Assembly (NCBI GenBank): GCA_965227095.1 | Contig: CBDDFL010000001.1 | Span: 85,539 to 149,538, forward strand | Source: Alphaproteobacteria bacterium | Lineage (GTDB): Bacteria; Pseudomonadota; Alphaproteobacteria; JANQMY01 | Direction: 5' to 3' | DNA: 64,000 nucleotides | In this document: positions 1-64,000 of the stretch, piece by piece | How the letters are laid out: each line of letters opens with the position of its first letter | Position numbering within the stretch: the first letter of the stretch is position 1 | The notes under the pieces: generated by a model | Told to the model about the DNA's origin: nothing | Seen by the model: only the letters and a program-made list of their open reading frames with translations | Database searches by the model: none | Program-made: the position numbers and the translations under genes

Positions 1-2
1 CC

Positions 3-413
3 CATCCTACCCACCTTCTCGACCAAATCCCGCAGGACCAGGAAATCGGTAGCGTTACGGCTGATGGCGCCTACGACACGCGCAAATGCCACGATGCGAT
101 TGCAGATCGCGGTGCCCATGCCGTCATCCCGCCCCGCAAGAACGCGAAGCCCTGGAAGACGATCACCGCCGGAGCCGTGGCGCGAAATGAGGCCCTGCGC
201 GCGGCGAAATACCTGGGCCGCGCGCTCTGGCGACGATGGAGTGGATACCACCGCCGAAGCCGCGTCGAGACAAAGATGCATTGTATCAAGTTGCTGGGCC
301 AGCGGCTCATGGCACGGGACTTCGATCGACAGGTCGCCGAACTCCAGGTCCGCATCGCCGTCCTGAACGGCTACACCGCGCTCGGAATACCCGTCACGGA
401 AGCTGTGGGATAA
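3..413 (+). CDS. IS5-family DDE transposase, C-terminal portion (5' end lies outside window)
   Basis: Frame-3 translation is open from the window edge: ...DGAYDTRKCHDAIADRGAHAVIPPRKNAKPWK...HRRSRVETKMHCIKLLGQRLMARDFDRQVAELQVRIAVLNGY... This is a typical IS5/IS903-group transposase C-terminus; stop at 411-413. Confidence 0.7.
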   Translation, partial: HPTHLLDQIPQDQEIGSVTADGAYDTRKCHDAIADRGAHAVIPPRKNAKPWKTITAGAVARNEALRAAKYLGRALWRRWSGYHRRSRVETKMHCIKLLGQRLMARDFDRQVAELQVRIAVLNGYTALGIPVTEAVG

Positions 414-562
414 GTCCGTCCGGGGAAAGGGGAACCTCGGCCTTAAGCCGATTTGTGCATCAGAGCCCTTGACACTAATAATTAGCTATCTATGTTTTTC
501 CCGGCGATGGTTCCCCGGAAGAGGAGCCGGATTTCATCGCTGCATCAAACTGGAGGAAATTC

Positions 563-1945
563 ATGTCACGGACAGCCAATTTGGCCGGCCCGCTCGCGTC
601 GGCGCAGGAGCAGCCCGCCTTCAACGAACATGCGGGAACCCTGCCGGACGGGACGGCATGGCTGATCCGCGTGCCCGAGAACTGGAATGGTCGACTACTC
701 AGGGATCTGGATTTCGCCAGCAACGTTTCGGTCGCGTCAGCGGTCCAGCGGTATGACGACCTGCTCGGTCGTGGCTATGCCTTCGCCGGGCTCGCCCGGC
801 ACCCGCTGCGCCTGTGGCAATACGATCCGCAGCGTGAAATCCTGAATCTACAAGCTGTTCAGGACATTTTCACGGACCTGGAGCGCGCTCCTGACATGGT
901 GCTGCAATACGGCTGTTCTGGCGGAGGGCTCGACAGCCTCGCTTCGGCCGAGGATTACCCGGACAGGATCGACGGTGCCGCCGTGCTTGCCGCCCATACG
1001 CCGGTCTGGATCATGAGCAGTTTCCTGGATGGCTGGTTCGCCATGCAGACCCTGCTGGGCGAAAGCTATGAGGCCGCTGGGCACGGTCCGGCCAGCGATC
1101 TCGCCATCGTCGGCCTGCCCAATGCCGGAGCGGGTGGCGAGCGCAGCCTTGACGCGATCCGTGCGTCCTGGATGGCCGCCATCGAAACGGCGGGCGAAAG
1201 CCCGGAGGGCCGCGCGCGGCTGGCGCTTGCCTTCGCCATCGGACAGTGGTCGCCGTGGATGGTCGAGGGGACCGAACTACCCGACACCGCGGATGCCGGC
1301 GCCATGGCCGACATGATCGTGGCCTCGGCGCTGCGCATCGGCGGTAATGTTGGCGGGTCCTCGCGGCTTCTGTTCGAAAACGCCGCATCGGGGCAGCAAC
1401 TTTCCGGGAACGAGGGGGTCGACTATGCCGCCTTCTACCAGAATGCCGCACCCGCGATGGCGCGGACGGTTGAGGCGCTCTACGAACAGGCCGGTTTGGA
1501 CCTTCAGGCCGACATTGCCAGGATCGACGCCGCCCCCCGCATCGCGGCCTCGGATTATGCGCGCGATTTCTGGGCCGCAGACGGGCGCACGACGACCGGC
1601 GATCTGCAGGTTCCGGCGATCCGCATCCACATGCTGGGCGACTGGGCCATTCCCTACACGCTGATGGAAGGCTACGGCGCGCTGGTGCAGGAGCAGGGTA
1701 CCGGCGATCTGTATCGGCAGTCGCTGGTCCAGGGCACGGGCCATTGCGAGTTCACGGCTGCCGAAAGCACGGCCATCGTCGAGACCCTGGTCGAACGGAT
1801 CGAAACGGGCGCCTGGCCCGAGACATCGCCCGAGGCGCTGAACGCCGCAGCCGAGGCGCTGGAAACCGGGAGCGCCCCCCGGTTCATCGAACACGGTGAT
1901 TGGCGCGTGGCAGCCTATAACCGGCCCTGGGTTCCGGCAGAATGA
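563..1945 (+). CDS. hypothetical protein, possible alpha/beta-hydrolase-like (G-C-S-G-G nucleophile-elbow-like motif)
   Basis: 460-aa ORF with coding-like composition; motif LQYGCSGGGLDS resembles GxSxG of serine hydrolases; no other family recognised. Confidence 0.5.
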   Translation: MSRTANLAGPLASAQEQPAFNEHAGTLPDGTAWLIRVPENWNGRLLRDLDFASNVSVASAVQRYDDLLGRGYAFAGLARHPLRLWQYDPQREILNLQAVQDIFTDLERAPDMVLQYGCSGGGLDSLASAEDYPDRIDGAAVLAAHTPVWIMSSFLDGWFAMQTLLGESYEAAGHGPASDLAIVGLPNAGAGGERSLDAIRASWMAAIETAGESPEGRARLALAFAIGQWSPWMVEGTELPDTADAGAMADMIVASALRIGGNVGGSSRLLFENAASGQQLSGNEGVDYAAFYQNAAPAMARTVEALYEQAGLDLQADIARIDAAPRIAASDYARDFWAADGRTTTGDLQVPAIRIHMLGDWAIPYTLMEGYGALVQEQGTGDLYRQSLVQGTGHCEFTAAESTAIVETLVERIETGAWPETSPEALNAAAEALETGSAPRFIEHGDWRVAAYNRPWVPAE

Positions 1946-2400
1946 GCCGATGGGGAACTGGCGCTGCGCCGGTTCCCCCACAGGTCCGGTGGCGCAAGTC
2001 ATTGGTGGACCGTCGCCAACGCGCAGTGGGCATCTCTGGCGAGGGCAAGTGTTCCCATGTCTGGACGACCCCTGCTGCGCAAGCTGGGAATTGACGCGCC
2101 TATGCCGAAAGCAGTCATGTCTACGGCCTTTGTGGTGCGGTCTAGCCGCTGGCCCAGATGAAGTCCGCGGATCGGGTCCCAATCAAAATTGCGCGCTTTC
2201 TGCGCCTTGACCCCCTGGGGTGTCCCGATCCCCGGTTCGACCGGTTTGTCATCTCTTCTCAGCTTCACGCATTCCGTCAGCGGTTCCGCGCTCAGGAGAC
2301 AGGGGCCGCGTAGATCTCGTTGCGGCGCAGGAGCGCCCAAGCGATCCGGGCAGTCTTGTTGGCGAGCGCGACCGCAACGACTTTCGGTCGCTTGCGTGCT

Positions 2401-2460
2401 TGTCGCGTTGCCCTTAAATCTGAGACACGACGCGTTCGGGGATATTTTTTGCCCTTAATT
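2401..2460. repeat. Left-end transposase-binding repeats (TTGCCCTTAA x2) incl. terminal IR
   Basis: tgtcgcgttgcccttaaatc at 2401-2420 and ttgcccttaatt at 2449-2460. Confidence 0.7.
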
Positions 2461-3306
2461 ATGAGATTCCACTGCCATCGCGCCTATGCTTTTCGCGCGC
2501 TGCCGGGCGATGTAAACAACCGCGGCAAGCAGACGTGGCTCCTTATCGAAGGCGCGCAATAGAGCAACCCTTGCATAGTCGTCGATGCCGGAGCTTGAGA
2601 TGGCCGCTTTGACCAGTGGACGGGATTGGGCTGCATCAATTGCAGCAAGGCCAAACAGCCTTACTTCCAGCCTGTGGCCCTGAAGAGCGTATAACGGATC
2701 TCCGCGGAAGGCCTTTAATGATATGGCAAAGGTGACCGCGCGCATTGCGCGCCGAAATTGCTTGGAGCTGCGTAATCGCGCGGCGTATTCAAGCCGCGCG
2801 GCGCCGTTGCGCGCACGATTTATCAGCTTTTCGGGCATCTGTTCGCCACTGGCCTTGCCGAGCGTCGGCACAAGTCTCGTCCCACAAACCTGGCAGTCGA
2901 ATGCCCAGGCTCGCCTCCAATGCTTGAGCGAAAGGCCCTCTCTGGAACATTGCAGGCAATGCTGGAATGGTATCTGGGCCGTCAGCGAGGCTTCTCGTGT
3001 CGTCATTGCTGGGAAGGTCAAAGATCGCACAACATCTGGGTCAATCCGTGCGGCGTTGGCAATCTTCGCCGCCGCAGCCGCGTCGACGTTGAAGTTCAAG
3101 GCGGTGCCATGCGCGGTATCGATTCTGAGATGAGCCAGTAGTTCCGCATCATCACAGTAGTTGGCCGCCGCCAGCCTAGACAACCAACCTGACAACAACT
3201 CGTCGGGCAGCGGCGCGACAGTCTTGGGCAGCGGGTGCGGCTTCACACCCCGGACTTCTCGAGCCGCCGATGGGGGTTCGCATGGCGCGACCAAACCGGC
3301 GTCCAT
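2455..3306 (-). CDS. tniQ: TniQ-family transposition protein
   Basis: N-terminus ...LPDELLSGWLSRLAAANYCD... plus Cys pairs (CLQC...CQVCG) are typical of the TniQ/TnsD domain; lies downstream of tniB, overlapping its end. Confidence 0.7.
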   Translation of the reverse strand: MDAGLVAPCEPPSAAREVRGVKPHPLPKTVAPLPDELLSGWLSRLAAANYCDDAELLAHLRIDTAHGTALNFNVDAAAAAKIANAARIDPDVVRSLTFPAMTTREASLTAQIPFQHCLQCSREGLSLKHWRRAWAFDCQVCGTRLVPTLGKASGEQMPEKLINRARNGAARLEYAARLRSSKQFRRAMRAVTFAISLKAFRGDPLYALQGHRLEVRLFGLAAIDAAQSRPLVKAAISSSGIDDYARVALLRAFDKEPRLLAAVVYIARQRAKSIGAMAVESHN

Positions 3307-4241
3307 TTTGCGATTGCGTCATCGGTGATGCATTCATCACCTGTGACAATGGCGTCGATGGAAAGATCCTTGATCAGGGCGAAGATGCGCGAGGTCACCC
3401 CGCCGGTCAGCGCAAGTATCTGCTTTAGTGACTTGACCTTCAGATTGGATTTCTTCTCGAGGGGCATTGCCGCGATGAGTGTCTGGATCATGTCCGAGAA
3501 CTCGGCGTCGTCGCGCCAGTTTGGAAGGTGATGTTCGTCCAGCCGCCTGGCAAGCTGGATATCACCACGGATGGCATCGACGGCCTCGCTGACCCCCAGG
3601 CAGACCAGCGACACTTCGAGTTCATTGCTGAGATACCGCAGAACATTGAGAAAGCGGCGCTGTTCGCGGTGGGTCCCGGCCAAGAGGTTGTGGACTTCGT
3701 CGATCATGATCATCCGCAGGCCAAGGTCGCGCAAGAGCGCGACGACACGGACTTCGAGGGAGGCCACATTTTGAGCGCGCGCGCTCAGTGCCGTGGCCGG
3801 TGCCCCGACGGTCGCCAGGATGTGCAGATAGAACCGTCGTTCGTCGGGAGCTGGTGGTGCTTGTAACAGTAACAGCGGCGTTCGCGTAATTCCCGATGCT
3901 GGGTCATATTCCGGTGCATATCTGCGCGAAAGATTGCGGGCGATCATCGTCTTTCCGATCCCGGACGCGCCATGCACAAGAAGGCCAGGCATACGGGTTT
4001 GCCTTGGCGCTTCGATCATACACTGCAAACGGTCCAGAACTTGTTCGGCCCGCGGAAAGCCAATCCAGATATCCGATTGAATGAGGGTGATCCGACCGTC
4101 TTCCTCTGTTTTTCCTGCCCTCAATTCACCATCTCTCCACCTTGAACAATGGGCGCGATGTATCACCCGTATCGATCGCGCGCAGCCCTTCGGTTGTTGA
4201 GACGGCCGAGTTGGCGCCCTCCAATGTCCCTTTTCTTTCAC
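3243..4241 (-). CDS. tniB: TniB AAA+ ATPase (transposition helper, TnsC-like)
   Basis: Walker A GASGIGKT and Walker B MIMIDEVHNLL; size and position after tniA. The annotated start overlaps tniA by 116 nt, so the true start may be an internal or non-ATG codon. Confidence 0.8.
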   Translation of the reverse strand: MKEKGHWRAPTRPSQQPKGCARSIRVIHRAHCSRWRDGELRAGKTEEDGRITLIQSDIWIGFPRAEQVLDRLQCMIEAPRQTRMPGLLVHGASGIGKTMIARNLSRRYAPEYDPASGITRTPLLLLQAPPAPDERRFYLHILATVGAPATALSARAQNVASLEVRVVALLRDLGLRMIMIDEVHNLLAGTHREQRRFLNVLRYLSNELEVSLVCLGVSEAVDAIRGDIQLARRLDEHHLPNWRDDAEFSDMIQTLIAAMPLEKKSNLKVKSLKQILALTGGVTSRIFALIKDLSIDAIVTGDECITDDAIAKWTPVWSRHANPHRRLEKSGV

Positions 4242-5775
4242 GGGATCGGCGTTCGGCCCTCGTCAGGCTCCGGCTTTCAGACTCGATTTGGCGTTGCTGT
4301 CGGATCAGCTCAGCCAGGACCAGCTCATTGGACCCGGACTTGCCAAGGGCACGGGCATTCCTCATGGCTTCGCGATATTCCCAGAGCGACACAGGCGGAA
4401 TTTCCAGGTTTCGGTACCGAGCTTCGACGTATCGGTCATTATCCAGTTCGACCCAGATCACCGAGAGGTCGCGAGGGTCGTAGCGGACGACCACCTTTCC
4501 ATCCCCGCGCCCGATGTGGCCTGCAAGCGCATCGGACCAGTACCGTATCTGGAACAGATGGATGCCGTCACGCCTGACCTTGCGCAGTTCACTTGGCAGA
4601 AAGCTCACCCGAAAGGCTTCAATCTCGAAGGGGATATCGCCCATCATTTGCTCTGAGAGCGCCTCCCATTTGGCAACGGGCGTGCAGCCAAGACTTGAAT
4701 GAATGCTGTTGTTGTAGCGGCAGATTTCCAGAGCAAACCAGCGATCGAAGTCGCTTAAGGTCATCGTGGCCATGCCCTCGGCGTCATAGTCGCCCTTGGC
4801 CACGACCGAGGATTGCGTTGTTCCAGGCAACAGGTGCACGGCCCCCATCATCGTGCCGATCAATCGTTCGATGTGCCCTCCGAAATGAGGACTGCCTGGC
4901 GGCCGATAGACCAGATCGATCCCCCATTCCGCACATGCCGACCGAAAGGCATGCGACCGGAAATCGCGCCCGTTATCGACGTGGATGCTATGCGGTTTAC
5001 CCTGCGCGGGCCAAGGAACATTGCGCACCAATTCCGCCAGAAGTTCCGCCTTGGGGGCCACAGCCTGTGTCAGGCAAAGCGCCACCGACAGACGCGAAGG
5101 TGCCTCGAGAGAGGTGTAATATCCGGTCACCATCCGCGTTGCGACGTCGATCGCCAGCGTGACCCAAGGCCGCCCAATTGGTTTGCGTTCAAAACTGTCG
5201 ACGAGAATGATGTCCGCAGGCGTATGGTCGATTTGCACGACCTCCAGTGGCCGGTTTGCCTTGTTGTCGCCTACGACCGGCGCAAATTTCTGGCGGGCCG
5301 CCTTTGCGCCTTCGCGTGCCTTGGCAATTTCACGGGCATCCATTGCATCCAGCCTGCGCTGAACCGTCCGACGTGTCGGCGGTTGCAAGCCCTGCTGCCA
5401 GCACGCGCTTCGGATTTCTGTCACGATGCGCGACAGGCTTGGGCGTTCCCGCCGTAAGAAATAACGGCGAAGATGTTCTTCGATCACCGCTTCCACCTTG
5501 CCGGATATCAAGGTTGTACCAGTCGGGCGGCCCCGTTTCCGAGAAGCCAGCGCGCTGGTGCGCCCACCCTCTTCGGCCAGACGCTTTATCCAGCGCCAGA
5601 CAGTCGCCCTGCTGACACCAAGCTCCCAAACGGCGTCATTGATGCCACTTTCCAGACTGCCAGTTCCTTTGAGATATGCCTGAACAAGCGGACGCAGAAC
5701 GGCCGCCCTGCGCGCCTCCTCAGCACCAGCGGCAACGAAGTCTTCGCGATCATCATCCATCAATATTTGCCACAC
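4126..5775 (-). CDS. tniA: TniA DDE transposase (Mu/TnsB-like, rve integrase core)
   Basis: N-terminal HTH region, then integrase core ...VVQIDHTPADIILVD...WVTLAIDVATRMVTGYY...HVDNGRDFRS... (D, D, E spacing typical of the TnsB/TniA/MuA family). Confidence 0.85.
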   Translation of the reverse strand: MWQILMDDDREDFVAAGAEEARRAAVLRPLVQAYLKGTGSLESGINDAVWELGVSRATVWRWIKRLAEEGGRTSALASRKRGRPTGTTLISGKVEAVIEEHLRRYFLRRERPSLSRIVTEIRSACWQQGLQPPTRRTVQRRLDAMDAREIAKAREGAKAARQKFAPVVGDNKANRPLEVVQIDHTPADIILVDSFERKPIGRPWVTLAIDVATRMVTGYYTSLEAPSRLSVALCLTQAVAPKAELLAELVRNVPWPAQGKPHSIHVDNGRDFRSHAFRSACAEWGIDLVYRPPGSPHFGGHIERLIGTMMGAVHLLPGTTQSSVVAKGDYDAEGMATMTLSDFDRWFALEICRYNNSIHSSLGCTPVAKWEALSEQMMGDIPFEIEAFRVSFLPSELRKVRRDGIHLFQIRYWSDALAGHIGRGDGKVVVRYDPRDLSVIWVELDNDRYVEARYRNLEIPPVSLWEYREAMRNARALGKSGSNELVLAELIRQQRQIESESRSLTRAERRSRERKGTLEGANSAVSTTEGLRAIDTGDTSRPLFKVERW

Positions 5776-5797
5776 GAAGCTGCGAACCCTGTCTCAG

Positions 5798-5906
5798 GTT
5801 TAAGGGCAAAAATATCGGATTTAAAGGCAAAATATCATATTTAAGGGCAAAGCAAGGCCGTTGATTTCGTTGGATTTCTCATCTCACAATTAAGGGCTAC
5901 GCGACA
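5798..5906. repeat. Right-end transposase-binding repeat array (TTAAGGGCAAA-like x4) incl. terminal IR
   Basis: gtttaagggcaaaaat (5798), ttaaaggcaaaat (5821), ttaagggcaaagc (5841) at ~20-bp spacing, then caattaagggctacgcgaca ending at 5906. Confidence 0.7.
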
Positions 5907-5925
5907 CCGGGGCTTCGGCACCCGC

Positions 5926-6963
5926 ATGCTCAACGACTATGAAATCGCGAATGGCATGGTTCAACCAGCCCGCGCCTATGCTCTGTTTGAAAATGCGTGG
6001 CGCAACAAACACGGCCTCTCTCGAGACCAGCATCGCGCCCTGATCGGTGAATTGTTCGCCCCCTTTTCCGAGGTGGCGGCTCAAAATCCGTATGCGCAGT
6101 TTAGAGAAGCACGAACGCCGGACTATCTGGCAACACCGTCGGATGGGAACTTTGAGCTGGTAGACCCCTATCTGAAATGGCATGTGGCGCAGGATTCCGT
6201 AAACCAGGGCGCCGCCGTCATCCTGACCTCGGTCGCCAAAGCGCGAGAACTTGGCATTCCGGAAAGCAAATGGGTGTACCTGCATGGCTATTCCGACGCC
6301 TATGACCGGTTGGTAACCGCCCGCCGCGATTTCACCCGGTCAAACGCCATGCATGCAACGGTGAGCGAAGGCTTATCCACGTCCGGACGCACGGTCGATC
6401 AGATCGACCATTTTGAGATCTACAGCTGCTTTCCCTGCGCGGTGCTCTTTGCCTGCGATGCCTTGGGAATCGATTGGCGCCAGCACCAACTGACGCAAAC
6501 AGGCGGCCTTCCCTTCTTTGGCGGCCCCGGCAACAATTACAGCATGCATGGTATTGCCGCCATGGTGGAAAAATTGCGCGCCCATCCCGGCGACACGGGA
6601 CTGGTCCTCGCCAATGGGGGCTTTTTGACGAAGGAAGCCGTTGGGGTTTATTCGACCAGCCCGCAAGCGGATTGGACACCGAACCGCCGCAAGCAAGCCC
6701 AAGCGGAGGTGGACCGCGATGCCGAAATGCCCGTTTTTGAAACGCCGACCAGTGGAACGGTTGAAAGCTTCACGGCCTTCTACAAAAAGAAGGAAGCCTA
6801 TTCCGGTATGATCACCGGGCTGTCAAACGGTCAACGTTTCATGGCGCGCGTAGGCCAAGAAGATATGCGGACATTGCAAGAGCTTGTGTCCGGCGATCCC
6901 ATCGGCAAGCCTGTGACCGTTGAGAAGACCGACAAGGGCAACACGTTCCATCTCAGCTCTTAA
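5926..6963 (+). pseudogene. Thiolase-family protein, apparently 5'-truncated (about the N-terminal 130-150 aa incl. catalytic Cys missing)
   Basis: The translation matches the central and C-terminal parts of thiolase-like proteins (GAAVILTSVAKARELG, GxG-rich C-terminal domain). The ORF begins only 20 nt from the transposon terminus. No N-terminal thiolase segment is found on the other side of the element. Confidence 0.45.
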
Positions 6964-6971
6964 ACGCTCAT

Positions 6972-8081
6972 TCAAGACGCGCGCGCACCGTCGCCCAAAA
7001 ACCAGTTCATAATTTTCGCGTTTTCTTCGCGCGGATAGGTGTGGGACAGATCCGCCACTTCGCTGTAGGTGACATCGGCCCCCGCCGCCAACAACGCCGC
7101 CTGTGCCGTGCGGGCAATGTCGACCGGGAACATCCAATCCCACGCGCCGTGCACCAAATAAACGGGAAGGTTTTTAATGCGTCCCGGATCCATCATCTCC
7201 AGCAACATGGGGTGGAAGGCAGCGGATATGGGGGCGAGATGGGTGAAGGGCGACTCTTTTCTCAGTCCACTGACATATGAAAACGTGCCGCCATCGCTCA
7301 TGCCGGTGAGCAGCAACTTCTCGCGATTGATATTCCAACGCCCACACACTTGTTCCAGAATGTGATCCAGATTTTCGCTGTCGATATCCGGCCCCATCAG
7401 CGACCACGTATCGCCCCGCGAAGTGGGGCTGACAAGGATGGCGCCGTTTGTGCGGGCCGTGTTGAGCCAGGTCCATAAAAACCCGCGACCATGGCCCGAG
7501 CCCCCATGCATGGCCATGATCAACGGATAGGATTGAGTCTCGTCATAAAATTCGGGCACATAGATCGAACAACCGCCACGCTGATCCCGGCCATTTTCCG
7601 CATGCAGGACGCCCACATTGTCGCGGCCCGCATCCGCGTTATCGAGACGCGCAATCAGGTCGGCATCGCCCTGCCGCTCGTGATCGAGATAAAACTGGCT
7701 GACCGGCGGCAGCGTGGACGCGACCGGGTACAGAACTTCCACCGCGCGGGTATAGCGGCGCAAGGCGCGATAGGCGGCCATGGCACCATTTGGATCGGTC
7801 GCCGCGCCGCGCAACCCGTCGAACGCCTGACACGCCGCCTCGGCGGACTTGGCCACCCGGTCTTTGAAGGGGACCAATCCCTCTGGCCATTGTGCTGATT
7901 GAAAGCCTGGCAGCTTGGCGCGCAGATCCGCATCGATATCGCCCACATTCGCCATCACCTGATCCAGCCGGGGAGGGTGTAAGTGCCGCGCCACGAAGCC
8001 GAGCGCTTCCAGGCAGTTCAATAAAGGCGGAAGAATTTCGGAAATGGTCTCGAGCAGGTCTTCCGATGGTTTTTCACTCAT
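6972..8081 (-). CDS. alpha/beta-hydrolase esterase (PHB-depolymerase/carboxylesterase-like)
   Basis: Nucleophile elbow GMSDGG and HGG-type oxyanion region MAMHGGSG; 369 aa. Confidence 0.7.
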   Translation of the reverse strand: MSEKPSEDLLETISEILPPLLNCLEALGFVARHLHPPRLDQVMANVGDIDADLRAKLPGFQSAQWPEGLVPFKDRVAKSAEAACQAFDGLRGAATDPNGAMAAYRALRRYTRAVEVLYPVASTLPPVSQFYLDHERQGDADLIARLDNADAGRDNVGVLHAENGRDQRGGCSIYVPEFYDETQSYPLIMAMHGGSGHGRGFLWTWLNTARTNGAILVSPTSRGDTWSLMGPDIDSENLDHILEQVCGRWNINREKLLLTGMSDGGTFSYVSGLRKESPFTHLAPISAAFHPMLLEMMDPGRIKNLPVYLVHGAWDWMFPVDIARTAQAALLAAGADVTYSEVADLSHTYPREENAKIMNWFLGDGARAS

Positions 8082-8208
8082 ATGGTCCGCTTCCAGATCC
8101 GCCCGTCAACATGAGCCCCCACCATACGCCTTTACAATCGCCCCGTCATGTTTACATGTTTGTCGCCCACAAATCGCATCGTTACCCAACGTCATATCGA
8201 GCATAGAA

Positions 8209-9015
8209 ATGAGATCATCTGTCTTGAAGCTCGTCGAGCGCGACGATTTTAAGAACCTCGTCACCCTGGTCGTGGTGATCAACGCCGTCACCTTGGGATT
8301 GGAAACCTGGCCCTTTGCCATGAACCGCATCGGCGGTCTACTGCGTATTTTGGACACACTGGCAATCTCTATCTTCGTTGTCGAGATCGGCCTCAAACTG
8401 TTCGCCTATCGCTTGAGCTTCTTCCGGTCCGGATGGAATGTGTTTGACTTTGTCATTGTGGGCGTTGCGCTTGTGCCGTCCGCCGGCGCGTTTTCCGTGC
8501 TGCGTACCTTACGGATTTTGAGGGCCCTGCGCTTATTATCCGTAGTGCCCCAAATGCGCGCGGTTGTGGGCGCGCTGCTGGGCGCGGTGCCGGGCATGGG
8601 TGCGATCGTCGCGGTGTTGTTGTTGGTGTTTTACATTGCCGCCGTCATGGCAACGAAATTGTTCGCCGCAACGTTTCCGGATTGGTTCGGCAGCGTCCCC
8701 TCTTCCATGTACACGCTGTTCCAAATCATGACGCTGGAAAGCTGGTCCATGGGGATTGTCCGCCCTGTGATGGACGTACACCCCTGGTCCTGGGTGTTCT
8801 TTGTCCCCTTCATTATCGTCACCAGTTTCGCCGTTTTGAATCTGTTCATCGCCTTGATTGTGGATTCCATGCAAGCCATGCACGCCTTCGAGGACAAAGA
8901 AGATGCCGATAAGAAAGAGGCCGTCGCCCATCGCGAGCGAGAGGCCCTGATGGCGGAACTGCGCGCCGTTCGGGCGGAATTGGCGGAACTCCGCGATACC
9001 TTAAAGAATGCCTAG
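8209..9015 (+). CDS. Bacterial voltage-gated sodium channel (BacNav, NavAb-like)
   Basis: Six TM segments, S4 voltage sensor RTLRILRALRLL, selectivity filter FQIMTLESWSMGIVRPVM (TLESWSM as in NavAb/NavMs), C-terminal coiled-coil. Start set at the internal ATG 8209 giving a 269-aa protein. Confidence 0.85.
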   Translation: MRSSVLKLVERDDFKNLVTLVVVINAVTLGLETWPFAMNRIGGLLRILDTLAISIFVVEIGLKLFAYRLSFFRSGWNVFDFVIVGVALVPSAGAFSVLRTLRILRALRLLSVVPQMRAVVGALLGAVPGMGAIVAVLLLVFYIAAVMATKLFAATFPDWFGSVPSSMYTLFQIMTLESWSMGIVRPVMDVHPWSWVFFVPFIIVTSFAVLNLFIALIVDSMQAMHAFEDKEDADKKEAVAHREREALMAELRAVRAELAELRDTLKNA

Positions 9016-9094
9016 ATAAAGGCGTTGATCTAGATCATCGCTGGCAGGCGGCGCGGTCTTCTAAAACAGGCTTGTTAGCTATAGGAGAAGAGAA

Positions 9095-9313
9095 ATGGTT
9101 GGAACAACCGAACTTGTAAGGGGGCATGTGGATGCGACGCTAAAAGCTGCCGACGAACACAAAATCCCCCATGACAGCGTGGCCCGCGCCATGATGTCCC
9201 TGGCGATTGAGATTTTTCTCAAGGAACGGTCTCCGGATGACGTCAAAAGCGAACTGGAATATATGATCAGCAACGTGGTGAGCGACGAAGACCAAGAATT
9301 TATGCGGCCCTAA
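9095..9313 (+). CDS. small hypothetical protein (72 aa)
   Basis: Preceded by an AGGAGAAG Shine-Dalgarno; acidic small ORF; no family recognised; 3' end overlaps the convergent LysR gene by 14 nt. Confidence 0.35.
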   Translation: MVGTTELVRGHVDATLKAADEHKIPHDSVARAMMSLAIEIFLKERSPDDVKSELEYMISNVVSDEDQEFMRP

Positions 9314-10181
9314 GCCGGAAGTTTTCGGTCAAGTGATCCAGAAACACACGCACCTTCAACGGTAAAAACGCCCGGTGGGCGTAGAGTGCCCGAATGGTGA
9401 GGGTCCGCTGGGCCCCACCAAACGGCAGTTGGACCAAGCGCTTGGCGCGCACATCCGTCGCCACAAAGAAATCAGGCAAAAAGGCAATCCCGGCACCCTC
9501 AAGGGCCAGGCGCCTCAACCCATCACCACTTGAGCACCGCACGGCCCACGCCGGGACGAACCCTCGGCCGGACATTTCCCAGTCCGTTATGCGCGTGCCT
9601 TGCGCGAAGACCAAGCAGCGATGCTGCGTCAGGTCCCGCTTTGAGGCGGGTGTGCCGTACTTCTTCACGTAAGCAGGGCTCGCGAAATAGCCATGCCGCG
9701 TCTCATCTATGGCGCGGCCAATCAGATTGCTTTCCATATCGCCGCCGACCCGGATGGCCACATCAATGCCCTCTTCCACCAGATCCACAAATCGGTCCGT
9801 GAGGTCCAGTTCAAGGCGCAATTGAGGAAAAGCGTCCAAGAAATCAGGCAACAACGGCGCAATCGCGAATTGGCCATAGGAGACCGGCGCGCTTATCCGC
9901 AACACCCCGTGCGGTTTTGCCGATTGTTCGGCAAGCGCGTCTTCAGTGGTGGCGATCTGTTCGAGCACGCTGCGCGCATGGTCTAGATACAGACGCCCTG
10001 CTTCCGTCAAACTGTTTCGCCGCGTGGTACGATTGAGAAGACGCGTCCCAAGATGGTCTTCCAGTGACGCAATCTGTTTGCTCACAACCGGCTTTGACAG
10101 GTTCAGCTTGCGGCCTGCGGCGGCGAAGCCACCTTCCTCTTCGACCGCCACAAACGTCTTCATGGCGCGCAAAACATCCAT
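9300..10181 (-). CDS. LysR-family transcriptional regulator
   Basis: MDVLRAMKTFVAVEEEGGFAAAGRKLNLSKPVVSKQI... wHTH plus LysR substrate-binding domain. Start chosen at the MD... codon (10181); the ORF extends to 10211. Confidence 0.85.
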   Translation of the reverse strand: MDVLRAMKTFVAVEEEGGFAAAGRKLNLSKPVVSKQIASLEDHLGTRLLNRTTRRNSLTEAGRLYLDHARSVLEQIATTEDALAEQSAKPHGVLRISAPVSYGQFAIAPLLPDFLDAFPQLRLELDLTDRFVDLVEEGIDVAIRVGGDMESNLIGRAIDETRHGYFASPAYVKKYGTPASKRDLTQHRCLVFAQGTRITDWEMSGRGFVPAWAVRCSSGDGLRRLALEGAGIAFLPDFFVATDVRAKRLVQLPFGGAQRTLTIRALYAHRAFLPLKVRVFLDHLTENFRLRAA

Positions 10182-10477
10182 CAGTTTGTTTCCCTTTGAC
10201 AAACAAAACACAGCAAATACTTCCCATTGTTACTCCATCCGCGAATCCATTGCCATTTGGGGGCGTTTCCGCGTTAAGATATAGCGTCACAGCAGCGATT
10301 CTTTGCAAAACACTCGGTTTCGCGAGATCCGCAGTGACTTGACGGGCGATAAGAAAAACAAAAATGCCCGTGGGGGACAGTGATGGACATTCGAATTGAT
10401 TTCACACTAGTGGAACGTATCGCCGAAGGACCTGCTTCGGTCATTTGGTGTACGCGCATCTCTAACAGAAAGACATT

Positions 10478-11260
10478 ATGACCGATCTCTTATTGACTGA
10501 CATTCAAGACGGCATCGCCACACTGACCATCAACCGGCCGGAAAAGAAAAACGCCATGACCTATGCGATGCTCATGGAGTTTACGGAACTTGTCGGCACA
10601 CTCGGGCAAAATCCGGATGTCCGTGTTCTGATTATTACCGGCACGCAAGGGGCATTTTGTGCCGGAACCGACCTTGCGGATCTCGCGACCGTTCCCGGCA
10701 AAGAACGCGGGCTCCGAGGAAGCGCTGAAGAAAAACACCGGTGGTGGCCCATTGTGGAATGCCCCGTTCCGGTCATCGCGGCCATTGATGGTCCCGCCGT
10801 TGGCATGGGGGCCGAATTTTCCAGCCAATGCGACATTCGATTGGCGTCTTCCAATGCCCGTTTTGCTTGGAACTTCGCACAGCGAGGATTGGTGCCTGAT
10901 ACCGGCGCCGGATCTTGGCTACTGCCTCGCTTGATCGGGCATTCAAATGCCTTGCGTCTGCTGTACACGGCCGACTTCATCTCCGCCGAAGAAGCGCTTG
11001 ATCTTGGTTACCTTCACCAAGTTCTTCCGTCCGAAGACCTCTTGCCGGCGGCCAACGCGCTGGCCCAGAAAATGTTGCAAAGCTCGCCCTTTTCGTTACG
11101 CCGCATCAAATCCCTCGTCTACGAAGGCATGGGCAGTCACGTGGACGATCATATGCAGCGCCATACGCAAGCCATGTCGGAATGTTTCAAAAGTGATGAT
11201 CACGCTGAAGGCGTCGCCTCCTTCTTGGAACGCCGCCCCGCCAAATTCTCCGGCACCTAG
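10478..11260 (+). CDS. enoyl-CoA hydratase/isomerase (crotonase family)
   Basis: ITINRPEKKNAM..., GAFCAGTDL, VIAAIDGPAVGMG motifs; divergent from LysR. Confidence 0.85.
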   Translation: MTDLLLTDIQDGIATLTINRPEKKNAMTYAMLMEFTELVGTLGQNPDVRVLIITGTQGAFCAGTDLADLATVPGKERGLRGSAEEKHRWWPIVECPVPVIAAIDGPAVGMGAEFSSQCDIRLASSNARFAWNFAQRGLVPDTGAGSWLLPRLIGHSNALRLLYTADFISAEEALDLGYLHQVLPSEDLLPAANALAQKMLQSSPFSLRRIKSLVYEGMGSHVDDHMQRHTQAMSECFKSDDHAEGVASFLERRPAKFSGT

Positions 11261-11296
11261 ATCGATTTTGCCTTCTGCCGCTCAGGATACCAGACA

Positions 11297-13168
11297 ATGA
11301 CACGACATCTCCGCGAGACCTTTTTTCTATCAACGCTGTGCGCTGCTCTGGGTGCTTTGTCTGTTCTGACTGTGGCACCGGTGCAGGCAAACCATATCTT
11401 CCTCAGCACAACAATGTGTACCAAGGCGGACAATCGCGACCCACATACGTTAGAAACGGTTTACGCGCGGCCTGACCAAGCCGCCCCCTGCCGGGTGTAC
11501 CATACAAAACAAGGCCTACGCCGCCAGGTGGGCAGCGGCAACAACACCCCCCCTGGGGCCAAGAGTTGCGAATCTATCGAAAAGAACATTCTCAACAATC
11601 TCAAGGTCGGCGGTTATCAGTGCACGAATAATGTAAGCGCCGCCGGAGAAGGCCCTCATCACGATGTCTCGTCCTTGGTCGGGCGCACAGCAGCAGACCA
11701 TGGGCGCTATGCGGTCCTTATTGATGCCTTCAAAACGGAGGACGATGCGCAAATTTTCGCCGCCGGCATTAAGCGCATGCTGCCGCTTGTTCCTGTTCAT
11801 ATCCGCAAACTTACACAAAGTGGCCTGCCCTTTTCCGTTTATGCGGGCGCCGAGGCCTCAGAAGATGGGGCACGCGCTTTAGTCGAGAAAATAGGGGCGG
11901 CCGCATCCCCCGACGGACAGGTGCTCGATCTGTTCGCCCCCTTTGGCAGCAAAATTGCGGCGGACTGGCAACGATATGCCGTGGCTTCTTGTTTCCATCA
12001 GGGGCACGAAACACAGCGCGCCATGGCCCATTGCTCCGGTTTGGTCGTGGATGCAACACAGCTGACCTCGTGCCTAAATGGCGGATTGTGCAGGCCGCCA
12101 CAACTTGCCCCGATTTCGGGCACGCCCCTTAGCTCGGTGCCGGAACGAGCCCTGATCGAACAACCTTGGATCGGCGACCAAATTGCCGCCTGTGACGCAA
12201 ACGCCGAAGATGGAAACGTCACGGAATGCGGTATCAACCTGATGCTATCCGCGGATCAGCGCAAAATGCTCAGCTGCAGCCGCAGCTCGGAAACAGAAGC
12301 CGACGCGCTGGCCTGTATGGCGGGTCCGCGTCTTGGTCCGACCGAAAAGAAAATGCTCACCTGCCTACAGAACAATGACGGCACGGCGCCCATGTCCACG
12401 TGCCTCATGACCGATTATGCCGCCGCCGACAGCCGCGCGGTAACCACATGTTTCGACAACCGGACAACGGAAACCTTTGCCTCCTGTATCGCAACAAATG
12501 TCAGTGCCGTGACCGATCAGCGCGTTACCGAGTGCGCCCAAAAATCAGACAACGATCCTATCGCAACCGGTTTGTGTGCGGCGGAATTCTACCTCACGGC
12601 CCGTCAACGGCAGACTCTTGAGTGTTGGTCGCAAACGTCGTCGCTGACGGCTTTTGGTGTCTGTACATTGGGAAGCGATTTAGGCTTTTCGGCCTCTGAT
12701 CAGCTTGTCGCAACCTGTGCCGCCACATCGAAAGGCGACATTCACACCTTTGCGATGTGCGCCGGAGGCAGCCTGACCTTACGGGAAATGAAAGTATGTT
12801 CTGAAACCCCCGAAGATGTGCGCGCCGCCTGTTATCAAAGCGACAGCGCCATGACGGCGTTTTTGGACAGCACGCCGAAAGACCCGAATGCCGGTTTGAA
12901 GCCCACAAGCAAAATCATGGAGCAACGGGTGTCTGTGCTTGGGACCCCTGCCGTTCAAGAAAAAATCGAGCAGGTGGCTCAGGAAGAGCCATTGGTTGAC
13001 ACGGAAGCAACCGGCGCGCTACAGGCGGACCCCGCAATGGGGCCCGTGTTGGACGACAGTGCACCGCCTCCCCTGGTAGAGGTGCCCAACCCTCAGACCG
13101 AAATACCAAACGAGGTCACGCCGCCTCCAACAGTCGCAGAGGATGTTTTCCATCAACCATCCCCATAA
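11297..13168 (+). CDS. Secreted protein with SPOR-like domain followed by about 13 Cys-containing short repeats and a Pro-rich tail
   Basis: Signal peptide MTRHLRETFFLSTLCAALGALSVLTVAPVQA. Region YAVLIDAFKTEDDAQIFAAGIKRML...FSVYAGAEASEDGARAL resembles SPOR. Repeats of the form (M/V)(L/T)xC every about 12-14 aa (MLSCSRS, MLTCLQN, MSTCLMT, VTTCFDN, FASCIAT, VTECAQK, TLECWSQ, FGVCTLG, VATCAAT, FAMCAGG, MKVCSET). C-terminal PPPLVEVPNPQTEIPNEVTPPP. Confidence 0.7.
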   Translation: MTRHLRETFFLSTLCAALGALSVLTVAPVQANHIFLSTTMCTKADNRDPHTLETVYARPDQAAPCRVYHTKQGLRRQVGSGNNTPPGAKSCESIEKNILNNLKVGGYQCTNNVSAAGEGPHHDVSSLVGRTAADHGRYAVLIDAFKTEDDAQIFAAGIKRMLPLVPVHIRKLTQSGLPFSVYAGAEASEDGARALVEKIGAAASPDGQVLDLFAPFGSKIAADWQRYAVASCFHQGHETQRAMAHCSGLVVDATQLTSCLNGGLCRPPQLAPISGTPLSSVPERALIEQPWIGDQIAACDANAEDGNVTECGINLMLSADQRKMLSCSRSSETEADALACMAGPRLGPTEKKMLTCLQNNDGTAPMSTCLMTDYAAADSRAVTTCFDNRTTETFASCIATNVSAVTDQRVTECAQKSDNDPIATGLCAAEFYLTARQRQTLECWSQTSSLTAFGVCTLGSDLGFSASDQLVATCAATSKGDIHTFAMCAGGSLTLREMKVCSETPEDVRAACYQSDSAMTAFLDSTPKDPNAGLKPTSKIMEQRVSVLGTPAVQEKIEQVAQEEPLVDTEATGALQADPAMGPVLDDSAPPPLVEVPNPQTEIPNEVTPPPTVAEDVFHQPSP

Positions 13169-13367
13169 AGGGCGGATAGACGGAATACCCCACCAAGGCC
13201 TGAAGGTCCGGAGATAGGCCACGCACTGTTTCCTTGGACAACTCCAGCAAATAGTTTTCCTGTTGGCGCATATAGGCCTCGCAATATTGATGCGTCACAC
13301 CGAAACGCGGAGCCGTGGACATGTTTTCACCGCCGCCGTGCCATGTGGTGCCGAGAAAGAAGATCAC
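13116..13367 (-). pseudogene. Possible C-terminal remnant of a PhyH-family dioxygenase
   Basis: 83-aa ORF beginning FFLGTTWHGGGENMS (resembles the xFHxxTxHGSGxNxS region of phytanoyl-CoA dioxygenases); no upstream remainder present. Confidence 0.3.
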
Positions 13368-13455
13368 GGAACCGGCAGAAAGATGGCATGCCGGTAGCCC
13401 TCGACAGGCACATCTTTCGATTGAATAAAACGATTAGCCACACCATAATGTTGGC

Positions 13456-13869
13456 ATGAGCCGCCTTGTGGAAATCGCGACCTTCTATGACCCCGAAGAA
13501 GCCTATTGCGCCCAAGCGGCAGTGCGATCCGGGGGGTGCTATAGTATTCTGTATAATGAACACCATTTAGGTGTCGCGCCGGCCCTGCGCATCGGCCTAG
13601 AAGGGTTTCGATTGATTGTCCTGGAACAAGACGCCGCGGACGTGCGCAACGCCCTAAACGGGTACATGGATGACGCTGTCGCGGAAATTCAGAACGCACC
13701 ACTTCCGGAGACCGGCCGGACAAAACGAAAAAACTGGTTTTGGTTTCCGGTCGCCCTGGCAACCGCCGTTCCGTTTCTGCCATCCTACAGCTCACGAAAC
13801 GTTCTTATCGGCCAGATACTGGTGTCTCTGCCATTCTATTTCATCATACTGGCCAGCCTGGCCTCTTAA
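13456..13869 (+). CDS. hypothetical membrane protein (DUF2007-like N-terminal domain + C-terminal TM)
   Basis: N-terminal VEIATFYDPEEAYCAQAAV...GFRLIVLEQDA pattern and C-terminal hydrophobic helices. Confidence 0.5.
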   Translation: MSRLVEIATFYDPEEAYCAQAAVRSGGCYSILYNEHHLGVAPALRIGLEGFRLIVLEQDAADVRNALNGYMDDAVAEIQNAPLPETGRTKRKNWFWFPVALATAVPFLPSYSSRNVLIGQILVSLPFYFIILASLAS

Positions 13870-13940
13870 CGCCATCTGATATTGCAGTTCTTCTCTACTT
13901 CGCCTAAAGTGATGCCAAACAGAATGTTGGAGGCGAGACA

Positions 13941-15005
13941 ATGACGACCACACAGCTGCCCGGACGCTTGGGCAACCCAGATAGCACCTTTGAAACAGAC
14001 AGCCGCGCCGATCCGCGGATCGTGGCTGCGGTTGAATTGATGGGTGGATTTGGTAATGGCGTCGAACCCATTGGGCCGAATGCGTCTTACGAAGAGGCTT
14101 TGGCCTATTGCACCGCTTTCGAAGAAAGCGCCGATGCGGGCAATGAGGCCTTGCGGGCCGCGCTGCCGGACTGGCCCCACATCATCTCCCGCACGGAAAC
14201 CATTAAAGGTGTGGATGGCAATGACATAAAGCTTTTCATCCACCATCCGCGCGATCAGGACGGGCCTCTTCCCTGCATTTACCACACCCATGGCGGCGGC
14301 ATGGTGGTGATGAGCGCGGAAGATCCTGGCTTCATCCGCATACGAAATGATCTTGCGAGTCACGGCCATGTGGTTGTTGGCGTGGAGTTCCGCAACGGGG
14401 GCGGTCGTCTGGGCGCTCACCCCTTTCCCGCCGGCCTCAACGATTGCGCCAGCGGCCTGCAATGGGTGCATGAAAACGCTAAGGACCTAGGCGTCGGCAA
14501 GATCACGATCGCGGGCGAATCCGGCGGCGGCAATTTGGCAATCGCGACCACAATGAAAGCGAAGCAAGAAGGCTGGCTCGACATGATAAGCGGTGTCTAT
14601 GCCATGTGCCCCTTTATTTGCGGCGATTATGCCAGCCCGCCGGCAGAACTGACCTCGCTCACCGAAAACAATGGCTATATGCTGGACACAAAGCAAATGG
14701 CCGCTCTGGCCTACGTGTACGATCCGTCGGGGGACAACAAGAACAATCCAATGGCATGGCCGCTTTCCGCGGCTCCACAAGAGTTGGCGGGCTTGCCCCC
14801 TCATATCATTTCCGTCAATGAACTGGACCCTCTGCGTGATGAAGGTCTTGCCTTTTTCCGCAAATTGCTGGCAGCGGGTGTGCCCGCGATGGCGCGGACG
14901 GCGATGGGCACCCCCCATGCGGGCGATCAAATGTTCGCCGACGTGGTGCCTGACGCTTATAGAGATTTATTGGGATCTATTTCGGGGTTTTCTAAGCGCG
15001 TTTAG
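13941..15005 (+). CDS. alpha/beta-hydrolase fold-3 esterase/lipase (HSL family)
   Basis: HTHGGGMVV (HGGG oxyanion motif), GESGGGNLA (GxSxG), downstream DPLRDEG and His. Confidence 0.85.
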   Translation: MTTTQLPGRLGNPDSTFETDSRADPRIVAAVELMGGFGNGVEPIGPNASYEEALAYCTAFEESADAGNEALRAALPDWPHIISRTETIKGVDGNDIKLFIHHPRDQDGPLPCIYHTHGGGMVVMSAEDPGFIRIRNDLASHGHVVVGVEFRNGGGRLGAHPFPAGLNDCASGLQWVHENAKDLGVGKITIAGESGGGNLAIATTMKAKQEGWLDMISGVYAMCPFICGDYASPPAELTSLTENNGYMLDTKQMAALAYVYDPSGDNKNNPMAWPLSAAPQELAGLPPHIISVNELDPLRDEGLAFFRKLLAAGVPAMARTAMGTPHAGDQMFADVVPDAYRDLLGSISGFSKRV

Positions 15006-15208
15006 AAAAACTATTCTTAAGTCGCAAAAGCAATACTTGAAAATGCGCCATTTTTTACCAATTCACCTTCAATGAAACGGTTGGCGTTAACATAAAAAAC
15101 AGAATTATGCCCTTAGAAGCGCCCTTTACTCTATAAATACTTTACTTTGAGAAGCTGATCGGAAATAGAATACCCGTTATAACGCGTAAGAGTTCGATCG
15201 GTTCCCAA

Positions 15209-15460
15209 ATGACACGTAAACCGCTAGCTAAGGTCCTGGTGCTGGGAATTGATTCCGGCGAGCCGAGCATGGTCACCCGCTATGCTGCCGAAGGATTGCT
15301 GCCCAATATTCAACGCTTGCAGAACCGCTCCGTTTGGGGGCGCGTTGCAAATCCAAAAGGGTTCGAATCCAGCGCTGTTTGGCCCACCTTTCAAACGGCA
15401 AAACGGCCCGGCAATATGGGGCAGTATGAGGGCTTGCGGTATTTCGATCCGCAAACGTAC
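15209..15460 (+). pseudogene. Alkaline-phosphatase/nucleotide-pyrophosphatase-family paralog, 5' part (interrupted by IS)
   Basis: MTRKPLAKVLVLGIDSGEPSMV...YEGLRYFDPQT aligns with residues 1-84 of the intact paralog at 18531. The reading frame runs into the IS inverted repeat. Confidence 0.8.
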
Positions 15461-17137
15461 CAGACCGTGTGAAAACGGCGGCTTGGGATTCCTGTTGCGG
15501 CGTTTGTGGAGTATGCTGAGGCATGAGATACATGACCGGAACACCACGTTCGCAAGCGTTGCTTTTGCCGGAGCGCGTTGAAGACTACGTTGGCCCAAAC
15601 AATCCAGTGCGGTTTATCGATGCCTTTGTTGACGGGCTTGACCTCGCTGCAGCTGGGTTCGCGCGGGCGATGCCCAAGTCGACCGGCCGACCAGGTTACG
15701 ATCCGGCTGACCTGCTCAAACTCTACATCTACGGTTACTTAAACCGGGTGCGTTCAAGCCGCCGTCTGCAGGCCGAAGCGCACCGCAATCTTGAGGTGAT
15801 CTGGCTGATGCGGCATCTAAAGCCGGATTTCAAAACAATAGCCGATTTCCGGAAGGATAATCGATCAGCATTTCGGAACGTCTTCCGGCAGTTTGTTCGG
15901 CTGTGCCGAGACCTTGATCTTTTCGGGCGCGAGCTGCTGGCTGTGGACGGGACACGGATCAAGGCGGTGAACAACGGTGGCAAGAATTTCACCAAAGCTT
16001 CGCTCAAGCGCGATTTGGCTCTGATCGACAAGCGATTGGAACATTATCTCACCTCCCTCAACAATGCAGATGCAGAGGATGACGGTAACGCTGATATCGC
16101 GTCGAAGGAGGATATTTCCAAGAAAATCGAAGCTATGAAGGCGCGGCGCGAACGGCTGATCGGCCATCAAAAAGAACTGGAGGAGACCGGCGCGGACCAA
16201 CTGTCTCTGACCGACCCTGACGCCCGCGCCATGGATCGCAACACGCGCGTTGGCGTTGGCTATAACATCCAGATCGCCGTGGATGTGAAGCACAAGTTGA
16301 TCGCTGAGCAACAAGTTCATTCCAAGGTAAGCGACCTTGGGCTGCTCGCAACGACCGCGGTTGCGGCACGCGAGGCGCTGGATGTTGAGCGCATCAATGT
16401 GGTCGCGGACAAGGGGTATTTCGCGATCGAGGATATCGAGGCCAGCGAAGCAGGGAGCGCCTTTCCAATCGTCCCAAGGCCGCGGCGTGGGGCTGCCGCG
16501 AGTAGAAATTTGTTTGTCAAAGAGCGATTTCAATACGACGCGACGGCAGACCGCTACACCTGCCCCGGCGGTCAGACCCTCCCCCCGAATGGGAAAAAGC
16601 TTTACGTCCGAGATGGTGTTTTCGAGCAGAAATATCGCAACTACCGCGCCTGCAAGCAGTGCCAGCTCAAGCCGCGATGTACCGGAAGTGAGGCTCGAAC
16701 TGTTTCGCGATATGAAAACGAAGAGGTTTTAGAACGTATGGCTGAGCGCCTTGCCGCCCGCCCCGAAGCGCTCGATCAGCGCCGCGAGACCGTCGAGCAC
16801 CCCTTCGGATCCATCAAGCAATGGATGGGTCAAGGCGCGTTTTTGACACGCCGTCTGGATAACGTCCGTGGCGAGTTCAGCCTAACGGCGCTCGCCTACA
16901 ACATCCGCCGGGCGATCACATTGGTCGGAGTGCCGACCCTAATCCAAGCAGCACGGGTGTAGGCAACCAACCTGCGACTGTTTCGGCGCCAGAAAATGCG
17001 CGGCTGGCCCTGTCACGCCCTCAATAGCCTCTGCTGGCCGACGTTAGGCCACTCAAAGCCCATTTCCACACGATATATCCAAAGACCGATCGTTCTCCGT
17101 ATTCGCGGCCAGAAGGCCGCCGTTTTCACACGGTCTG
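15461..17137 (+). mobile_element. Intact IS1182-like (IS5-family) insertion sequence, 1677 bp
   Basis: 22-bp perfect terminal IRs CAGACCGTGTGAAAACGGCGGC (15461-15482 and rc 17116-17137), flanked by GTAC on both sides (4-bp TSD). Single transposase ORF. Confidence 0.85.
15523..16962 (+). CDS. IS1182-group (IS5-family) DDE transposase
   Basis: N-terminal ...PNNPVRFIDAFVDGLDL...GRPGYDPADLLKLYIYGYLNRVRSSRRLQ and C-terminal Cys cluster CPGGQTL...CKQCQLKPRC typical of IS1182-group transposases. Confidence 0.85.
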   Translation: MRYMTGTPRSQALLLPERVEDYVGPNNPVRFIDAFVDGLDLAAAGFARAMPKSTGRPGYDPADLLKLYIYGYLNRVRSSRRLQAEAHRNLEVIWLMRHLKPDFKTIADFRKDNRSAFRNVFRQFVRLCRDLDLFGRELLAVDGTRIKAVNNGGKNFTKASLKRDLALIDKRLEHYLTSLNNADAEDDGNADIASKEDISKKIEAMKARRERLIGHQKELEETGADQLSLTDPDARAMDRNTRVGVGYNIQIAVDVKHKLIAEQQVHSKVSDLGLLATTAVAAREALDVERINVVADKGYFAIEDIEASEAGSAFPIVPRPRRGAAASRNLFVKERFQYDATADRYTCPGGQTLPPNGKKLYVRDGVFEQKYRNYRACKQCQLKPRCTGSEARTVSRYENEEVLERMAERLAARPEALDQRRETVEHPFGSIKQWMGQGAFLTRRLDNVRGEFSLTALAYNIRRAITLVGVPTLIQAARV

Positions 17138-18461
17138 GTACGATTTCGACCACTTCACCGAAGATCAAGTGCCGGAAGACTATCTATGGCAGCGTTTGTC
17201 GCGTGCCGGTAAGCGTTGCTTCGTATTCGATGCGCCTTATGCGCTGCTTGACCGATCCATCAACGGTACGATGATTGTAGATTGGGGTCCTCATTTGCCC
17301 GCCAAAGGCTATGGCCAGGCTGATTTTCAAACGCAACCGCCCGAAGTGGCGGAAGAAGTGCTCGCGGTTGGCGGTCCCGACCCGTTCTGCGGTGAAATGT
17401 GTGATGACCTGTCTATCGCGTCAGCCGCGGACTATCGGGAGTTCGTCGATCAGCATATTGACCGCATACAGAGAAAAGCAAAGATCGCGAGTTACTTTCT
17501 GAAAAAGGGTGATTGGGATTACTTTCAGACTGTCTTCCCCGATATGCATTGTGTGGGACATCACGTGTGGCATATCAGCGATGAGAACCACCCTGACCAC
17601 GATCCGGACTTCGCGAAAAAGACCGGAGATTTGTACAAAGATGCGTTCATCGCCATTGACCAGGCCATCGGTGATATCATGGCCAATGTGGATGACCGGT
17701 CGCTCACCCTGCTCTATTTCAGTCATGGCATGCGCCAACAACGCACGGGCACGGGAGTGTTGGATCGGGCGCTGGCCTTGATTGACGGTCAGACCCTTGA
17801 TCTTGGCGGCGCGACCACTAAAACCCGCCTTAAGAAATTATGGCAAAAGACACCCGCTGAGTTTCGGTCTTTAGTGGCGCCCTTGAGACGCAAATTCCGC
17901 GGTGCTCTGGAAGTTTCCACCCTGCTTGAGAACCGGGACGACCGGCGTTTTTTCGAAGTGCATAACAATCGGCGCACGGGGGGTGTTCGCCTCAATCTGA
18001 TCGGCCGGGAAGCCAACGGAAAAGTAGCCCCGGAAGAATTCGACATGGTGCTGGATGAGATTATTGCGGAACTCTCCAAAATAACCAATGTGGAGTCCGG
18101 AACGCCGTTGGTGGAGGAATTTATCAAAACCCGCGACGTGCATGACGGCCATTGCATTGATCGGTTGCCGGACCTGCTGGTGCGCTGGAATCAGCACCAT
18201 CCGATCCGCGCGGTGACGTCGCCCACAATTGGCAGGATTGATCAGAACTTCGAAAACACGCGTAGCGGGGATCATTCCTCTTACGGACTATTCGCGGCGC
18301 AAGGCGGCGGCATTGAACGCACGCCCCTCAACCATGATGTGAATGCGGAAGACTTCGGCCTTACATTGATGGAAATATTGGGCGTGTCGCCTGAAGACAC
18401 TGATGGCGATGCCATCGAACAATTGCTGGTATTCGACCAGAAACTCGAATTGGCCAGTTGA
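17138..18461 (+). pseudogene. Alkaline-phosphatase-family paralog, 3' part (resumes after IS)
   Basis: In-frame YDFDHFTEDQVPEDYLWQRLSRAGKRCFVFDAPY... aligns with the intact paralog from residue 85 onward; GDHSSYGLFAAQG near the C-terminus. Confidence 0.8.
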
Positions 18462-18530
18462 TAAAATCTGCCCCCCGTTAAACCAACTCCGAATAGAAAA
18501 CCTATTCGGTAACAGAGTGTTGGGGACTGA

Positions 18531-20105
18531 ATGACTGAACCGCGTACACGTATACTGGTATTGGGCATTGATTCCGCGGAGCCACGACTTGTGCATGAAA
18601 TGGCGGGTGCGGGGCGTCTGCCCCATGTCGCCTCCTTGCTTAAAGGCGGCCTAACAGGGGCGGTTCAGAACCCTCGCGGTTTCGAATCCGGCACGGTGTG
18701 GCAGAGCTTTCATACGGGCAAAGAACCCGGCGGCCATCCCATGTATGATGGGCTACGCTATTTCAATCCGCAAACCTATGGTTTTTCGTTTCTCGAACAA
18801 TCAGAGGTCGGCGCCGATCTCATCTGGGAACATTTGTCAAAGCACGGCAAACGGTGCGCGGTGATTGACGCGCCTTATTGTCAGATCGGCCAAACCATCA
18901 ATGGCATTCTGGTTGCGGACTATGCGGTGCATGACGCCGCCCTCGGCGACAATGTGATCACCTTTGCAACCGACCCCGCCCCTCTGGCGCAAGAGCTGCT
19001 GGACCTGGTAGGTCCCGACCCCACGGGGGGCATTCAAAGTGACATTCCGCTGGTGGAAACACTGCAAGACCATATCGACTTCCGCGATAAATATTTCGCC
19101 CGCGTCGAGAAAAAGGGGCGCCTCATCAACCACATCCTGCAAAAAGAGCCGTGGGACTATGTAGAGGCCGTGTTTACCGAACCCCACAGTGTGGGGCATC
19201 GGTTGTGGCATGTGGCCAATCCCGACCACGACCAATATCAGCGGCATCTGCATGAGGCCCTGGGAGATCCCATCCGCGATCTTTATGAACTGACCGACAA
19301 GGCGATCGGCGAGGTTCTAGCCCAGTTGGATGACCGTACGCTGGTGATTTTCTACATAAGCCACGGCATGGAAAACCATTACACCGGCGTTGGTCTTCTG
19401 GATGAAGCCTTGGTTCAACTTGAACGTGGCGTGCCGGCCACCGGAGACCGGTCGCTCAAGGAAAAATTGCGCGGCGCGTGGCGGTCGATCCCGTCTGAAA
19501 CCCGGGGGCGCTTGCGTCCCTTCAAGAAGTTTTTCCACGGTGCGCTGTCTCCGCGCGAACAAGATTTCGCGGGCAACCGCCGTGACCGTCGCTTCTTCGA
19601 AGTCTATGCGAATTACAGAACCGGCGGTGTACGGATTAATCTGCAAGGGCGGGAAGCCAATGGATTGGTCGCCCCAGAAGACTATGATGCGCTGCTCACG
19701 GAACTGACAACCGATCTGCTGGCGCTGAAGAATGCGGATACGGGCGACAATTTGGTGGAAGAAGTGCTGCGCCCGCGCGACCTTTACGACGGCGCCTATG
19801 TAGACTATCTGCCTGACCTCTTGGTCTCGTTCGACCGGCGGGCGCCGATCAACCGTATCTCGTCAGATAAAATTGGTCTGATTGAACGCGCCTTTCCACC
19901 CGCCCGGTCCGGCGATCATTCCCGTTACGGACTGTTTGCGGCCACGGGCGCTGGCATCCCGCCCCGGAAACTCAACGCTACCGTCAACGCCGTGGATTTC
20001 TTTCCGACAGTGTGCCAAGCATTGGGTGTGGCAGCCCCAGGCTTCCCGGGAAAACCGATTGAGCATCTGCCCGCCGCCGCCCGCATGCTCGAAGACGCAC
20101 GTTAA
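18531..20105 (+). CDS. Alkaline phosphatase-like / type I phosphodiesterase-nucleotide pyrophosphatase family protein
   Basis: ILVLGIDSAEP...LPHVASLLKGG N-terminus (PF01663-like), ...ARSGDHSRYGLFAATG metal-site region; 524 aa; tandem paralog of the IS-disrupted gene. Confidence 0.75.
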   Translation: MTEPRTRILVLGIDSAEPRLVHEMAGAGRLPHVASLLKGGLTGAVQNPRGFESGTVWQSFHTGKEPGGHPMYDGLRYFNPQTYGFSFLEQSEVGADLIWEHLSKHGKRCAVIDAPYCQIGQTINGILVADYAVHDAALGDNVITFATDPAPLAQELLDLVGPDPTGGIQSDIPLVETLQDHIDFRDKYFARVEKKGRLINHILQKEPWDYVEAVFTEPHSVGHRLWHVANPDHDQYQRHLHEALGDPIRDLYELTDKAIGEVLAQLDDRTLVIFYISHGMENHYTGVGLLDEALVQLERGVPATGDRSLKEKLRGAWRSIPSETRGRLRPFKKFFHGALSPREQDFAGNRRDRRFFEVYANYRTGGVRINLQGREANGLVAPEDYDALLTELTTDLLALKNADTGDNLVEEVLRPRDLYDGAYVDYLPDLLVSFDRRAPINRISSDKIGLIERAFPPARSGDHSRYGLFAATGAGIPPRKLNATVNAVDFFPTVCQALGVAAPGFPGKPIEHLPAAARMLEDAR

Positions 20106-20214
20106 CACCGCGGTAAGCTTTGCCCGCGTTAACGCTAGCGGTTTATTAGGATTAATGCGCCATAGTCGCCCCAGTTTTACTGGTATTTCAAAGTAGTTCT
20201 CAGGCGGGCGTTTC

Positions 20215-21051
20215 ATGAAACCTGGCGTATACAAAGTATCCGATCTTCCGGCAGAGTTGGTCAGCACTCTTGATCTTAAAGGCGATTATGCGCTGTACGA
20301 CAAAGCACGCGGCGGCAGTTACCATTTCTTCGAAGTAGAACTTCTCAAGCGCATTGAAAGCGAACGGCAACTGATTGAAATCATTCGCTCGCCTGTGCAT
20401 GGGCATTTTCTGGTGCTGGATGGCGAGGTGCAAATCGCCAGCGCCGACGAACACGAATATCATGGTGCCTTTGCCCGCGAATCCCTTGCCTTCCTGGAAG
20501 AGCGCAACGCTAAACCCACCTACAAAGCCATGGTGTTCGGCGGCGGCGACGGCTGCCTGGCCCGCGAAATGCTGGATACGGATAAATTTAATTCCATCGA
20601 AATCATCGATTGGGACAAGGATGTGCTGGGCCTTTTCAGCGATGGCGAGATGGCGGATGTGTTTAACACCAAGCGGGTGTTTGCATCCGACACGGTCAAG
20701 GTCTACAGCGAGGACTTTCGGGATTATCAATTCGAAGCCTTGGGCGACAGTGTCGACATCCTTTATTTCGATTTGACCGACGAAGCGGTGGACGACCCCG
20801 CCTGGTCCGGCCAAATGGTCGACCTGCTCAACTACTTCATCGCCGACCAAAAGCAAGAATTGGTTCTGGCGGTGCAACTGGGGTCGCGCTTCTGTCACAC
20901 GCCGACGCAGAATTTTGAGCTGTTGCTCGGCGCGCTGAAAGACAAATTCAGCGATCAGAAAATCAAACTGACCCACAAGGAAATTTGCTTCTACATCCCG
21001 TCCTATTCCACCTATTGGGCGCTGGGATTTGTAGGCATTTCCTACGACTAG
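20215..21051 (+). CDS. Spermidine-synthase-like (polyamine aminopropyltransferase fold) protein
   Basis: FLVLDGEVQ and MVFGGGDGCLAREM motifs correspond to the SpeE substrate and SAM-binding signatures. The antisense ORF 20200-20976 was judged spurious. Confidence 0.6.
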   Translation: MKPGVYKVSDLPAELVSTLDLKGDYALYDKARGGSYHFFEVELLKRIESERQLIEIIRSPVHGHFLVLDGEVQIASADEHEYHGAFARESLAFLEERNAKPTYKAMVFGGGDGCLAREMLDTDKFNSIEIIDWDKDVLGLFSDGEMADVFNTKRVFASDTVKVYSEDFRDYQFEALGDSVDILYFDLTDEAVDDPAWSGQMVDLLNYFIADQKQELVLAVQLGSRFCHTPTQNFELLLGALKDKFSDQKIKLTHKEICFYIPSYSTYWALGFVGISYD

Positions 21052-21072
21052 AGTTCAAGGGGCACGGCGCCC

Positions 21073-21810
21073 CTACACGGACACTTTTTGATCGGCGCCC
21101 GTCTCTTTGGGGAGGGGCGCCATCTTCGTTTCAAGCGCCGAAATCTGGTCCCGAAACCGTCGCGCCGTGTCGTCATCGGCATAGGCCAGAAGATTGCACA
21201 GCCCCGTATGTTCGACGCGGGTCACAAAGTCCGCATCGCTCAACGCCCCCCGCGCCCACAAAATGGCCGTGCCGAACCAGCCCACCGTCAATTGAGAAGC
21301 GAGAATGTGCGGGTCGAAGCGCGCCGCCAGCGCCCCTTGTTCCAAGGCGCGGATCAAGGCGGTTTCCGCAAGTCCGGCGCCAAATTCCATGAACTCCAAA
21401 GGGCGGCTGGGGGAGCCCAAGGGGCGGTCCTTGTCGCCCGCCCACATGGGATGAAAGAGCGCCTTGCGCGCAATGCATTTTTCCGCCGCCACCGTCATGA
21501 TGGTCAGCACCTGCTCGATGGGGTCTTGATCTTCGGGGAGCGCCGTCAGTTCTTCTTCCAGGGTCGAAAAGGCGCGGTCTTCCAGCACGGCGGCGATGGC
21601 TTCCTTGCCGCCGCCATAGAGGTTGTAAAGCGTCTTGACGCTCAGCCCCACTTCCTGGGCCAGCGCCCGCATGGTGAAAGCGCTCAAGGAATCGCGCATG
21701 ATCAACCGCTCCGCCGAATCCAAGATTCGCTGGCGCCTGGCCTCCATATTGAGTGCGCGTTGATCCATCCCGACCACGGTCGATCCCATTGAGTCCCCGA
21801 TCTTTGGCAT
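21073..21810 (-). CDS. TetR-family transcriptional regulator
   Basis: HTH RQRILDSAERLIMRDSLSAFTMRALAQEVGLSVKTLYNLYG; divergent from the CYP153 gene. The true start is probably an internal Met (MDQRAL or MEARRQ). Confidence 0.8.
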   Translation of the reverse strand: MPKIGDSMGSTVVGMDQRALNMEARRQRILDSAERLIMRDSLSAFTMRALAQEVGLSVKTLYNLYGGGKEAIAAVLEDRAFSTLEEELTALPEDQDPIEQVLTIMTVAAEKCIARKALFHPMWAGDKDRPLGSPSRPLEFMEFGAGLAETALIRALEQGALAARFDPHILASQLTVGWFGTAILWARGALSDADFVTRVEHTGLCNLLAYADDDTARRFRDQISALETKMAPLPKETGADQKVSV

Positions 21811-21854
21811 CTAGCAAGTTGGCGCCGCAATCCGCAAGTGCCATTCACATTTTG

Positions 21855-21899
21855 CTTGACTACAACGCCGTTGTAACTTACAACATTGTTGTAGTCAAG
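21855..21899. promoter_or_regulatory. Nested perfect palindrome, likely TetR operator in tetR/CYP153 divergent promoter
   Basis: Outer IR CTTGACTACAAC (21855-21866) / GTTGTAGTCAAG (21888-21899); inner IR GTTGTAA-C-TTACAAC (21870-21884). Confidence 0.6.
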
Positions 21900-21917
21900 A
21901 TTTTCCCGGAGATCTCC

Positions 21918-23192
21918 ATGAGTCAGGCCGCCCTGAAACCGTCCACAACAGACACTTTCGACCCAAACGCGATCGCGCTGGAGGACATCGATCTGACGGA
22001 CGCGAATTACTATTTCAACCAACAGCATTGGGCCCTGTTCGAACGCCTGCGCAATGAAGATCCGGTGCATTTCTATGACCATGAAGAATTTGGCCGCATC
22101 TGGTCGGTGACCCGCTATGCGGACATCATGGCGGTGGACACCAACCACAAAACGTTCTCCTCCGAACCGTCCATCTTTATCGTCGATGGGCCCACGGGCG
22201 ACGATGAAAACTTCGACCCGGAAACCTTCATCGCCATGGACCCGCCAAAACACGACATTCAGCGCAAAGCGGTGACCCCGGCCGTTTCGCCCTCTGCGTT
22301 GATGGATTTGGAACCCCTGATCCGCGAGCGTGTGTGCAAGGTGCTCGACGGCTTGCCGGTGGGCGAAACCTTCAACTGGGTGGACCGGGTGTCGATCGAA
22401 ATCACCACCCAAATGTTGGCCACCCTGTTCGATTTCCCCTTCGAAGACCGCTACAAGCTGACCTTCTGGTCAGACCTCACAACCGCCAACGAAGAAGTGT
22501 TGGAAGAAATGGGGCTCACGGAAGAAGAACGCCGCGGACACCTGTATGAATGCTTGGAAACTTTCGGCAAGCTTTACGCCGAACGCGCGGCTCTTCCGCC
22601 TGCGAATGATTTCATCTCGCTGATGGCTCATAACGAGCATATGAAAAGCCTGGACCCCATGAACTTGCTCGGCAATCTGATGCTGCTGATCGTGGGCGGC
22701 AACGACACCACGCGGAATTCCATGTCCGGCGGCGTGCTGGCCCTGCATAACCATCCGGACCAATTCGCGAAGCTGAAGGCCGACCCGTCGGTCATCCCGA
22801 ACATGGTGTCGGAAATCATTCGTTGGCAGACGCCGCTGGCCTATATGCGCCGCACTGCCACGGAAGATGTGGAACTGGGCGGCAAGACCATCAAAAAAGG
22901 CGACCGGGTATTGATGTGGTACATCTCCGGCAACCGCGACGAGCGGGACATTGACCGCCCCAATGAATTCCTGATCGACCGGGAAGGCGCCCGCCGCCAC
23001 CTATCCTTTGGCTTCGGCATTCACCGCTGCATGGGCAACCGTGTGGGCGAAATGCAGGTGCGCATTCTGTGGGAAGAAATTCTCAACCGCTTCGACCGGG
23101 TGGAAGTGGTGGGCACGCCCGTGCGCACTTTCTCGAACTTCGTGATGGGCTTCACCGACCTACCTGTCGTCGTGCACCCGAAGACGAGCTAG
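21918..23192 (+). CDS. Cytochrome P450, CYP153 family (alkane/alkyl omega-hydroxylase-like)
   Basis: CYP153 signatures LLIVGGNDTTRNSMSGG, EIIRWQTPLAYMRRTA, heme loop FGFGIHRCMGNRVGE. Confidence 0.9.
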   Translation: MSQAALKPSTTDTFDPNAIALEDIDLTDANYYFNQQHWALFERLRNEDPVHFYDHEEFGRIWSVTRYADIMAVDTNHKTFSSEPSIFIVDGPTGDDENFDPETFIAMDPPKHDIQRKAVTPAVSPSALMDLEPLIRERVCKVLDGLPVGETFNWVDRVSIEITTQMLATLFDFPFEDRYKLTFWSDLTTANEEVLEEMGLTEEERRGHLYECLETFGKLYAERAALPPANDFISLMAHNEHMKSLDPMNLLGNLMLLIVGGNDTTRNSMSGGVLALHNHPDQFAKLKADPSVIPNMVSEIIRWQTPLAYMRRTATEDVELGGKTIKKGDRVLMWYISGNRDERDIDRPNEFLIDREGARRHLSFGFGIHRCMGNRVGEMQVRILWEEILNRFDRVEVVGTPVRTFSNFVMGFTDLPVVVHPKTS

Positions 23193-23204
23193 GCGATCAG
23201 CCTT

Positions 23205-23232
23205 GACGGACGGGGTTTGCAACCCCGTTTAC
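23205..23232. repeat. REP-like palindrome (degenerate copy) immediately after CYP153 stop
   Basis: gacggacggggtttgcaaccccgtttac (compare consensus TTGACGGACGGGGTTACAAACCCCGTCCGTCAA). Confidence 0.5.
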
Positions 23233-23238
23233 CTCTGT

Positions 23239-23637
23239 TTATTTCTCACCAGGTTCACCTTGCGCGGTGGAGAGGAGTCTGACCAACAGTCCAAGCAAGG
23301 TCAAAGAGATTAGACCGTAGAGGCCGACGATTGACCAGCCATTTTCATTCGCCCCGGCATACTGTCCCTGGATCGCCATGACCGTGCTCAAAGACGTTGC
23401 GATCAGAAGGGATGACACAAACCCCATACGCAGGTTTCTATCCTCAGTTCGACGGGCGAACCATGCGCACATGCCCATGCCGATGAGTGTCGAGCCCCAG
23501 AACCGATAGATGACGATCCCCATGGCGCTCAATTGAACATCGTAATTTGCCAACATATCTTCGGGGAACAGAACACATAGAGCGCCAGAGACAATGGTTA
23601 CTACGGCCAAAATTGAAAGTACCAATTTATACGTCAC
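23239..23637 (-). CDS. hypothetical small membrane protein (4 predicted TM)
   Basis: 132-aa hydrophobic ORF; no family recognised. Confidence 0.5.
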   Translation of the reverse strand: MTYKLVLSILAVVTIVSGALCVLFPEDMLANYDVQLSAMGIVIYRFWGSTLIGMGMCAWFARRTEDRNLRMGFVSSLLIATSLSTVMAIQGQYAGANENGWSIVGLYGLISLTLLGLLVRLLSTAQGEPGEK

Positions 23638-23676
23638 GGCCTTTTCCTTTTTTTTAGGGTCTAATGATGTCGAGTG

Positions 23677-24984
23677 TTAGGCTGACAAGCTCAGCCCCAC
23701 TTGCTTTTTGACCTGGGCCAAAGCAGCGCGATAGGTGTCGATATGCACATAATTTGCATGTCGTTGAGAGTCGACATAACGGTGGCCAGCCGTGAGGTCG
23801 GGCTTATGCGTCTTTTTCATTTTTGAAAGCTTTTCTTTCAAGGGCGATTCGGCATTGGCCGCGGCATCTGCCGCGATTAACTCAGCCATCTGATCAAAAT
23901 TTGCGTATGCCGCCGAGGAGAATTCCACAAACCCAAGAAACGCCAAATTGCTGTGCTTTCTGGAAAACATTCCCAAATAAAGATCGGGCCGCCCCTTCTT
24001 TTTGTCTACGTCGGCTGGGTCCAGGAACGGGATGTCGTGTTTGTATCCGGTCGCCGCTATGATGAGATCCACCTGCTCTCTAGACCCGTCAACAAATTCA
24101 ACACAATGGCCATCCAATCTCGCAATGTCCGGTTTAACGACACAATCGCCGTGCCCCACATAGTGCAGAATCTGGGTGTTCATCAACGGATGAGATTGAA
24201 ACAGTTTGTGGTCCGGCTTCGGAAATCCGTATCTCGCAACATTGCCATTCATCAAGTTCAGGATCAACGTGATTGCCGGCGTGGAAATCCAGTCCGGAAG
24301 CTTGGCCCCTTTCCTCGCAAACACATCCGTCGGCTGTCCCATGATGTATTTCGGCACAAAATGATAACCCCTTCGTACGCTGATGAATGTCTGCTTCGCT
24401 GCAAATGCCGCATCACACGCAATGTCTGCGCCGGAATTCCCAGCGCCAACGATCAGCACACGTTTTCCAGCAAACTCCGACGGCGATCGATATGTGATTG
24501 AATGTCGAATTTCTCCGTCAAAATTTCCGGGCCATGAAACTAAGTTAGGTTCCCAAGTCACTCCATTGGCGCAGATCAAATAACGGGCGGTAAGGGTTTC
24601 ACCCTCTTTCGTTTCTAACTTCCATTTCCCCTGACGGTCACGCTTGGCATGGGTAATATGGGTGTTCAGTCTTACGTGTTTGCGTAAATCAAACGTGTCG
24701 GCGAACGACCGGATATAGTCGAGAACAAGTGTGTGATTTGGGTAGTCGGGGTAACCATCGGGCATTGGAAATCCGGGAATTCCCGACAATGACCGAGACG
24801 AAATAAAGTGGGCGGAGTCGTACATCGGCGATCCAGGTGCATCAATGTCCCAAACACCTCCTACGTCAGACCCACGATCAATTAACTGAAACCTTGTGTC
24901 ATATGACTGGAGGTGTTTTGCCAGAATCAATCCGGCAGGGCCCGCACCAACAACCAAAACATCCCATTCTTTCGTCTCATTCAT
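23677..24984 (-). CDS. Flavin-containing monooxygenase (FMO-like, two dinucleotide-binding motifs)
   Basis: VLVVGAGPAGL (FAD) and LIVGAGNSGADIA (NADPH) GxGxxG motifs, FMO-like FxGxxxHS region. Confidence 0.85.
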   Translation of the reverse strand: MNETKEWDVLVVGAGPAGLILAKHLQSYDTRFQLIDRGSDVGGVWDIDAPGSPMYDSAHFISSRSLSGIPGFPMPDGYPDYPNHTLVLDYIRSFADTFDLRKHVRLNTHITHAKRDRQGKWKLETKEGETLTARYLICANGVTWEPNLVSWPGNFDGEIRHSITYRSPSEFAGKRVLIVGAGNSGADIACDAAFAAKQTFISVRRGYHFVPKYIMGQPTDVFARKGAKLPDWISTPAITLILNLMNGNVARYGFPKPDHKLFQSHPLMNTQILHYVGHGDCVVKPDIARLDGHCVEFVDGSREQVDLIIAATGYKHDIPFLDPADVDKKKGRPDLYLGMFSRKHSNLAFLGFVEFSSAAYANFDQMAELIAADAAANAESPLKEKLSKMKKTHKPDLTAGHRYVDSQRHANYVHIDTYRAALAQVKKQVGLSLSA

Positions 24985-25004
24985 TCAAATACCCCCCCTC
25001 TTTC

Positions 25005-25048
25005 GTGACTAGTAGTCACGTTACAAAATACGACTATTAGTCACGTTT
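25005..25048. promoter_or_regulatory. Candidate operator in FMO promoter: palindrome GTGACTAGTAGTCAC plus direct repeat of CTAnTAGTCACGTT
   Basis: gtgactagtagtcac at 25005-25019; ctagtagtcacgtt (25008-25021) and ctattagtcacgtt (25034-25047), 20-60 bp upstream of the FMO start. Confidence 0.45.
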
Positions 25049-25230
25049 TGAGTTTTGTCAAGCGGAACTCCGCATCGGAAACACGCAGACGACAGAAAAG
25101 TTTCGCTGCTCTTTCACCGGATGAGGGAGCCGACCGTTCTCCAAAAGGAAAGTTGGGGTGTTCAAATTAAAGCACGCGGTCGAAACAATGTGCCGCGAGA
25201 ATGTCGGTTGCGCCGTGCTAAGCAGCATTA

Positions 25231-25309
25231 CTCAGCACTCAGCACTCAGCACTCAGCACTCAGCACTCAGCACTCAGCACTCAGCACTCAGCACTCAGCA
25301 CTCAGCACT
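25231..25309. repeat. Heptanucleotide microsatellite (CTCAGCA)x11.3, perfect
   Basis: Direct reading of ctcagca repeated 11 times plus ct, ending at the tetR stop codon (25309-25311); lies in the 324-bp FMO upstream region. Confidence 0.95.
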
Positions 25310-25932
25310 TAAGATACCGATCGATTTTCCAAAATATGCAAGCAGGTTAATCCACAGAAGGCATCAATCGTTCTTTTTGCCTCCGCTGGAGACAGGACTG
25401 CTACGAGACGAATTGCGGCATCTGCCAATTCCAGCATCAACAAGACGCGCTCCGCAATCGATTTGCGGGACCCGTGAACACCTCGGCTCGCCAAAAACCC
25501 AGCGACGATTTTTGCGTTCTTTCGACTGTCTTCCAAATCCAGACGCGAGAGCTCCGGATCTTCACGAATAACGGCTCTCAACTGCACACGAAACGGTTCT
25601 CTTTGATGCCGTTCAAGATATTCCCGAAAGCCAATGCGCAATATTTCCTCCGGCGATATATCCGGCCCAATCGTTGCGTGGATCAGATCAGCCCCATCCT
25701 TATAGACCCGTTTGATAAGCGCATGGACGATTGCCGGTTTTCCCGGGAAATACCGATAGACTGCCGCTTTCGATATCCCGGCCCGTTTCGCGATTTCGGT
25801 AATCGTGATCTTGTCGATACTATTGGACGACAACAACTCCTCCAGCGCCCCCAGAATCGATTCAACACCGGTCTTGCTTCGGGTTTGCTCGGGTTCACGT
25901 CTGAGCTCTAAGTCTGTGTTAGACATTCTCAT
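25309..25932 (-). CDS. TetR-family transcriptional regulator
   Basis: HTH ITITEIAKRAGISKAAVYRYFPGKPAIV; 207 aa. Confidence 0.85.
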   Translation of the reverse strand: MRMSNTDLELRREPEQTRSKTGVESILGALEELLSSNSIDKITITEIAKRAGISKAAVYRYFPGKPAIVHALIKRVYKDGADLIHATIGPDISPEEILRIGFREYLERHQREPFRVQLRAVIREDPELSRLDLEDSRKNAKIVAGFLASRGVHGSRKSIAERVLLMLELADAAIRLVAVLSPAEAKRTIDAFCGLTCLHILENRSVS

Positions 25933-26091
25933 TCAATTCCTTATGTCGGTCGCGCCGGAGAAGCTGACATCGTGTTTTGTAATCCTACCCTCGAGAAGCT
26001 CGACATGCACCGTCGCTGATGGAACCGAATAGGAAATGCCACACGAACAGAGCAACAAGGCCATAACGACGCTGGCAATGAGTCTTGGCAT
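25933..26091 (-). CDS. possible small lipoprotein (52 aa), not in supplied ORF track
   Basis: Manual translation MPRLIASVVMALLLCSCGISYSVPSATVHVELLEGRITKHDVSFSGATDIRN; signal-peptide-like with Cys; stop abuts the tetR start codon. Confidence 0.25.
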   Translation of the reverse strand: MPRLIASVVMALLLCSCGISYSVPSATVHVELLEGRITKHDVSFSGATDIRN

Positions 26092-26133
26092 TTTCTAACC
26101 CCCAATTCGGAAAATGGGTCTAGTTTCTCTATT

Positions 26134-26170
26134 GATGGGCGGGGTTACAAACCCCGTCGGTCGCCCGCCT
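26134..26170. repeat. REP element copy 2
   Basis: gatgggcggggttacaaaccccgtcggtcgcccgcc; palindromic core GGGGTTACAAACCCC. Confidence 0.7.
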
Positions 26171-26179
26171 TAAAGCGTC

Positions 26180-26956
26180 TTAGCGCGGCGACCGCCCATA
26201 GACGAGGCCGAGGCCTTGTGTCTTGTATCCTAACAATACCAACAATTCGTCCGACGCGGTTTCGATCACTTCCTTGTCGAGTGACAGAAACCAGTTTTCC
26301 TGCGTTCGGTAAATCGGCCTCGTGTACCAGCCGAACAACGCCGCGCGCGGATGTTGGGAACGGTTGCTGCCGGTGCGGTGGCGCACGCGGCTTTCGAACA
26401 CCATCAGCGTTCCCGCCGGTGCGATCACGGGAATCGCTTTTGCGGGAAGCTCGGTTTCGTCCGCATCGCCGGGCAACACATGGCTGTGTGGCACCACTTC
26501 GGTTGCCCCATTATCCGCCGTGAAATCGTCCAGCAGCACACCCACATTCATGCCTTGCGGGGCCGCCGGCCATGGCGTGGGCACGAAAAGCTGATCGGCA
26601 TGTAACATGCCGCCGTCACTGCCTGGTTCGGCGATATTGGCGGAGATATTACCGAGGAGCGCCGGCCAGCCGATCACCTCGCGTAACAGGTCGAGCACGA
26701 TCGGCAATTGGACGATGTCGCGAAACACCGCATCGCGATTGAGAATGTTCCAAACACGGACATTTTTATCGCCATAATCCAGGCCGAACATATCGGCTTT
26801 TCGGCCCAGACGCCGGTCCTCGTCCACCGCCGCATAGGTCGCGGCGCGCGCCGTTTCCAGTTGCGCGGCCGACAGCTGTCCACAGATCAACGCCAATCCG
26901 TGCTCGCGAATATGGTCCTTGGCATCGGCAGCGTTATCAACGACGGGAGGGAGCAT
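26180..26956 (-). CDS. Phytanoyl-CoA dioxygenase (PhyH) family Fe(II)/2OG oxygenase
   Basis: HADQ...H...R pattern (GGMLHADQLF, TEVVPHSHV, RHRTGSNRS), 258 aa. Confidence 0.8.
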   Translation of the reverse strand: MLPPVVDNAADAKDHIREHGLALICGQLSAAQLETARAATYAAVDEDRRLGRKADMFGLDYGDKNVRVWNILNRDAVFRDIVQLPIVLDLLREVIGWPALLGNISANIAEPGSDGGMLHADQLFVPTPWPAAPQGMNVGVLLDDFTADNGATEVVPHSHVLPGDADETELPAKAIPVIAPAGTLMVFESRVRHRTGSNRSQHPRAALFGWYTRPIYRTQENWFLSLDKEVIETASDELLVLLGYKTQGLGLVYGRSPR

Positions 26957-27030
26957 GGTTACGTCCAGATTTGTGCAGCGGTTGTGACGATCTCATAGTA
27001 TGACACAACCAATTGACATACACCTCCCTA

Positions 27031-27064
27031 TTGACGGTCGGGGTTACAAACCCCGTCCATCAAC
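27031..27064. repeat. REP element copy 3
   Basis: ttgacggtcggggttacaaaccccgtccatcaa. Confidence 0.8.
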
Positions 27065-27077
27065 TGGGAACCAATCC

Positions 27078-27620
27078 TTAGCTTCTACCGTCGGGATCAC
27101 TTTCGCCGCCATCCTTCCAATTCTGTTGAAGGTCTGTCCACAGTTTGGACTGCTGATCAGGCGAGTCGAGACGGGATTGAAGATAAGTTCGCGGGCTGGG
27201 GGGAACGATATGGGTGTTTTCTGTTTGGGTCCACCATTCCGGAATTGACCGAATGGTAACAAGAAGAGATTGCATGATCACTTCAAACGATTCCTCATCC
27301 AACAGGCCCTTTTCGTACAATTGCAACGCGTCATGCGCATTTCCCAAATAGCGCCACATGAACATGTCGAACGACGAGCTGTCCTGCTGGTCCATTGTTG
27401 CGTATCCATTTACCGCCGCCAGCATGATGCGACGCAATTCGGCGTTTTTCGCAACATCCCAAGAGTTGCCGTGAAAATTGCCCATAACGGACCGTGCGCT
27501 TTCGATGCGATAGTTGCGATTTGACTGGCGGATCTGAATCGCGAGGTAAATGAGCGATAAGATGACGCCCACTGCCGCCAAAAAATCTGAAATCGCGCTA
27601 ATGGCTGACCAGTTCATCAT
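27078..27620 (-). CDS. hypothetical membrane-anchored protein (paralog of 27843-28364)
   Basis: N-terminal TM ...VGVILSLIYLAIQIRQSNRNYRIESARSV resembles ...AAILGSLIFVGVQIRQNTLATRRQSLDGV of the neighbour. Confidence 0.55.
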   Translation of the reverse strand: MMNWSAISAISDFLAAVGVILSLIYLAIQIRQSNRNYRIESARSVMGNFHGNSWDVAKNAELRRIMLAAVNGYATMDQQDSSSFDMFMWRYLGNAHDALQLYEKGLLDEESFEVIMQSLLVTIRSIPEWWTQTENTHIVPPSPRTYLQSRLDSPDQQSKLWTDLQQNWKDGGESDPDGRS

Positions 27621-27683
27621 CTTTCCTCTCGTTCACATCAGGGATTTTTAGTTGATTTTCCAAAGGATGTCTTCTCTACATTC

Positions 27684-27729
27684 TCTCGACGGACGGGGGG
27701 ACGGGGTTACAAACTCCGTCCGTCAACGG
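27684..27729. repeat. REP element copy 4
   Basis: ctctcgacggacggggggacggggttacaaactccgtccgtcaacgg. Confidence 0.8.
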
Positions 27730-27842
27730 AAACTGTGATGCAACCAATGTCACTTCTCTCATCGGCCTGACAATGACATTCTTTGATCAGACAGATAATG
27801 TCGCTCGTCTGCAAAACACCTCTTTTATGCGGGGAGAAGGTC

Positions 27843-28364
27843 ATGTCGCTCGAGACCATTTACTATATCGGCCAAACGATTGCCGTTGCGGCGATTCTAG
27901 GTTCGCTCATATTTGTTGGCGTTCAAATTCGCCAGAATACGCTTGCGACCAGAAGACAATCTCTAGACGGCGTGATTGACCGAATTGTTCGGTGGCAGTC
28001 AAGGCTAACCAGCACGCCGACTCATGTGGATAGCTGGGTCAAAGGGCTGCAGAACTTTGACAGTCTTCCCGTTGAAGAAAAAATCCATTTCAATGCCCTC
28101 ATCATAGAAATTCTGGTAACTCTCGAGGCGGGACGAGAGGCCGGTAAGACGGGCGATATTAAGCCTGAAACCATTGAGGCGATGGACGGCATGATCGTCC
28201 AACTCTTCCGAAACGCCGGCGTAAGGGAATATTGGCGCCAAGCAAATTACGCGGCGGATTTTATGGCCTACGTCGATAAAATTACAGAGAAGGTGACAGC
28301 GATCCCCAATAGTGACCCCGGGTCCTTGCCGTTTTATGTACCGCCGGAAGAGGCAACTCAATGA
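27843..28364 (+). CDS. hypothetical membrane-anchored protein (paralog of 27078-27620)
   Basis: GGAGAAGG SD before the ATG at 27843; the same N-terminal TM-IQIRQ architecture as the divergent neighbour. Confidence 0.55.
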   Translation: MSLETIYYIGQTIAVAAILGSLIFVGVQIRQNTLATRRQSLDGVIDRIVRWQSRLTSTPTHVDSWVKGLQNFDSLPVEEKIHFNALIIEILVTLEAGREAGKTGDIKPETIEAMDGMIVQLFRNAGVREYWRQANYAADFMAYVDKITEKVTAIPNSDPGSLPFYVPPEEATQ

Positions 28365-28519
28365 AATGCGATGCAGTCTGGTCTGCTCCCTTCGACATTG
28401 CCTTTGGACTGTGATGACCGGATCAAGTATTGCAGCGTTTGGTTTTTTTGAAAGAGATCTAAGGTTATCCGGCCGTTTATGAACATCATAACAACGTCCA
28501 CGTCATAAAAATTCTTCAC

Positions 28520-28557
28520 TCTCGACAGACGGGTTTTGTAACCCCGTCCGCAGGTTC
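28520..28557. repeat. REP element copy 5 (inverted relative to copy 6; flanks RAYT start)
   Basis: ctctcgacagacgggttttgtaaccccgtccgcaggttc. Confidence 0.8.
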
Positions 28558-28559
28558 AT

Positions 28560-29111
28560 ATGATCCGCCTATTAGATCGGAGAACGTGGCCTATGCCAAT
28601 CGTGCGTATCAAACCGTTTGCAAAAGATGGTGTCTATTTCGTGACGCCGACGGTTTGGAATTGGTACTACCTGTTCGATCGGCACAATCGGTGGCAGATC
28701 ATCGCGGACAGTCTGCGGTATTGCCAAGATCACAAATCTCTCAAGATCTACGCTTACGTCTTCATGCTGAACCATCTGCATTTGATCATTCAGGCGGACG
28801 ATGCCGAAAACGTTTTGCGGGATTTTAAGCGGCACACCTCAAAAGCGCTCAAAGAGAATATTCGCGCAACGGAACCAAATGTCCTGACATTATTCGAAAC
28901 CACTGATAGCACCTGGCGTCTTTGGAAAGCAGATAACCAACCACAGCTGATTGAAACGGAAAAGTTCTTTCGCCAGAAGCTCGATTACATTCACGCCAAC
29001 CCCGTACGCAAAGACGACGGGTCACAAGCCGAACACTGGAAATGGTCATCCGCTAATCCGGATAGCCCTCTAAAAATTGAACCGTTATCCTTATTGACGG
29101 GACAGCAATGA
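28560..29111 (+). CDS. REP-associated tyrosine transposase (RAYT, IS200/IS605-like Y1 HUH)
   Basis: HUH motif MLNHLHLIIQ and catalytic Tyr region LDYIHANPVRK; 183 aa; flanked by inverted REPs. Confidence 0.85.
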   Translation: MIRLLDRRTWPMPIVRIKPFAKDGVYFVTPTVWNWYYLFDRHNRWQIIADSLRYCQDHKSLKIYAYVFMLNHLHLIIQADDAENVLRDFKRHTSKALKENIRATEPNVLTLFETTDSTWRLWKADNQPQLIETEKFFRQKLDYIHANPVRKDDGSQAEHWKWSSANPDSPLKIEPLSLLTGQQ

Positions 29112-29149
29112 ACCTGCGGACGGGGTTACAAACCCCGTCCGTCAATGGC
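29111..29149. repeat. REP element copy 6 (flanks RAYT stop)
   Basis: gaacctgcggacggggttacaaaccccgtccgtcaatggc; the outer arm gaacctgcgg is the inverse of ccgcaggttc at copy 5. Confidence 0.8.
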
Positions 29150-29187
29150 ATAGGCAGCGTTGTCAACGAGAGGCGGCAGCACGTTTA
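29150..29187 (-). pseudogene. 12-codon remnant of a second PhyH-like gene start fused to REP copy 6
   Basis: The rc reads GTG-LPPLVDNAAYA..., compared with the intact PhyH N-terminus MLPPVVDNAADA; about 80% nt identity over about 100 bp to 26921-27030, including upstream sequence. Confidence 0.45.
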
Positions 29188-29418
29188 CGTCCGTATTTGT
29201 TTGGGCGGCTGAAGACGCTTCTCAGTATGGCATAGACATGATGCGTGCTTATCCCGCTCTCTACGCGGGAATAGGCAACATTAGCGAACGAATCACTAAC
29301 CTGGCAGCCTAATTAAGTATAGCAGGTGCCAATTTGGTGGGAAACCAAATGGATCGCACTTGCCCTCCATCGGTGCTTTGTTATTCTGGGACAATCTTAA
29401 CGATAATGGAGGAAGCTC

Positions 29419-29847
29419 GTGTCTACACCGACAGACGGTAGTTTTGACGCCCTAAATCTAGACGCTGTCTTAAACACAGCTGTTGATCAAGCCTCTGGAA
29501 TAATCAGCAGTGTCAAAAATCCTTCGTGGGATAAACTATCGCCGGTAAAGCAGTTCCCCGGCAAAATTTCGAAAAATGTCATCCCAATAGATTTTGAAGA
29601 ATATCGGATGCAGATTGTCACAAAAGTTGAACCCGGCACTCTTGTCGACACACATAAGCATGTGGAATCCGTATTCCGATATGTCCTGGATGGCGACCTT
29701 ACAATAAATGGTCTGGCACACGGACCAGGTGATTGGGTACTTGTCCCTGGAAACACCCCATATCGAGTAACAACAAACGGCGGATACACAGTTCTAGCTT
29801 CTTACGGAGCCAAATGCGGATCCCCACATGACCGCGTCGTTAAGTAA
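29419..29847 (+). CDS. cupin-domain protein
   Basis: ThkHvesvFryVLdGdLti...GpGdwvlvPgn pattern of small cupins; located in a low-GC islet. Confidence 0.55.
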   Translation: MSTPTDGSFDALNLDAVLNTAVDQASGIISSVKNPSWDKLSPVKQFPGKISKNVIPIDFEEYRMQIVTKVEPGTLVDTHKHVESVFRYVLDGDLTINGLAHGPGDWVLVPGNTPYRVTTNGGYTVLASYGAKCGSPHDRVVK

Positions 29848-29926
29848 GACATTGAAACATCAGCACAGAACCTTTGCGGACGAGATATCAAACTGTCGAT
29901 AGATAATCTATGTGGGGTTTCGCTGA

Positions 29927-30616
29927 ATGCCTCTCACCATGACTATATTTCCAAAATTAAATGAGAAGGTACTAATACGGTGGATCGAGACATATTGCGA
30001 GCTCCATGATGTTTCCCATTGTCGTCCAAAAGTTTTCGCCGAATCCGATTGGGAAACCGATATTGATATTTTTGCAGATCAGAACAGTTGGGTGCGCGTG
30101 GAATGGCCTCCGTTATTCGGTATAAACACGGTCCCAGCTTCAGAGTATTTTTCACGAGCGCTTGATTCTGTCGTCGTTTCCTCGGAATTTCTTGATGACC
30201 ACGGATGGACCTATGTGATTCTGGATCGAGGCGTGATCAAGGACAAGTTTGTAAATTCACGTTTCAGATATAACCTTACCGAGGAGGAGGCAAAAGATTA
30301 CGTCGGGAATGCAGAGATTTTGGCTAAACACTTCAACATCCCTACACAGAATATCATTCCGTATTTGCGGCACATTGAAAGCTATGGAATATGGGATGAG
30401 CTAAAAGTCTTGTTGGGCTTAAAAATGAGACCCAAACCAATTGGCAAAGTTTTTTTGGATGACCGCTATCAATTGGATGACGAGCGTGTTTTTTTTGATT
30501 TTTGGCGCCGACTTGGTTTTAATCTTTCTTACGATGGTGCACCTGCAGGAACTGCTCGAATCAAGATAAAAAAAGGCTTTCACGACAAGTTCCCCAAAAA
30601 TCAAATAAGTTTCTAG
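29927..30616 (+). CDS. hypothetical protein (low-GC islet)
   Basis: 229-aa ORF, about 40% GC versus about 60% surroundings; no family recognised. Confidence 0.5.
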   Translation: MPLTMTIFPKLNEKVLIRWIETYCELHDVSHCRPKVFAESDWETDIDIFADQNSWVRVEWPPLFGINTVPASEYFSRALDSVVVSSEFLDDHGWTYVILDRGVIKDKFVNSRFRYNLTEEEAKDYVGNAEILAKHFNIPTQNIIPYLRHIESYGIWDELKVLLGLKMRPKPIGKVFLDDRYQLDDERVFFDFWRRLGFNLSYDGAPAGTARIKIKKGFHDKFPKNQISF

Positions 30617-30647
30617 CGACCTCCACGTTATCACAGCAAACTGGCCC

Positions 30648-31310
30648 CTACTCCACCCGCTCGAAATCCTTGAACAGCAGCACATAGTCTTCCGAGATGG
30701 CGCGGCGCAGGGTTGAGCCTTCGCGGCAGATGACGGCACGGGTAAGCAGTGGCGGCAGGTCCGCGAACACGCGTTCGAAATGGTGTTCGAACACGAACTT
30801 GTCGAAACGCATGAATAGGGTCGGTTCGATTTTTTCATCCGTACGGATACTATATCGGGTAAGGCCGCCTAGTGGACCTAAACCAAGTTCCGCCTGCACG
30901 TTTTCAGCCACCTTGGACTGCCGCGGCGCCTGAAACCGATAGACCGTTTCGACAGGTGACATGGAGATCAATTCCGCTCCCGCGATGGACTTGCGGTAGT
31001 CCGCCGCCACCAAGCCGCCTGGCATGGCCTCCAACCGTTTGGCGTGGGCCAGTTTACCGCGCGCCGTCGCGTCGAGTGCATTCGGGTCGCCCTTGAGCAC
31101 CGTCCACCGCCCGCTTGAGGCGTTGTAGCGTTCGACGATTTCGGGGCCGTCCGCCCATTGAAACACCAAGGTGAACGATAGGCGCAGATCCGCATGGGCT
31201 TCGGCCTCTCGCAGCGCTTGCTCCACCGGATCGGGCAAGGTGCTGGCCCCTGCGGGCACCGCACCCAATAACGCCCCTATGAGGGCGAGAATTTTGACCA
31301 ATGACCCCAT
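30648..31310 (-). CDS. hypothetical secreted protein
   Basis: Signal peptide MGSLVKILALIGALLGAVPAGAST; 220 aa. Confidence 0.55.
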   Translation of the reverse strand: MGSLVKILALIGALLGAVPAGASTLPDPVEQALREAEAHADLRLSFTLVFQWADGPEIVERYNASSGRWTVLKGDPNALDATARGKLAHAKRLEAMPGGLVAADYRKSIAGAELISMSPVETVYRFQAPRQSKVAENVQAELGLGPLGGLTRYSIRTDEKIEPTLFMRFDKFVFEHHFERVFADLPPLLTRAVICREGSTLRRAISEDYVLLFKDFERVE

Positions 31311-32130
31311 GGGCGTTTTCTGCTATCCTCTTTGGTGAGGGAGGCATCTGACAGCAGAGGCCTCACATGAGAGAGCGAACAAACCGCACCGAGAGTACCA
31401 GAGGGTCCACCAGGGCCCTTTTGTTTTGTGTGGTTAATCGGGGTCACTTTTCCGTTAGGTGGATGACCCCCTGTGTGCCCGTGAATTGGGTTGGCGGCAC
31501 GCCAAATCAGGGATGTCGTCCCAGCCCTGAGCTGGGACCCATAGCCCCTAATTTTACGGGTTTGGCCGAGGCCTTTGTGACGGGAAACGAGGCGTCGTCG
31601 CACCTTGTGTGCTGCGGCGTATGGATCCCAAGCTCGCGGACAGGGTCCGCTCCTTGGGATGACAGCAAGAGGGTGCGGCCGTCCGGTTCCCCGACCGCCA
31701 CCTCCGCGATAACAAGAGCCAAAACGAAACACCGCCGTCATTGCGAGCACAGTGTCTATCCGCTTGGCCCGTTCTGCCCCCACTCGAAGCCACCCGCCAG
31801 GGTACCGTATCCGGGTGCTTGGGAGGGGGAGTGGGTGGCATGGTGATCAAACATTGGATGAACCCCATGCGCCCATCTTCTATGGGCTGCGCCACCCGAC
31901 TCTCTTCTCCACGCCATTGCCTGTCGTGTTCCGGCAATCCAGGGGCCATCTGCTCCGAACAAGCTGCTCTGGATCCCAGGGACAAGCCTTGGGATGACGA
32001 CGGCAGTAGGCCAATCCCTATTGTTTTGTTTTACCGAACAATGTGTTTCGAATTATCCGAATTGTTTTCGAACCATCGCGCCCGCATATTTCCCCCAGAC
32101 GCAATCGAAACCCTTTTGGAGATACGGGCC

Positions 32131-32589
32131 ATGACACAGAATTCCCTCATCTTGCCGGTGTTTGAGCCGCTCTATGACGGCCTTACCAAATATACGGACA
32201 CCGCCGTGCGCGTGGCCGCCGGCTTGTTCCTGGTACCCCACGGCGCACAGAAACTGTTCGGCTGGTTCGGCGGTTACGGACCTGCCGCTACAGGTCAATT
32301 CTTCGAACAGCAATTGGGCTTTTCTAACGGCTTGCTCATGGCCGTGGCCGCGGGCTCCGTCGAATTCTTCGGCGGCATGTTGCTGGCCCTGGGCCTGCTC
32401 ACCCGGCCCGCCGCGGCAGCAGCCTCGGTTCTGCTGTTGGTGGCGCTGACCATGCATGTGAGCAACGGCTTCTTCTGGACAGAGGGCGGCTACGAATACC
32501 CCCTTCTCTGGCTGATCGTGACACTTACCTTTGTTGTTAAAGGCGGCGGCGCCTATTCGCTGGACCGCATGATTGGAAGGGAATTTTAA
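32131..32589 (+). CDS. DoxX-family membrane protein (YqjF-like)
   Basis: DoxX hydrophobic pattern ...AVRVAAGLFLVPHGAQKLFGWFGG...; start set at the internal ATG 32131 (the ORF extends upstream through implausible sequence). Confidence 0.8.
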   Translation: MTQNSLILPVFEPLYDGLTKYTDTAVRVAAGLFLVPHGAQKLFGWFGGYGPAATGQFFEQQLGFSNGLLMAVAAGSVEFFGGMLLALGLLTRPAAAAASVLLLVALTMHVSNGFFWTEGGYEYPLLWLIVTLTFVVKGGGAYSLDRMIGREF

Positions 32590-32590
32590 G

Positions 32591-33562
32591 ATGGGACTGC
32601 TTATCGACGGCGCTTGGAAAGACCAGTGGTACGACACCGGAAAAACCAAAGGCGAATTTGTGCGCCAAGAGGCCAAATTCCGTAATTGGATCACGGCGGA
32701 TGGGTCACCGGGCCCGTCCGGCACGGGCGGATATAAGGCGGAAGCAAACCGCTACCATCTTTATGTCTCACTGGCCTGCCCCTGGGCACACCGGACCGTG
32801 ATCTTCCGTAAGCTGAAGGGCTTGGAAGACATGATCGGCCTGACCATCGTGCACCCCCATATGCTGGAAAACGGCTGGGAGCTGCGCGACGACAACGGCA
32901 ACAGTGTGGATCCGTTGCACGGCCACCGGTTCATGCACCAGGTTTACACCTCTGTGGTGCCGGACATGACCGGACGCGTGACGGTGCCGGTTCTGTGGGA
33001 TACCCAGACCAACACGATCGTGAGCAATGAATCGTCGGAAATCATCCGCATGTTCAACTCCGCCTTCAATCACTTAACCGGCAATAGGGATGATTATTAC
33101 CCCGCTGATTTGCAAGATGAGATCGATGCGCTGAACGAACGTGTCTATCACACGGTGAACAATGGAGTGTATCGCGCGGGCTTTGCCACCACCCAGGATG
33201 CCTATGAAACAGCGTTCGCCGATTTGTTCGACAGTCTGGATTGGCTGGACGAACGCGTGAGCCAACAGCGCTATTTGTTTGGCGGCCGATTGACCGAAGC
33301 CGATTGGCGCTTGTTCACCACTTTGATCCGGTTTGATGCGGTCTATCACGGCCATTTCAAAACCAACAAGAAGCGGATCGAGGATTACGAACACCTGTCC
33401 GCCTATCTGCGGGATTTGTACCAGCACCCCGGCGTCAAGGAGACCGTGGATTTCTGGCACATCAAAGAACATTATTATGTCAGTCAGCGGACGATTAACC
33501 CCACCCAAGTGGTGCCCGCCGGCCCCGAATTGGACTATGACCGGCCGCACGGCCGGGCCTAA
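32591..33562 (+). CDS. Glutathionyl-hydroquinone reductase (Xi-class GST, YqjG/ECM4-like)
   Basis: Active-site CPWAHR motif, YHLYVSLACPWAHRTVI; conserved pairing with the upstream doxX as in E. coli yqjF-yqjG. Confidence 0.85.
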   Translation: MGLLIDGAWKDQWYDTGKTKGEFVRQEAKFRNWITADGSPGPSGTGGYKAEANRYHLYVSLACPWAHRTVIFRKLKGLEDMIGLTIVHPHMLENGWELRDDNGNSVDPLHGHRFMHQVYTSVVPDMTGRVTVPVLWDTQTNTIVSNESSEIIRMFNSAFNHLTGNRDDYYPADLQDEIDALNERVYHTVNNGVYRAGFATTQDAYETAFADLFDSLDWLDERVSQQRYLFGGRLTEADWRLFTTLIRFDAVYHGHFKTNKKRIEDYEHLSAYLRDLYQHPGVKETVDFWHIKEHYYVSQRTINPTQVVPAGPELDYDRPHGRA

Positions 33563-33805
33563 AATTGAAATGCTGATGAAAGGATGAACATCTTGATAGC
33601 AGACTGCGCGTCATACCAGCGCCTGTCGCTGGTATCCAGGGTGAGGCTCAAGGGCGTGACGGCACGCTCATCGTCTTGTGGCCCCTGGATTCCCGCAACG
33701 CGCTCCCGCGCGCGGGAATGACGCCGGGGTTGGAGAAAGGATGTACAGGAACAAACATTATTGGGCAGGCGCAACGTGTACCCGTCCAAATCGTGGAGAT
33801 GTATT

Positions 33806-34510
33806 ATGATCACAACACGGAGACATGAAGACCGAGGACACTCAAAATATGGCGGATGGCTGGACAGCCGCCACAGCTTTTCTTTCGCGCATTATCACGA
33901 TCCGGATCACATGGGTTTTGGCCCCTTGCGCGTGATCAATGAAGACACAGTGCTGGGTGGTGCGGGGTTTGACGGCCATGGCCACCGGGACATGGAAATC
34001 ATTTCCTATGTGATTGACGGCGCCTTGGAACATAAGGATTCCATGGGCAACGGCTCTGTCATCCGCGCAGGCGATGTGCAGCGCATGTCCGCCGGCACGG
34101 GTGTGATGCACAGCGAATACAATGCGTCACAGACCGATCCGGTTCACTTTCTTCAGATTTGGATTGAGCCCCATGCCACGCGGCTTGCCCCCGGCTATGC
34201 GCAAAAGTCGTTTGCGGATATCAGCACGGCAGATGGCCTGGTGCTGGTGGTGAGCGGCGATGGCCGCGGCGGATCCTTGTCCATGAACCGGGATGCGGAT
34301 GTGTATCTGGCGGCGCTTGAGGACGGCACAATGCTGAACCAGGCTTTACGGCCCAACCGGCAAGCCTGGCTGCATGTGATCTTAGGCAATGTGCGCGTCA
34401 ACGGGCAGGATCTGTCCTCCGGCGATGCGGTGGCCATCCGCCAGGAAGAGGGCATTGCCGTTACCGGAACCGGCGACGCCAAAATCTTGCTGTTCGATTT
34501 GGAGGCTTAG
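33806..34510 (+). CDS. Pirin-family protein (bicupin, quercetinase-like)
   Basis: GFDGHGHRDMEIISYVIDG and SAGTGVMHSE pirin signatures. Confidence 0.85.
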   Translation: MITTRRHEDRGHSKYGGWLDSRHSFSFAHYHDPDHMGFGPLRVINEDTVLGGAGFDGHGHRDMEIISYVIDGALEHKDSMGNGSVIRAGDVQRMSAGTGVMHSEYNASQTDPVHFLQIWIEPHATRLAPGYAQKSFADISTADGLVLVVSGDGRGGSLSMNRDADVYLAALEDGTMLNQALRPNRQAWLHVILGNVRVNGQDLSSGDAVAIRQEEGIAVTGTGDAKILLFDLEA

Positions 34511-34950
34511 CGCGTGGCGGACAGGACCGCGAACACATATCCGCCCAAGGCGCCCGCCACGGCTTGGCCCGACATGCCGAGCAGACCGCGGGCGCCTGCA
34601 ATGGGGGTGACACCCCAAAACTGCGCGCTCATGGCTTCGAGCGCCACCACAATGGCAACGGCCCCCGCCAGCACATATCCGGTGGTCCGCAGGAAGGGCA
34701 CAAAATAGATGATGGCCGCCGCCACCAAAAAGGCGATCAAAAAGCCGATGGCCACGACCGCGCCATATGTGGGCGCCATGCCGGTCAGATCAAACCAGGT
34801 GGTGGCCACCCGGTCGGCAAAGGGAATGGGGCCACTGACCTCCGCCAAGGCCGCCAACACGAATTGGGTGTGCGAAAAGCAGCCCGCCACAACCGCGACG
34901 ATCACCGCTACCAAGAATGCAAGAAACACCCTGCCAATTGATGCTACCAC
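34507..34950 (-). CDS. hypothetical integral membrane protein
   Basis: 147 aa, 4 hydrophobic helices. Confidence 0.5.
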   Translation of the reverse strand: MVASIGRVFLAFLVAVIVAVVAGCFSHTQFVLAALAEVSGPIPFADRVATTWFDLTGMAPTYGAVVAIGFLIAFLVAAAIIYFVPFLRTTGYVLAGAVAIVVALEAMSAQFWGVTPIAGARGLLGMSGQAVAGALGGYVFAVLSATR

Positions 34951-35101
34951 CGGACATCCCCCTGTTTTCGCCGGATTATCCTCCGGCTTTATCGCCGCAA
35001 AGAACCGGACATTGTGTGTGCTCGGTCAGCCACGTAAGGTATACAGGTTAGTCTGGTGGGGAATGAAAATCAAAGAGGGCCCAGTGACACTTCTTCATAA
35101 C

Positions 35102-36214
35102 ATGATTAGGGGCATCGCCCGGGGCGCGGCGGCCATGGCCGTGGGGGCAATGTTCTGGACCGGCGCTTTCGCCGACGAGGTCTATGAGGTTTCAACGGTG
35201 GCCGAGGGATTGGACCACCCGTGGAGCATCGCCTTCCTGCCCAATGGCGACATGCTGGTGACGGAACGGCCGGGCCGGTTGCGCGTGATCCGCAATGGCT
35301 CGCTGATGCCGGACCCGATTGGTGGCGTGCCCAATGTGTATGGGGTCAATCAAGGCGGCCTGTTGGAAGTGGCATTGGACCCTGATTTTGCATCGACCCG
35401 CACGATTTTCATTTCTTATGCCCATGGCACGCCCAACGCGAACACCACGCGCCTGGCCCGCGCGACCTTTGACGGTGTGACGCTCACGGACCTGCAGGTC
35501 ATTTTCGAAGCCGGACCCATGCGGCAAACCTCTGCCCATTATGGCGGCCGCATGGCGTTCTTGCCGGACGGTACCTTGTTGCTGACCTTGGGCGACGGCT
35601 TTGATTACCGCGAGCAGGCACAAGTGTTGAGCAACCATCTCGGTAAGGTGGTGCGCCTCAACAAGGACGGCTCCGTGCCGGACGACAATCCCTTTGTGGG
35701 CGCGGGCGATGCGGCGCCTGAAGTGTGGTCCTATGGCCACCGCAATGTGCAAGGCATTGTCTATGACGCGGCGACGAACCGCGTCTACACCAACGAACAC
35801 GGACCGCAGGGCGGTGACGAATTAAACCTCACCGAAAAGGGTAAAAACTATGGGTGGCCGGTCGCCACCTATGGCCTTGATTATTCGGGCGCGCGCATTT
35901 CTCCCTATACGGAGCGTGAAGGAACCGAGCAACCGCTGACCTATTGGGTGCCGTCCATCGCACCGTCCGGCATGGCGATTTATAACGGCGATAAATTCCC
36001 CCAATGGCAGGGGGACCTGTTCGTGTCGGCCCTGGTGCCGGGGGATGTGCGCCGCATCGATGTGCAGGAATTCGGCCTGGGGCTTGAAGAAACACTGTTT
36101 GCCGAATTGGAAGAACGCATCCGCCAGATTGCGGCGGGACCGGATGGGTATCTTTATTTGCTGACCGACAATCCGGAGGGCCGCGTGCTGAAGGTAACGC
36201 CGAAGCGATACTAG
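35102..36214 (+). CDS. PQQ-dependent soluble sugar (glucose/sorbosone) dehydrogenase, beta-propeller
   Basis: Signal peptide MIRGIARGAAAMAVGAMFWTGAFA; sGDH motifs HPWSIAFLPNGDMLVTER, SYGHRNVQG, NYGWP. An alternative start is ATG 35063. Confidence 0.8.
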   Translation: MIRGIARGAAAMAVGAMFWTGAFADEVYEVSTVAEGLDHPWSIAFLPNGDMLVTERPGRLRVIRNGSLMPDPIGGVPNVYGVNQGGLLEVALDPDFASTRTIFISYAHGTPNANTTRLARATFDGVTLTDLQVIFEAGPMRQTSAHYGGRMAFLPDGTLLLTLGDGFDYREQAQVLSNHLGKVVRLNKDGSVPDDNPFVGAGDAAPEVWSYGHRNVQGIVYDAATNRVYTNEHGPQGGDELNLTEKGKNYGWPVATYGLDYSGARISPYTEREGTEQPLTYWVPSIAPSGMAIYNGDKFPQWQGDLFVSALVPGDVRRIDVQEFGLGLEETLFAELEERIRQIAAGPDGYLYLLTDNPEGRVLKVTPKRY

Positions 36215-36240
36215 GGGCGCTTTTTGCGCAGCAAGGGCTG

Positions 36241-36693
36241 CTAGATACCGTCGAGAAACGCGCGAATGCCGGGATTATCTTTAAGCTGATCAAGTTCGTC
36301 CGTGGTCGGAAGCTGTGGACGATCCCTCTCCGCGTTGACCATGCATAAAAAGCCCAGCGGTTCGCCTTTGGTCGCACGGAACTGATGCCACGTCATCGGA
36401 TCGATTTTAACAAGATCGTTCGGCGCCACCTCCCGCACCTCATCGCCTACCAGGCAATGCCCATGCCCGCGCAGGATCATCACCGCATGTACATGTTCAT
36501 GACGCTCGAGCGTTGAATGTCCGCCCGCGGCCATTTCGAAATAGCGCAATTCGCAGCCAAGGTTCTGATCCTGAAACAAAACCTGGCGCGTGATATCTTT
36601 AAACGGCGCCGCGCCTTCTTCCTTGTAAGCCAGAAGATCCACATTGTCCCAGCGGTAATCCGGCTGAGCTGGTCGGAATGGAGTCTTAGACAT
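36241..36693 (-). CDS. cupin-domain protein
   Basis: Start at MSKTPF (SD-supported internal Met); His-rich cupin motifs HEHVHAVMILRGHGH. Confidence 0.6.
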   Translation of the reverse strand: MSKTPFRPAQPDYRWDNVDLLAYKEEGAAPFKDITRQVLFQDQNLGCELRYFEMAAGGHSTLERHEHVHAVMILRGHGHCLVGDEVREVAPNDLVKIDPMTWHQFRATKGEPLGFLCMVNAERDRPQLPTTDELDQLKDNPGIRAFLDGI

Positions 36694-36706
36694 AGCGATC
36701 TGGCCT

Positions 36707-37807
36707 TCACGCGTAGGAATGAGATTTGACTTTATCTGTGAACAGAGCGGTCTGTTCGGTGAGCTTGTCGCCGGCGGACAGCAGCCCGCCACCAATCAAC
36801 AACATCACATCCTGACCGTAAAAATCTAACATTTCCGGAACACGGTCGACCGTCATGCCGCCGGCGGGAATAGGCACGCAAGACTTAACCGGCAGACCGC
36901 TCGTCAATGCGGTCTCCGCCAGTGTTTTGCAGGTCTGCGGAGAATAGCCGAAGCGGCCGCCATGATTGGGAAAGATGGTTGCATCCGCCCCCATCACGCG
37001 AAAGATTTTCCCCAACAACAATGGCGGCAGAATGTGCGACGCGCCCGCCAACGCCGGATGCGCCATGAACGCCACTTCCGGGTTTTCGCGCGACAATTGC
37101 CGAAATGCAGCGAGCCCCGTAATCATCGGCGCAATCAAAAACGTGTTGAGGCCGCGTTCTTTACCACGGGCGACCTGTTCCCGCAGCTGATCAAGATGGC
37201 CCGAGAGGCTCGGCACATAGCTGGTTTTGCCCCCGGTCTGGGCATTGGCCGTCGCGACAGCATCGCTACAGGCATCCACGCGATCCGCAAACGGACTATA
37301 GGCCTGATCGGCCAAACCATGATCGTCTTTAATGAAATCAAGTCCGCCCAAAGCCATTTGATGCGCAACCCGTCCCAACGCCTTCGCCGGCAAGCCTTGC
37401 GGCTTTAGCGCCGAACAGGTCATGCCCCGATTCTCGGCCCCGCACCGCGCGCGCCAGCCTTCAAGTCCTTGATTTGGTCCGCCAAACGCGCCGGCAACCT
37501 CTGACGGAAACTCGATATCCGCAAGCGTCACGTCCGCATGGATGGACGTGTTGCCAAACGCCATATTCATGAGCTGCCCGGGTTCAAGGCCGGTGGTTTC
37601 GGTCGCCAAACCGATTTTTACTTGAAAGACACCGCTGCCAAGATCGTCTATCTGGGTAACCTTGCCCACAATATCGGAAAGCACACGTTCATCGGCGATC
37701 GCGGACACGGGCATTTCGACGCTTTGCTCAACGGCAATGGTGTGGGCGCGGGCGTCAATTTGATCCGCCGCTTCCCGCACATGATAAATCGCTGTTATTC
37801 TTGACAT
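36707..37807 (-). CDS. RuBisCO-like protein (form IV RLP; no carboxylase function expected)
   Basis: GLDFIKDDHGLADQ (compare RuBisCO GGLDFTKDDE), ~366 aa, RuBisCO large-subunit fold hallmarks. Confidence 0.75.
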   Translation of the reverse strand: MSRITAIYHVREAADQIDARAHTIAVEQSVEMPVSAIADERVLSDIVGKVTQIDDLGSGVFQVKIGLATETTGLEPGQLMNMAFGNTSIHADVTLADIEFPSEVAGAFGGPNQGLEGWRARCGAENRGMTCSALKPQGLPAKALGRVAHQMALGGLDFIKDDHGLADQAYSPFADRVDACSDAVATANAQTGGKTSYVPSLSGHLDQLREQVARGKERGLNTFLIAPMITGLAAFRQLSRENPEVAFMAHPALAGASHILPPLLLGKIFRVMGADATIFPNHGGRFGYSPQTCKTLAETALTSGLPVKSCVPIPAGGMTVDRVPEMLDFYGQDVMLLIGGGLLSAGDKLTEQTALFTDKVKSHSYA

Positions 37808-37878
37808 GAACCCTGTATTTCCGCTTTCACATAAACCCCCATTCATAATCGTTTTCGAAGGGACAAACCAGCGTTCGT

Positions 37879-38673
37879 ATGTCTATCACCGATTTTCTAG
37901 GCCTAAAATCCACCCACAACCCTCACCGTTGGATCCTGCCGGTGGAACAGCGCATCTGCACCCCAGGGGATTTTCTCTTCGGAGGCGCCGCCCTTGCCGC
38001 GGGTATTGAGGCGATGGAGCAAACTACCGGTCGTAAGACGGTTTGGGCCACCGCGCAGTATCTCTCCTTCGCTCGGCGCCCCGCCATAATTGATATCGAT
38101 GTGGAAGTACCCGTGTCAGGCAACAATATCAGCCAAGCGCGCGCTATCGCCCATGTGGGGGACAAAGAAGTGATTGCCGTCAACGCTGCTTTGGGGGACC
38201 GACCGAACAGCCCGGAAGGCGTGTGGGCTGAGTGCCCTAACGTTGCGCCGCCGGAAGACTGCGATGTGGTCCAACTGCCACCAGAGTTCCCACCCAACAT
38301 TCACAACCATGTGGAAAAACGCCTGGTTCACGGTAAATTTGGTTTCTTTGATTTTGGCGAGCCGTCCGATGACGGACGATTAATCTTTTGGTGCAAATTT
38401 CCCAATGTCGAGATGAGCGCCGCCACCCTGGCCATGATCGCGGATTTCATGCCGTCCGGCGTGGGCAATGTGCTGAACCGGCGGGCCGGCGGTAACAGCC
38501 TGGACAACACCTTGCGGGTCATTGCCTTAGAGCCTACTGAATGGGTGCTTTGCGACGTGCATGTTCATGCGTTGGCAAGAGGGTTTGGTCATGGCCGAAT
38601 CCACCTGTGGGGCCAGAACGGAAAGCTTCTTGCCACGGCAAACCAATCGGTGATCGTGCGCATTCACGATTGA
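37879..38673 (+). CDS. acyl-CoA thioesterase II-like (double hot-dog) protein
   Basis: Size and pattern ...RWILPVEQRICTPGDFLFGGAALAA... / ...HALARGFGHGRIHLWGQNGKLLATANQ typical of the TesB family. Confidence 0.6.
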   Translation: MSITDFLGLKSTHNPHRWILPVEQRICTPGDFLFGGAALAAGIEAMEQTTGRKTVWATAQYLSFARRPAIIDIDVEVPVSGNNISQARAIAHVGDKEVIAVNAALGDRPNSPEGVWAECPNVAPPEDCDVVQLPPEFPPNIHNHVEKRLVHGKFGFFDFGEPSDDGRLIFWCKFPNVEMSAATLAMIADFMPSGVGNVLNRRAGGNSLDNTLRVIALEPTEWVLCDVHVHALARGFGHGRIHLWGQNGKLLATANQSVIVRIHD

Positions 38674-38808
38674 TCAAGCCGAAACGGCACGAATGTCATA
38701 GATTGATGTTTTAGGAGTCTCATAATGGGCGCGACCGCAGTCTTTGCGTAACTAACCAACAGTGCTCAAGAGCTTCGGTCTTCCATCGATCACGCTATTG
38801 AGGTCACC

Positions 38809-40416
38809 ATGAGCACCGGACAAGATATCTTACGCGACAATGCGCGCAACAAATCAACGGCCTTTTCACGTGAAGAGCGTGAACGTTTGGGGCTGCGCGG
38901 TCTTTTGCCTTACGCTGTCGCTGATTTCGAAACTCAGCAACGCCGCGCGCTGGAAAATATGCGGCGCAAAGCATATGACATTGAGAAATATATTTTTTTG
39001 AACGCTTTGCTGGAACGGAATCAGGTTCTCTTCTACCGTACACTGATCGACAATATCGAAGAACTGATGCCGCTCATTTACACGCCCACTGTCGGACAGG
39101 CGTGCAAGGAATTCGCCCACATCTTTCGAAAAGCGCAAGGTTTCTACATCACCCCGGAAGACCGTGGAGAAATTCACAAAATTCTGGGCAATTGGCATGA
39201 AGACGACATTCGCATGATCGTTGTCACCGATGGGGAACGCATACTGGGATTAGGTGACCTCGGTGCCAATGGTATGGGTATCCCCATCGGTAAATTATCG
39301 CTCTATGTCGCGGGCGCCGGTATCCACCCCAAACACTGTCTACCGGTCATGCTGGATGTCGGCACCAACAATGAAGACATGCGCAATGACCCGCTTTACC
39401 TCGGCTACCCTCATCCGCGCTTGGAGGGTGACGCATATGATTCGCTGGTTGAGGAATTTGTCCAAGCAGTGCAAAAGCGGTATCCGGGCGCCCTGATCCA
39501 GTTTGAGGATTTTCTGACCCCCAACGCCTACAAGCTTCTCAATCGATATCGGGACAAAGTCCTTTGTTTTAACGACGATATTCAAGGCACCGCAGCCGTG
39601 GCCTTGTCGGGCGTCTATGCGTCCACGCGCATATCCAACACGCCGTTTGAAGACCTTAAGATCATGTTTCTGGGCGCCGGATCAGCAGCGACTGGCATTG
39701 CGGATCTGATGACGTCGGCCTTTGAAGCGGAAGGGTTGTCCAACACGCAAGCCCGTGAGCGGCTATGGTTTGTGGACGTTGACGGCTTGGTGGTGAAGTC
39801 GCGAACCAATCTCATGCCCCACAATCTGCCCTACGCCCATGATGCGGCGCCGGCGGATTTCTTGAGCGCGATCAATTCCTTAAAACCGCATATCCTGATC
39901 GGCGCGACAGGCGCACCCGGGACCTTCACTGAAGCCGCCATCCGCGCCATGAGCACCCATCACGAACGGCCGGCCATTTTCGCCTTGTCCAACCCGACGT
40001 CTCGCGCCGAATGCACAGCGGAACAGGCTTATGACTGGTCGGACGGACGCGCAATTTTTGTAAGCGGCAGCCCCTTCGACGCGGTAGACACCAAGAATGG
40101 GCAGCTTCAACCAGGCCAAGGCAATAATGCCTATATATTCCCGGGCATCGGTCTGGGAGCCCTCGCCTGCACAGCCTCTCGTGTGACGGACAGCATGTTC
40201 CTGGCCGCGGCCCGGTCTCTCGCTGACCAAGTCGCCCAAGAACAAGTTGATCGGGGCACGCTTTATCCCCCTCTGACTCACCTTCGGCGCGTGTCCAAGG
40301 GAATTGCCAGAGCAGTGGCACAGGCCGGATTTGATGACGAGGTTGCCCAAGCGAACTCTATGGCGGACGTCGATGCCTATATTCAATCGAGTTGGTATGA
40401 CGCCTCTTACGGCTAG
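38809..40416 (+). CDS. maeA: NAD-dependent malic enzyme
   Basis: Malic enzyme signatures FNDDIQGTAAV, GAGSAATGIA, YTPTVGQAC. Confidence 0.9.
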   Translation: MSTGQDILRDNARNKSTAFSREERERLGLRGLLPYAVADFETQQRRALENMRRKAYDIEKYIFLNALLERNQVLFYRTLIDNIEELMPLIYTPTVGQACKEFAHIFRKAQGFYITPEDRGEIHKILGNWHEDDIRMIVVTDGERILGLGDLGANGMGIPIGKLSLYVAGAGIHPKHCLPVMLDVGTNNEDMRNDPLYLGYPHPRLEGDAYDSLVEEFVQAVQKRYPGALIQFEDFLTPNAYKLLNRYRDKVLCFNDDIQGTAAVALSGVYASTRISNTPFEDLKIMFLGAGSAATGIADLMTSAFEAEGLSNTQARERLWFVDVDGLVVKSRTNLMPHNLPYAHDAAPADFLSAINSLKPHILIGATGAPGTFTEAAIRAMSTHHERPAIFALSNPTSRAECTAEQAYDWSDGRAIFVSGSPFDAVDTKNGQLQPGQGNNAYIFPGIGLGALACTASRVTDSMFLAAARSLADQVAQEQVDRGTLYPPLTHLRRVSKGIARAVAQAGFDDEVAQANSMADVDAYIQSSWYDASYG

Positions 40417-40564
40417 CCCCAAAACCTCCTCAATTCGGCCATATTGCTGGCATTCCCGCCATAGAAACTTCTAACTAGGTCAGTTTCGACTCGCCTTCAT
40501 GGGTCAATTGTTTAAGATCTCAAGGGTAGTATTTCGGCTCTTCGAGAGTAGCAGTGGGTGTGTC

Positions 40565-41275
40565 ATGTCAGTGTTGCGTACGGATTATTATGTCGTTTCT
40601 GTGACAACCAAGGTCTTAGCTTTGGGTGCATTTCTCTTCACCAGCGCATGTGCGGCGCCCGAAGAGAATTCAGTGGCGGAGCTTCTGGTCGACGCCGCGA
40701 TGGAGCGCACGACCCATAGAGTGACCTATGACGGCGCCTATATGCAGATCGGCTACCCGAATGGCGATGTGCCCAACAATATTGGGGTGTGCACGGATGT
40801 TGTGATCCGTAGCTATCGTGCCTTAGGGATCGACCTTCAAGAACTGGTTCACGAGGACATGAAAGTTGCGTTCTCGGAATATCCTAATCTGGAAATGTGG
40901 GGCCTCCGGGCGCCGGATACAAATATCGACCACCGTCGCGTACTCAATCTTCGTGTCTTCTTTGAGCGCCATGGCGAAAGCCTGCCTGTCACGCAAGACC
41001 CGAACAATTACAGACCGGGCGATCTGGTGACGTGGGATTTAGCGGATGATGGCGACGGCACCAAGAAACCACATATCGGCATCGTGGCCAATGAACGGTC
41101 CTTAAATGGGGTACGGCCCAAGGTCATTCACAATATCGGATGGGGACCTGACATGAACGATATGTTGTTTAAGTTCCAGATTACAGGCCACTATCGCTAC
41201 AATGGCCCCCTCCCGGTGGATCAAGATATTGAGTTGGCGTCCCGATCCGTCGAGGATGACGATTTCGACGACTGA
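40565..41275 (+). CDS. DUF1287-like lipoprotein
   Basis: Signal/lipobox-like LFTSAC; YRPGDLVTW...HIGIV pattern. Confidence 0.5.
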   Translation: MSVLRTDYYVVSVTTKVLALGAFLFTSACAAPEENSVAELLVDAAMERTTHRVTYDGAYMQIGYPNGDVPNNIGVCTDVVIRSYRALGIDLQELVHEDMKVAFSEYPNLEMWGLRAPDTNIDHRRVLNLRVFFERHGESLPVTQDPNNYRPGDLVTWDLADDGDGTKKPHIGIVANERSLNGVRPKVIHNIGWGPDMNDMLFKFQITGHYRYNGPLPVDQDIELASRSVEDDDFDD

Positions 41276-41318
41276 AGGCTAAAGGCTATAAAATTTAGGC
41301 CGTATCGACGTTTATCGG

Positions 41319-42644
41319 CTAGGCTTTGCGGTGGCAGACCACGGGCAGCCACGCATATCCGTGTACGAATGAATTCGGCACCAAATTCGGCTCGTCCAAC
41401 ACCTCGATATGCTCAAACCGCTTGAGCAATTCTTCCCACAACACACGCAATTGAAGCTCCGCAAGGCGGTTGCCCACGCATCTATGAATGCCAAATCCAA
41501 ATGAGACGTGGTTACGCGCTTGTTTGCGGTCAATGATTAGGCGGTTTGGATCTTCTTCCCAGAACGTTTCATCGCGATTGGCGGATATGTACCACATGGC
41601 GATTTGATCGCCTTTCTTGATGGTTTTGCCATGCATCTCTACGTCTTCCAGCGCGGTCCGCCGCATATAGGACAGCGGTGTCTGCCAGCGGATAATTTCC
41701 GCAACCATATTGGGGATGAGCGCGGGGTTTGCTTTTAACTTGGCATATTCATCCGGGAATTTGTTGAGCGCATAGACACCGCCCGACATGCTGTTGCGGG
41801 TCGTATCGTTCCCCCCAACAATCAGCAGCAACACGTTCCCCAGCAACCAATTCATATCGAGATTGCGTGTGGACGCACCATGGGCCAACAGGCTCATCAA
41901 GTCATGACCAGCAGGGGCCGACTTACGTTCTTCATAGATACCGGAGAACGTTGTGAGGCAGTCAGACAATTCCTGCTGCCATTGGTCCCGGCCCCCAGGA
42001 CACACGTCTTTATCGAATGGATTGGTGGTCACATCTGACCAGCGGGTGAGTTGGCGCCGTCTTTCCTGAGGAAACCCGAACAAGGTCGCCAGCATCATGG
42101 CCGTCAATTCGATAGAGACAGTATCGACCCAATCGAAGGGCTCCCCCACCGGCAACCGATCCAATACTTTTTGCGTCCGACCACGGATAAGGGGTTCATA
42201 TTCCTGCAGCATGTTCGGGGCAACGCCGGGCTGAACAGTTTTGCGCTGAACCGAATGAATGGGTTCATCCGCCGTTATAAAACTGTTGGCGTCAAAGCCC
42301 TTGGCTGGCGGGCCCAACACGATGCCGCCATATTTAGCGTCTGATGAAAAACGCGTGTGATCCGTATCTATCGCCAGCACGTCCTTATAGCGGGTGACCG
42401 ACCAATAGGGACCAGAAATGCTATCAGGCGTCCAATGCAACGGATCTTCTTTGCGCAGACGGTCGAACCGATCCCACATTTTGTTCTGCCGCCAGACTTC
42501 CACGTCAATGAGATCGAGCGTTTCCAGATCCAATTCGCTCGCCGGAGGGACGCGATCCCCTTGATCTAAATATTGAGGCCGAGCGGGCTTGCGGTAACTG
42601 AGAGTTGGACGTTCCAACGTCAGGCTGCGGGCGGCTTCCCCCAT
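41319..42644 (-). CDS. Cytochrome P450, CYP153 family (second copy)
   Basis: LLIVGGNDTTRNSMSGG, EIIRWQTPLSYMRRTA, FGFGIHRCVGNRLAE; paralogous to 21918-23192. Confidence 0.9.
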   Translation of the reverse strand: MGEAARSLTLERPTLSYRKPARPQYLDQGDRVPPASELDLETLDLIDVEVWRQNKMWDRFDRLRKEDPLHWTPDSISGPYWSVTRYKDVLAIDTDHTRFSSDAKYGGIVLGPPAKGFDANSFITADEPIHSVQRKTVQPGVAPNMLQEYEPLIRGRTQKVLDRLPVGEPFDWVDTVSIELTAMMLATLFGFPQERRRQLTRWSDVTTNPFDKDVCPGGRDQWQQELSDCLTTFSGIYEERKSAPAGHDLMSLLAHGASTRNLDMNWLLGNVLLLIVGGNDTTRNSMSGGVYALNKFPDEYAKLKANPALIPNMVAEIIRWQTPLSYMRRTALEDVEMHGKTIKKGDQIAMWYISANRDETFWEEDPNRLIIDRKQARNHVSFGFGIHRCVGNRLAELQLRVLWEELLKRFEHIEVLDEPNLVPNSFVHGYAWLPVVCHRKA

Positions 42645-42671
42645 GGGATTTGTTCCTCATGATCACGACTG

Positions 42672-42707
42672 TTGACACTGTCTACTCAAATCTGTAGACA
42701 GTGTCAA
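42672..42707. promoter_or_regulatory. Perfect 14-bp inverted repeat, likely TetR operator in CYP153/tetR divergent promoter
   Basis: TTGACACTGTCTAC-tcaaatct-GTAGACAGTGTCAA, ending 1 bp before the tetR ATG. Confidence 0.6.
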
Positions 42708-42708
42708 C

Positions 42709-43335
42709 ATGGAAGCAGCATTGCTAGAGTCACCCACCCCCCCGCGCAGTGACGGTTTGCGCGCAAGACTCATATCTGTGGCCCTGAAGATCCTAAAAGA
42801 CCAAGGGATTGAAGCCCTTACGCTGCGGGCTGTGGCACGCGGGGCCTGTGTCTCGCATGGCGCGCCCGCGCGGCATTTCAGGAATTTGGATGATCTGAAG
42901 GCCGAAGTGGCGGCGGAAGGCCTGCGTATCGTTTCCGGCGACGTATCGGATGCCATGGCTCAAGTCCCCCCCGGCAGCCCCCCCAAAACGCTGCTCATGG
43001 CGGCCTCACGCGCATATGTAAATTGCGCCCTTGAGAACCCGGGCCTTTTTTCGCTTATCATTCGGACGGGCACGCTGCCCGCATCGAACGACGCGCTGCG
43101 CGTCGAATCCCAATCAACTTACGAACGCTTCCATCGCATGGTTTTAAAGCTTCAGGAAAGAGGGTGGAAAAAAGGGATGGACCCCAAACTGCTTGCGGGG
43201 TCTCTTTGGTCGTCCGTGCATGGGCTGTCTACGCTTTGGATGCACGGGACATACCAACAAGCCCATCCTGATGCCACGCTTGACGATGCGATAGAAAACA
43301 TCTTGGACCTTAATTCACATCCGCGATCCGATTGA
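42709..43335 (+). CDS. TetR-family transcriptional regulator
   Basis: HTH LTLRAVARGACVSHGAPARHF; divergent from CYP153. Confidence 0.85.
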   Translation: MEAALLESPTPPRSDGLRARLISVALKILKDQGIEALTLRAVARGACVSHGAPARHFRNLDDLKAEVAAEGLRIVSGDVSDAMAQVPPGSPPKTLLMAASRAYVNCALENPGLFSLIIRTGTLPASNDALRVESQSTYERFHRMVLKLQERGWKKGMDPKLLAGSLWSSVHGLSTLWMHGTYQQAHPDATLDDAIENILDLNSHPRSD

Positions 43336-43346
43336 AGAAACGCACC

Positions 43347-44966
43347 ATGACCACAGACAGCACACACCATCAATTCATTATCATCGGCGCAGGGGTTTCA
43401 GGCATTTATCAAATCAAGCGTCTCAGTGACATGGGGCTCGATGCAATTGTACTGGAGGGCGACGAAGATTTGGGAGGCACGTGGTATCGCAACAGATATC
43501 CAGGCGCCCGTTTCGATTCCGAAAGCTACACTTATGGCTATTCATTTTCGCAGGAACTTTTGGATGAATGGCACTGGACAGAACGCTTTTCGTCCCAACC
43601 GGAAAATCTGAAATACCTGAACTTCGTCGCTGACAAATTCAACCTGCGCCAATACATGAAGTTTAACGCCCGCGTTGAGTCCATGATCTGGGACGACACC
43701 GCAAATCAATGGCAGCTAACCTTACAGAATGGTGAAACATACACGGCCCAATTTGTAATCACCGGTATTGGCGTCTTGTCGATGCCGACGATGCCCCGCA
43801 TCAAGGGAATTGACGATTTCAAAGGTGAATCCTTCCACACCTATTGGTGGCCCAAAGAACCTGTATCGTTTGCCGGCAAACGGGTTGGCGTGATCGGAAC
43901 AGGGGCGACCGGCATTCAGGTCATCGCGGAGATCGCCGACAAAGTCGGTACACTGACCGTCTTCCAGCGCCGCCCAAATTGGAGCACACCTTTAAACAAC
44001 GCGCCGATCTCTGAAAGTGAGATGGCGGAGATCCGGTCTCGCTATGACGAGATTTTCGCGAATTGCGCCATGTCACCCGGCGGTTTCGAACATGTGCCGG
44101 ACCGGCGTGGCTTTTGGAACGTGAGCAAGGAAGAACGTATTGCCACGTGGGATCGCCTTTATGACACGCCAGGTTTTGCCCTTCTGGCGGGAAATTTTCG
44201 CGAAATCTTCATGGATGAGGCTGCGAACAAAGAGATCTCTGACTACGTGGCCGATCGCATTCGTCAGCGCGTAAACGACCCGAAGGTCGCCGAAAAACTT
44301 ATCCCGAAGGATCACGGATTTGGCGTGCAACGGCTGCCGTTAGAAAGCCGATATTTTGAGGCGTACAATCGCGACAATGTTGAGCTGGTGGACATTACAG
44401 ACTCACCGATCGAGAGGATTACGGAAACAGGCATTCAAACAACCAACGCACACCATGACCTCGATATGATCATTTATGCCACGGGCTTTGACGCGGTGAC
44501 CGGCGCCTTCGACCGTCTGACTGTCAAAGGTGTCGGAGGCGTGGATCTTCGTGACAAATGGAAAGACGGGCCGAAGACCTATCTCGGCCTTCTCGTTCAT
44601 GGATTTCCAAACATGTTCATGGTCGCAGGGCCACAAAGTGCTTCAGGGTCTACAAATTACCCGCGTGCGATCGAAAACGGGGTTAACTGGGTCACCGATC
44701 TGATCGAACACTTGGTCGCGAACGACATAAACAGGTTCGAGGCGACGGCTTCAGCGGAAGAAAGCTGGCAAGAAGCCGTCCAGGACGCCTACGCGGCATT
44801 GCTTCTGCGTAAAAGCCAAGGATGGTTCACGGGATATAACTCGAACATCGCCGGGCGCGAAGTTGGAAAAATCCGTTACCAAGCCTATTTCGGCACAGGC
44901 CCCAAATACACGTCGATCATCAAACAAGTGGCAGAGGACGGGTACCGCACACTTAAGTTCGGTTGA
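43347..44966 (+). CDS. Baeyer-Villiger monooxygenase (type I BVMO)
   Basis: FIIIGAGVSGI (FAD), BVMO fingerprint FKGESFHTYWWP, second Rossmann VGVIGTGATGIQ. Confidence 0.85.
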   Translation: MTTDSTHHQFIIIGAGVSGIYQIKRLSDMGLDAIVLEGDEDLGGTWYRNRYPGARFDSESYTYGYSFSQELLDEWHWTERFSSQPENLKYLNFVADKFNLRQYMKFNARVESMIWDDTANQWQLTLQNGETYTAQFVITGIGVLSMPTMPRIKGIDDFKGESFHTYWWPKEPVSFAGKRVGVIGTGATGIQVIAEIADKVGTLTVFQRRPNWSTPLNNAPISESEMAEIRSRYDEIFANCAMSPGGFEHVPDRRGFWNVSKEERIATWDRLYDTPGFALLAGNFREIFMDEAANKEISDYVADRIRQRVNDPKVAEKLIPKDHGFGVQRLPLESRYFEAYNRDNVELVDITDSPIERITETGIQTTNAHHDLDMIIYATGFDAVTGAFDRLTVKGVGGVDLRDKWKDGPKTYLGLLVHGFPNMFMVAGPQSASGSTNYPRAIENGVNWVTDLIEHLVANDINRFEATASAEESWQEAVQDAYAALLLRKSQGWFTGYNSNIAGREVGKIRYQAYFGTGPKYTSIIKQVAEDGYRTLKFG

Positions 44967-45065
44967 GGCCGGAGTGGCAGACATTTAGCCTGACCGATGT
45001 CGGTCATGCTGCCTTTTTCGTCTGTCAGGTTCTGACATCATCGCATGGCAGTACGGATCGATGCG

Positions 45066-46100
45066 CTAAGCCAAACGCGGGAATATTTTCTTGGCGTTAC
45101 CGCTTGCGATCTTGTCTCTGTCCGCAGCATTCAGCCCGTCAAACTTCGACACACCCGCCCAAGCCGCCACACTTACCGGCGGCGGTGCGAATGGGAAGTC
45201 GCTGCCAAACAGGATCTTGTCGCTGGGAACCAGATTTGTAAGCGCCCCGAGCGCTTGCGCGCCGCCTGACAAGGCCGTGTCGTAGTAGAAGTTTTGCAGA
45301 TAATGCAGAAACCCCTTCGGAAAGTTTGTCTTGGTGACCGGCAGCTGCTCCAAAAGTGACCAACGCCACGCCAGAAACGGCGCCGTGCCACCTGCGTGGG
45401 AAAAGATGAATTTGATGTTGGGATATTTTTCCGCCACGCCCGTCCAGATCAAGTTCGCAATAGCCCGGCTGGTATCGAACACAAACTCGGTGGCAAAGGG
45501 CGGAATGGTGAGCTGCTCGCCCGGCGCGCTGACCGGCACCGTCGGGTGCACGAATGCAACGGCGGAACGGGCATCCAGCGCGGCCATCAAGGCATCGAAT
45601 TTAGGATCGCCCAGATAGGTGCCGTCTGAATAGCTGGACAAAAGAACAACGCCATCCAATTCGAGCTGGTCGAGTGCAAATTCTGCTTCTGCAAGCGAGG
45701 CGTCAACCAACGGCATGGGCAAGACGGCGAAAACACCAAAACGGTCAGGGTCTTGTTTTACCAGAGACGCGGCGTATTCATTGCAAGATCTCGCCAAGTC
45801 CACGGCAGCCCCGTCATCGCCGAAATGCACGCCCGGCGCCGAAATGGAAAGGATGCCGGTTTTGATGTTTTGGCCGTCCATCATCTCAAGCGCACCGTCG
45901 GGTGTCCATTTAGGAAAATCGACGCCCCCTGCGCCGTAAATCCCCAGCTTCGCCAGTGCGGTCACATAGACATCCGGTAAAAAATGCTGGTGTACGTCTA
46001 TTTTTGACATGTTGGTGTTCCCTATCGCGGCGCCAGCGCCCATTGCTCCCATCGCAAGCGCGGCTGCGCTCGTCTTTATCATGGTTCTTCTGTTGATCAT
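45066..46100 (-). CDS. Amidohydrolase-2 family metal-dependent hydrolase with Tat signal
   Basis: Twin-arginine INRRTMIKTSAAALAMGAMGAGAA; IDVHQHFLP metal-binding start typical of PF04909. Confidence 0.75.
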   Translation of the reverse strand: MINRRTMIKTSAAALAMGAMGAGAAIGNTNMSKIDVHQHFLPDVYVTALAKLGIYGAGGVDFPKWTPDGALEMMDGQNIKTGILSISAPGVHFGDDGAAVDLARSCNEYAASLVKQDPDRFGVFAVLPMPLVDASLAEAEFALDQLELDGVVLLSSYSDGTYLGDPKFDALMAALDARSAVAFVHPTVPVSAPGEQLTIPPFATEFVFDTSRAIANLIWTGVAEKYPNIKFIFSHAGGTAPFLAWRWSLLEQLPVTKTNFPKGFLHYLQNFYYDTALSGGAQALGALTNLVPSDKILFGSDFPFAPPPVSVAAWAGVSKFDGLNAADRDKIASGNAKKIFPRLA

Positions 46101-46127
46101 CTTTCCCTCCCGGACTTCTTGTGGCCC

Positions 46128-46655
46128 CTAGTCATTGCTTGCCGCCAATATCGGAGGCATTGATTCCAAGGGGTGTTTACTGGATGGCGCTTTCTCGCGC
46201 CAATACACCTTGGACAATAAACCCAGCAACTGCCGCACCTCTGACTGGGAAAGCGCACTCCATTGTTCCCGATGCAGACTTTTTATATCTGCGGTGAGGC
46301 GCAAAAAAAGATCCCGGCCGCTTGGCGTCGCTTTAACCAGAACAACACGCCGGTCATATTCAGATGGGAAACGTTCTAGATGCCCTGCTTTTGTCAAACG
46401 ATCCACCAGACGCGTCACATCCGATGCCCTCGTGAACAGACCATCGGCGATCGCCCCCATGGGCACACCATTTTGGTGCTCGCCGTCCGAAAGACAGACA
46501 ATCCACAACACCGTGTAGTGCGCCATGGTGAGGTCTTGCGCCTTACAGACGGTTTCCACTTCGTCCGTCAGGCGCCCAGCCGCCAGGAACAAATTGATAA
46601 AGGTTTCGCGGCCGATCCGATCGATTTCCGGTTCACGTGTTTTGATTTTGGTCAT
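46128..46655 (-). CDS. MarR-family transcriptional regulator
   Basis: wHTH ...LTMAHYTVLWIV...GLFTRASDVTRLVDRL; 4-nt overlap with the upstream monooxygenase. Confidence 0.75.
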   Translation of the reverse strand: MTKIKTREPEIDRIGRETFINLFLAAGRLTDEVETVCKAQDLTMAHYTVLWIVCLSDGEHQNGVPMGAIADGLFTRASDVTRLVDRLTKAGHLERFPSEYDRRVVLVKATPSGRDLFLRLTADIKSLHREQWSALSQSEVRQLLGLLSKVYWREKAPSSKHPLESMPPILAASND

Positions 46656-48445
46656 GCAGCGTTTCTCAATTCATCCTTCCTCAAAACAAGAGAGAGAGCC
46701 TGTTGAAGCTCCGCCACGGGCGAGCCAGCGGCACCTAAGCTACGCCAGGCGACGAAGCGATCCGGCCTGACAAGCACAGCGCCGGCCTTGGATATCCCCC
46801 GTTGGCTCAGCCAATCACTTCGCTGGTCCAGATAGTCCCCACGTGCCGCCCCAATGGTAACTGAATCGAGCGGTATCTGCATCATCTCCGCCAGGTGTTT
46901 GGCCGCGTCCACCCAGGCACCTCCGTCTTCGCCGGCAATCAACAGGAAATGCCCAGGCCGCACGAGATCGAGCGTGGAGATGCGATCGGCGTCGTAAGTG
47001 TCCAGCCAAGCATGGGGCAAACAACTGCCGGGTTCCGTGTTTGCTTGATAAATCCGCCGCATGTCCGGCGAGGGCGGAAGCTCCCCGGCGCTGGGTACAA
47101 TGGCAGCACCTTCCGCCCGATAATTGTAGCCGTATTCCACATTGTGTTCCGCAAACTCCATGGTCTGCGTGTGGATGGCGCGCACCACATTCCGACGGAA
47201 ATCATCGTCCTCGGGGCGGTCACTCCACAGGCGCTTGAGGTTTTTCCAGTTCGCATCTGTTCCTGCATTTGGGCCAACTTGCATCGCTTCCGCTATTGCA
47301 GAATGATTAAGCGCGCTCTCAATGGAACAATTCACATTGTTTTGCACCACAGGTTTGCGTTCGACTTCATAAGACTCAAGAAGGCGATCGGAGGCCTTCC
47401 CGGTCAGAACGGCGGCCAACTTCCAACATAAATTGTGAGCATCTTGGATCGCGCTGTTTAGGCCCAATCCACCGGTGGGCGGATGCCGATGGGCGGCATC
47501 TCCCATCAGAAACACCCGGCCCGCCTGAAACCGTTCCGCCACCACACCTTCCAAGGACCACCGGGTGATCTTGTGGATCTTCACAGGATGATCCCCAATA
47601 CCTAACGCGTCTCGCATGGCGTCTTCGATTTGAGCATCATCCACCGCTTTCGGATCATCCATGGGATAATTCAGGTGAAACACCCATTCCTCGGAATGAG
47701 GCCCCCATTTTTCCGGCCCCATCGGAACCAACACACACATCACCCCTTTATGCGGCGGCCAAATCCATCTGATCAGCACCTCCGGGTCGCGCGCCCAGGC
47801 AGACAGATCCGCAGTCATGTGGATGGTCACTTGCCGCTGCAAGTCGCGAGGGCCTTCCATGGCGATTCCAAGAGCCGGGCCAATGGTTCGCCCTCCATCG
47901 CATGCCAGCACATATTTTGATGTTACCGTGTACTCACTGTTTTCGTTCAGATTACGGATTGTTGTTGTTACCCCGTCCTCATCTTGGTGGATGTCCACCA
48001 CTTCGTGAGAAAAGTGAATTTTGCCGGGTGCTAATTCTTCCGCTCGCTGCCGCAAGATAGGCTCCAGACGTATTTGCGGAAGATTTGTCGACGGGCACGG
48101 ACTTGCGGCGGCCCAATCGGGATTGGTGTAGCCCGCCCCCCAGGCTTCCAACTGCCCGATCTTACGCCCATAGTCTTCGTCATCTCCCGCAAGGCCTGCA
48201 TACCATGCGGATGCTTTCATGTTTTCGAGCGGCGTGCCGCGCGCGTAGATCGCGTCCGCGATCCCCACATCCTTCAAGATTTCCATGGCCCGTTGATTCA
48301 ACACATGAGCTTTGGGAAGGTCTGATGTTGAAGGGCGGGCATTCACCAGCCAGGTTTCGATACCCAATTGAGACAACAACATGGACGCGGTCAGGCCGGC
48401 ACCACCGCCGCCGACAATGAGGACGGGCACGTTAACGTCAGACAT
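46652..48445 (-). CDS. FAD-dependent aromatic-ring hydroxylase (PheA/TfdB/MhpA-like class A flavoprotein monooxygenase)
   Basis: VLIVGGGGAGL, DG motif region, GDAAHRHPPTGGLGLNSAIQDAHNLCWKLA; ~597 aa with C-terminal thioredoxin-like extension. Confidence 0.85.
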   Translation of the reverse strand: MSDVNVPVLIVGGGGAGLTASMLLSQLGIETWLVNARPSTSDLPKAHVLNQRAMEILKDVGIADAIYARGTPLENMKASAWYAGLAGDDEDYGRKIGQLEAWGAGYTNPDWAAASPCPSTNLPQIRLEPILRQRAEELAPGKIHFSHEVVDIHQDEDGVTTTIRNLNENSEYTVTSKYVLACDGGRTIGPALGIAMEGPRDLQRQVTIHMTADLSAWARDPEVLIRWIWPPHKGVMCVLVPMGPEKWGPHSEEWVFHLNYPMDDPKAVDDAQIEDAMRDALGIGDHPVKIHKITRWSLEGVVAERFQAGRVFLMGDAAHRHPPTGGLGLNSAIQDAHNLCWKLAAVLTGKASDRLLESYEVERKPVVQNNVNCSIESALNHSAIAEAMQVGPNAGTDANWKNLKRLWSDRPEDDDFRRNVVRAIHTQTMEFAEHNVEYGYNYRAEGAAIVPSAGELPPSPDMRRIYQANTEPGSCLPHAWLDTYDADRISTLDLVRPGHFLLIAGEDGGAWVDAAKHLAEMMQIPLDSVTIGAARGDYLDQRSDWLSQRGISKAGAVLVRPDRFVAWRSLGAAGSPVAELQQALSLVLRKDELRNAA

Positions 48446-48492
48446 CTTATTCCTCCCTTTGCTCGGTTTTGACTTATATACGTTGTCACATT

Positions 48493-48508
48493 ATTTGTTG
48501 CAACAAAT
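48493..48508. promoter_or_regulatory. Perfect 16-bp palindrome ATTTGTTGCAACAAAT upstream of monooxygenase-marR operon
   Basis: Read directly from sequence; about 50 bp upstream of the 48445 start; candidate MarR site. Confidence 0.4.
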
Positions 48509-48580
48509 ATTAATCCGAAAAAACGATCTCCATGACCGTTTGGCGCTAATTTTCTGTTGTAAACAGCTACTTAGGAAGGT

Positions 48581-49219
48581 TTAGAGGTAGCGGATTTTTG
48601 GTTTGCCGCCATAGTAGGTAAACAAAGGCGTCGGTGTGGATGCCGCATTGTCGTCCGCCAACCGCCGCTTGGTTTCGCCGAGCATAAATTCAGTCACATC
48701 GATGATGGGCAGTTTGAGCGCCTCATCAATGGGGTACCAATCCAACTCGTTGAGTTCGCCATTGCTGCGCAACGTGCCGTGCGTCGCCGCCCCGTCCGTA
48801 ATGAAGAACCGGGCGTGAAACCGGATGGGGCTTTCCGGCGGCGTGATCGCACGCCCGAGAAAAAACATATCCGCTTGGTCTGGCAAAAAAGGTAGATCAG
48901 TCCCGTCCGTTTTGGGTCCGATCATAAGACCCGTTTCTTCGAAGGTTTCCCGCAAAGCGGTGGTGGCAAGTATCGCCGCCTTGTCGCGGTTCGCCGCGCC
49001 ATGCGGGTGCATTTGAGCATGCGTGATCTTGGGCAAAGGGCGATCAATCGGGATCAACCGATCGGTCGCATCCATGCGGCCGCCTGGAAACACAAACGCA
49101 TCGGGAATGAAGGATGCTTTGGACGGGCGCTTGCCCATTAAAATTTCGACCTGTCCCCCGCGCCGCCGGTAAATGACCAAGCTTGCCGCGTTGCGGGGAT
49201 GGACGCGAGACGTGGACAT
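48581..49219 (-). CDS. NUDIX hydrolase
   Basis: Nudix box GGRMDATDRL...ATTALRETFEETGL. Confidence 0.75.
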   Translation of the reverse strand: MSTSRVHPRNAASLVIYRRRGGQVEILMGKRPSKASFIPDAFVFPGGRMDATDRLIPIDRPLPKITHAQMHPHGAANRDKAAILATTALRETFEETGLMIGPKTDGTDLPFLPDQADMFFLGRAITPPESPIRFHARFFITDGAATHGTLRSNGELNELDWYPIDEALKLPIIDVTEFMLGETKRRLADDNAASTPTPLFTYYGGKPKIRYL

Positions 49220-49233
49220 CAGCCGTGTCCGCC

Positions 49234-50676
49234 TTACCGTGGCAACAATGTGGAACCGGTCAGATATTCATCCACCGACCGGGCGCATTGGCGCCCTTCC
49301 CGAATGGCCCACACCACCAAGGATTGGCCGCGCCGCATGTCGCCAGCGGAAAATACTTTGTCCACAGATGTTTTGTAATCATCCGTATTGGCTTTCACAT
49401 TGCCGCGACCGTCCAGGTCGAGCGCCAGTTCCTTCACCATGCCGCCCTGTTCCGGATGAATGAACCCCATGGCCAGCAACACAAGGTCCGCGGGCAACTC
49501 AAATTCGGACCCCGGTACTTCTTTCATGGTCATGCGGCCATCGTCGCCTTTTTCCCAGGTAACGCGCACCAATTCCAGCGCGGTAACTTTACCGTCCTTG
49601 CCTTTGACAGATTTCGTATTCACGGCCCAATCGCGGTCACAACCTTCCAGATGCGAACTGGAGGTGCGCAGCTTCAACGGCCAATCGGGCCACACCAACC
49701 CTTTATTTTCTTTTTCCGGCGGCTGCGGCATGATTTCCAATTGGGTGATTGATTTCGCCCCATGCCGGTTTGACGTGCCGATACAGTCAGAGCCCGTATC
49801 GCCGCCACCGATAACGATGACGTTTTTACCGTCGGCCAAGATGGGCTGATTATCCCCGATCTGTTCACCGGCAACGCGCCGATTCTGTTGGGTGAGGAAC
49901 TTCATGGCGAAATGGACGCCGTCCAGTTCTTCACCCGGCACACCTAAGGGCCGTGGCACTTCAGCCCCGCCCGTCAGCACGACCGCATCGAAGTCGTCAT
50001 AGAGCTTCTTGATGTCCACATTGACGCCCACATGGCTGTTCGGGCGGAATTCCACCCCTTCCGCCTGCATCTGCGCCATGCGCCGATCAATAAGGTGCTT
50101 TTCCATCTTAAAATCAGGAATGCCGTAGCGCAGCAACCCGCCGATGCGGGCATTTTTTTCAAACACAACGATTTTATGGCCCGCGCGGGCCAATTGCTGG
50201 GCACAGGCCATTCCCGCCGGTCCCGAGCCGACAACAGCAACGGTCTTGCCGGTACGATGCTGGGCAATTTGAGGGACAATCCAGCCTTCTTCCCAGGCCC
50301 GGTCTACGATCGCGCATTCGATCGTTTTAATCGTTACAGGCCGCTCCGAGATATTCAATGTACAGGCTTCTTCACAGGGCGCCGGACAAATACGACCCGT
50401 AAATTCCGGAAAATTATTCGTGGAATGGAGAACATCGCTCGCCCGCTTCCAATCCCCCTGGTAGACCAAATCATTCCAGTCGGGGATAATGTTATTGACC
50501 GGGCAGCCATTGTGGCAAAACGGAATGCCACAATCCATGCAGCGCGCCCCTTGGGCACGGACTTCGTCTTCCGACAACGGAATAACGAACTCGTTATAGT
50601 TCTTCAACCGATCAGCGACGGGGGCGTAGACCCGATCCTTTCGATCGATCTCTTTAAATCCGGTTGGTTTTCCCAT
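49234..50676 (-). CDS. gltD: Glutamate synthase (NADPH) small subunit
   Basis: Fe-S Cys cluster [12 protein letters not shown], dinucleotide motifs [12 protein letters not shown] and [13 protein letters not shown]. Confidence 0.9.
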
Positions 50677-50681
50677 GAACT

Positions 50682-53600
50682 TTACTCTCCTGCCACCGCG
50701 CTGACTTTTTGTGCGGGCGCGGCTTGCGGCCGGTCTTTCATTTCCGTCAAAGCCCGGCGATAATCCGTCGGGATCACTTTGACAAATTTCGGAAGATAGC
50801 TGTCCCAGTTATCCAGAATGTGACGTGCGCGTGCACTATCCGTGTACAGCATGTGTTTTTCGATGAGACGTTTTAACCGCGCCGCATCATGGCTCAACAT
50901 ATCTGCCGCGATGTCTGCGTCGGACACAGTTCCTTCGTCTCGGATTTTTTCCAGTTCAACCATCGCCGGATTGCACCGCTCTTTGAAGCAATCGTTTTCG
51001 TCCAACACATAGGCCAAACCGCCACTCATACCGGCGGCAAAGTTACGGCCTGTTTCGCCCAGCACCACCACGACACCACCGGTCATATATTCGCAACCGT
51101 GGTCGCCGACGCCTTCAACAACCGCATGCGCGCCGGAGTTACGAACGCCAAACCGTTCTCCGCCGACGCCTCGGAAGTAGCATTCGCCGCCGATGGCGCC
51201 ATAGAGCACCGTGTTGCCGACAATAATGTTTTCTTCAGGCTTAAAACTGCTGACCGATGGCGGATAAATCACCAAGCGGCCACCGGACAAGCCTTTGCCC
51301 ACATAATCGTTGGCATCGCCTTCCAATTCGAAGGTCACCCCTTTCGACAGGAAACCGCCGAAGGTTTGCCCGGCATTCCCGGTAAACTTCACATGCAAGG
51401 TCTCGTCACCAAGGCCTTCATGCCCATGTTTTTCGGCAATGCGGCCCGCCAGCATAGCCCCAACGGTACGGTTCACATTGGTGATCTTCGTATCAATGCG
51501 CACCGGCGTGCCATCGTTGATGGCCGGTTGGGCCTCCGCAATCAGGGTGTGATCCAGTGCTTTGTCCAGGCCATGGTCTTGACGTTCACAATTGTAGATT
51601 GCCACATCCGGCCCGACGTCCAACTCATGGATCAACGGGGCCAGGTTCAGCCCTTTCGCTTTCCAATGTTCGACCGCTTCACGCACTTCCAACTTGTCAC
51701 GGCGGCCGATCATCTCATCGAAGGAACGGAAGCCAAGCTGCGACATCAGTTGGCGCACCTCATTGGCCACAAAGGTGAAGAAGTTGATCACATGTTCTGG
51801 CTGGCCGGTGAACAATTTCCGCAATTCCGGATCTTGGGTGGCGACACCGACAGGACAGGTATTCAGATGACATTTGCGCATCATAATACAGCCGGCGGAA
51901 ATCAACGCCGCCGTGGCGATGCCAAATTCATCCGCCCCCAGAAGGGCGCCGACCACAACATCGCGGCCGGTACGGATACCACCATCCACCTGAACGGCGA
52001 TGCGGCCGCGCAACCGATTGCGCACCAGCGTCTCGTGGGTTTCGGCCAAGCCGATTTCCCATGGGCTGCCGGCACTTTGGATCGAAGTGATGGGGCTCGC
52101 CCCTGTACCGCCGTCGAAACCGGAAATGGTCACATGATCCGCATGCGCCTTTGCAACGCCGGCAGCCACGGTGCCCACACCAATTTCGGACACCAGCTTC
52201 ACACTGATGCGGGCCTCTGGATTCACATTTTTGAGGTCGTGGATCAGCTGCGCCAAATCCTCGATGGAATAAATGTCATGGTGCGGCGGTGGTGAGATGA
52301 GGCCCACACCCGGTGTCGAATGGCGCACCCGCGCAATCCATTCATCCACCTTGTGGCCCGGCAACTGTCCGCCTTCACCGGGCTTTGCACCTTGCGCCAT
52401 CTTGATTTGAATGTCCGACGCATTGACCAAATACTCCGCCGTGACGCCAAACCGGCCCGACGCCACCTGCTTGATGGCCGACCGCATCAGATCGCCTTTT
52501 TCGTCCGGTTGGTAGCGGGACGATTCTTCCCCGCCTTCGCCACTATTGGACTTGCCGCCCATGCGGTTCATGGCGATGGCCAAAGTGGTATGCGCTTCCC
52601 AAGAGATGGAGCCGAAGGACATGGCGCCCGACGCAAAACGCTTCACGATCTCGGACGCCGGCTCAACTTCATCCAGCGGCACGGGCGTGTCCGCTAATTT
52701 GAACTCGAAAAGACCGCGCAAATTGCGCAGTTTTTTGTCCTGCACATTCATCCGCTTGGAGAAGGCGAGATATTTGGCTTCATCGCCCGACCGCGCCGCA
52801 TGTTGTAGCAGGCCGATGGTTTCCGGTGTCCAAGCGTGTTCCTCACCGCGCAAGCGATAGGCCACTTCGCCCCCCACATCCAACGCATCGCGATAGATCA
52901 GAGCATCGCTATAGGCGATGCTGTGGCGCCGAACGGTTTCTTCGGCCACTTCCGCAAGACCCACACCATCGATCGCGCAATGGGTGCCGGTAAAGTAATT
53001 GTCCAAGAATTCTTGGCTCAACCCGACCGCATCAAAAATCTGGGCGCCGCAATAGGACTGATAGGTGGAAATGCCCATTTTGGACATCACCTTCAAAATC
53101 CCCTTGCCCACCGCTTTTACATACCGCTTGTGGATATCTTCCACGCTGAGATCACCGGGAAGGGACGCCTTCAAGGACGTCAGCGTGTCGAGGGCCAAAT
53201 AAGGATTGATCGCTTCGGCGCCATAGCCTGCCAGCAAGCAGAAATCATGGACCTTGCGCGCTTCGCCGGTCTCCACCACCAGGCCAACTTCCGTACGCAG
53301 ACCTTCACGAATAAGGTGATGATGCACACCTGCCGTGGCCAGTAAAGCAGGGATCGCCACGCGATCCGCGTCCATTGCCCGGTCCGACAAGATCAAGATA
53401 TTGCAGCCTTCGCCTTGGGCTTCTTCGGCCAACGCGAAGATCCGCTCAAGCGCGCTTTCCATGCCGGCGGCCCCTTCGATCGCCGGATAGGTGATATCAA
53501 TTGTCTTTGCACGGAAGGCATCGTCCAAATGATTTTCGATGCGGCGAATACGTTCCAAGTCGAAGTTCGACAGGATTGGCTCGCGCACTTCCAAGCGCAA

Positions 53601-55304
53601 TTGGGAGCCGCCCTTATCATGGTCCAACAGGTTCGGGCGCGGCCCGATGAGGGACACGAGGGACATCACCGATTCCTCGCGGATCGGGTCGATCGGCGGG
53701 TTGGTCACCTGCGCAAAACACTGTTTGAAATAGTCGTAGAGAACCTTCGATCGGTCGGACAGCACCGCGATGGGCGTGTCCCGCCCCATGGAGCCAATCG
53801 GGTCTTGGCCGCTTTCCACCATGGGCATCAAGAAAGTACGAATGTCTTCTTGCGTATAACCAAACGCTTGCTGGCAATCGAGCAAGGTTTTTGGATCCGG
53901 CGGCATGGGTGCCACTTCGGTCGGCAAATCTTCCAAATGGATCTGGGTTTCGTTCAGCCATTGCTGATAGGGCTTGTTGTTCGCAAGCTCTGCTTTCAGC
54001 TCCTCATCGTCGATGATGCGGCCTTGTTCCATATCGATCAGGAACATCTTGCCCGGCTGCAAACGCCATTTTTTGACAATCTTTTCCTCCGGAATGGGCA
54101 ACACACCCACTTCCGATCCCATGACCACCAGATCGTCGTCGGTCACCACATAACGGGCGGGACGCAACCCATTGCGGTCCAGCGTCGCGCCGATTTGGCG
54201 TCCGTCGGTAAAGGCGACAGCGGCCGGCCCGTCCCAGGGCTCCATCATGGCAGCGTGATATTCGTAGAAAGCGCGGCGATCTTCATCCATGAGTGGATTG
54301 TCGTTCCACGCTTCCGGGATCATCATCATCATGGCGTGGGACAAGGAATAACCGCCCGCCACCAGCAGCTCGAGCGCATTGTCGAAGGTCGCCGAATCCG
54401 ACGACCCATCGCCGATCAACGGCCATAATTTGTTGAGATCGTTGCCCAGGATCGCCGAGACCATGGAATGGCGCCGCGCCGCCATCCAATTGATGTTGCC
54501 GCGAACCGTGTTGATCTCGCCATTGTGGCACAGATAACGGAACGGCTGCGCCAGCTTCCACGATGGGAAGGTATTAGTAGAAAAACGTTGATGCACCAAC
54601 GCTAAGGCGGAGGTACAGCGCGGGTCCGTCAGATCCTTGAAATAGGACGGAAGGTTCGGCGCCAACACCATGCCCTTGTACACAATCGTCCGTGTAGAAA
54701 GTGACGTGATGTAAAAATCTTCCGCAGGCTGACCAGCGCGGCTTTTTGCGACGCGGTGCGCTTGCTTGCGGATCACGAAGAGCTTGCGCTCGAACGCATC
54801 TTGGTCCGGGGTATCGGCACCCCGCCCCACAAAGAACTGACGAATGATTGGTTCGTCCGGTTTGACGCTTTCACCCAGCACGGCATTATCCGTGGGCACA
54901 TCGCGCCAGCCCAGCATCTTTTGGCCTTCTTGCGCGACCGTGTCCGACACCGCTTGGGCACAAATTTCATCAAGCCCTTTTATCGGCGGAATGAATACCA
55001 GCCCGACGGCGTAGTCCCCTTCCGTCGGCAGGTCCATGCCTTTCGACGCACAATCTTCACGCAGCAATGTATCGGGCACCTGAATCAAAATGCCCGCACC
55101 ATCGCCCGCCAATGGGTCCGCCCCAACAGCGCCACGGTGATCCAAGTTCACGAGGATCTCTAATCCCTGCCGGACGATTTCATGGCTTTTGCGGCCTTTA
55201 ATGTTGGCCACGAAGCCAACGCCGCAATTGTCATGTTCCTTGTCGGCACGGTAAAGCCCGCCCGTCATCTGCTTGTTCTGTTCCAGCATTCCCACAGTCG
55301 CCAA
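50682..55304 (-). CDS. gltB: Glutamate synthase large subunit
   Basis: 1540 aa; N-terminal Ntn amidotransferase CGVGFVA, FMN/Fe-S central domain, C-terminal GXGG beta-helix. Confidence 0.95.
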
Positions 55305-55717
55305 AACCCTATCTTGTCGCCTCAGAAAGCGGTCCTTTGGTCATCCAAATCACCGCCGCCAGCCGAGCCTCTCCAGAAACTTCCGCTCCCGTTGGACCGA
55401 CCAGCCGATCTCGTAACCCTCTGAAAATGCTTACGCATTCTCTAATTTTTGTTTTTCCGGTTGCCGATGAGACCGGTGAGCGGGCCGCGGCCAGTGTGCC
55501 GTTGCGCACACACTTTATCCAACAAGCCCAGTCCTTGCGCTTGTCGGCCCTATGCTCCATTTGTGTCGGGAATAACGCATCCCGAAGGGGCCTTATATCA
55601 CAAATTCAGAAGTGATACTGCTTCCTATTGCCCCAATAACGGCCCGTTTTCTGGGGCGACACCCCAAAAAACGTCATGAATACTGACCTAATCTAGCGAT
55701 TTTATCGCCGAAAACAA

Positions 55718-56662
55718 GTGCCACAAGACATAGCCAAAGCTCAAGCACCGAATTTAACCCGCCTGGCAGGGCGTTCCCCGCCCAGCGCCCCGACCAGCAG
55801 CGCCGCCCTAAGCCCCTCAAAACAAACACTTTTCGGGATTGGCCTGGCCGCCTTGGCTTTTGCGATCCTGGCAGCGGTGGACGCCATGGTCAAAACGCTG
55901 TCGGGCGATTATGTGGTGTTTCAGCTCACCGCCATGAGGGGTCTGATCGCCTGCAGTTTATCTCTGGCGATTCTCTTCTGGCGCCAGGAACACGCACAGC
56001 TACGCTCGCCGTTCCTCAAACTCCACCTTCTCCGCGGCGTCTTGAGCTTCGTCGCCGCCTCATCGTTCTTTTTTGCCCTGTCGCAGATGCCGATCGCCGA
56101 CCTCTATGTCATCGCCTTCACGGCGCCTTTCATGGTCGCGGCCATGTCCTGGCCCCTGCTGCGCGAACGGGTGGCGCACGGCACCTGGTGGGCCATTGGT
56201 GCCGGATTCATTGGTGTGCTGATTGCTTTTCAGCCAAGCGGCGTGACCTTTGGAACTGCGGCGGCCATCGGCTTCCTGGCCACTTTTTCCTATGCCATTT
56301 CGAACATCCTCATGCGCTGGGTCGGCCCCACTGAGAATCCGTTGGTGACGAGTATCTATGGCATGGGCGGAGGTGGCGCGCTGTCGCTGTTGGTGGCGCT
56401 GCCGTTCTGGGTGATGCCAAGCGTTGGTGACGCCTTCATGATGATTGGGGTGGGGTTGTTGGCAGGGCTTGGCTCAATCGCGTTGGCCGCGAGTTTTCGC
56501 TTCGCCCCCGCTGCGGTGATTTCCCCCATCGATTATTCATCGATCCTGTGGGGCGGATTTTACGGCTATCTCATTTTTGGCGATGTGCCCGGCGTGCCCA
56601 CTTTGGTGGGTGCCACAGTCATCGTTGCCGCCGGACTGTGGTTGGTCCGGCAGCACCGATGA
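55718..56662 (+). CDS. DMT-superfamily (EamA-like) transporter
   Basis: 10 TM pattern with two EamA-like repeats; the true start may be an internal Met. Confidence 0.65.
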   Translation: MPQDIAKAQAPNLTRLAGRSPPSAPTSSAALSPSKQTLFGIGLAALAFAILAAVDAMVKTLSGDYVVFQLTAMRGLIACSLSLAILFWRQEHAQLRSPFLKLHLLRGVLSFVAASSFFFALSQMPIADLYVIAFTAPFMVAAMSWPLLRERVAHGTWWAIGAGFIGVLIAFQPSGVTFGTAAAIGFLATFSYAISNILMRWVGPTENPLVTSIYGMGGGGALSLLVALPFWVMPSVGDAFMMIGVGLLAGLGSIALAASFRFAPAAVISPIDYSSILWGGFYGYLIFGDVPGVPTLVGATVIVAAGLWLVRQHR

Positions 56663-56668
56663 TCATTC

Positions 56669-57196
56669 TTAGTCGGCGCCGAACTGACGGATCGGGTCGG
56701 TCTTGCCGTCCCATTCGGCGTGGCTTTGTTCCAGAACCCCGAAGAAGGCGCGGACACCCGGATTGTCTTCATAGATTTCCACATAGCCGCCCAGATCCTT
56801 GCGCGCATCCATATAGGCAACGCGGCCCGTGGCCACCAGTTCCGTGATGGAGGGATAGCCCGCTTCTTCGAAGCGTTTCTTTTCCGCAGGGAAATCTTCC
56901 ACCAAGATCGCCCAATGGTGAAAGCCTTCTTCGCCCGGTTTATAGGCATGGCGATACACCGACGGCGTGTCGTCATTCTGTTGGATGAGCTGCACGTGAG
57001 CAGGCCCCACTTGACCGAAGGCATAGGTCACATCGACCACCGCCTTCTGACCCAAGAAGGTTGTGGAATCGATTTGCACATTTTCCATGAGGTAGAAAGG
57101 ACCGGCCCCGAACATTTCTGTCCACTTGGCGCAGGCCGCTTTTACGTCATTCACCACATAGGCGTATTGTTGGATGGGATGTTTGAGAAAAGCCAT
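56669..57196 (-). CDS. VOC-family (glyoxalase/bleomycin-resistance/dioxygenase fold) protein
   Basis: Paired beta-alpha-beta-beta-beta modules; start set at MAFLKHPIQQYAYVVNDV. Confidence 0.6.
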   Translation of the reverse strand: MAFLKHPIQQYAYVVNDVKAACAKWTEMFGAGPFYLMENVQIDSTTFLGQKAVVDVTYAFGQVGPAHVQLIQQNDDTPSVYRHAYKPGEEGFHHWAILVEDFPAEKKRFEEAGYPSITELVATGRVAYMDARKDLGGYVEIYEDNPGVRAFFGVLEQSHAEWDGKTDPIRQFGAD

Positions 57197-57219
57197 GGCG
57201 TCCTCCGGCGTTTGGGTTG

Positions 57220-57807
57220 TTATGAATTCTGTATGCGTTGATCTAGGGCGCGATCGACTGATGGCCACTCGCCCCGCAGGATTGAGAAATAGGCGCTGTC
57301 CCGATACGTGCCGTCCGGCAGCAGCATGTGGTGGCGCAAAATGCCTTCTTCGACGGCCCCTAACTTGCGCAACGCGGCGCGGGACCGGGCATTGCGCGCA
57401 TCGGTCTTAAACTCTACCCGGTTCGCCCCACAATCGAACGCATGTTGCAACAGCAAGCGTTTGCAAGAGGGATTCACCTGCGTTCCGTGAACGGAGGGGT
57501 GATACCAGGTGCCACCGATTTCCACCTTATGATCATGCGGCGCGATGTTGAGATAACAGCTCATGCCGACGATGCGGTCGCCTGACATGCCTTTGGCAAA
57601 CACCGTGTGCGGGATCCACCGGCGCGCGTCAAATTCGTGCCGCAGATAGGCAAAGAAAGGTTTGAATTGTTCGCCGGCGCCCCCGGCCGGCATATAGGTC
57701 CAGATGTCTGTATCATCTGCCATGTCCAGAAGACCCGGCAGGTGGGCATCCACAATCGGCTCCATACGGACGAAATCATTTTCTAAAACAGCGGGTTCGA
57801 GCTTCAC
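57220..57807 (-). CDS. GNAT-family N-acetyltransferase (RimJ/RimL-like)
   Basis: Acetyl-CoA motif A region RVEFKTDARNARSRAALRKLGA. Confidence 0.75.
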   Translation of the reverse strand: MKLEPAVLENDFVRMEPIVDAHLPGLLDMADDTDIWTYMPAGGAGEQFKPFFAYLRHEFDARRWIPHTVFAKGMSGDRIVGMSCYLNIAPHDHKVEIGGTWYHPSVHGTQVNPSCKRLLLQHAFDCGANRVEFKTDARNARSRAALRKLGAVEEGILRHHMLLPDGTYRDSAYFSILRGEWPSVDRALDQRIQNS

Positions 57808-58154
57808 GTGTTCACCTCACGCGCGCTGGCGCACGCGGTGCAGACGGCCGCAGCCGGATCTAGATCCAATCTCTTCTCCACAATCTCTTCCCCGCAGGCC
57901 ACACAGTAGCCAAATTCGTCATCATCCATTCGGGCAAGTGCTGCCGCAATTTGCTTCAGGCGCACACCGCGCCGCCGTTCTTCCGCCAGGGCCATGCTTT
58001 GCTGTTGCAGGGCGTCCATGCGCGACAAACGCCCGACGCTTTGCTGGTCCAGCTCCACCGGCGCGCGCTCGTCCGCACTGGCCGTTTGCAGGGCGGTGAT
58101 CTCTTCGCGTTCCTGAGATAATAGAGAGCGATATTTTTGAACGTCTAGTGCCAT
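57804..58154 (-). CDS. DksA/TraR-family C4-type zinc-finger protein
   Basis: Coiled-coil then CVACGEEI...CTAC four-Cys finger. Confidence 0.75.
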   Translation of the reverse strand: MALDVQKYRSLLSQEREEITALQTASADERAPVELDQQSVGRLSRMDALQQQSMALAEERRRGVRLKQIAAALARMDDDEFGYCVACGEEIVEKRLDLDPAAAVCTACASAREVNT

Positions 58155-58260
58155 AGTCGCTTCATGGTAGACGAATTAGCTGCGAAAGGTGAACACAGCC
58201 TGGAAACCGATCCTTTTTGCAAGACGAACCTTGCATGTGGAAAGGAATGAACTCTCGGGC

Positions 58261-59262
58261 CTAGTGTTTCGCGTCCAGCGACAACCATAGGCGCAGCAGG
58301 TGGCGCTTGCGGTCCGGTTCCGGCCAATCCTCATAATTCGTGCGGGCATGAAGGTTGGTGTGGTTCGATAACAGCTGAATGTCGCCGGGTTCCAGATCCA
58401 TATCGAAATAGAGCGCTGGGTCGGCGGCCACCTTTTCATAGAGGTCCATCAAGGTTTGGCGCTCTTCCGTGAAGGGCGGCACATCGTCGTGGCGTACCAC
58501 GGATCGAAAATAATCCGAATGATAAAACGTCCGCAACGACCCATTAGCAAACCGGCAGGGTTCAATGGGAATGTGGCCCGGCATGCCATCATTGCCTTCA
58601 TTGCGCCGGTCCAACAAAAACGCCTCGAACAATTGCGGCGCAAGGTCCGGCCGTTGTGCGAGTACTTCATTGAAAACCGTCACGGAGCTGACGATCCGGC
58701 TTTTGCCGCCGGATTTTGCTTTTTGCAAGCAGAGGAGGCCCACCACATCCGCCGCATCGCAGTGATATTCAATATTCGAAGCGGTGCGATAGAGCCGCAC
58801 AAACGGATCGTCGGCACTGTCGCCCGTATCGGTCACATGGCCCAGCAGATCTCCTTGCGGATTTTGCGCACCCGGCAGACCCAAATGCAGGCCAAAACAC
58901 CAAAAGACCCGTTCGGAGTCTTCTTGGCTCCACTCTGACACAGGGACGCCAGAGATCACTTGGAAGCCGCGTCCCGACGTAAGCTCTTCACGCCAGGCGC
59001 TAAACTGATCGGCCAGGGACGGCAGTGGGAAGTCATTGGCCACCAGCTCCCCCACCGGTTTTCCTGTGGCCTTGGACTGAGTGATGGCCTGCGTAATTTC
59101 ACCCACATCCGATGGTGTCAGTGCATAACGCCAGCCATCCGTCTGCCGCACCTCGTCGCCACGCCATGCGGCCGCAACGCGCAGCGGTTCCGACAATACA
59201 TCCGTATGGGGACGGTCAAAATAATGCAGGGTTTGATCGAGAAAGCTTTTGTAATGGGCCAC
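58261..59262 (-). CDS. TauD/TfdA-family Fe(II)/2-oxoglutarate dioxygenase
   Basis: HxD facial triad context IEYHCDAAD, distal His and Arg (NLHARTNY). Confidence 0.7.
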   Translation of the reverse strand: MAHYKSFLDQTLHYFDRPHTDVLSEPLRVAAAWRGDEVRQTDGWRYALTPSDVGEITQAITQSKATGKPVGELVANDFPLPSLADQFSAWREELTSGRGFQVISGVPVSEWSQEDSERVFWCFGLHLGLPGAQNPQGDLLGHVTDTGDSADDPFVRLYRTASNIEYHCDAADVVGLLCLQKAKSGGKSRIVSSVTVFNEVLAQRPDLAPQLFEAFLLDRRNEGNDGMPGHIPIEPCRFANGSLRTFYHSDYFRSVVRHDDVPPFTEERQTLMDLYEKVAADPALYFDMDLEPGDIQLLSNHTNLHARTNYEDWPEPDRKRHLLRLWLSLDAKH

Positions 59263-59279
59263 GGGACGCGTCCTTGTTG

Positions 59280-60623
59280 TTATCCACCCGAACCTATGGA
59301 GACGCCGCCCAAATATTTCTGGAAAATCCCATCACGCGTGCCGTCAATGGTTTTTTGGGTAAGCCAGGTATCCACATAATGGCGCCAAGCATCGTCCTGA
59401 GGCAGAAGGAATCCCTTTTCCGCAACCGTCAAGGTGCGCCCCGGCATGGCCCGGCACAAAGACGGGTTGCGCCCGGCTTGATAGAGCACTTCGATCAAAT
59501 CCGTGACCATCACATCCGCGCGGTTCGCTGCTATTTCCTGGAAGATCTTCGTATTATCGTCGAACACCGTCACGTTCGCGGCGTATAGATTTTTGGTGGT
59601 GAACTTTTGATTTGTGCCACCCGGGTTCACCACCACCCGCGTGGTTGGCCGGTTGAGATCGCTGAGCGAATGGTATTTGCTCACATCACCGCACCGGACG
59701 ATGGGTGCTTTACCGCCCGAATGATAGGCGCCCGAGAAATAGGCCTTCTGCGCCCGGGCAAGTGTGCGGGTGATGCCGCTCATGGCGATGTCGAATTTGC
59801 CCGCTTCAAAATCTTGCATCAGGGTAGGCCAGGTGGTCTGCACAAATTCCACCTCAACACCCAGCGTTTGGCCCAGACTATTGGCAAGATCGATGTCGAT
59901 GCCGGTGAAGCCGTCCCCTTTTGCAATCGAAAACGGCGGATAATCCCCCGTGGTGCCCACGCGCAATGTGCCGGCGGCCAGCACCGCGCCTAAGACGCCG
60001 TCCGGTTCTGTGGAGGCATCGCCCGTGCCATATTCAATTTGCGCGGCGGTGCGCACCAGAGTGTCGGCGGTTTCCGCGCCCAGCCCCAAGGGCTCCAATT
60101 GGGCGGCCAATCGGATAGCCAATGCTTCCTTCTGATCATCCGACGCAAGAAGGGGCTGGACCATCAGCAACTGATCCAAAATCCGCGCCGTGACGGCGGA
60201 GATCGCCGGGCGTAACGTTCTGCTTAAACTGGGTGCTGGCGCGGGAGAAGACTTACCGGCGCGCCATTGTTTGGTCGCTTGGTTCTGAATGGCCTTAGCG
60301 GCATCCATTTGCGCCACCACAAAGGGCGTGATGGTATCGGGGTCAAGGCCCGCTGCCGCCGCGTTTTTCTTGGACGCATCGATCACACGTGCCTCGCGCG
60401 GTGCGTCGGTGATCTTGCCATAGGCCTGCCATTTGGCAGCGGCCACTTGTTCCATCAGATAGAGACGGTGCACCAGCAAATCGCCCAAGCGTTCAAGTTC
60501 CGGCGACAGCACCACCTGTTCTTGAACCGGGTCGTCTTCCGCCACGCTGGCATAGGGAACTGCCATGAAACCGATGGCCACAACGCCTGCACACATGAAC
60601 GCCGCTGATCTGAGGAATGACAT
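59280..60623 (-). CDS. Periplasmic chorismate mutase (AroQ-gamma) fused to cyclohexadienyl dehydratase (PheC, SBP_bac_3 fold)
   Basis: Signal peptide; N-terminal CM domain ...RLGDLLVHRLYLMEQVAAAKW...; C-terminal PBP type-3 domain LRVGTTGDYPPFS...DIAMSGITRT. Confidence 0.75.
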   Translation of the reverse strand: MSFLRSAAFMCAGVVAIGFMAVPYASVAEDDPVQEQVVLSPELERLGDLLVHRLYLMEQVAAAKWQAYGKITDAPREARVIDASKKNAAAAGLDPDTITPFVVAQMDAAKAIQNQATKQWRAGKSSPAPAPSLSRTLRPAISAVTARILDQLLMVQPLLASDDQKEALAIRLAAQLEPLGLGAETADTLVRTAAQIEYGTGDASTEPDGVLGAVLAAGTLRVGTTGDYPPFSIAKGDGFTGIDIDLANSLGQTLGVEVEFVQTTWPTLMQDFEAGKFDIAMSGITRTLARAQKAYFSGAYHSGGKAPIVRCGDVSKYHSLSDLNRPTTRVVVNPGGTNQKFTTKNLYAANVTVFDDNTKIFQEIAANRADVMVTDLIEVLYQAGRNPSLCRAMPGRTLTVAEKGFLLPQDDAWRHYVDTWLTQKTIDGTRDGIFQKYLGGVSIGSGG

Positions 60624-60625
60624 GG

Positions 60626-62335
60626 TCAGCCTTTCTTGCCTTTGGCTTTGCTCCAGCTATCCCGCAACCCGATGGTGCGGTTATAGACCAGATGATCCGG
60701 CGTACTGTCCGGATCCGGAACAAAATAGCCCAACCGTTCAAACTGCACGGTTTCCGGATTGTTCGCCGCCGCAAGGGAAGGTTCCAGTTTGCAGTTCAGC
60801 AGAACCTCCCGCGAGGTCGGGTTCAAATCTTCCATCACGTCTTCCTTGCCCGCCCCCGGCACTTCCGAGGCAAACAACCGGTCATAGATCCGCACTTCCG
60901 CATCCACCGCATGGCGGGCAGAGACCCAATGCATGGTCGATTTCACTTTACGTCCATCCGGTGCGTTGCCGCCCTTTGTTTCCGGGTCATAGGTGCAACG
61001 GACTTCTATAACCTCGCCATTTTCATCTTTGATGACACCGGTGCAGGTAAGGAAATAGGCATAGCGAAAGCGCACTTCCCGGCCTGGGGCCAGACGGAAG
61101 AACTTTTTCGGCGGATCTTCCATGAAGTCGTCCCGCTCAATGTAAAGCTCGCGCGAGAACGGCACGGGCCGGCGGCCCGCTTCTTCATCTTCCGGATTAT
61201 TGATGGCCTGAACCTCTTCCACTTGGTCTTCCGGATAGTTTTCAATCACCACTTTCAACGGATTGAGCACGGCCATGCGGCGCGGAGCTGCTTTGTTGAG
61301 ATATTCCCGAACACAGGCATCCAGCAGCTCAATTTCCACCGTGCCTTCATTCTTGTTGATATCAAGCCGGCCGATGAAATCCCGCAGCGCTTCGGGGGGG
61401 ATGCCCCGGCGCCGCATCCCTGAAATGGTGGGCATGCGCGGATCATCCCAACCGTCCACATGGTTTTCCTGAACCAGTTGTATCAAACGGCGTTTGGACA
61501 GCACCGTATAGGTCACGCCGAGCCGCGCGAATTCATACTGGCGCGGTTCCGACGGCACGGGCAGTTTTTCCACCAGCCAATCATAAAGCGGTCGATGGTC
61601 GGCAAATTCCAGCGTACACAGGGAATGGGTGATGTGTTCCAGCGAATCCGACTGGCCATGGGCAAAGTCGTAGGTCGGATAGATATGCCAGGTATCGCCC
61701 GTGCGCGGGTGATGGGCATTCAAAATGCGGTAGAGCGTCGGGTCGCGCATATTGATATTGCCCGCGGCCATGTCGATTTTCGCGCGCAGAACCCGTTCCC
61801 CATCGGCGAATTCGCCCGCCTTCATACGCCGGAACAGGTCGAGATTTTCCTCAACGCTGCGGTCGCGGTAGGGGCTGGGTTTGCCGGGTTCGGTCAAGGT
61901 GCCGCGATATTCCCGCATTTCTTCCGCGGACAGATCTTCCACATAAGCAAGCCCTTGTTCGATTAGATATTCCGCCCAATCATAGAGCTGCTGGAAATAG
62001 TCTGACGCAAAGAACAGATTGTCGCCCCAATCGAAGCCCAGCCATTTCACATCGCGCTGGATGGCATCGATATATTCTTGCTCTTCCTTCTTGGGATTGG
62101 TGTCATCAAAACGCAGATGGCAGGTGCCGCCAAATTCTTCCGCCAACCCAAAATTGAGGCAGATGGACAAAGCATGTCCCATATGCAGATAGCCATTTGG
62201 TTCCGGCGGAAACCGGGTCACGATGCTTTTATGTTTTCCGGACGCAAGGTCTTCACGAATGATGGTGCGGACGAAATCGGTCTTTTCGCGGGGGGCTGCA
62301 TCCGTTTCCGTGGCAGCAATATCGGTCTTTGTCAT
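60626..62335 (-). CDS. glnS: Glutaminyl-tRNA synthetase
   Basis: Class I HIGH ([12 protein letters not shown]) and KMSKS-equivalent (VLSKR) motifs, GlnRS anticodon-binding beta-barrels; start at MTKTDIA. Confidence 0.9.
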
Positions 62336-62477
62336 GTATCGGCACAATTGCGGGCGTTAGCGAACCCGCAGATAGAGGTGGAAAATATTTCTCCCTGTGT
62401 GCCAGAAAATGCCTCTCACGCCAACCGCGCAGAAAAGCATTCAAGGAGGGACACGGATTTCGGATCTTGATGACCGC

Positions 62478-62870
62478 CTAATCGTTCGGCAAGACCACTG
62501 GTTTGCCATGGGGGGTGTCGCGATAGGCCTGGGCCCAGGCCACCTTCAAATCGGTCAGACCGTCGGCATCTGCCGCCCCTTTCTGGGTGACGATCCGTTC
62601 CAATGCCGCCAACCAGAACTCATAATAGCGCCCGCCCGACTGGTCATCTTGACCGCGATGGTCGCCGATAACGGCTCCCAAGGTACTGGCCCACTCGTCC
62701 CACGAAAAAAGGCCGTTTTGATACAGCGCGATGGTCATGGCGAAGGCGTGCGCCTGCCACGGTTCGGCAAAGACGGGGTCCGCCTCTTGTTTCAACGCGT
62801 CCGGCACCAGGGACGCGAATTTCTGTTGTGATGGGTCAGGCGCGTTCAAGATAGGGCTCCCACAGATCAA
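62478..62870 (-). CDS. Nitrile hydratase accessory/activator protein (beta-homolog, P14K/NhlE-like)
   Basis: FAEPWQAHAFAMTIAL...LFSWDEW resembles the NHase beta N-terminal helix; immediately downstream of beta; overlaps the beta 3' end. Confidence 0.6.
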   Translation of the reverse strand: MICGSPILNAPDPSQQKFASLVPDALKQEADPVFAEPWQAHAFAMTIALYQNGLFSWDEWASTLGAVIGDHRGQDDQSGGRYYEFWLAALERIVTQKGAADADGLTDLKVAWAQAYRDTPHGKPVVLPND

Positions 62871-63516
62871 GGGTCACGGTGTCTTTCGGATGGGCCGTCT
62901 CGCCCCACAGGGTTCGCGCTGTAAACCGCACCGAATAAAGATGCGCGGGATTTTCCCCCTCAAACTTTGCGTTGGTATCGGGAAAGACATGGGCGCCGTG
63001 ATGGGCAACGATGGTGCCCACCTTGTCGCGCGCATAGCGCGGCAGCCTGGTGTGCCCCTCCACCCGAAGATTTTTCGTGTGAATCTGGTCGCCTACCTTG
63101 AAAGCTGGTGTCGCCTCAATCTCTCGAGAAGCCGGGGCCCCTGCTTGCAGGACTGCCAGCACCAGGTCAGCCGGCACGGGTGGCGTATCCGGCTTCGCCC
63201 CCAAATCCGGCGTCCTGCCCTGGTTCACCTGATCAATCTGATCGTCCGACAGCACGCCGTTAACGCGACATCGGGACATCACGCCTTCAAACCAGCGTTC
63301 GTAATAGGATATACGCAGATAGTCCGCTGGCGGAACGGTTTCCATGGAATGACGGGTATTGTCCGTATTGCCTGGTAAAAATGCCGTGCTGACAAGATTG
63401 AGGGCCAAGACGCGTCCTTCCCATGGCGCGTGAAACACGGGCTCATCAATTTCGATCGGGATGGGACCGAAGCCCGCCATGCCGCCCATATCGTGAATGC
63501 CATCCATGAGCGTCAC
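62836..63516 (-). CDS. nthB: Nitrile hydratase beta subunit
   Basis: [16 protein letters not shown] start, central and C-terminal beta-barrel ...[15 protein letters not shown]...LWEPYLE. Confidence 0.85.
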
Positions 63517-64000
63517 CCTTTTTCCGGCGCAGCGGCAAGACCCGTGCCGATCATTGAATCGCGTGTTACCAATTCCGCGAGCTGATCTTCCGTCATACCG
63601 TCCGTGCCGTGCGGCCGCTCGGGCAACACCAGATACCGCACTTCAGCGGTGGAATCCCACACCCGCACTTCCGTGTCATCGCTTACCGTAACGCCGAATT
63701 CTTCCAACACCTTTCGCGGTTCGCTGACCGCACGGGCACGGTAAGCGGAAGACTTGTACCAAGCAGGCGGCAGCCCCAGGACCGGCCAGGGGTAACACGA
63801 ACACAATGTGCACACGACCATGTTGTGCACCGCGTCCGTATTTTCCACAACCACCATATCTTCGCCTTGCATGGCGGGAAAGCCAAAGTCCGCGATGGTG
63901 GCCGACCCGTCTGCCAGCAGTTTTTGTTTGAAGGCCGGGTCGGACCAGGCACGGGCCACAACACGGGCGCCGTTTTTCGGGCCCACTTTGTTTTCATAGA
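63513..64000 (-). CDS. nthA: Nitrile hydratase alpha subunit, cobalt type (N-terminus outside window)
   Basis: Metal-site [10 protein letters not shown] (T and Y define Co-type versus Fe-type CSLCSCT). The alignment implies about 45 further N-terminal residues beyond 64000. Confidence 0.85.

Follow-up and report, generated by a model that had tools for sequence, protein, structure and literature searches.

A REP-RAYT-REP unit and related hairpins in a strain-variable gene island of an alphaproteobacterium

REP-RAYT systems are well known in the Gammaproteobacteria, while the movement of REPs and the role of RAYTs in their hosts are unsettled. RAYTs are typically present in one copy per genome, and they cleave and rejoin single-stranded REP DNA. 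In the window analysed here (the whole 64,000-nt stretch of alphaproteobacterial DNA), six similar hairpins were observed around a gene resembling a RAYT. The question raised by this locus is whether hairpins and gene form one system, and what the scattered copies represent.

Six hairpins of one REP type

The sequence GGGGTTACAAACCCC, with two mismatches or fewer, was found at 23212, 26141, 27040, 27703, 28531 and 29122, in agreement with the six hairpins of the preliminary description. Only 0.18 matches were expected in the 64-kb window, and none of 100 shuffles reached six. A 21-mer search (3 mismatches) and an nhmmer search with a profile of these six sequences returned the identical six sites and no further match in the window (next-best nhmmer E = 0.16). 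The copies are confined to 5.9 kb of the 64 kb (chance approximately 4e-5; Table 1) and have the REP-type features of short, imperfect palindromes that are intergenic and repeated. The description of six copies of a 33-bp palindrome was nonetheless too strong, as the 33-mer is only a consensus to which none of the six copies is identical (2 mismatches for REP3, 4 to 9 for the other five). A copy had also been placed in every intergenic gap, an overstatement, since we observed a REP in six of the eight gaps between 23192 and 29419 and none in the gaps 23638-23676 and 24985-25308. The common core of about 19 nt, ACGGGGTT-ACA-AACCCCGT, was retained in all copies, and the arms TTGACGGAC and GTCCGTCAA on one or both sides. 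REP1 and REP5 were assigned to the minus strand by the orientation of the loop. Preservation is best in REP6, with a stem of 11 bp and a DNA fold of -14.8 kcal/mol, REP5 is degraded by a G>T change that weakens the stem (DNA fold -5.7 kcal/mol, z = -0.9), and REP4 has an 8-nt internal duplication in its left arm and a C>T change in its core. Distances between neighbouring REPs are 591-2929 bp, with the sole head-to-head pair enclosing the RAYT gene. No REP was observed outside the island in 56.5 kb of the window and 8.3 kb beyond its right end (about 65 kb), for which a Poisson estimate still permits up to about 150 copies per 3.2 Mb. The lineage-specific REP arm was found in one JGI metagenome contig only, and the family may be very small in this host.

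Table 1. Features of the island (coordinates of the 64-kb window)
Feature	Coordinates	Strand	Description
REP1	23203..23235	-	Between the P450 stop codon (23192) and that of the convergent ORF132 (23239); left arm TTGACGGAC good, right arm degenerate
REP2	26132..26164	+	3' of PhyH (stop 26180, - strand); symmetric double-tail, without head motif
REP3	27031..27063	+	Between PhyH start and ORF180 stop; best palindrome
REP4	27686..27726	+	Between divergent starts of ORF180 and ORF193
REP5	28522..28559	-	Upstream RAYT-flanking REP; head (complement of ATGAACCTGC) faces RAYT gene
RAYT / TnpAREP	28593..29111	+	172 aa from ATG 28593 (mechanical ORF start 28560)
REP6	29108..29145	+	Downstream RAYT-flanking REP; head ATGAACCTGC overlaps RAYT stop codon; tail GTCCGTCAA
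Variable block A	23187..26131		REP1, ORF132, FMO, TetR, small ORF; in window and L122
Variable block B	26967..28523		REP3, ORF180, REP4, ORF193; window only
Variable block C	29145..30647		PhyH remnant, cupin ORF, ORF229; GC 0.42-0.46; window only
PhyH paralogue remnant	29146..29232	-	First 12 codons and upstream region

Beyond this genome, the core was found in more than 120 loci across phyla, with a RAYT inside 3 of 120. Its 17-nt form is present in Poribacteria and candidate-phyla MAGs, and with adjacent RAYT homologues in other Pseudomonadota (Rickettsiales, Methylobacter, Crenothrix). The question of whether copies elsewhere are paired or inverted could be answered positively: in many other genomes the core is found mostly as inverted doublets, 37 head-to-head (modal spacing 61 bp) versus 5 tail-to-tail and 21 tandem. 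Because the core is dispersed in this manner, we rejected a local duplication and regard it as a real REP type. The stem is likewise real, as judged from covariation in 139 unique copies from other genomes, where Watson-Crick pairing at the four pairs outside the fixed core reaches 86, 80, 72 and 58%, through several kinds of base pair, and falls to about 18% beyond them.

Neither GTAG nor GTGG was found next to any of the six copies in either orientation, so that the canonical GT[AG]G foot is missing, and the conserved 5' box of this REP type is TGAAC(A/C/G)T or AAACGTT. As judged from these sequences the type is atypical, with a TGAAC/AAACGT box in place of the canonical 5' GTAG. A complete REP is asymmetric, with a 5' head TGAAC (AAACGT in Gammaproteobacteria) followed by a G+C-rich stem-loop (11-bp stem, 3-nt loop) and a 3' tail, GTCAA here and GC elsewhere. 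A RAYT-linked REP type lacking the GTAG guide offers a second recognition code to set against the E. coli structure.

The RAYT gene and its flanking REPs

The open reading frame beside the REPs is a genuine REP-associated tyrosine transposase, as had been proposed. Its product passes the NCBIfam model NF047646 REP_Tyr_transpos (85.5 bits, cut-off 80) and scores below the cut-offs of the IS200 model NF033573 (13.9 bits, cut-off 55) and Pfam Y1_Tnp (19.5, cut-off 23). The HUH motif (H61-L-H63) and catalytic Y132 were invariant in an alignment of 34 homologues, in which N136 was at least 90% conserved. In a weak phmmer alignment Y132 stands opposite Y115 of 4ER8, the catalytic residue of that protein (PMC3479197). 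The AF2 model (pLDDT 86) had E. coli TnpAREP 4ER8 as its best fold match (E 5.7e-8, TM 0.67-0.69, 170 aligned columns), compared with a TM of about 0.45 for the ISDra2 and IS608 TnpA proteins of the IS200/IS605 family. This domesticated transposase gene is present once in the 64-kb window and has a dN/dS of 0.18 relative to the related strain L122. At positions 142 and 143 the protein has D and G, in contrast to the Y and V found in at least 90% of homologues, that of L122 among them, and it may be impaired.

Inverted arms of 36 nt (28524-28559 and 29108-29143; 94% complementary) bracket the gene. This layout of minus-strand REP, RAYT and plus-strand REP, heads inward, is repeated at homologues of 93, 75, 62 and 54% identity, which include a Rickettsiales MAG and Methylobacter marinus and extend over the Alpha- and Gammaproteobacteria. 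REPs of the same core were observed on both sides of the RAYT homologue in L122, L121 and L082; at L123/L124 (65% RAYT homologue) the upstream REP is clear and the downstream match weak. The presence of one core beside RAYT homologues in unrelated genomic contexts bears out the earlier view that the REPs are cognate to this RAYT, and the locus is a REPtron.

Its host is an uncultured Rhodospirillales-like alphaproteobacterium, in which a single RAYT gene (for a predicted HUH/Y1 single-stranded DNA nuclease-transferase of the TnpAREP clade) lies between the head-to-head cognate REP5 and REP6, with REP1 to REP4 as four more members of the REP family in adjacent intergenic gaps of a low-GC, strain-variable island. 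E. coli TnpAREP and the transposases of IS200/IS605 elements suggest, by analogy, that the RAYT would bind the folded hairpin in single-stranded DNA. The head box could serve, again by analogy, as a guide or cleavage determinant, with the difference that its sequence is not GTAG and its position is away from the hairpin foot.

Strain variation and the origin of the scattered copies

In the interval from the P450 gene to the gene at 30648-31310, each of three related strains (the window, L122 and L130) has a gene content of its own. The position of block A is held in L130-L133 by an unrelated 820-bp segment, that of block B in both L122 and L130 by 22 nt, and that of block C by an unrelated 550 bp in L122 and by ORF244 with a REP in L130. 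Several of the junctions coincide with REPs. Homology to L130 begins at 26132, the first base at the left end of REP2, and across REP2 the divergence from L122 changes from 1.3-1.4% to 8.1%. The REP5-RAYT-REP6 block (28524-29144) is 94.8% conserved in L122 with both flanks different. The PhyH remnant, about 80% identical to 26920-27005 (alignment score 62 versus a shuffle maximum of 25), directly abuts the tail of REP6. Two junctions were located off the REP ends, at 23186, which precedes REP1 by 17 nt, and at 26966, which precedes REP3 by 65 nt. This variation suggests that REPs, especially their outer ends, are junctions where strains have acquired, lost or exchanged blocks of genes, and it provides a natural three-strain series in which such junctions coincide with REP ends.

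No RAYT was found in L130-L133. Exactly at the position of the L122 REP5-RAYT-REP6 unit, L130 carries a single REP, ATTGACGGACGGGGTTACAAACCCCtTCCGTCAA, with the same left flank of 22 nt. The left arm of this REP is that of REP5, and its loop and right arm are those of REP6. REP2, REP3 and REP4 are symmetric double-tail hairpins without a head, and REPx of L130 has the same form. The origin of symmetric 'double-foot' REPs by central deletion of an inverted dimer has been proposed (PMC6006769). We best read REP2 to REP4 as solo relics of a collapsed head-to-head pair, with or without a RAYT between its members, in which the palindromic cores would have recombined; the sequences of the three strains fit either collapse or insertion into a solo REP. 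All three copies have probably lost their mobility. The solo double-tail REP of L130, exactly where L122 has REP-RAYT-REP, directly supports by strain comparison the collapse origin of symmetric REPs. Taken as a whole, we consider it probable that the locus is a REPtron with REP2 to REP4 as solo relics and with block junctions at the outer ends of REPs.

We consider it unlikely that the REP ends are site-specific joints at which the RAYT, or hairpin-guided host recombination, swaps gene blocks. If so, the interval from the P450 gene to the gene at 30648 would be an integron-like cassette array punctuated by REPs, its content would turn over among strains otherwise 97-100% identical, and the RAYT itself would be one exchangeable cassette.

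The preliminary description had favoured locally proliferating REPs that may serve as terminators or mRNA stabilisers for the oxygenase genes; on this reading, proliferation would be active and the copies would have been retained for these effects. Five of the six copies do lie 10-160 nt downstream of a gene 3' end, REP1 scores as terminator-like, and for enterobacteria both mRNA stabilisation and transcription termination by REPs have been reported (PMC6006769). On folding the transcripts, stable hairpins were obtained for REP3, REP4 and REP6 (-24 to -30 kcal/mol, with REP3 at -30), but REP5 barely folds. A G+C-rich hairpin followed by a U-run, as in an intrinsic terminator, was found among the six copies for REP1 only, on the plus strand, REP4 lies between divergent gene starts, and the region contained 8 terminator-like sites versus 10.5 expected. 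The copies are also old and degenerate: REP1 (at about 3251-3283 of L122), REP2 (with an inverted loop), REP5 and REP6 have orthologues in L122, about 3.5% diverged. REP3 and REP4 lie in one strain-specific segment, which L122 and L130 lack. Copy number differs between strains by gain or loss of whole segments rather than by new REP insertions, and no strain had a new REP in an otherwise unchanged gap. L130, furthermore, has the same PhyH gene amid a different set of neighbours. Neither active local proliferation nor a terminator role is supported, and we judge this reading unlikely; if transcripts are affected at all, for instance through hairpins at the 3' ends of five of the genes, this would be a side effect.

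We also considered REP5-RAYT-REP6 as an insertion sequence of the IS200/IS605 type, autonomous and ending in hairpins, the other copies being MITE-like derivatives. In favour of such an element, the 621-bp block has stayed together while the sequence on either side varies from strain to strain, and some of the near-identical strains carry it and others lack it. The RAYT has a GC of 0.46-0.49 in hosts of 0.54-0.59, and L130 has a REP5-like remnant with 9 nt of RAYT leader beside the P450 stop codon. However, the protein falls far below the IS200 cut-off while passing the RAYT model, its fold is nearer to TnpAREP than to the IS608 or ISDra2 TnpA, one copy was observed in 64 kb, and the unit lies between PhyH and the gene at 30648-31310 in both the window and L122. 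Its ends are inverted copies of one hairpin, whereas IS200/IS605 elements have distinct left- and right-end structures, and we regard an insertion sequence as quite improbable. We attach next to no credence to the palindromes as operators of a small oxygenase regulon under the island's TetR-family regulator (25309-25932), since, despite being palindromic and intergenic around a TetR gene in mid-cluster, most lie at gene 3' ends, their core recurs across the phyla above and flanks RAYT homologues without a TetR-family gene called beside the RAYT (L121, L123/L124), the L130 island keeps three REPs and no TetR gene, and another perfect palindrome, GTGACTAGTAGTCAC (25005-25019), overlaps a promoter-like site upstream of the FMO gene and is a more plausible candidate TetR operator.

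Comparison with known systems

The REPtron reading makes this a system of the ordinary kind, with informative strain variation, and nothing in current views on REP-RAYT is overturned. The E. coli REPtron, with tnpAREP/yafM (PDB 4ER8) flanked by REP/BIME, was reportedly described by Ton-Hoang and by Messing in 2012. As in E. coli, one HUH/Y1 RAYT lies between inverted cognate REPs with more REPs nearby, and the protein has conserved catalytic residues and its closest fold in TnpAREP, although the identity is only about 20%. The RAYT locus is present or absent between strains, as is reported for the E. coli locus (PMC6006769). Unlike E. coli REPs, those of the window have no 5' GTAG at the foot but a TGAAC/AAACGT box 4-5 nt upstream, and they are singlets rather than BIMEs. 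As we read the weak phmmer alignment, the E. coli residues that contact GTAG (Q95, E100, H101 and R104; PMC6006769) face K, P, Q and E of the window RAYT.

The Pseudomonas REPIN-RAYT systems, which reportedly go back to Bertels and Rainey in 2011, are similar in that the core forms head-to-head doublets elsewhere (modal 61 bp) and the RAYT lies inside such a doublet. They differ in that the window has no REPIN-type short-spaced inverted doublet and no copy more than 6 kb from the RAYT. Stable vertical inheritance is described for REPIN-RAYT systems, whereas the window-type RAYT can be present in one strain and missing from a near-identical one. Known RAYT groups include some in which the flanking 16-mer numbers only about 12-14 copies per replicon (PMC5581495).

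The CGTC-tagged REPs of Alphaproteobacteria have an 8-9-bp stem with A/T at its first two positions, a 4-5-nt loop (PMC3733652), an unpaired terminal CGTC and no associated transposase, and occur predominantly as head-to-head dimers (Di Nocera et al. 2013, PMC3733652). The window REPs share the alphaproteobacterial host, the missing GTAG, and a CGTC within the tail CCGTCAA, which is not diagnostic. We rejected membership in that family on stem length and composition (11-15 bp, G+C-rich), the 3-nt loop and the clear RAYT association.

REP2 to REP4 and REPx of L130 share the form of the 'double-foot' REPs that belong to TnpAY1 subclass 2.4 (Quentin et al. 2018, PMC6006769), symmetric REPs whose two ends display one terminal motif and its complement. 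The duplicated end in our copies is the tail (TTGAC...GTCAA), unlike the GTAG head of the 'double-foot' REPs. Beyond that proposal, the strain comparison here supplies a direct case where a RAYT is located.

Six hairpin repeats and their genomic setting

A pattern search of the window with GGGGTTACAAACCCC, allowing up to 2 mismatches, returned six matches against a chance expectation of 0.18, and six were reached by no shuffle. The same six sites, and no others in the 64 kb, were recovered by a 21-mer search (3 mismatches) and by an nhmmer profile of the six copies, and together these searches confirm the six hairpin copies (REP1 to REP6) reported in the preliminary description. All six are confined to 5.9 kb (approximate chance 4e-5). 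Their description as a 33-bp palindrome holds for the consensus but not for exact copies, with 2 mismatches in REP3 and 4 to 9 in the rest, and their placement in every intergenic gap holds for six of the eight gaps between 23192 and 29419, the remaining two having no copy. When folded as single-stranded DNA, REP6 (-14.8 kcal/mol) and REP3 (-13.3 kcal/mol) gave good folds; REP5 is degraded (-5.7 kcal/mol, z = -0.9), and REP4 contains an 8-nt internal duplication. An Rfam search of the whole window gave no match that reached a gathering threshold.

Features of the window and of compared loci (window positions unless a locus is named)
Feature	Positions	Strand	GGGGTTACAAACCCC match
REP1		-	23212
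REP2		+	26141
REP3	27031-27063	+	27040
REP4		+	27703
REP5		-	28531
REP6		+	29122
Island	23193-30647
RAYT, mechanical ORF	28560-29111	+
RAYT codons 142-143	29016-29021	+
REP5-RAYT-REP6 block	28524-29144
PhyH paralogue remnant	29146-29232
Small ORF, first	27078-27620	-
Small ORF, second	27843-28364	+
Palindrome GTGACTAGTAGTCAC	25005-25019
Second copy of palindrome	25030-25045
7-bp tandem repeat	25230-25309
Counterpart of tandem repeat (L122)	5281-5323
278-nt inverted match	22665-22942; 41569-41846
Second P450-like gene	41319-42644
Transposase-like ORF	4126-5775	-
Permuted tmRNA call	1800-2301
ORF overlapped by tmRNA call	563-1945
Duplicated REP and RAYT start (L121)	9733-10000

Integron attC sites were rejected, as the scanned island ORFs gave no match to an integrase family, the cassette orientations were mixed, and R''/R' core sites (RYYYAAC/GTTRRRY) were not recognised by eye. 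The REPs were also rejected as operators of the TetR regulator, and a CRISPR array was ruled out by the irregular spacing (591-2929 bp) and the genes between the repeats.

The best named relatives of the glnS gene were Rhodospirillaceae/Rhodospirillales MAGs (70-74% identity). GC content was 0.50 within the island and 0.57 outside, with values of 0.48 for the RAYT gene, 0.46 for the cupin ORF and 0.42 for ORF229, and with PhyH (0.60) as an exception. REP copies were absent both from the 56.5 kb of window sequence that flanks the island and from the 8.3 kb past the window's right end as read in a 97%-identical strain, and the lineage-specific arm was matched in one JGI metagenome contig only, which was unrelated. 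By our own Poisson estimate, these copy-free stretches are still compatible with as many as about 150 copies in the genome.

Genes of the REP neighbourhood encode a P450, a flavin monooxygenase (FMO), a TetR regulator, a PhyH dioxygenase and two small paralogous membrane proteins. Two divergent small ORFs both begin with a hydrophobic N-terminal segment and have (I/V)QIRQ after it (BLASTP E 6e-5); they matched no Pfam or NCBIfam family and, among the compared strains, were found in the window strain only. A perfect palindrome and a related second copy precede the FMO start by 21-60 nt and overlap a minus-strand match to a sigma-70-like promoter; they are unrelated to the REPs and likely serve the neighbouring TetR regulator as its operator. 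The interval from the TetR stop codon to the promoter region of FMO contains a perfect 7-bp tandem repeat, (ACTCAGC) x 11.4, whose counterpart in a strain about 97% identical, (AGCACTT) x 6.1, differs in both unit and copy number. The 278-nt inverted match (72% identity) pairs the P450 gene beside REP1 with a second P450-like gene, and these are paralogues, not repeats. An ORF with weak similarity to IS481/IS630-family transposases is unrelated to the REP cluster, and a permuted tmRNA called by ARAGORN is probably a false positive, since Rfam finds none there.

Cognate inverted REPs around a RAYT gene

The ORF bracketed by REP5 and REP6, previously proposed to encode a RAYT, proved to be a bona fide RAYT under purifying selection, the proposal being borne out by a family model, residue alignment and fold. 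It passed NCBIfam NF047646 'REP-associated tyrosine transposase' (85.5 bits, cut-off 80), did not pass the IS200 model (13.9, cut-off 55) and was sub-threshold for Pfam Y1_Tnp. In an alignment of 34 homologues, H61 and H63 (HUH motif), W111 and Y132 are invariant and N136 nearly so, and a weak phmmer alignment places Y132 opposite Y115, the catalytic tyrosine of E. coli TnpAREP (PMC3479197). The AlphaFold model (pLDDT 86) best matched the TnpAREP structure 4ER8 (E 5.7e-8, TM 0.67-0.69), compared with a TM of about 0.45 for IS200/IS605 transposases. Translation probably starts at ATG 28593, because GGAG precedes it and a recorded protein of 172 aa is 100% identical. Measured against the 93%-identical orthologue of a related strain (L122), dN/dS was 0.18. 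The window RAYT has D142/G143 where at least 90% of the 34 homologues, this orthologue included, have Tyr-Val, and three non-synonymous changes fall inside five codons around these positions; judged from sequence, the D142/G143 changes may impair its function.

REP5 and REP6 form 36-nt inverted arms around the RAYT gene that are 94% complementary. Read in loop orientation, they consist of a head, ATGAAC(C/A)TGC, a stem, GGACGGGGTT, the loop ACA, a stem, AACCCCGTCC, and a tail, GTCAA, with both heads pointing toward the gene. REP2, REP3 and REP4 are symmetric and head-less, with the tail on both sides (TTGAC...GTCAA), and REP1 has only a degenerate head-like AAAC. The canonical REP foot, GT[AG]G (PMC6006769), is absent from all six window copies. 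The layout of minus-strand REP, RAYT and plus-strand REP, heads inward, was also observed at the RAYT homologues L122 (93%), L121 (75%), L108 (62%, a Rickettsiales MAG) and L082 (54%, Methylobacter marinus), and the gene contexts of the four loci are unrelated. At a 65% homologue (L123/L124) the upstream REP was clear and the downstream match weak only. The complementary arms and this recurrence at homologous loci identify the REPs around the RAYT as its cognate ones, as had been suggested. Since the link to a RAYT is conserved across taxa, even a family confined to this locus would be a REPtron and not a plain duplication.

L121 carries a tandem duplication of the upstream REP together with the first 38 codons of the RAYT. 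In this RAYT clade, GC content is 0.46-0.49 for the genes and 0.54-0.59 for their hosts (window, L122, L121, L123, L082), with the exception of the Rickettsiales locus, where gene and host are both about 0.37; the low RAYT GC is compatible with horizontal movement or compositional constraint.

By analogy with TnpAREP and IS200/IS605 transposases, the RAYT would bind the folded REP hairpin in single-stranded DNA, with the head box as a guide or cleavage determinant. Opposite Q95, E100, H101 and R104, the GTAG-interacting positions of the E. coli protein (PMC6006769), the window RAYT has K, P, Q and E in our reading of a weak phmmer alignment, and these residues would fit a different recognition sequence. 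REP2 to REP4 may be solo relics that are substrates no longer.

Strain-specific junctions at REP ends

Three related assemblies (the window, L122 and L130-L133) were compared from the P450 gene to gene 30648-31310, and REP ends coincide with strain-specific junctions, the RAYT being present or absent among close strains. The window order is P450, REP1, ORF132-FMO-TetR, REP2, PhyH, REP3, ORF180, REP4, ORF193, REP5, RAYT, REP6, PhyH remnant-cupin-ORF229, gene. L122 (about 96.5% identical) follows this order through PhyH and continues directly with REP5, RAYT, REP6, an unrelated 550 bp and the gene. L130-L133, with a left flank 99.98% identical to the window and an identical P450 protein, have P450, an unrelated 820 bp with ORF197, REP2, PhyH, one REP, ORF244, one REP and the gene, and the RAYT is absent. 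Homology of L130 to the window starts at 26132, the first base of REP2, and the REP5-RAYT-REP6 block is 94.8% conserved in L122 with both flanks different. Each of the three strains has a different sequence to the right of the REP tail; the window has there a PhyH paralogue remnant (12 codons plus upstream region, about 80% identical to 26920-27005), fused directly to the REP6 tail. Two junctions lie away from REP ends, at 23186 (17 nt from a REP) and 26966 (65 nt).

Divergence between the window and L122 rises from 1.3-1.4% to 8.1% across REP2. The dS values are uneven, at 0.03-0.05 for FMO, TetR and ORF132, 0.165 for RAYT and 0.25 for PhyH (26166-26966), with a step at REP2 that suggests recombination import. 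The REP2 loop is inverted between the strains (TTACAAA in the window, ACA at 26147-26149; TTTGTAA in L122, TGT within 6153-6167) with the stem kept, a difference suggestive of a flipped hairpin loop. The REP that lies upstream of PhyH in L130 shares its 22-nt left flank with REP5 of L122; it reads ATTGACGGACGGGGTTACAAACCCCtTCCGTCAA and combines the left arm of REP5 with the loop and right arm of REP6. Such a single REP is the product expected if REP-RAYT-REP collapsed onto one palindromic core, and ATTGACGGACGGGGTTACAAACCCCtTCCGTCAA matches the proposal that double-foot REPs arise by central deletion (PMC6006769). L130 also has a REP5-like remnant and 9 nt of RAYT leader beside the P450 stop codon. 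The alignment considered for reading the L122 REP as a REP3-left/REP5-right chimera is ambiguous, and we therefore claim no direction of events. Sister-species loci (L134/L135, 87-88% P450 identity), sought for the ancestral state, had no REP, RAYT or synteny right of the P450 gene. Blocks may have been gained, lost and swapped through the palindromic cores or through cleavage at REP ends.

Active local proliferation, as first proposed, was not supported: four of the copies have orthologous counterparts across strains, the copies have degenerated, and no strain shows a REP newly added to a gap that is otherwise the same. Neither was a terminator role, with a T-run at REP1 only and REP4 between divergent starts. 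Because five copies lie just 3' of genes and some REPs fold strongly as RNA, the REPs may have an incidental 3'-hairpin effect on transcripts.

The REP core in other genomes and known REP systems

In a scan of one genome per species, the 17-nt core CGGGGTTACAAACCCCG was found, identical, at at least 120 loci. Among the listed matches were Poribacteria, Methylococcales, Thiotrichaceae/Thioploca, Rickettsiales-like Alphaproteobacteria/MAGs, Desulfobacterales (Desulfonema) and candidate-phyla MAGs (Paceibacterota, Peribacteria, Nomurabacteria), and the flanks of the core were lineage-specific. A RAYT was within only 3 of the 120 listed loci, and copies of the core are therefore dispersed in those genomes. 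In Poribacteria, the core also occurs in tandem arrays with a 57-bp period (L031). Across 139 unique core copies from other genomes, the four pairs beyond the fixed core were 86, 80, 72 and 58% Watson-Crick with several pair types, and pairing beyond these fell to about 18%, giving a covarying stem of 10-11 bp. An A-rich AAACGT box 5' and a GC tail 3' were conserved in the same copies, which retain the head-stem-tail architecture. Neighbouring copies in other genomes were arranged head-to-head (37), tail-to-tail (5) or in tandem (21), and the head-to-head doublets, with a modal spacing of 61 bp, form a REPIN-like arrangement. A full-text literature search for the core sequence returned nothing.

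The window REPs fall outside the CGTC-tagged REPs of Alphaproteobacteria, a family whose stems are 8-9 bp and loops 4-5 nt long and which lacks a linked transposase (PMC3733652). Earlier work has already described RAYT groups whose flanking repeats are low in copy number (PMC5581495), atypical non-GTAG structures and double-foot REPs (PMC6006769), and the loss of REPtrons in some E. coli strains (PMC6006769). The locus belongs to an established class of systems, the REPtrons or REP-RAYT pairs, observed here in a new lineage and with a non-GTAG REP type, and it provides a useful strain-level view of REP-bounded variation, including a solo REP in the place of the RAYT unit.

Follow-up and report, generated by a model that had tools for sequence, protein, structure and literature searches.

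A variable heptanucleotide repeat directly after a tetR stop codon, upstream of a predicted TetR-repressed flavin monooxygenase gene, in an alphaproteobacterium

Introduction

Heptameric SSRs are described by Rehm et al. (PMC4692102; survey cited there as Mrazek 2007) as over-represented in many bacterial genomes and as intergenic. The same text reports extensive length and sequence variation among close relatives at a given site, as well as occasional inverted pairs, and cites polymerase slippage, favoured at the 7-nt size, as one of the causes proposed for their excess. The examples that it gives include the Xanthomonas GGGAATC and Nostoc GGGGA(T/C)T repeats and the cyanobacterial STRR heptamers (PMC4692102).

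Two other heptamer systems are close to the case described here. Direct repeats of TAACTGA are found in Beggiatoaceae, Cyanobacteria and Bacteroidetes, with a patchy distribution across phyla, and a post-transcriptional role has been proposed for them (MacGregor, PMC4679880). In Haemophilus influenzae, the (ATCTTTC)n repeats of hmw1A and hmw2A are a proven case of heptamer phase variation (PMC12721329, PMC8262952), and they act via a transcribed 5'-UTR hairpin which is processed by RNase III (PMC12721329).

Here, we analyzed a stretch of 64,000 nucleotides (the window) of an alphaproteobacterial contig, in which a heptanucleotide repeat lies between a tetR gene and a gene encoding an FMO-like flavin monooxygenase. 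The original prediction placed the repeat in the promoter of the FMO gene and proposed that it acts as a phase-variation switch.

Results

The heptamer tract and its gene neighbourhood

Tandem Repeats Finder reported an array of period 7 at 25230..25309 of the 64-kb window, with 11.4 copies, 100% matches, no indels and a score of 160. The remaining 17 rows of the output show 2.8 copies or fewer each, and this is the sole perfect period-7 array in 64 kb. A probe of two units, CTCAGCACTCAGCA, searched with up to 2 mismatches, gave 10 matches, all of them within the tract, while shuffles expect 0.29. The perfect 11-copy CTCAGCA array reported beside the tetR stop codon was therefore recovered at its place. 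The tract and the genes relevant to it are the following.

25230..25309, minus strand: heptanucleotide SSR, (GTGCTGA)11 on the coding strand and CTCAGCA on the plus strand (Tandem Repeats Finder, probe search).
25309..25932, minus strand: TetR/AcrR-family regulator gene, tetR, 207 aa (ORF; Pfam TetR_N 3.8e-12 and TetR_C_22 1e-9).
23677..24984, minus strand: gene encoding an FMO-like flavin monooxygenase, 435 aa (ORF; Pfam FMO-like PF00743, 1.7e-47).
26180..26956, minus strand: gene encoding a PhyH-family dioxygenase (ORF, Pfam).

The PhyH, tetR and FMO genes are all located on the minus strand, and tetR and the FMO gene are thus co-directional. The FMO protein falls under the curated cut-off of all specific NCBIfam models, and its gene is the probable target of the TetR regulator. 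The glutamine-tRNA ligase of the genome groups it with uncultured Alphaproteobacteria and shows 70-74% identity to that of its nearest named relatives, which are Rhodospirillaceae/Rhodospirillales MAGs. The G+C content of the window is about 0.48-0.65, mostly 0.55-0.58, with an average of about 55-57%, which does not agree with the high-GC setting that had been assumed for the repeat.

Read on the minus strand, the order is the tetR TAA, (GTGCTGA)11, G, TAATGCTG and CTTAGCAC. The array begins at the final base of the tetR stop codon, since this codon occupies 25311..25309 and the periodicity extends one base into it. The array ends 247 bp before the FMO ATG, in agreement with the distance of about 250 bp given before. 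All three sense frames through the tract are closed by TGA, and all three plus-strand frames through it are open and encode HSALSTQ repeats. A 56-codon ORF of the minus strand (25228..25058), which starts in the loop of the hairpin described below, was considered and rejected: in a close relative (L001, see below) its codon 29 is followed by a stop, and it is therefore probably non-coding. No match to Rfam was obtained at E <= 1 for 24700-26300. As far as the reading frames indicate, no coding sequence runs through the tract or depends on it. The locus thus contains a long uninterrupted SSR, of 11.4 perfect 7-nt units, arranged as a tandem array in non-coding DNA.

Tract alleles in related sequences

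Two comparators were found in public data, L001 and L002, and the tract alleles available are also two, those of the window and L001. L001 is a 10.5-kb ENA metagenome contig from a different sample, syntenic with the window and with 96.5% nucleotide identity over 7 kb. L002 is a Logan contig in which TetR is 64% and FMO 67% identical to those of the window. Both contain syntenic orthologs of tetR. The homology search with FMO gave L001 (99%) and L002 (67%) as its only close matches, and exact-sequence look-ups of the TetR, FMO, PhyH and DUF8292 proteins of the window gave no further assemblies. Each of the protein clusters contains members from the window and L001 only, and the 21 loci obtained when metagenomes were scanned with TetR, none above 46% identity and all restricted to the HTH region, added no further alleles.

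At the same site, L001 shows TAA (GTGCTAA)5 GTGCTGA G GAATGCTG CTTAGCAC. It has 6 units versus 11 in the window, and five of its six units are the one-base variant GTGCTAA. The flanks are conserved between both sequences, the 52 nt directly 3' of the tract being identical, and the spacer between tetR and the FMO gene has 288 bp in L001 versus 324 bp in the window, which corresponds to five units plus one base elsewhere. Because the L001 allele differs between conserved flanks, the tract is likely to have evolved fast in length and in unit, and the alignment points to a rate much higher than that of its surroundings. The array of L001 at the same position also argues that the tract is not an assembly artefact. 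Two genomes with 96.5% identity therefore differ in copy number, and the same site varies in length and sequence between close relatives. The comparison of repeat number across strains, proposed with the original prediction, thus gave unequal numbers, and its description of the tract as a quickly changing, non-triplet SSR holds for this perfect 7-nt array.

L002 shows the same tetR-FMO order, with a 165-bp spacer that has no repeat.

Predicted promoter and operators of the FMO gene

Between the tract and the FMO gene, the sequence contains the following predicted elements.

25062..25214, minus strand: spacer from the hairpin to the FMO promoter, which the alignment shows to be conserved in L001 and mostly missing in L002.
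25033..25061, minus strand: predicted sigma70-type FMO promoter, with the -35 TTGACA at 25061-25056, a 17-nt spacer and the -10 AATAGT at 25038-25033.
25030-25044, no strand assigned: operator-like palindrome 2, ACGACTATTAGTCAC, with 2 mismatches, which overlaps the predicted -10.
25005-25019, no strand assigned: operator-like palindrome 1, GTGACTAGTAGTCAC, an exact copy, located downstream of the -10 and upstream of the FMO start codon.

The sigma70-like site has 10/12 matches and is the sole such site in 24800-26200, a result that taken alone is no more than chance gives. The TTGACA and the layout of the promoter are kept in L001 and L002, and the predicted promoter is thus a consensus match backed mainly by conservation. 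The 15-bp palindrome GTGACTAnTAGTCAC is present in two copies, with none other in the window and 0.04 expected, and according to the alignment both copies are conserved in L001 and L002. The palindrome reported before the FMO gene is therefore real, and has a second copy with 2 mismatches.

Palindromes over a promoter beside tetR have the usual look of a TetR-repressed promoter, and here conserved operator-like palindromes, one of which overlaps the predicted -10, are found next to tetR. Most likely, TetR controls the FMO gene by binding to both GTGACTAnTAGTCAC palindromes over the gene's own promoter. Since the module is present in L002, which has no tract, promoter and operators appear to be independent of the repeat.

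The predicted promoter and the palindromes are located about 170-300 bp downstream of the tract, with about 170 bp from the tract to the -35. Because of these distances, the tract is predicted to be outside the core promoter and the operators, as well as outside the coding frames. This placement, together with the conservation of the module in the tract-free L002, gives no support to the assignment of the tract to the FMO promoter or to the proposed switch, and the repeat lies in no reading frame. With the transcription start predicted, the tract would lie neither in frame nor in the core promoter nor in the 5' UTR, the positions expected for a contingency locus, and phase-variable control of the FMO gene by the tract is unsupported by its predicted position and by the comparison with the related loci.

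Hairpin at the end of the tract

A pattern search and RNA folding identified one further element, which is unique in the window.

25215..25238, minus strand: lopsided hairpin.

Its 5' arm consists of the last repeat unit and a G (GTGCTGAG, 25238-25231), the loop has 8 nt (TAATGCTG, 25230-25223), and the 3' arm is one inverted unit (CTTAGCAC, 25222-25215), so that the repeats have a partner region of 8 nt. In L001 the loop and the 3' arm are identical to those of the window, and the downstream arm CTTAGCAC is perfectly complementary to the L001 unit GTGCTAAG.

As sense-strand RNA, the window allele reaches -68.1 kcal/mol (z = -3.8 versus shuffles) and forms a long G.U-rich hairpin in which the last unit pairs with CUUAGCAC. 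The sense RNA of the L001 allele is no more stable than its shuffles (z = -0.96), and the tract as single-stranded DNA does not fold better than shuffles either (z = -0.56).

The tail of the hairpin, GGCGCAACCGAC, has no T and no T-run. An intrinsic (Rho-independent) terminator was considered and rejected, as the stem is not followed by a U-run, and no terminator-like site was found in 24800-26200. Because no canonical terminator lies between the two genes, the tract could be included in a read-through tetR-FMO transcript and affect expression. A REP-like hairpin, ACGGGGTTnnnAACCCCGT, is present in 6 copies nearby, where it fills neighbouring intergenic gaps of the window. The heptamer hairpin is unique in the window and its sequence is unlike ACGGGGTTnnnAACCCCGT; it was therefore rejected as a copy of a RAYT/REP element, and a link to the neighbouring RAYT/REP-like elements was rejected because the sequences are unrelated.

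REP/BIME-type hairpins and terminators can stabilise the upstream mRNA or block read-through. The tract resembles REP/BIME hairpins and intrinsic terminators in being located immediately 3' of a gene and in being able to form a hairpin; however, it has no T-run, its sequence is unlike ACGGGGTTnnnAACCCCGT and its stem is made of tandem repeats.

GTGCTGA arrays in other genomes

One genome per species was scanned for GTGCTRA arrays with 3.1 units or more. Such arrays were found in at least 120 loci of about ten phyla. The matches listed belong to Nostocales, Acidobacteriota, Chloroflexota, Gemmatimonadota, Chlorobi, Nitrospirota, Planctomycetota, Spirochaetota and several Pseudomonadota, and none of the 120 listed shows homology to the locus of the window. 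Several GTGCTGA arrays in public MAGs are located at contig ends.

Among the matches listed, exact arrays of GTGCTGA number 140 versus five of GTGCTAA. Arrays of 3-4 units account for 117 of the 150 listed and those of at least 11 units for seven of 150, which places the window in the upper tail. Gene context at class level was assigned with a crude, greedy longest-ORF gene model, by which 118 of the 150 arrays listed are intergenic. In the matches listed, the array-bearing regions are convergent in 30 cases, tandem in 48 and divergent in nine, versus 112, 407 and 121 of the background junctions, respectively (convergent versus divergent, p = 0.001). Sense arrays in tandem regions start at a median of 6.5 nt past the upstream stop, with 17 of 24 within 30 nt (matches listed). 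An inverted unit within 90 nt of the array was found on the 3' side in 40 of the 150 listed and on the 5' side in two, and 13 of 30 hairpin-type cases among those listed have a T-rich tail.

Among the matches listed, GTGCTGA is most often arranged as in the window, with a sense array which abuts the stop codon and has an inverted unit on its 3' side, and the array of the window is set apart from the others listed only by its length and lopsidedness. Arrays of GTGCTGA thus exist elsewhere, partly as inverted pairs, and that of the window has one inverted unit. However, antisense arrays outnumber sense arrays in the tandem regions of the matches listed (35 versus 24), and there is therefore no universal orientation rule.

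As a control of specificity, stretches of at least 3.1 units were counted in viral contigs. GTGCTGA gave 27 stretches, three composition-matched permutations gave nine, four and six, GTGCTAA gave four, TAACTGA gave 82 and CCCCAGT gave two. In these viral contigs GTGCTGA is 3-7 times commoner than its composition-matched permutations. Arrays arise from any heptamer, and the preference for GTGCTGA is a moderate one. As GTGCTGA exceeds its permutations in the viral contigs and GTGCTAA among the matches listed (140 versus 5), the unit is not arbitrary, and the excess hints at a structural or functional preference beyond pure neutrality.

In the literature searched, all rotations and both strands of GTGCTGA gave unrelated eukaryotic motifs only.

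Comparison with described heptamer repeats

In terms of the description of STRR-type heptamers (PMC4692102), the tract agrees with them in being a 7-nt tandem intergenic array of variable length and unit, with inverted copies, possible stem-loops and no clear link to gene function. It differs in two respects from the families described there: those are dispersed and reach tens to hundreds of copies in a genome, compared with one array here in about 75 kb, and GTGCTGA is not G-quadruplex-forming. No dispersed set is apparent in the sequences available: the 64-kb window and the 10.5-kb L001 contain a single array each, and L002 contains none.

TAACTGA and GTGCTGA are alike as heptamers which contain stop codons, end in CTGA, are intergenic and have a patchy cross-phylum distribution. 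The TAACTGA sets, however, have 2-6 copies per set and are mostly located a few nucleotides upstream of start codons (PMC4679880), while the window array, with 11 copies, comes directly after a stop codon, and the next start codon is 247 bp away.

The likeness to hmw consists of a heptanucleotide SSR of at least 11 units upstream of a gene of the same strand; a repeat that supplies the left arm of a long RNA hairpin would be a further parallel. The hmw repeat is located in the 5' UTR, between promoter and start codon, whereas the predicted promoter is here downstream of the tract. Furthermore, the window hairpin has only one unit as its right arm, and the FMO gene, unlike hmw, encodes no surface adhesin.

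The tract belongs to a known class, that of the over-represented intergenic heptamer repeats variable in length and sequence. The original prediction had considered such tracts rare and unexpected; this is at odds with the over-representation of heptameric SSRs reported in PMC4692102 and with the at least 120 GTGCTGA loci found here, Pseudomonadota included.

Discussion

The ordinary reading of the tract is also the probable one, that of an intergenic microsatellite with 7-nt units which evolves fast and lies in the 3' untranslated region of tetR. Its origin and its changes would most likely be due to slipped-strand mispairing. The tetranucleotide TAAG recurs with a spacing of 7 nt in TAA-GTGC-TAAG, and because of this recurrence the stop codon of tetR, together with the 5' arm of the small hairpin directly after it, may have been the proto-repeat that seeded the array. 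From this seed, the GTGCTGA variant would have grown to 11 copies in the lineage of the window and the GTGCTAA variant to five copies in that of L001. Changes in length would have at most a quantitative effect on the 3' end of the tetR mRNA, the candidate effects being on the stability of this mRNA or on the insulation of the FMO gene from read-through, and tract length would not be expected to turn the FMO gene on or off. For the FMO gene, the best reading is that of an ordinary gene under TetR repression, with the repeat as a fast-evolving appendage of the 3' end of tetR. The tract would be useful mainly as a strain marker, and it would illustrate cleanly how two different units can expand from a single proto-repeat.

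An alternative, possible but unlikely, is that GTGCTGA is a functional element family present across phyla, whose arrays are selected as 3'-end hairpins or as multivalent protein-binding sites. They could then serve as mRNA stabilisers, as terminators or as sites for nucleic-acid-binding proteins, comparable to the proposal for TAACTGA. The at least 120 loci in about ten phyla are consistent with it, as are the excess of the unit (27 versus 4-9 for permutations in the viral contigs, and 140 versus 5 for GTGCTAA among the matches listed) and, also among the matches listed, the preference for convergent over divergent regions, the abutted stop codons, the polarity of the hairpins (40 versus 2) and the T-rich tails in 13/30. 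However, no dispersed set accompanies the single array in 64 kb and in 10.5 kb, the window hairpin has no T-run, and antisense arrays exceed sense arrays in the tandem regions of the matches listed (35 versus 24). Strict recognition of a sequence is also difficult to reconcile with the wholesale change of unit between two close relatives. In addition, all control heptamers form arrays too, and polymerase slippage at 7-nt units, proposed in literature to which PMC4692102 refers, may therefore suffice to explain them. Apart from its bearing on this alternative, the cross-phylum placement of GTGCTGA arrays is the most interesting by-product of the analysis. It is consistent, at gene 3' ends and abutting the stop, with GTGCTGA first and TCAGCAC second; if the pattern holds, it bears on the long-noted and unexplained excess of bacterial heptamer repeats.

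It is unlikely, too, that the tract is a contingency-type rheostat, in which the length of a transcribed tract hairpin tunes TetR dosage or read-through into the FMO gene. The tract would be transcribed for this purpose, either as the 3' UTR of tetR or between the two cistrons of a read-through mRNA that covers tetR and the FMO gene. Such a role would fit a long, perfect, non-triplet SSR whose copy number is unequal in two close relatives, the co-directional tetR and FMO genes with no terminator-like site between them, and a sense RNA that folds into a long G.U-rich hairpin (z = -3.8). The HMW system provides a precedent for a heptamer SSR that acts via a transcribed hairpin (PMC12721329). Against this, the FMO gene has its own conserved, predicted promoter and operator module downstream of the tract, which is present in L002 without the repeat. 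Likewise, only a single unit forms the right arm of the hairpin, and the L001 allele folds no better than shuffles. The genes typical of contingency loci are surface or restriction-modification genes, whereas a regulator and a cytoplasmic flavoenzyme of a free-living alphaproteobacterium are not.

A combination of both ideas, by which GTGCTGA arrays would be an undescribed cross-phylum class of stop-abutting 3'-end hairpins and the window copy a length-tunable member that sets TetR dosage or read-through, is quite unlikely. If true, it would represent a contingency-like rheostat acting on a metabolic regulator in a free-living alphaproteobacterium.

Two further readings, an artefact and a coding repeat, are very improbable even when taken jointly. 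Repeats are error-prone in assemblies, and contig-end positions of several GTGCTGA arrays in public MAGs would suit an array made or inflated by assembly or polishing; the independent assembly of L001 has an array at exactly the same site, the window is within a 3.18-Mb contig and the 80-nt tract is shorter than a typical read, all of which make an artefact highly improbable. A coding repeat on the plus strand, for which the three open frames with HSALSTQ repeats and the ORFs 25055..25312 and 25158..25571 across the tract could be cited, is hardly credible and effectively refuted, as the TTAGCAC unit of L001 puts TAG in the three plus-strand frames, each 7-nt slippage event would shift the frame, and the longer ORF is antisense within tetR.

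Putative oxygenase genes around the FMO gene

The FMO-like gene is immediately adjoined by two further genes, a cytochrome P450 and a DUF8292 membrane protein (window 21753-23637), whose synteny is kept in L001, a metagenome contig with 96.5% nucleotide identity. The top NCBIfam match of the P450 is SolI-like (448 bits vs a cut-off of 850). Together with FMO, PhyH and tetR, these genes look like a small putative oxygenase cluster. The original prediction described the FMO as catabolic; this is a putative label, as no specific NCBIfam model matches the protein above its cut-off.

REP-like hairpins and variable segments beside the locus

The REP-like hairpin ACGGGGTTnnnAACCCCGT shows six copies in the window, vs 0.31 expected, all of them grouped in intergenic gaps of the P450/FMO/tetR/PhyH neighbourhood, with no copy in the rest of the 64 kb. 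One copy is found in the PhyH-tetR gap; the tetR-FMO gap shows the heptamer tract instead. These copies and the features upstream of PhyH are:

23210, 26139, 27038, 27701, 28529 and 29120: REP-like hairpin copies
27078..27620, minus strand: unannotated ORF, in segment 26967-28523
27783..28364, plus strand: unannotated ORF, in segment 26967-28523
28524-28559 and 29108-29143: 36-nt inverted repeats, 94% complementary, either side of the 183-aa ORF
28560..29111, plus strand: 183-aa ORF, weak IS200/Y1-transposase match

The 183-aa ORF contains the motif NHLHLII and matches PF01797 with E = 1.1e-3, under the cut-off, and the hairpin GACGGGGTT-ACA-AACCCCGTC lies inside both inverted repeats. By its sequence features, the arrangement at 28524-29143 is that of a putative RAYT/REP-like unit. 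The segments on both sides of it (26967-28523 and 29145-30641) are missing or different in L001, and G+C falls to 0.48 at 28-30 kb. In each of the two unannotated ORFs an N-terminal hydrophobic segment precedes a QIRQ motif, and these segments resemble each other weakly (E = 6e-5). Both segments look like a small variable island adjoining the tetR-FMO locus.

In L002, a contig with a distant syntenic locus (TetR 64% and FMO 67% identical), the FMO gene is closely followed on its downstream side by an integrase-core (rve_3) fragment at 3004-3171. This suggests that tetR and the FMO gene travel as a pair in mobile or variable contexts. Elsewhere in the window, a transposase-like ORF adjoins a short repeat:

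within 4126-5851, minus strand: 549-aa ORF, IS481/IS630-family transposase similarity under curated cut-offs
5794-5851: 20-nt tandem repeat, 2.8 copies, directly adjoining this ORF

GTGCTGA arrays in other genomes

No description of the GTGCTGA unit was found in the literature searched. Arrays of this heptamer were found in at least 120 genome-contig loci (L003-L122) of about ten phyla, and also in viral contigs (L144-L170), where GTGCTGA is 3-7 times more frequent than composition-matched permutations. Among the matches listed, 140 arrays are GTGCTGA vs five GTGCTAA, convergent intergenic regions outnumber divergent ones (30 vs 9), a stop codon often lies only a few nucleotides before the array start, and hairpin polarity is strong, with an inverted unit sitting 3' of 40 arrays and 5' of two.

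Follow-up and report, generated by a model that had tools for sequence, protein, structure and literature searches.

REP-associated tyrosine transposases (RAYTs) are, to our knowledge, mostly portrayed as domesticated transposases that do not move, pass down vertically and are visibly active only in spreading REPINs. In Salmonella, REP sequences reportedly lie at the join points of tandem chromosomal duplications, and homology-facilitated illegitimate recombination is likewise said to have been described in bacteria. Genomic islands that integrate at the end of a tRNA or protein gene regenerate it, leaving behind a displaced piece of the gene and direct repeats (attL/attR). A RAYT gene lying between inverted REPs is known as a REPtron (Nunvar 2010, PMC2817692; Bertels & Rainey 2011, PMC3116915; Di Nocera 2013, PMC3733652; Bertels 2017, PMC5581495), and RAYTs are usually pictured as single-copy and vertically inherited (PMC5581495).

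We analysed a REPtron in a 64-kb stretch of DNA (the window, meaning the whole stretch), where it lies upstream of a PhyH-family oxygenase gene whose 5′ end occurs twice. The features of the region are as follows.

21753-23192: P450, left border gene of the islet.
23187-30647, unstranded: variable REP-punctuated islet of 7.4 kb, between P450 and orf220.
23203-23232, minus strand: REP1, at the left edge of the islet, just past the P450 stop.
26131-26163, plus strand: REP2, 17 nt downstream of the PhyH stop.
26180-26956, minus strand: intact PhyH-family 2OG/Fe(II) oxygenase gene, 258 aa (PF05721, E=1.3e-24).
26920-27024, minus strand: copy A, PhyH codons 1-12 (+1 nt) and ~68 nt upstream, with an extended -10-like TGTCATACT at 26997-27005; abuts REP3.
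27030-27064, plus strand: REP3, a palindromic hairpin at about -70 of PhyH (DNA fold -12.3 kcal/mol, z -3.65).
27078-27620, minus strand: orf180, a REP-bounded candidate cassette of no known family, with an N-terminal TM helix and a QIRQ motif.
27688-27728, plus strand: REP4, with an internal GGACGGGG duplication.
27843-28364, plus strand: orf173, a REP-bounded candidate cassette and weak orf180 paralogue in its N-terminal 45 aa.
28524-28559, minus strand: REP5, left 36-nt inverted repeat of the REPtron.
28560-29111, plus strand: RAYT (NF047646 match).
29108-29145, plus strand: REP6, right inverted repeat of the REPtron, which truncates the stub (fold -14.6 kcal/mol, z -5.06).
29146-29240, minus strand: copy B, a dead PhyH stub of GTG and 11 codons with ~58 nt of homologous upstream DNA and TGCCATACT at 29224-29232; abuts REP6.
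30648-31310: orf220, right border gene of the islet.

Copy B is a real second copy of the PhyH 5′ end and a dead recombination scar at the edge of the islet. Positions 29146-29240 are a diverged direct copy of approximately 26920-27024, and the repeat takes in PhyH codons 1-12 (+1 nt) together with about 65-68 nt of upstream DNA. A repeat search matched 26915-26974 to 29141-29200 at 80% identity over 60 nt, and local alignment stretched the repeat to ~26915-27005 against 29141-29233. The alignment scored 39, compared with 8.4±1.3 in shuffled sequences (n=2000, maximum 15; z ~24), and copy A was the single match to copy B on either strand of the window, the next best scoring 14. These values confirm the second 5′ copy and its upstream homology, as first proposed in a reading made from the sequence alone, and exclude a chance origin; a short low-complexity match is what the same reading had named as its refutation. 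Its estimate of about 80% identity over 100 nt describes the proximal 55-60 nt, with 45/55 identities (82%) in the core (26920-26974 versus 29146-29200) and 30/37 (81%) across the 12 codons plus 1 nt, but it overstates the whole repeat, which is 68.5% identical including gaps and only 62% identical upstream (26957-27024 versus 29183-29245, with 11 gap columns).

On the minus strand, copy B reads GTG (29180-29182) and LPPLVDNAAYA and then passes into a REP6-encoded IDGRGL and a stop, giving a stub ORF at 29126-29182. The homology to PhyH begins at 29146, directly past the REP6 hairpin, so that the stub is cut after 12 codons exactly at the REP edge, as the sequence-only reading had described. 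With 12 codons only, copy B is without the double-stranded beta-helix and the HxD...H iron site of PhyH. The extended -10-like motif TGnCATAnT lies 41 nt from the start codon in copy A, in copy B and in the L165 orthologue. A simple sigma-70 scan found nothing in either copy, and the proposal that a promoter was duplicated along with the PhyH 5′ end is thus plausible rather than proven, with the shared motif as the candidate promoter. A terminator scan also found nothing in A or B. An inverted 19-nt match between 28580-28598 (RAYT start region) and 29146-29164 (inside B) was set aside, being no stronger than chance pairs and asymmetrically placed.

The retained -10-like motif and start codon of copy B point into REP6 and the RAYT antisense strand, as they would if B were a functional stub, for example a promoter kept to drive antisense transcription across RAYT. 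An Rfam search over 22900-30900 gave no match, and a conserved regulatory role is unlikely because the closest relative, L167, has the same RAYT at 93% aa identity and is without B. We therefore attach almost no credence to the view that the A/B similarity is fortuitous or that the stub is functional. We see in copy B an ordinary scar of the REP-associated kind: a fragment of a pseudogene, for which no function is evident.

Copies A and B bracket a 2.1-kb block with the order REP3-orf180-REP4-orf173-REP5-RAYT-REP6. This block is a REPtron plus two REP-bounded ORFs; its description as REP-RAYT-REP was right about the RAYT and the REPs but omitted orf180, orf173 and the full count of four REPs. 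The REPtron flanks (28524-28559 and 29108-29143) are inverted 36-nt REP hairpins with 94% complementarity, and inverted REPs also flank RAYT in L167, L168 and L169. The RAYT product scores 85.5 bits against the NF047646 REP_Tyr_transpos equivalog (cutoff 80) and weakly against Pfam Y1_Tnp (E=0.0011), and its translation shows HUH (HLH) and YIHANP motifs. The start is likely the ATG at 28593, giving 172 aa. Homologues number 819, many named RayT by their source, and a PDB sequence search with RAYT gave no match.

All six REP copies in the window lie between 23.2 and 29.2 kb. Their consensus is TTGACGGACGGGGTT-ACA-AACCCCGTCCGTCAA with a TCTCTA-like head, from which the GTAG tag of classical RAYT-cleaved REPs (as defined in PMC3733652) is absent. 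Since T-runs are missing, the REPs are not intrinsic terminators. The loop of REP2 is flipped relative to the orthologous REP in L167. By BLASTP, orf173 and orf180 share 31% identity over 45 aa (E=6e-5); orf173 has no family match in Pfam, NCBIfam or PADLOC, and PADLOC also returned nothing for orf180, orf229, the cupin or RAYT. A conserved association of orf173/orf180 with RAYT was rejected, as the genes upstream of RAYT in L171 and L172 are unrelated.

We compared the locus with the related contigs L165, L166 and L167, and with L169 for RAYT only. The whole 7.4-kb islet is missing from L166, a relative of 84-87% nt identity, in which a single REP occupies the site. In L165, REP3, copy A and PhyH are conserved (85.8% over 885 nt) beside different neighbours, and in L167, the closest relative at ~97%, PhyH adjoins RAYT. 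The islet contents of L165 and L167 differ from those of the window: orf180 was not found in L165, L166 or L167, copy B, the cupin and orf229 were found in no relative, and the A-B block is not stable as a unit across lineages. Eight breakpoints separate the window from its relatives, and five or six of them are REP edges, which is in keeping with the REP-associated rearrangement that had been offered as an alternative to a gene duplication. Two simple derivations of the L167 arrangement were rejected: deletion by REP3 x REP5 recombination would leave copy A intact, but A is lost in L167, and a join of two ACGTCC motifs is contradicted by a 24-nt filler in L167 that mismatches the window sequence. 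Together these data identify the locus as a REP-seeded hypervariable islet. A protein of the orf220 cluster (identity of 90% or more), P0135, is encoded on 4 contigs of up to 19.9 kb.

The PhyH 5′ ends of the window, L165 and L167 group together to the exclusion of copy B, which is therefore old. Upstream identity is 66% between copy A of the window and that of L165, and 51-58% between A and B, which places the A/B split at roughly 1.2-1.5 times the lineage divergence. The REP3/A junction is common to the window and L165 (the 86% lineage). The suggestion that the stub dates REP/RAYT activity relative to the duplication is only weakly usable: B split before the three sampled lineages and the REP3/A junction predates the window/L165 split, so that either event may be the earlier one. 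The coding part of B is better kept than its upstream part (81% versus 62%), and of the six sites other than the start codon at which it departs from the A consensus, five are third positions with a synonymous change. Seven coding differences are observed, where about 10 would be expected had B always been neutral and about 4 had it always been constrained, numbers too small to decide between the two. A codon-position test on the 12 codons gave p=0.018 only with all changes taken as neutral, and was not significant when constrained evolution of A was allowed. The pattern of substitutions hints that B may for some time have belonged to a functional gene.

The explanation that we favour, tentatively and at somewhat less than even confidence, is that a single old direct duplication, linked to an insertion, produced A and B as its two arms when REP-bounded DNA came to lie within the 5′ region of a lone PhyH gene. 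The geometry of the locus is upstream DNA, a -70 to +37 segment, REP...REP, a second -70 to +37 segment, and the gene body. The two copies have the same orientation, their homology reaches a REP on each inner side, and both inner junctions fall at REP hairpin edges (B/REP6 at 29145/29146, A/REP3 at about 27025-27030). A single insertion event is favoured because it explains where the A/B homology stops at either end. An ancestral REP or REPtron would have entered the 5′ region of the one ancestral PhyH and later been enlarged by more REP-bounded cassettes, with ~105 nt (-70 to +37) of PhyH copied onto both sides of the insert. The downstream arm A, beside REP3, would have retained the start codon and the upstream control region, so that PhyH stayed alive. 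The upstream arm B, beside REP6, would have kept the original upstream context, lost the gene body and decayed since. Most probably the copying would have occurred by replication or repair template switching at the REP hairpins; alternatively, a circle with REP ends may have re-integrated, and RAYT may possibly have catalysed the duplication.

A precedent within the same RAYT/REP clade comes from L168, in which the RAYT is 75% identical, the REP sequence is the same, and the REPtron sits between perfect 52-nt direct repeats derived from a host gene of 536 aa, at its 3′ end. The first of the two repeats, joined to a REP, holds the former gene end that was displaced (..GGVGGQ*); the second is part of the live gene. 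A truncated RAYT of 43 aa is also present in L168, and its reading frame continues into a REP and closes with ..GRGL*, just like that of the PhyH stub. In L172, a 111-nt repeat of 96% identity surrounds another RAYT. We know of no IS200/IS605-type HUH transposase that makes target duplications, and the A/B duplication therefore cannot be a canonical target-site duplication. The length of the bracketing repeat also varies (~105 nt in the window, 52 nt in L168, 111 nt in L172) where a target-site duplication would have a fixed one. Since no relative carries B, the insertion reading implies that B was lost or replaced in both the L165 and the L167 haplotypes. The absence of B from every relative, the conservation of its coding part and the instability of the A-B block across lineages are points against that reading.

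Homologous exchange between lineages is evident at this locus. Over nucleotides 1-200 and 500-560, PhyH of L167 has the allele found in L165 (the window alone differs at 37 sites, and the L167 and L165 sequences are only ~2.5% apart), and the tract ends exactly at the -10 breakpoint of L167. Identity between the window and L167 is a mosaic of 90-98% by segment (~98% in the left flank, ~95% in RAYT, 92-98% in orf220 and ~90% further right). This pattern suits an alternative, which we consider unlikely, in which B, the cupin and orf229 were imported from a diverged relative in whose islet PhyH adjoined that DNA, and B is the stump of another lineage's PhyH orthologue rather than a duplicate that arose in this genome. 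Homology-facilitated illegitimate recombination would supply the route, through a single crossover in or at orf220 together with a single illegitimate junction at the microhomology TGG, linking PhyH codon 12/13 to REP6. The confinement of B, the cupin and orf229 to the window would follow, as would the synonymous bias of the substitutions in B; the cupin has no homologue above 66% identity among 5.8 billion proteins, and the segment has a low GC content of 45%. However, no donor haplotype was found, and two independent events are needed for the ends of the A/B homology in place of one. The third codon positions of B are moreover GC-rich like those of PhyH (itself at about 59% GC in an islet otherwise at 45-50%), unlike those of the cupin and orf229, and B and its neighbours accordingly do not look like one compositional unit. 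Searches anchored on the cupin gave no further clue to the history of the locus, the best homologues lying in unrelated contexts with no PhyH neighbour.

The insertion-linked duplication must also be weighed against the tandem duplication first proposed for this locus, in which the whole PhyH gene was duplicated in situ, both paralogues were long functional, and the body of the upstream one was later replaced by the REP/RAYT block. Copy B is found 2.2 kb upstream of A and points the same way, and its conserved coding part suggests a period under selection. PhyH-family genes are also often found as adjacent pairs in relatives, although such pairs are only ~35% identical; several PhyH orthologues have an ancient neighbour of this kind, which cannot be the source of B because B is 80% identical including non-coding DNA. 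Orthologues share 93% (L167), about 90% (L165) and 77-78% (Pseudomonadales MAGs) aa identity with the window PhyH. PhyH-anchored scans of GTDB genomes and JGI metagenomes reached 77-78% at most and are uninformative on the history of the locus, as synteny is not shared and the upstream DNA is unconserved. The check proposed in the sequence-only reading, at the syntenic locus of related genomes, gave no second close PhyH: L165, L166 and L167 each have a single PhyH or lack it, and tblastn of PhyH against 27060-29146 and 29147-30647 (E<1) found no remnant of a PhyH body between or beyond the copies. After unequal REP x REP crossover a REP should be present at about -70 of B, whereas none lies at or beyond its upstream end (29240-29420), which has only an unrelated 6-bp hairpin at 29252-29270. 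Replacement of a tandem paralogue would further require a duplication, long retention, a replacement ending at two REP edges, and independent losses in L165 and L167. We find it distinctly unlikely, and the comparison with relatives goes against it.

Returning to the insertion-linked duplication, copy B illustrates how REP palindromes reshuffle DNA in a small, fast-changing islet built around a domesticated transposase. The contigs form a natural series between the same two core genes: an empty one-REP site, two different cassette arrays, an array with RAYT beside PhyH, and the array of the window with its stub. Most breakpoints in the series are REP edges, and in two independent cases long direct repeats of the end of a host gene stand on both sides of a REPtron. 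A wider generalisation, which we hold to be very doubtful, is that in this RAYT/REP clade REP hairpin edges are portable insertion or recombination sites that build integron-like cassette arrays at a chromosomal hotspot, that the REPtron moves or is captured there, and that gene-end insertion with a 50-110-nt duplication keeps the target alive. If this were true, REP-edge cassette arrays would amount to a way of capturing genes and repairing targets that is not known for HUH Y1 enzymes. Were the pattern general, local gene turnover would be driven by REPs and REPtrons, which could then no longer count as passive repeats, and stubs like B would be usable as timestamps.

The locus resembles described REPtrons in its RAYT, which lies above the NCBIfam equivalog cutoff, in its 36-nt inverted REP flanks, and in the same REP sequence accompanying RAYT down to 75% aa identity. 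Within the 64 kb of the window its REPs are few and clustered in the islet (6/6), a possible contrast with the dispersed REPs of described systems. It differs in the lack of a GTAG head and in the extra REP-bounded ORFs attached. The islet in which it lies has no counterpart in a relative of 84-87% identity, which fits poorly with the picture of a vertically inherited, single-copy RAYT (PMC5581495). As in the REP-joined tandem duplications of Salmonella, a REP lies exactly at the junction of the duplicated segment; the unit of a REP x REP crossover has REPs on both sides, whereas here only ~105 nt is duplicated and copy B has no REP at its outer end. Homology-facilitated illegitimate recombination, with a homologous anchor and a microhomology junction, would yield B/REP6, and the L167 PhyH tract has exactly such a pattern, although no donor sequence was identified for the window.

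Integron arrays similarly place short structured repeats between small, mostly promoterless accessory ORFs, vary in cassette content and order among close relatives, and have an 'empty' site consisting of a single repeat. In contrast, there is no IntI here, the REPs are not attC (inspection of the REP palindrome revealed no recognisable attC core-site motif), several breakpoints lie off the REPs, gene orientation is mixed, and the cassettes are candidates only. No integrase domain was found by Pfam in nine islet proteins, a set that included all A-B ORFs and left out the DUF8292 ORF and ORFs under 40 aa. Gene-end genomic islands likewise differ, as the A-B block is without a tyrosine or serine integrase, its sole recombinase-like protein is the HUH Y1 enzyme, and its ends are REP hairpins. 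The locus nevertheless shares with these islands the arrangement of a fragment, an insert and an intact gene with a regenerated end, repeats of tens to ~100 nt, and the survival of the gene.

A repeat search of the window returned a direct repeat of 60 nt at 80% identity (26915-26974 and 29141-29200), which spans ~92 nt by local alignment and scores 39, compared with 8.4±1.3 and a maximum of 15 in 2000 shuffles. This confirms that the 5′ end of the PhyH gene is present twice, as the sequence-only reading had proposed, and the formal alignment excludes chance or low-complexity similarity as the explanation. We refer to the intact 5′ end with its upstream region as copy A, and to the truncated second copy as copy B, for which no further match was found on either strand of the window. 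The features concerned are:

26180-26956, minus strand: PhyH gene, 258 aa (PF05721, E=1.3e-24)
27078-27620, minus strand: orf180, small ORF between copies A and B
27843-28364, plus strand: orf173, small ORF between copies A and B
28560-29111, plus strand: RAYT, REP-associated tyrosine transposase (NCBIfam equivalog, 85.5 bits against a cutoff of 80)

The identity of about 80% originally reported for the two copies holds for the proximal part only, with 81% across 12 codons plus 1 nt and 82% across a 55-nt core (26920-26974 versus 29146-29200); it is 62% in the ~68 nt farther upstream and 68.5% across the whole repeat, gaps included. On the minus strand, copy B opens with GTG at 29180-29182 and reads LPPLVDNAAYA; from 29145 down the sequence is REP6, which contributes IDGRGL and a stop. 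The stub is an ordinary pseudogene fragment. Just upstream of the point where A/B homology fades is a small GC hairpin (29252-29270; CCCGC-N7-GCGGG; -6.4 kcal/mol, z -3.1) that is not REP-like. Separately, 19 nt of the RAYT start region (28580-28598, GAGAACGTGGCCTATGCCA) are 84% complementary to stub codons 7-12 (29146-29164); this match is partly created by a D>Y change in B and is probably due to chance.

One palindromic REP (consensus TTGACGGACGGGGTT-ACA-AACCCCGTCCGTCAA) occurs six times in the window, always within 23.2-29.2 kb of its 64 kb, and on folding the REPs form strong DNA hairpins. The family is missing the classical GTAG head and, within this 64-kb window, appears low-copy and clustered. 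From A to B the order is REP3, orf180 (minus), REP4, orf173 (plus), REP5, RAYT (plus) and REP6. RAYT is flanked by two inverted REPs of 36 nt with 94% complementarity; the unit is a bona fide REPtron and fits the term as used in PMC3733652. The divergently oriented orf180 and orf173 have in common an N-terminal TM helix and, after it, (I/V)QIRQ(S/N), had no family match in Pfam, NCBIfam or PADLOC, and were found in none of the relatives examined. GC content is ~59% in PhyH, 48-50% in the A-B block and 45% in the cupin gene and orf229 to the right of B (29419-30616), compared with 58-62% outside 23.2-30.65 kb. Elsewhere in the window, ARAGORN called a 502-nt permuted tmRNA (1800-2301) whose tag peptide, AGPDEVRGSGPNQNCALSAP, is atypical; long ORFs on each strand run across it, and the call may be a false positive.

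Using the flanking core gene orf220 (30648-31310) and RAYT as anchors, we recovered four related contigs, one of which (L169) is short and carries RAYT together with the same REPs as the window. In L166, whose flanks are 84-87% identical to the window, 23187-30653 is absent and ~240 nt (2542-2780) with a single REP lie between orf220 and the P450 gene. L165, with flanks 85-86% identical, carries a minus-strand membrane ORF, a REP and a 338-aa gene, a REP and an acetyltransferase gene, a REP preceding upstream region A and PhyH, and then 4HBT and TetR genes. Its REP3, A and PhyH match window 27061-26181 at 85.8% over 885 nt, and a REP was therefore already in place at about -70 of PhyH before the two lineages diverged; copy B is not in L165. 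The closest relative, L167 (96.5% over 7 kb, typically 98%), matches from 19952 to 26966, ending 10 nt upstream of the PhyH ATG. Beyond this point it has 24 unrelated nt, REP5-RAYT-REP6 (94.8%), 550 unrelated nt and orf220, and is without A from -11 to -70, REP3, orf180, REP4, orf173, B, the cupin gene and orf229. The whole low-GC 7.4-kb region between the P450 gene and orf220 (23187-30647), variable among relatives, is an islet that is a single REP in one relative and different REP-separated gene sets in two others.

The best PhyH orthologues from genome and metagenome collections have 77-78% amino-acid identity, come from Pseudomonadales/Gammaproteobacteria MAGs and have no neighbour genes in common with the window. 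Because the DNA upstream of these orthologues is related to neither A nor B, the A/B similarity is lineage-specific. Some of these distant relatives have an adjacent PhyH paralogue of ~35% identity, a divergence far too great for B to have come from it. The sequence-only reading had proposed an ancestral in-situ tandem PhyH duplication in which one paralogue lost its body to the REP and RAYT unit. We consider this unlikely, given that none of the related contigs has a second PhyH, that neither the A-B block nor the sequence right of B retains any remnant of a PhyH body, and that upstream of B there is no REP of the kind a REP × REP crossover would leave.

In a three-way alignment, PhyH nt 1-200 and 500-560 of L167 are the L165 allele: they contain 37 window-unique sites, and L167 differs from L165 there by only ~2.5%. 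In the rest of PhyH the window groups with L167, and the L165-like tract stops exactly at the -10 breakpoint of L167. The gene is a recombination mosaic (window 26180-26956; L167 6192-6968; L165 3596-4371). Window/L167 identity is also a mosaic in the right flank, and homologous exchange between co-occurring lineages is therefore demonstrable at this locus, sometimes closing in an illegitimate junction. Such exchange, together with the strain-specific low-GC neighbours, supports a reading of B as an allelic relic imported with the cupin gene and orf229 by homology-facilitated illegitimate recombination; this is somewhat unlikely, as it requires two events and no donor was found.

Five or six of the eight breakpoints separating the four haplotypes lie at a REP edge. 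The loop of REP2 is ACA in the window (26131-26163) and TGT in L167 (6143-6175), and that of REP3 is flipped between the window (27030-27064) and L165 (3488-3523); flanks of the flipped REPs are conserved around loops TTACAAA versus TTTGTAA. This suggests conversion or recombination between oppositely oriented REPs, and is expected if REPs recombine mutually in either orientation.

A 52-aa ORF by REP2 (25933-26091, minus strand; homology 25989-26162) is a ~35-codon 5′ fragment of a 338-aa lipoprotein-like gene, intact in L165 (1934-2950), and is a second truncated-gene scar in the islet. This REP-plus-gene-start module is downstream of PhyH in the window and L167, but in L165 it is found upstream of that gene, two cassettes away. 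A perfect (ACTCAGC)x11 array (25230-25306), with only six units of a variant, ACTTAGC, in L167, separates the TetR stop from the FMO start; it is a hypervariable microsatellite, and this intergenic region may be regulatory.

The copy A alleles of the window, L165 and L167 (the last retaining only 46 nt) share states that differ in B: TCTGG versus TACGG, AACC-ATG versus AAAC-GTG, CTC CCT CCC versus CTG CCG CCT, and GAT versus GAC. At sites variable among the A copies, B matches one or other of them. B therefore branches outside the A alleles sampled. In the upstream part, the window and L165 copies of A are 66% identical, and B is 58% and 51% identical to these two; the A/B split is thus only ~1.2-1.5 times older than the lineage split. 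Across the 12 codons, A consensus and B differ at seven positions (the start codon, five synonymous third positions and the D>Y change), where ~10 would be expected had B always been neutral and ~4 had it always been constrained. Outgroup orthologues suggest that two or three of the synonymous changes arose on the A stem, and that B acquired the altered start codon and D>Y.

The geometry of the window (upstream context, -70 to +37, REP6 ... REP3, -70 to +37, gene body) is that of an insertion flanked by a target duplication, and we tentatively favour an old insertion-linked duplication as the best single explanation for A and B. REP-ended DNA would have inserted into the 5′ part of a lone PhyH gene, with -70 to +37 copied to both sides. 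The downstream arm would have kept the gene alive, a survivorship bias, while the upstream arm turned into the stub and the insert was later remodelled through REP-edge recombination. As to the enzymology, which we infer, the simplest route would be for replication or repair to switch templates at REP hairpins; a REP-ended circle re-integrating, or strand transfer by RAYT, might serve instead. The A/B duplication is not a canonical target-site duplication.

Parallel cases occur beside more distant RAYTs. L168 combines the same REP with a RAYT 75% identical to that of the window, and on both sides of its REPtron lies a perfect direct repeat of 52 nt (9689-9740 and 10603-10654) from the 3′ end of a host gene. 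Copy 2 belongs to the live 536-aa gene, which has the ending ..GGVGRA*; copy 1 sits directly against the leftmost REP and supplies a different end, ..GGVGGQ*, beyond which the original downstream DNA continues. Here, too, a 186-nt tandem duplication (97%; 9739-10110) of REP plus RAYT codons 1-36 yields a 43-aa RAYT stub that reads into the REP and ends ..GRGL*, a REP-encoded tail in common with the PhyH stub. In L172, a 111-nt, 96% direct repeat (2800-2910 and 3714-3824) surrounds another RAYT, 60% identical; a REP precedes each copy, and the repeat may belong to a REPIN instead of being target sequence of the host. Together these cases indicate that both long direct repeats of host sequence around a REPtron and gene stubs joined to a REP edge recur in the clade, and at least one case is recent.

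REPs are already known as recombination hotspots and duplication junctions, and integrase-driven islands are known to regenerate gene ends, with direct repeats as a result. The REP-bounded cassette array, whose site is empty but for one REP in a relative, bears only a superficial resemblance to an integron. A cassette-capture system, formed by REP edges and the REPtron and making long target duplications, seems to us unlikely.

Follow-up and report, generated by a model that had tools for sequence, protein, structure and literature searches.

A chromosomal REP-associated tyrosine transposase gene between inverted copies of its probable cognate REP hairpin in an alphaproteobacterium

Introduction

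The best-described counterpart of the gene discussed here is the REP-associated tyrosine transposase (RAYT) of E. coli, TnpAREP (RayT/YafM; group 2, or subclass 2.2; structure 4ER8). This enzyme is an HUH single-tyrosine (Y1) nuclease with a Y-x3-NP motif, and its gene, apparently single and immobile, sits between inverted REPs in an arrangement termed a REPtron. Group 2 RAYTs carry the motifs DHLH and YIHYNP and are associated with long, bulged REPs, with a GTAG foot in E. coli. The RAYTs of group 3 (subclass 2.5), from Pseudomonas, Stenotrophomonas and Marinomonas, are shorter (~151 aa), with DH[LF]H and YI[VI]ANP motifs; their GTAG-footed REPs are short, perfect palindromes with conserved loop positions, found also as inverted doublets (REPINs).

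Subclass 2.6, which corresponds to Bertels group 5, comprises RAYTs whose REPs are "atypical" in having no GT[AG]G (PMC6006769). These proteins feature the signature NH[LIV]H / WQ / YIH[QN]NP, a median HuH-Y spacing of 82 aa and a length of 179 aa, and their REPs combine a GCT[AG] foot with a stem of 9-10 bp and a TGT/ACA loop, as in the Zobellia repeat GCTA-GCGCTCGTT-TGT-AACGAGTGC (PMC6006769). The TIRYTs (subclass 2.1), on the other hand, are proteins of ~238 aa with a C-terminal HTH, served by terminal inverted repeats (TIRs) featuring GGGG[AT][CG]A[CG] (PMC6006769).

We describe here a locus in a 64,000-nt stretch of an alphaproteobacterial contig (the window), for which a first-pass annotation had proposed a RAYT gene bracketed by its cognate REPs. 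The most satisfactory reading, to which we assign a probability of roughly 0.85, is that of a REPtron: a chromosomal, likely single-copy RAYT gene of the domesticated type between inverted cognate REPs, with more REPs as far as 5.4 kb upstream. The REP-gene-REP arrangement is already known, and the locus is an ordinary feature.

The RAYT gene and its product

The open reading frame list of the window contains a 183-aa ORF at 28560-29111 (+), which is here divided as follows.

28593..29111, + strand: RAYT / TnpAREP gene, stop codon included, 172 aa (from family model, homologue alignment and fold)
28560..28592, + strand: 11-codon in-frame upstream extension of the RAYT ORF, containing GGAGAA at 28579-28584; probably an untranslated leader

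That the gene encodes a RAYT transposase, as the first-pass annotation had it, is borne out at the level of both sequence and fold. The ORF matches NF047646 (REP_Tyr_transpos), the NCBIfam equivalog model of REP-associated tyrosine transposases, over residues 21-163 of 183 aa with 85.5 bits against a cut-off of 80, and it stays below threshold for the IS200 model NF033573 (13.9 vs 55) and for Pfam Y1_Tnp (19.5 vs 23), the Pfam search of the protein returning no other domain. When the PDB is searched with a profile built from 41 homologues, 4ER8 TnpAREP is the sole match (E 2.6e-6), and the alignment brings the HUH and Y motifs into register. The AlphaFold model (pLDDT 86.6) likewise finds 4ER8 as its top Foldseek match in the PDB (E 8e-8, TM 0.63/0.66, 164 columns), ahead of the IS608 and ISDra2 transposases.

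The HUH motif and the catalytic tyrosine within YIHANPV, both named in the earlier annotation, are present and fall in invariant columns of a 41-sequence alignment. The former is H61-L62-H63 (codons 28773-28781) and the latter Tyr132 (codon 28986-28988); N60, H61, H63, Y132, P137 and V138 do not vary among the sequences, and N136 is kept in at least 90% of them. The family consensus of the tyrosine motif is YIHNNP, where the window protein has YIHANP.

The first-pass annotation also placed the RAYT start 2 nt after REP copy 5. A GGTTC does end at 28557 and an ATG does stand at 28560, immediately next to where the inverted repeat stops on the gene side (GTTCAT, then ATG), but comparison with homologues puts the real start at ATG 28593, which is Met12 of the ORF and lies 35 nt past the upstream REP arm. 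This assignment follows because all 40 aligned homologues (164-172 aa) begin with MP.. at the Met12 position, the 11-codon extension being found in 0 of 40, and because a 75%-identical homologue at another locus (L002) has an in-frame TAG upstream of the ATG that matches 28593. The database protein identical to the ORF is also 172 aa long, as opposed to 183 aa for the full ORF, and ATG 28560 is probably not used. At the other end of the gene the proposed overlap with REP copy 6 stands, the TGA at 29109-29111 lying inside the downstream arm (ATGAACCTGCGG...).

The REP hairpins of the window

The gene is enclosed by a 36-nt inverted repeat with arms at 28524-28559 and 29108-29143 that are 94% complementary, and a 34-nt REP pattern finds 2 matches in the window as opposed to 0 in 100 shuffles. 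An REP covariance model, run unfiltered, returns exactly six copies in 64 kb, with hairpins at 23209, 26138, 27037, 27700, 28528 and 29119, in keeping with the earlier numbering of the flanking pair as REP copies 5 and 6.

23196..23242, + strand: REP copy 1, between a convergent P450 gene and DUF8292-like ORF (covariance model E 1.1e-9)
26127..26169, - strand: REP copy 2, between TetR-family and PhyH genes (covariance model)
27024..27070, - strand: REP copy 3, a "double-foot" palindrome ATTGACG-hairpin-CATCAA (covariance model)
27687..27733, - strand: REP copy 4, between two divergent small ORFs (covariance model E 1.3e-6)
28515..28561, + strand: REP copy 5, upstream of RAYT, loop TGT on the + strand (covariance model E 1.8e-6)
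29106..29152, - strand: REP copy 6, downstream of RAYT, inverted relative to copy 5 (covariance model E 1.2e-13)

All six are extragenic, lying between ORFs, and are confined to 23.2-29.15 kb; the covariance model finds no REP in the remaining 58 kb of the window, weak matches at 42.4 kb being set aside as noise (E at least 0.25, no repeats). The locus thus has the inverted flanking REPs of a REPtron and four further extragenic copies, all within 5.4 kb of the RAYT gene. With a core of 21 nt, or 33 nt with feet, the repeat is a repeated extragenic palindrome within the 20-50 nt range of REPs. Rfam gives no match anywhere in the window, and the hairpin sequence was not found in a literature search. 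One reservation about the REPtron reading is that all six copies crowd into 6 kb and the rest of the 64 kb has none; an even spread would put a ceiling of ~165 on the REPs in 3.18 Mb, and the real number could be very few.

The two flanking copies differ in quality. REP copy 5 consists of an outer foot GACA, a hairpin core at 28528-28548 and an inner tail CGCAGGTTCAT; its hairpin is weak, with one stem mismatch (ssDNA fold -5.7 kcal/mol, z -1.4). REP copy 6 forms a perfect 11-bp hairpin at 29117-29141 (-14.5 kcal/mol, z -5.5), with loop ACA on the + strand, outer foot CGTC and an inner tail ATGAACCTGCG that overlaps the RAYT stop codon. The arms ccgcaggttc and gaacctgcgg, which had been described as outer and mutually inverse, are exact reverse complements, but they are the gene-proximal, inner parts of the two copies. 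A perfect hairpin is seen only in copy 6, copies 1 to 5 each carrying a private substitution, and a partial duplicate, GACGGACGGGGG, precedes copy 4. The window REPs lack a GT[AG]G foot and feature GACG/GACA in its place; the foot in relatives' REPs is GCnG (G at +23 in 92% and C at +24 in 95%, inverted reading).

By sequence comparison, the REP family extends beyond this genome and is spread over many bacterial phyla. Its 21-nt hairpin core occurs in Methylococcales, Desulfobacterales, Alphaproteobacteria, Poribacteria and others (at least 120 matches), often as ~60-nt doublets, and of 35 pairs of neighbouring hairpins in other genomes, 28 are doublets with feet outward and tails inward at a spacing of 57-117 nt, for the most part 57-71. 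Among the REP-core matches listed in other genomes, a RAYT homologue is present in none of 120 sequence blocks. In Alpha- and Gammaproteobacteria, Desulfobacterota, Poribacteria and others the core GACGGGGTT-NNN-AACCCCGTC hardly differs, although the RAYTs are only ~55% identical.

Conserved layout and covariation

Evidence that gene and hairpin belong together comes from homologous loci that were collected by protein similarity alone. A downstream hairpin (9-10 of 10 bp, 3-nt loop, no more than 110 nt from the stop) is found in 52 of 80 loci, against 14 of 4000 shuffles (0.35%) and 0 of 80 in-gene positions. Where both flanks could be assessed, 34 of 38 loci have inverted hairpins with the tail motif facing the gene. 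From lineage to lineage the stems differ through compensatory substitutions, but the apex GTT-(A/G)CA-AAC (GTT-TGY-AAC on the other strand) stays constant. Of the 10 stem pairs, nine show changes in both partners (191 cells), with a covariation score of 0.626 vs 0.188 in shuffles; the hairpins were chosen for pairing, so that their selection accounts for part of the 96.8% pairing. RAYT distance and stem distance are correlated (rho 0.64, reached in 0 of 2000 permutations). Because the inverted layout recurs, the stems co-vary with the protein and the apex is kept, these comparisons support RAYT and flanking hairpin as a cognate REP/RAYT pair, and with four further copies nearby they uphold the cognate REP-RAYT-REP arrangement first proposed.

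Copy number and the orthologous locus

A tblastn search finds one RAYT copy in the 64-kb window. The 90%-identity cluster of the protein has one member, on one 3.18-Mb contig, which holds none of the other 119 homologues among the best 120 of 819 matches, and a plasmid search returns no more than nine relatives, all of them distant, with identities of 39% or below. A 93%-identical orthologue occupies the same position in a close relative (L001), despite ~5% nucleotide divergence, with a dN/dS of 0.18 that signifies purifying selection.

REP copy 1 is conserved at the same site in L001. At the site of copy 2 the flanks are colinear and the 3-nt loop is flipped, reading ACA here and TGT in L001, a difference that by sequence shows these repeats still to change other than by point mutation. 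Five of the six window copies each have a different substitution, and the upstream flanking one folds poorly. Nothing points to REPs having replicated recently, and the system may be quiescent.

REPs also coincide with a difference in gene content.

26967..28523, no strand: window-specific segment, absent from the otherwise syntenic L001 and bounded by REP copies 3 and 5

This 1.56-kb insertion/deletion difference, whose left edge is marked by copy 3, contains two weakly related small membrane-anchored ORFs, at 27078-27620 (-) and 27843-28364 (+). Homologues of the former occur in a classical integron array (L205) and beside an IS91 transposase gene (L204). We considered the small ORFs as RAYT-linked cassettes and discarded the idea: the L205 and L204 loci are both without REPs, and no RAYT link was found.

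Comparison with described RAYT classes

The earlier suggestion that the RAYT be classified into groups 1-5 can be followed in part, using the motif and REP tables of Quentin 2018 (PMC6006769) rather than a tree or reference sequences. By motifs the protein lies nearest subclass 2.6 / group 5 and falls outside groups 2 and 3.

With E. coli TnpAREP the window RAYT shares the HUH Y1 nuclease type, the Y-x3-NP motif and a gene that is apparently single and immobile between inverted REPs. The two proteins are, however, only ~20% identical (single-sequence E 0.038). The H-L-H of the window protein aligns with the HMH of TnpAREP, but it is preceded by N rather than E/D, and ~15 extra residues separate the HUH strand from the W strand. 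In a hand-counted alignment the GTAG-contacting residues Q95, E100, H101 and R104 of the E. coli enzyme correspond to K, P, Q and E. The window REP, in contrast to that of E. coli, has neither a bulge nor a GTAG foot and forms a perfect palindrome of 10-11 bp around a 3-nt loop. Membership of group 2 was rejected on the NHLH and YIHANP motifs and the perfect palindrome.

Group 3 offers a closer likeness on the DNA side, in its short perfect-palindrome REPs with conserved loop positions and in the ~60-nt inverted doublets seen in relatives; the YIHANP of the window protein also resembles YI[VI]ANP. Here, too, the differences decide. N60 is invariant, giving NHLH rather than DH[LF]H, the W motif is WK rather than WQ, the tyrosine consensus is YIHNNP and the proteins are longer (165-172 vs ~151 aa), while the REPs have a GCnG/GACG foot in place of GTAG and a conserved 3' tail, AACGTT / GAAC-N-TG.

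What remains is subclass 2.6, with which the family has in common the signature NH[LI]H, the consensus YIHNNP and REPs without GT[AG]G. It departs from that subclass in having WK rather than WQ, an HuH-Y spacing of 71 vs a median of 82 aa, a length of 165-172 vs 179 aa and hosts that are mostly Proteobacteria, not Bacteroidetes. A Bernardetia (Bacteroidota) protein 37% identical to the window RAYT (E 2e-36), flanked by TGT and ACA hairpins, is 2.6-like in its WQ, YIHHNP and 84-aa HuH-Y spacing, but its HUH motif is SHIH, not NH[LIV]H. By these motifs the RAYT family may be a sister clade unsampled by the Bertels and Quentin surveys.

A proposed mode of action

What the window RAYT binds, where it cuts, whether it is active today and what it mobilises are inferred here by analogy with described enzymes. 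As an HUH single-tyrosine nuclease like E. coli TnpAREP, it would bind the REP folded as a single-stranded DNA hairpin. Recognition would involve the invariant apex, GTT-TGY-AAC and its 3-nt loop, as well as two flanking motifs: a foot on the 5' side, GACG in the window and GCnG in relatives, and the AAC-N-T-G/T tail on the 3' side. With the help of a metal bound by H61/H63, Tyr132 would then cut nearby, and the strands would be rejoined. The cleavage site and the roles of foot and tail are extrapolated from the E. coli, Stenotrophomonas and Marinomonas enzymes (PMC8266576). The flanking hairpin is most likely the repeat that the RAYT mobilises, and such activity would copy or move REPs and leave the RAYT gene itself in place, given that its upstream and downstream REPs are on opposite strands. 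In the ~60-nt REPIN-like doublets of other genomes, a ~20-nt spacer stands where the gene is here, so these doublets look like gene-less REP-gene-REP units.

Alternative explanations

The same resemblance can be read in the opposite direction, with the whole REP-gene-REP unit as an autonomous insertion sequence of IS200/IS605 or TIRYT type, the doublets as internally deleted versions of it and the other hairpins as solo ends or MITE-like elements. The unit does possess 36-nt terminal inverted repeats, and L002 has the gene in an unrelated context with a duplicated 5' gene fragment, a finding that makes occasional movement or rearrangement of the unit possible. The TnpA proteins of the IS200/IS605 elements IS608 and ISDra2 share the HUH Y1 fold and hairpin substrates. 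The ends of IS200/IS605 elements, however, are same-strand hairpins that differ from each other, while here both ends are one hairpin on opposite strands, inverted rather than direct. The protein has the Y-x3-N of class 2 and not the Y-x3-Q of IS200, and the IS200 models score it below cut-off; on these grounds IS200/IS605 membership was rejected. So, too, was that of the TIRYTs (subclass 2.1), as the 172-aa protein lacks their C-terminal HTH domain. With the single copy in 64 kb, the retention of the orthologue at the diverged L001 locus and the near absence of homologues from plasmids, an autonomous element seems to us quite improbable.

A decaying relic, in which the REPs are no longer mobilised and RAYT is either kept for other reasons or not yet lost, is a less remote prospect, though still unlikely. 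The hairpins would then be passive palindromes, for example transcript-end or recombination sites. The private substitutions of copies 1 to 5, the 58 kb free of REPs and the REPs at the edges of the 1.56-kb difference would all fit such decay. The RAYT, on the other hand, is intact, with all catalytic residues and under purifying selection, and the loop flip separates close relatives. One might go further and take the hairpins for ordinary terminators or regulatory palindromes placed around a transposase-like gene by coincidence, as the downstream hairpin directly follows the RAYT stop codon and a promoter-like TTGTAA-17-TATGAT (28536-28564) overlaps the upstream REP. There is, however, no T-run or terminator-like site, and the sigma-70-like promoter match is of a kind that chance can supply (3 such matches against 1.5 expected). 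That homologues on unrelated contigs share the architecture by the dozen, their stems changing in a compensatory manner, makes such a coincidence hard to credit.

Significance

Several broader readings of this REPtron may be entertained. Tentatively, and with considerable doubt, the RAYT clade may stand outside the group 1-5 and subclass 2.1-2.8 schemes, as a short sister of subclass 2.6 with its own REP grammar of GCnG foot, 10-bp stem, invariant GTT-TGY-AAC apex and AACGTT-type tail. If this is true, the constancy of the core would signify either an unusually strong protein-DNA constraint or RAYT/REP transfer between phyla, and either cause would be at odds with REPIN populations that are inherited strictly vertically and confined to one lineage. 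In the lineage of the window, REPs may have collapsed to single, loop-flipping "double-foot" palindromes clustered around RAYT, and they may mark the limits of a difference in gene content, one that includes a gene family found elsewhere as integron cassettes.

For annotation, the RAYT start should be set at 28593, the product named REP-associated tyrosine transposase and the six hairpins recorded as its REP family. The understanding of REP/RAYT systems is unchanged by the finding. To our knowledge, mechanistic RAYT work has dealt almost entirely with groups 2 and 3 and their GTAG-footed REPs, and the locus with its ~80 relatives provides a clean comparative data set for the GTAG-less class. 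These relatives set fixed hairpin positions (apex, loop and the GC of the foot) against others that are free to co-vary, and therefore offer a prediction of what the enzyme reads.

The RAYT gene and its boundaries

The gene for the REP-associated tyrosine transposase (RAYT) lies between two of the short hairpin repeats (REPs) that occur in this part of the window. The features concerned, REPs being given by the position of their cores, are:

23209, REP copy 1
26138, REP copy 2
27037, REP copy 3
27700, REP copy 4
28524-28559, upstream arm of the inverted repeat
28528, REP copy 5
28560-29111 (+), open reading frame of the RAYT, 183 aa
29108-29143, downstream arm of the inverted repeat
29119, REP copy 6

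The inverted repeat that brackets the open reading frame is 36 nt long with 94% complementarity, and a 34-nt REP pattern allowing up to three mismatches matches exactly the two flanking sites and nothing in 100 shuffles. The first-pass annotation was right that the arms are mutually inverse, ccgcaggttc being the reverse complement of gaacctgcgg, and that the stop codon (TGA, 29109-29111) overlaps REP copy 6, since it falls inside the downstream arm. Its start codon, placed 2 nt after REP copy 5, has to be moved. While an ATG at 28560 does abut the inner end of the repeat (GTTCAT/ATG), the identical database protein has 172 residues as opposed to 183, all 40 aligned homologues (164-172 aa) open with MP.. 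at the position of Met12, and the 75%-identical homologue from the contig L002 has an in-frame TAG upstream of the equivalent ATG. This puts the start of the gene at ATG 28593, 35 nt past the REP arm, with GGAGAA ahead of it at 28579-28584. One sigma-70-like sequence (TTGTAA-17 nt-TATGAT, 28536-28564) places its -35 element in the upstream REP loop region and its -10 element at the GTTCATATGAT junction; the region has 3 such matches against 1.5 expected, a number within chance.

An intact HUH/tyrosine enzyme

The protein scores 85.5 bits against the NCBIfam equivalog model for REP-associated tyrosine transposases (cut-off 80), with the IS200 models below their cut-offs (NF033573, 13.9 vs 55; Pfam Y1_Tnp, 19.5 vs 23). 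The HUH and tyrosine (YIHANPVRK) motifs read from the sequence at the outset are borne out by an alignment of 41 RAYTs, in which N60, H61 and H63 (LNHLH) and Y132, P137 and V138 are invariant; the tyrosine motif is YIHANPV here against a family consensus of YIHNNPV. Searched against the PDB, the alignment profile finds E. coli TnpAREP (4ER8) as its sole match (E 2.6e-6), with both motifs in register. The AlphaFold model (pLDDT 86.6, pTM 0.83) likewise has 4ER8 as its best structural match (E 8e-8, TM 0.63/0.66), the IS608, ISDra2 and IS200 transposases ranking after it at TM of about 0.45-0.49. Against the 93%-identical orthologue on the metagenome contig L001, dN/dS is 0.18, and the gene is therefore maintained by selection.

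REP copies in the window

Pattern search, fuzzy search and an unfiltered covariance model agree on exactly six REPs with the core GACGGGGTT-NNN-AACCCCGTC, the next-best covariance-model match having an E-value of 0.25. All six lie between open reading frames and are confined to 23.2-29.15 kb, with none in the other 58 kb. In single-stranded form, copy 6 folds into a perfect hairpin (-14.5 kcal/mol, z -5.5) and copy 5, with one mismatch in its stem, into a weaker one (-5.7 kcal/mol, z -1.4); one private substitution is present in each of copies 1-4. The dispersed copies 2-4 are symmetric "double-foot" palindromes, (A)TTGACG-hairpin-CGTCAA(T). The flanking copies 5 and 6 have a TTGACG-type foot on the outer side only, the inner side being a tail, CGCAGGTTCAT / ATGAACCTGCG.

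G+C content is 0.48-0.54 across 24001-30000, around the REP/RAYT cluster, and 0.55-0.65 in the rest of the window, as would fit a variable, possibly acquired stretch. Elsewhere, ARAGORN calls a permuted tmRNA at 1800-2301 (tag AGPDEVRGSGPNQNCALSAP); it overlaps long open reading frames, has an atypical tag end and no Rfam tmRNA counterpart at that site, and is probably a false positive.

Close relatives

L001 is 10.5 kb long and syntenic with window positions 19952-32899, carrying the RAYT and REP copies 1, 2, 5 and 6 at matching positions; in L002 the REP-gene-REP layout recurs among unrelated neighbouring genes. The downstream flanking REP is perfect in all three. The upstream one is damaged differently in the window (28528-28548, stem G to T) and in L001 (7008-7028, apex A to G). 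At REP copy 2 (window 26138-26158, L001 6150-6170) the flanks are colinear and 95% identical and the 3-nt loop is ACA in the window and TGT in L001; the centre of the palindrome has been inverted or replaced in one of the two lineages.

A 1.56-kb segment (26967-28523), with REP copies 3 and 5 at its edges, is missing from the otherwise syntenic L001, where a single hybrid hairpin joins the left flank of copy 3 to the right flank of copy 5. Recombination at the REPs, deleting or inserting the segment, would be consistent with this. Two small open reading frames in the region, 27078-27620 (-) and 27843-28364 (+), show weak similarity to each other (E 6e-5), with an N-terminal membrane anchor in common, and match nothing in Pfam. 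The former has a homologue, P0126 (58% identical), in a classical integron cassette array (locus L205, 1-10545) of about 20 co-oriented small genes with attC sites (CATAAC...GTTATG). Several open reading frames in that array repeat the same start sequence at their 5' ends, which suggests that they are paralogues.

L002 also has, immediately ahead of its RAYT (9815-9946), a duplicate of the 5' part of that gene (38 codons, 79% identical); a REP truncates it, and another REP is present at 9747. REP insertions in tnpAREP genes are reported for subclass 2.4, and this arrangement recalls them.

A conserved layout with covarying stems

A protein-based scan of metagenome contigs gave 343 relatives, and 80 of their loci were retained. 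Together with the window, L001 and L002 this made 83 loci, 80 of them with the 116 nt of downstream sequence needed, and 52 of those 80 have a downstream hairpin (9-10 of 10 pairs, 3-nt loop) no more than 110 nt past the stop codon, as opposed to 14 of 4000 shuffles and 0 of 80 same-length stretches inside the gene. Where hairpins occur on both sides they are inverted, tail motif toward the gene, in 34 of 38 loci.

An alignment of the 77 distinct flanking hairpins needs no gaps. Little or no variation is seen at loop positions 2 and 3 (C, A), at the T and A of the apex, at the G and CC of the stem base or at a GC two bases beyond the stem, and the intervening stem varies (variants include GGACGGGGTT, GGTCGGGGTT, GGTTCAAGTT, GGTTCAGGTT, GGAACTGGTT, GGGCGCGGTT and AGAGCAATTT). 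Both-sided changes occur at 9 of 10 pairs (191 cells), and the covariation score of 0.626 (0.188 in shuffles) collapses on sliding the partners; selecting hairpins for pairing in part fixes the paired percentage in advance, but not the variety of compensated stems. Distance between RAYT proteins correlates with stem distance (Mantel rho 0.64, 0 of 2000 permutations). Layout, covariation and co-divergence thus support, from sequence comparison, the cognate REP-RAYT-REP arrangement originally proposed, with gene and repeat a co-inherited pair.

The REP family in other genomes

An exact-pattern scan with CGGGGTTNNNAACCCCGTC over one genome per species returned at least 120 matching blocks; by our own estimate, which assumes uniform base composition, the full 596 Gb would hold about 280 chance matches. 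A consensus drawn from 163 hairpins reads AAACGTT-nn-G-[core]-C-n-G-C, its specified positions agreeing in 70-95% of cases; going by these conserved flanks, most matches are real family members. Those listed include Methylococcales (many genomes), Desulfonema magnum, a Desulfobacterales MAG, several Alphaproteobacteria MAGs, Poribacteria, Thiomargarita, Thioploca, Microcoleus and others. The 21-nt core is repeated many times in distant genomes (loci L003, L036, L055, L071, L079, L112 from Desulfonema magnum, and many Methylococcales among L004-L122), often as doublets spaced about 58-62 nt, their inner motifs being of the AACGTT type. The family is not genome-specific but widespread across phyla.

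Among adjacent hairpin pairs, 28 of 35 are REPIN-like foot-out/tail-in doublets (start-to-start spacing 57-117 nt, mostly 57-71). The REPs on either side of the RAYT have this configuration, which puts the gene at the position of a doublet spacer. None of the 120 blocks listed holds a RAYT homologue; these are dispersed copies.

Relation to known RAYT classes

Canonical REPs have a 5' GT[AG]G foot (PMC8266576; PMC6006769). The window REP lacks it: from the foot on, the window lineage has GACG-hairpin and other lineages have GCnG-hairpin. At the E. coli TnpAREP residues reported to contact GTAG (Q95, E100, H101 and R104; PMC6006769), the window protein has K, P, Q and E, as counted by hand from a pairwise alignment.

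In the terms of the Quentin et al. motif table (PMC6006769), the family signature is NH[LI]H / WK / YIHNNP. This excludes subclass 2.2 (Bertels group 2; DHLH, YIHYNP) and subclass 2.5 (group 3; DH[LF]H, YI[VI]ANP). The best fit, by HUH and tyrosine motifs and GT[AG]G-less REP, is subclass 2.6 (group 5), with NH[LIV]H, YIH[QN]NP and atypical REPs without GT[AG]G; the 2.6 REPs listed by these authors have GCT[AG] feet, 9-10-bp stems and TGT/ACA loops (Table S1, PMC6006769). The window family nevertheless differs from 2.6 in its W motif (WK, not WQ) and HuH-Y spacing (71 aa, not about 82). A Bernardetia (Bacteroidota) plasmid protein, 37% identical to the window RAYT (E 2e-36), has TGT and ACA hairpins on its flanks; its signature (SHIH / WQ / YIHHNP, 84 aa) is 2.6-like in W motif, tyrosine motif and spacing. 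On motifs rather than a tree, we would place the window RAYT next to subclass 2.6, its clade possibly being an unsampled sister.

Discussion

The locus encodes an intact HUH/tyrosine enzyme that purifying selection maintains, and two copies of a conserved hairpin with a covarying stem flank the gene in inverted orientation. That these hairpins are coincidental terminators is excluded, as the layout is conserved across homologue loci and there is no T-run. The unit is also unlikely to be an autonomous insertion sequence: there is a single RAYT copy in 64 kb, at a locus common to the window and L001; its ends are inverted copies of one hairpin and not direct, unlike ends; its tyrosine motif is Y-x3-N rather than Y-x3-Q; the protein has no HTH tail; and homologues are almost absent from plasmids. 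It is possible that the system is a quiescent relic in the window lineage, where five of six REP copies are mutated and no two are identical.

By analogy with the TnpAREP proteins of E. coli, Stenotrophomonas and Marinomonas (PMC8266576), the RAYT would bind a REP folded in single-stranded DNA, recognizing apex, loop and flanking foot and tail. Tyr132, with a metal held by H61/H63, would then cut nearby and the strands be rejoined, an activity that would mobilize or duplicate REPs and their doublets. Since the flanking REPs lie on opposite strands, they would not be expected to carry the gene with them.

The locus, then, is a real, well-formed and ordinary REPtron (a REP-gene-REP unit) of an already known type; its features include the corrected start codon, the non-canonical, GTAG-less REP and a REP family spread over phyla.
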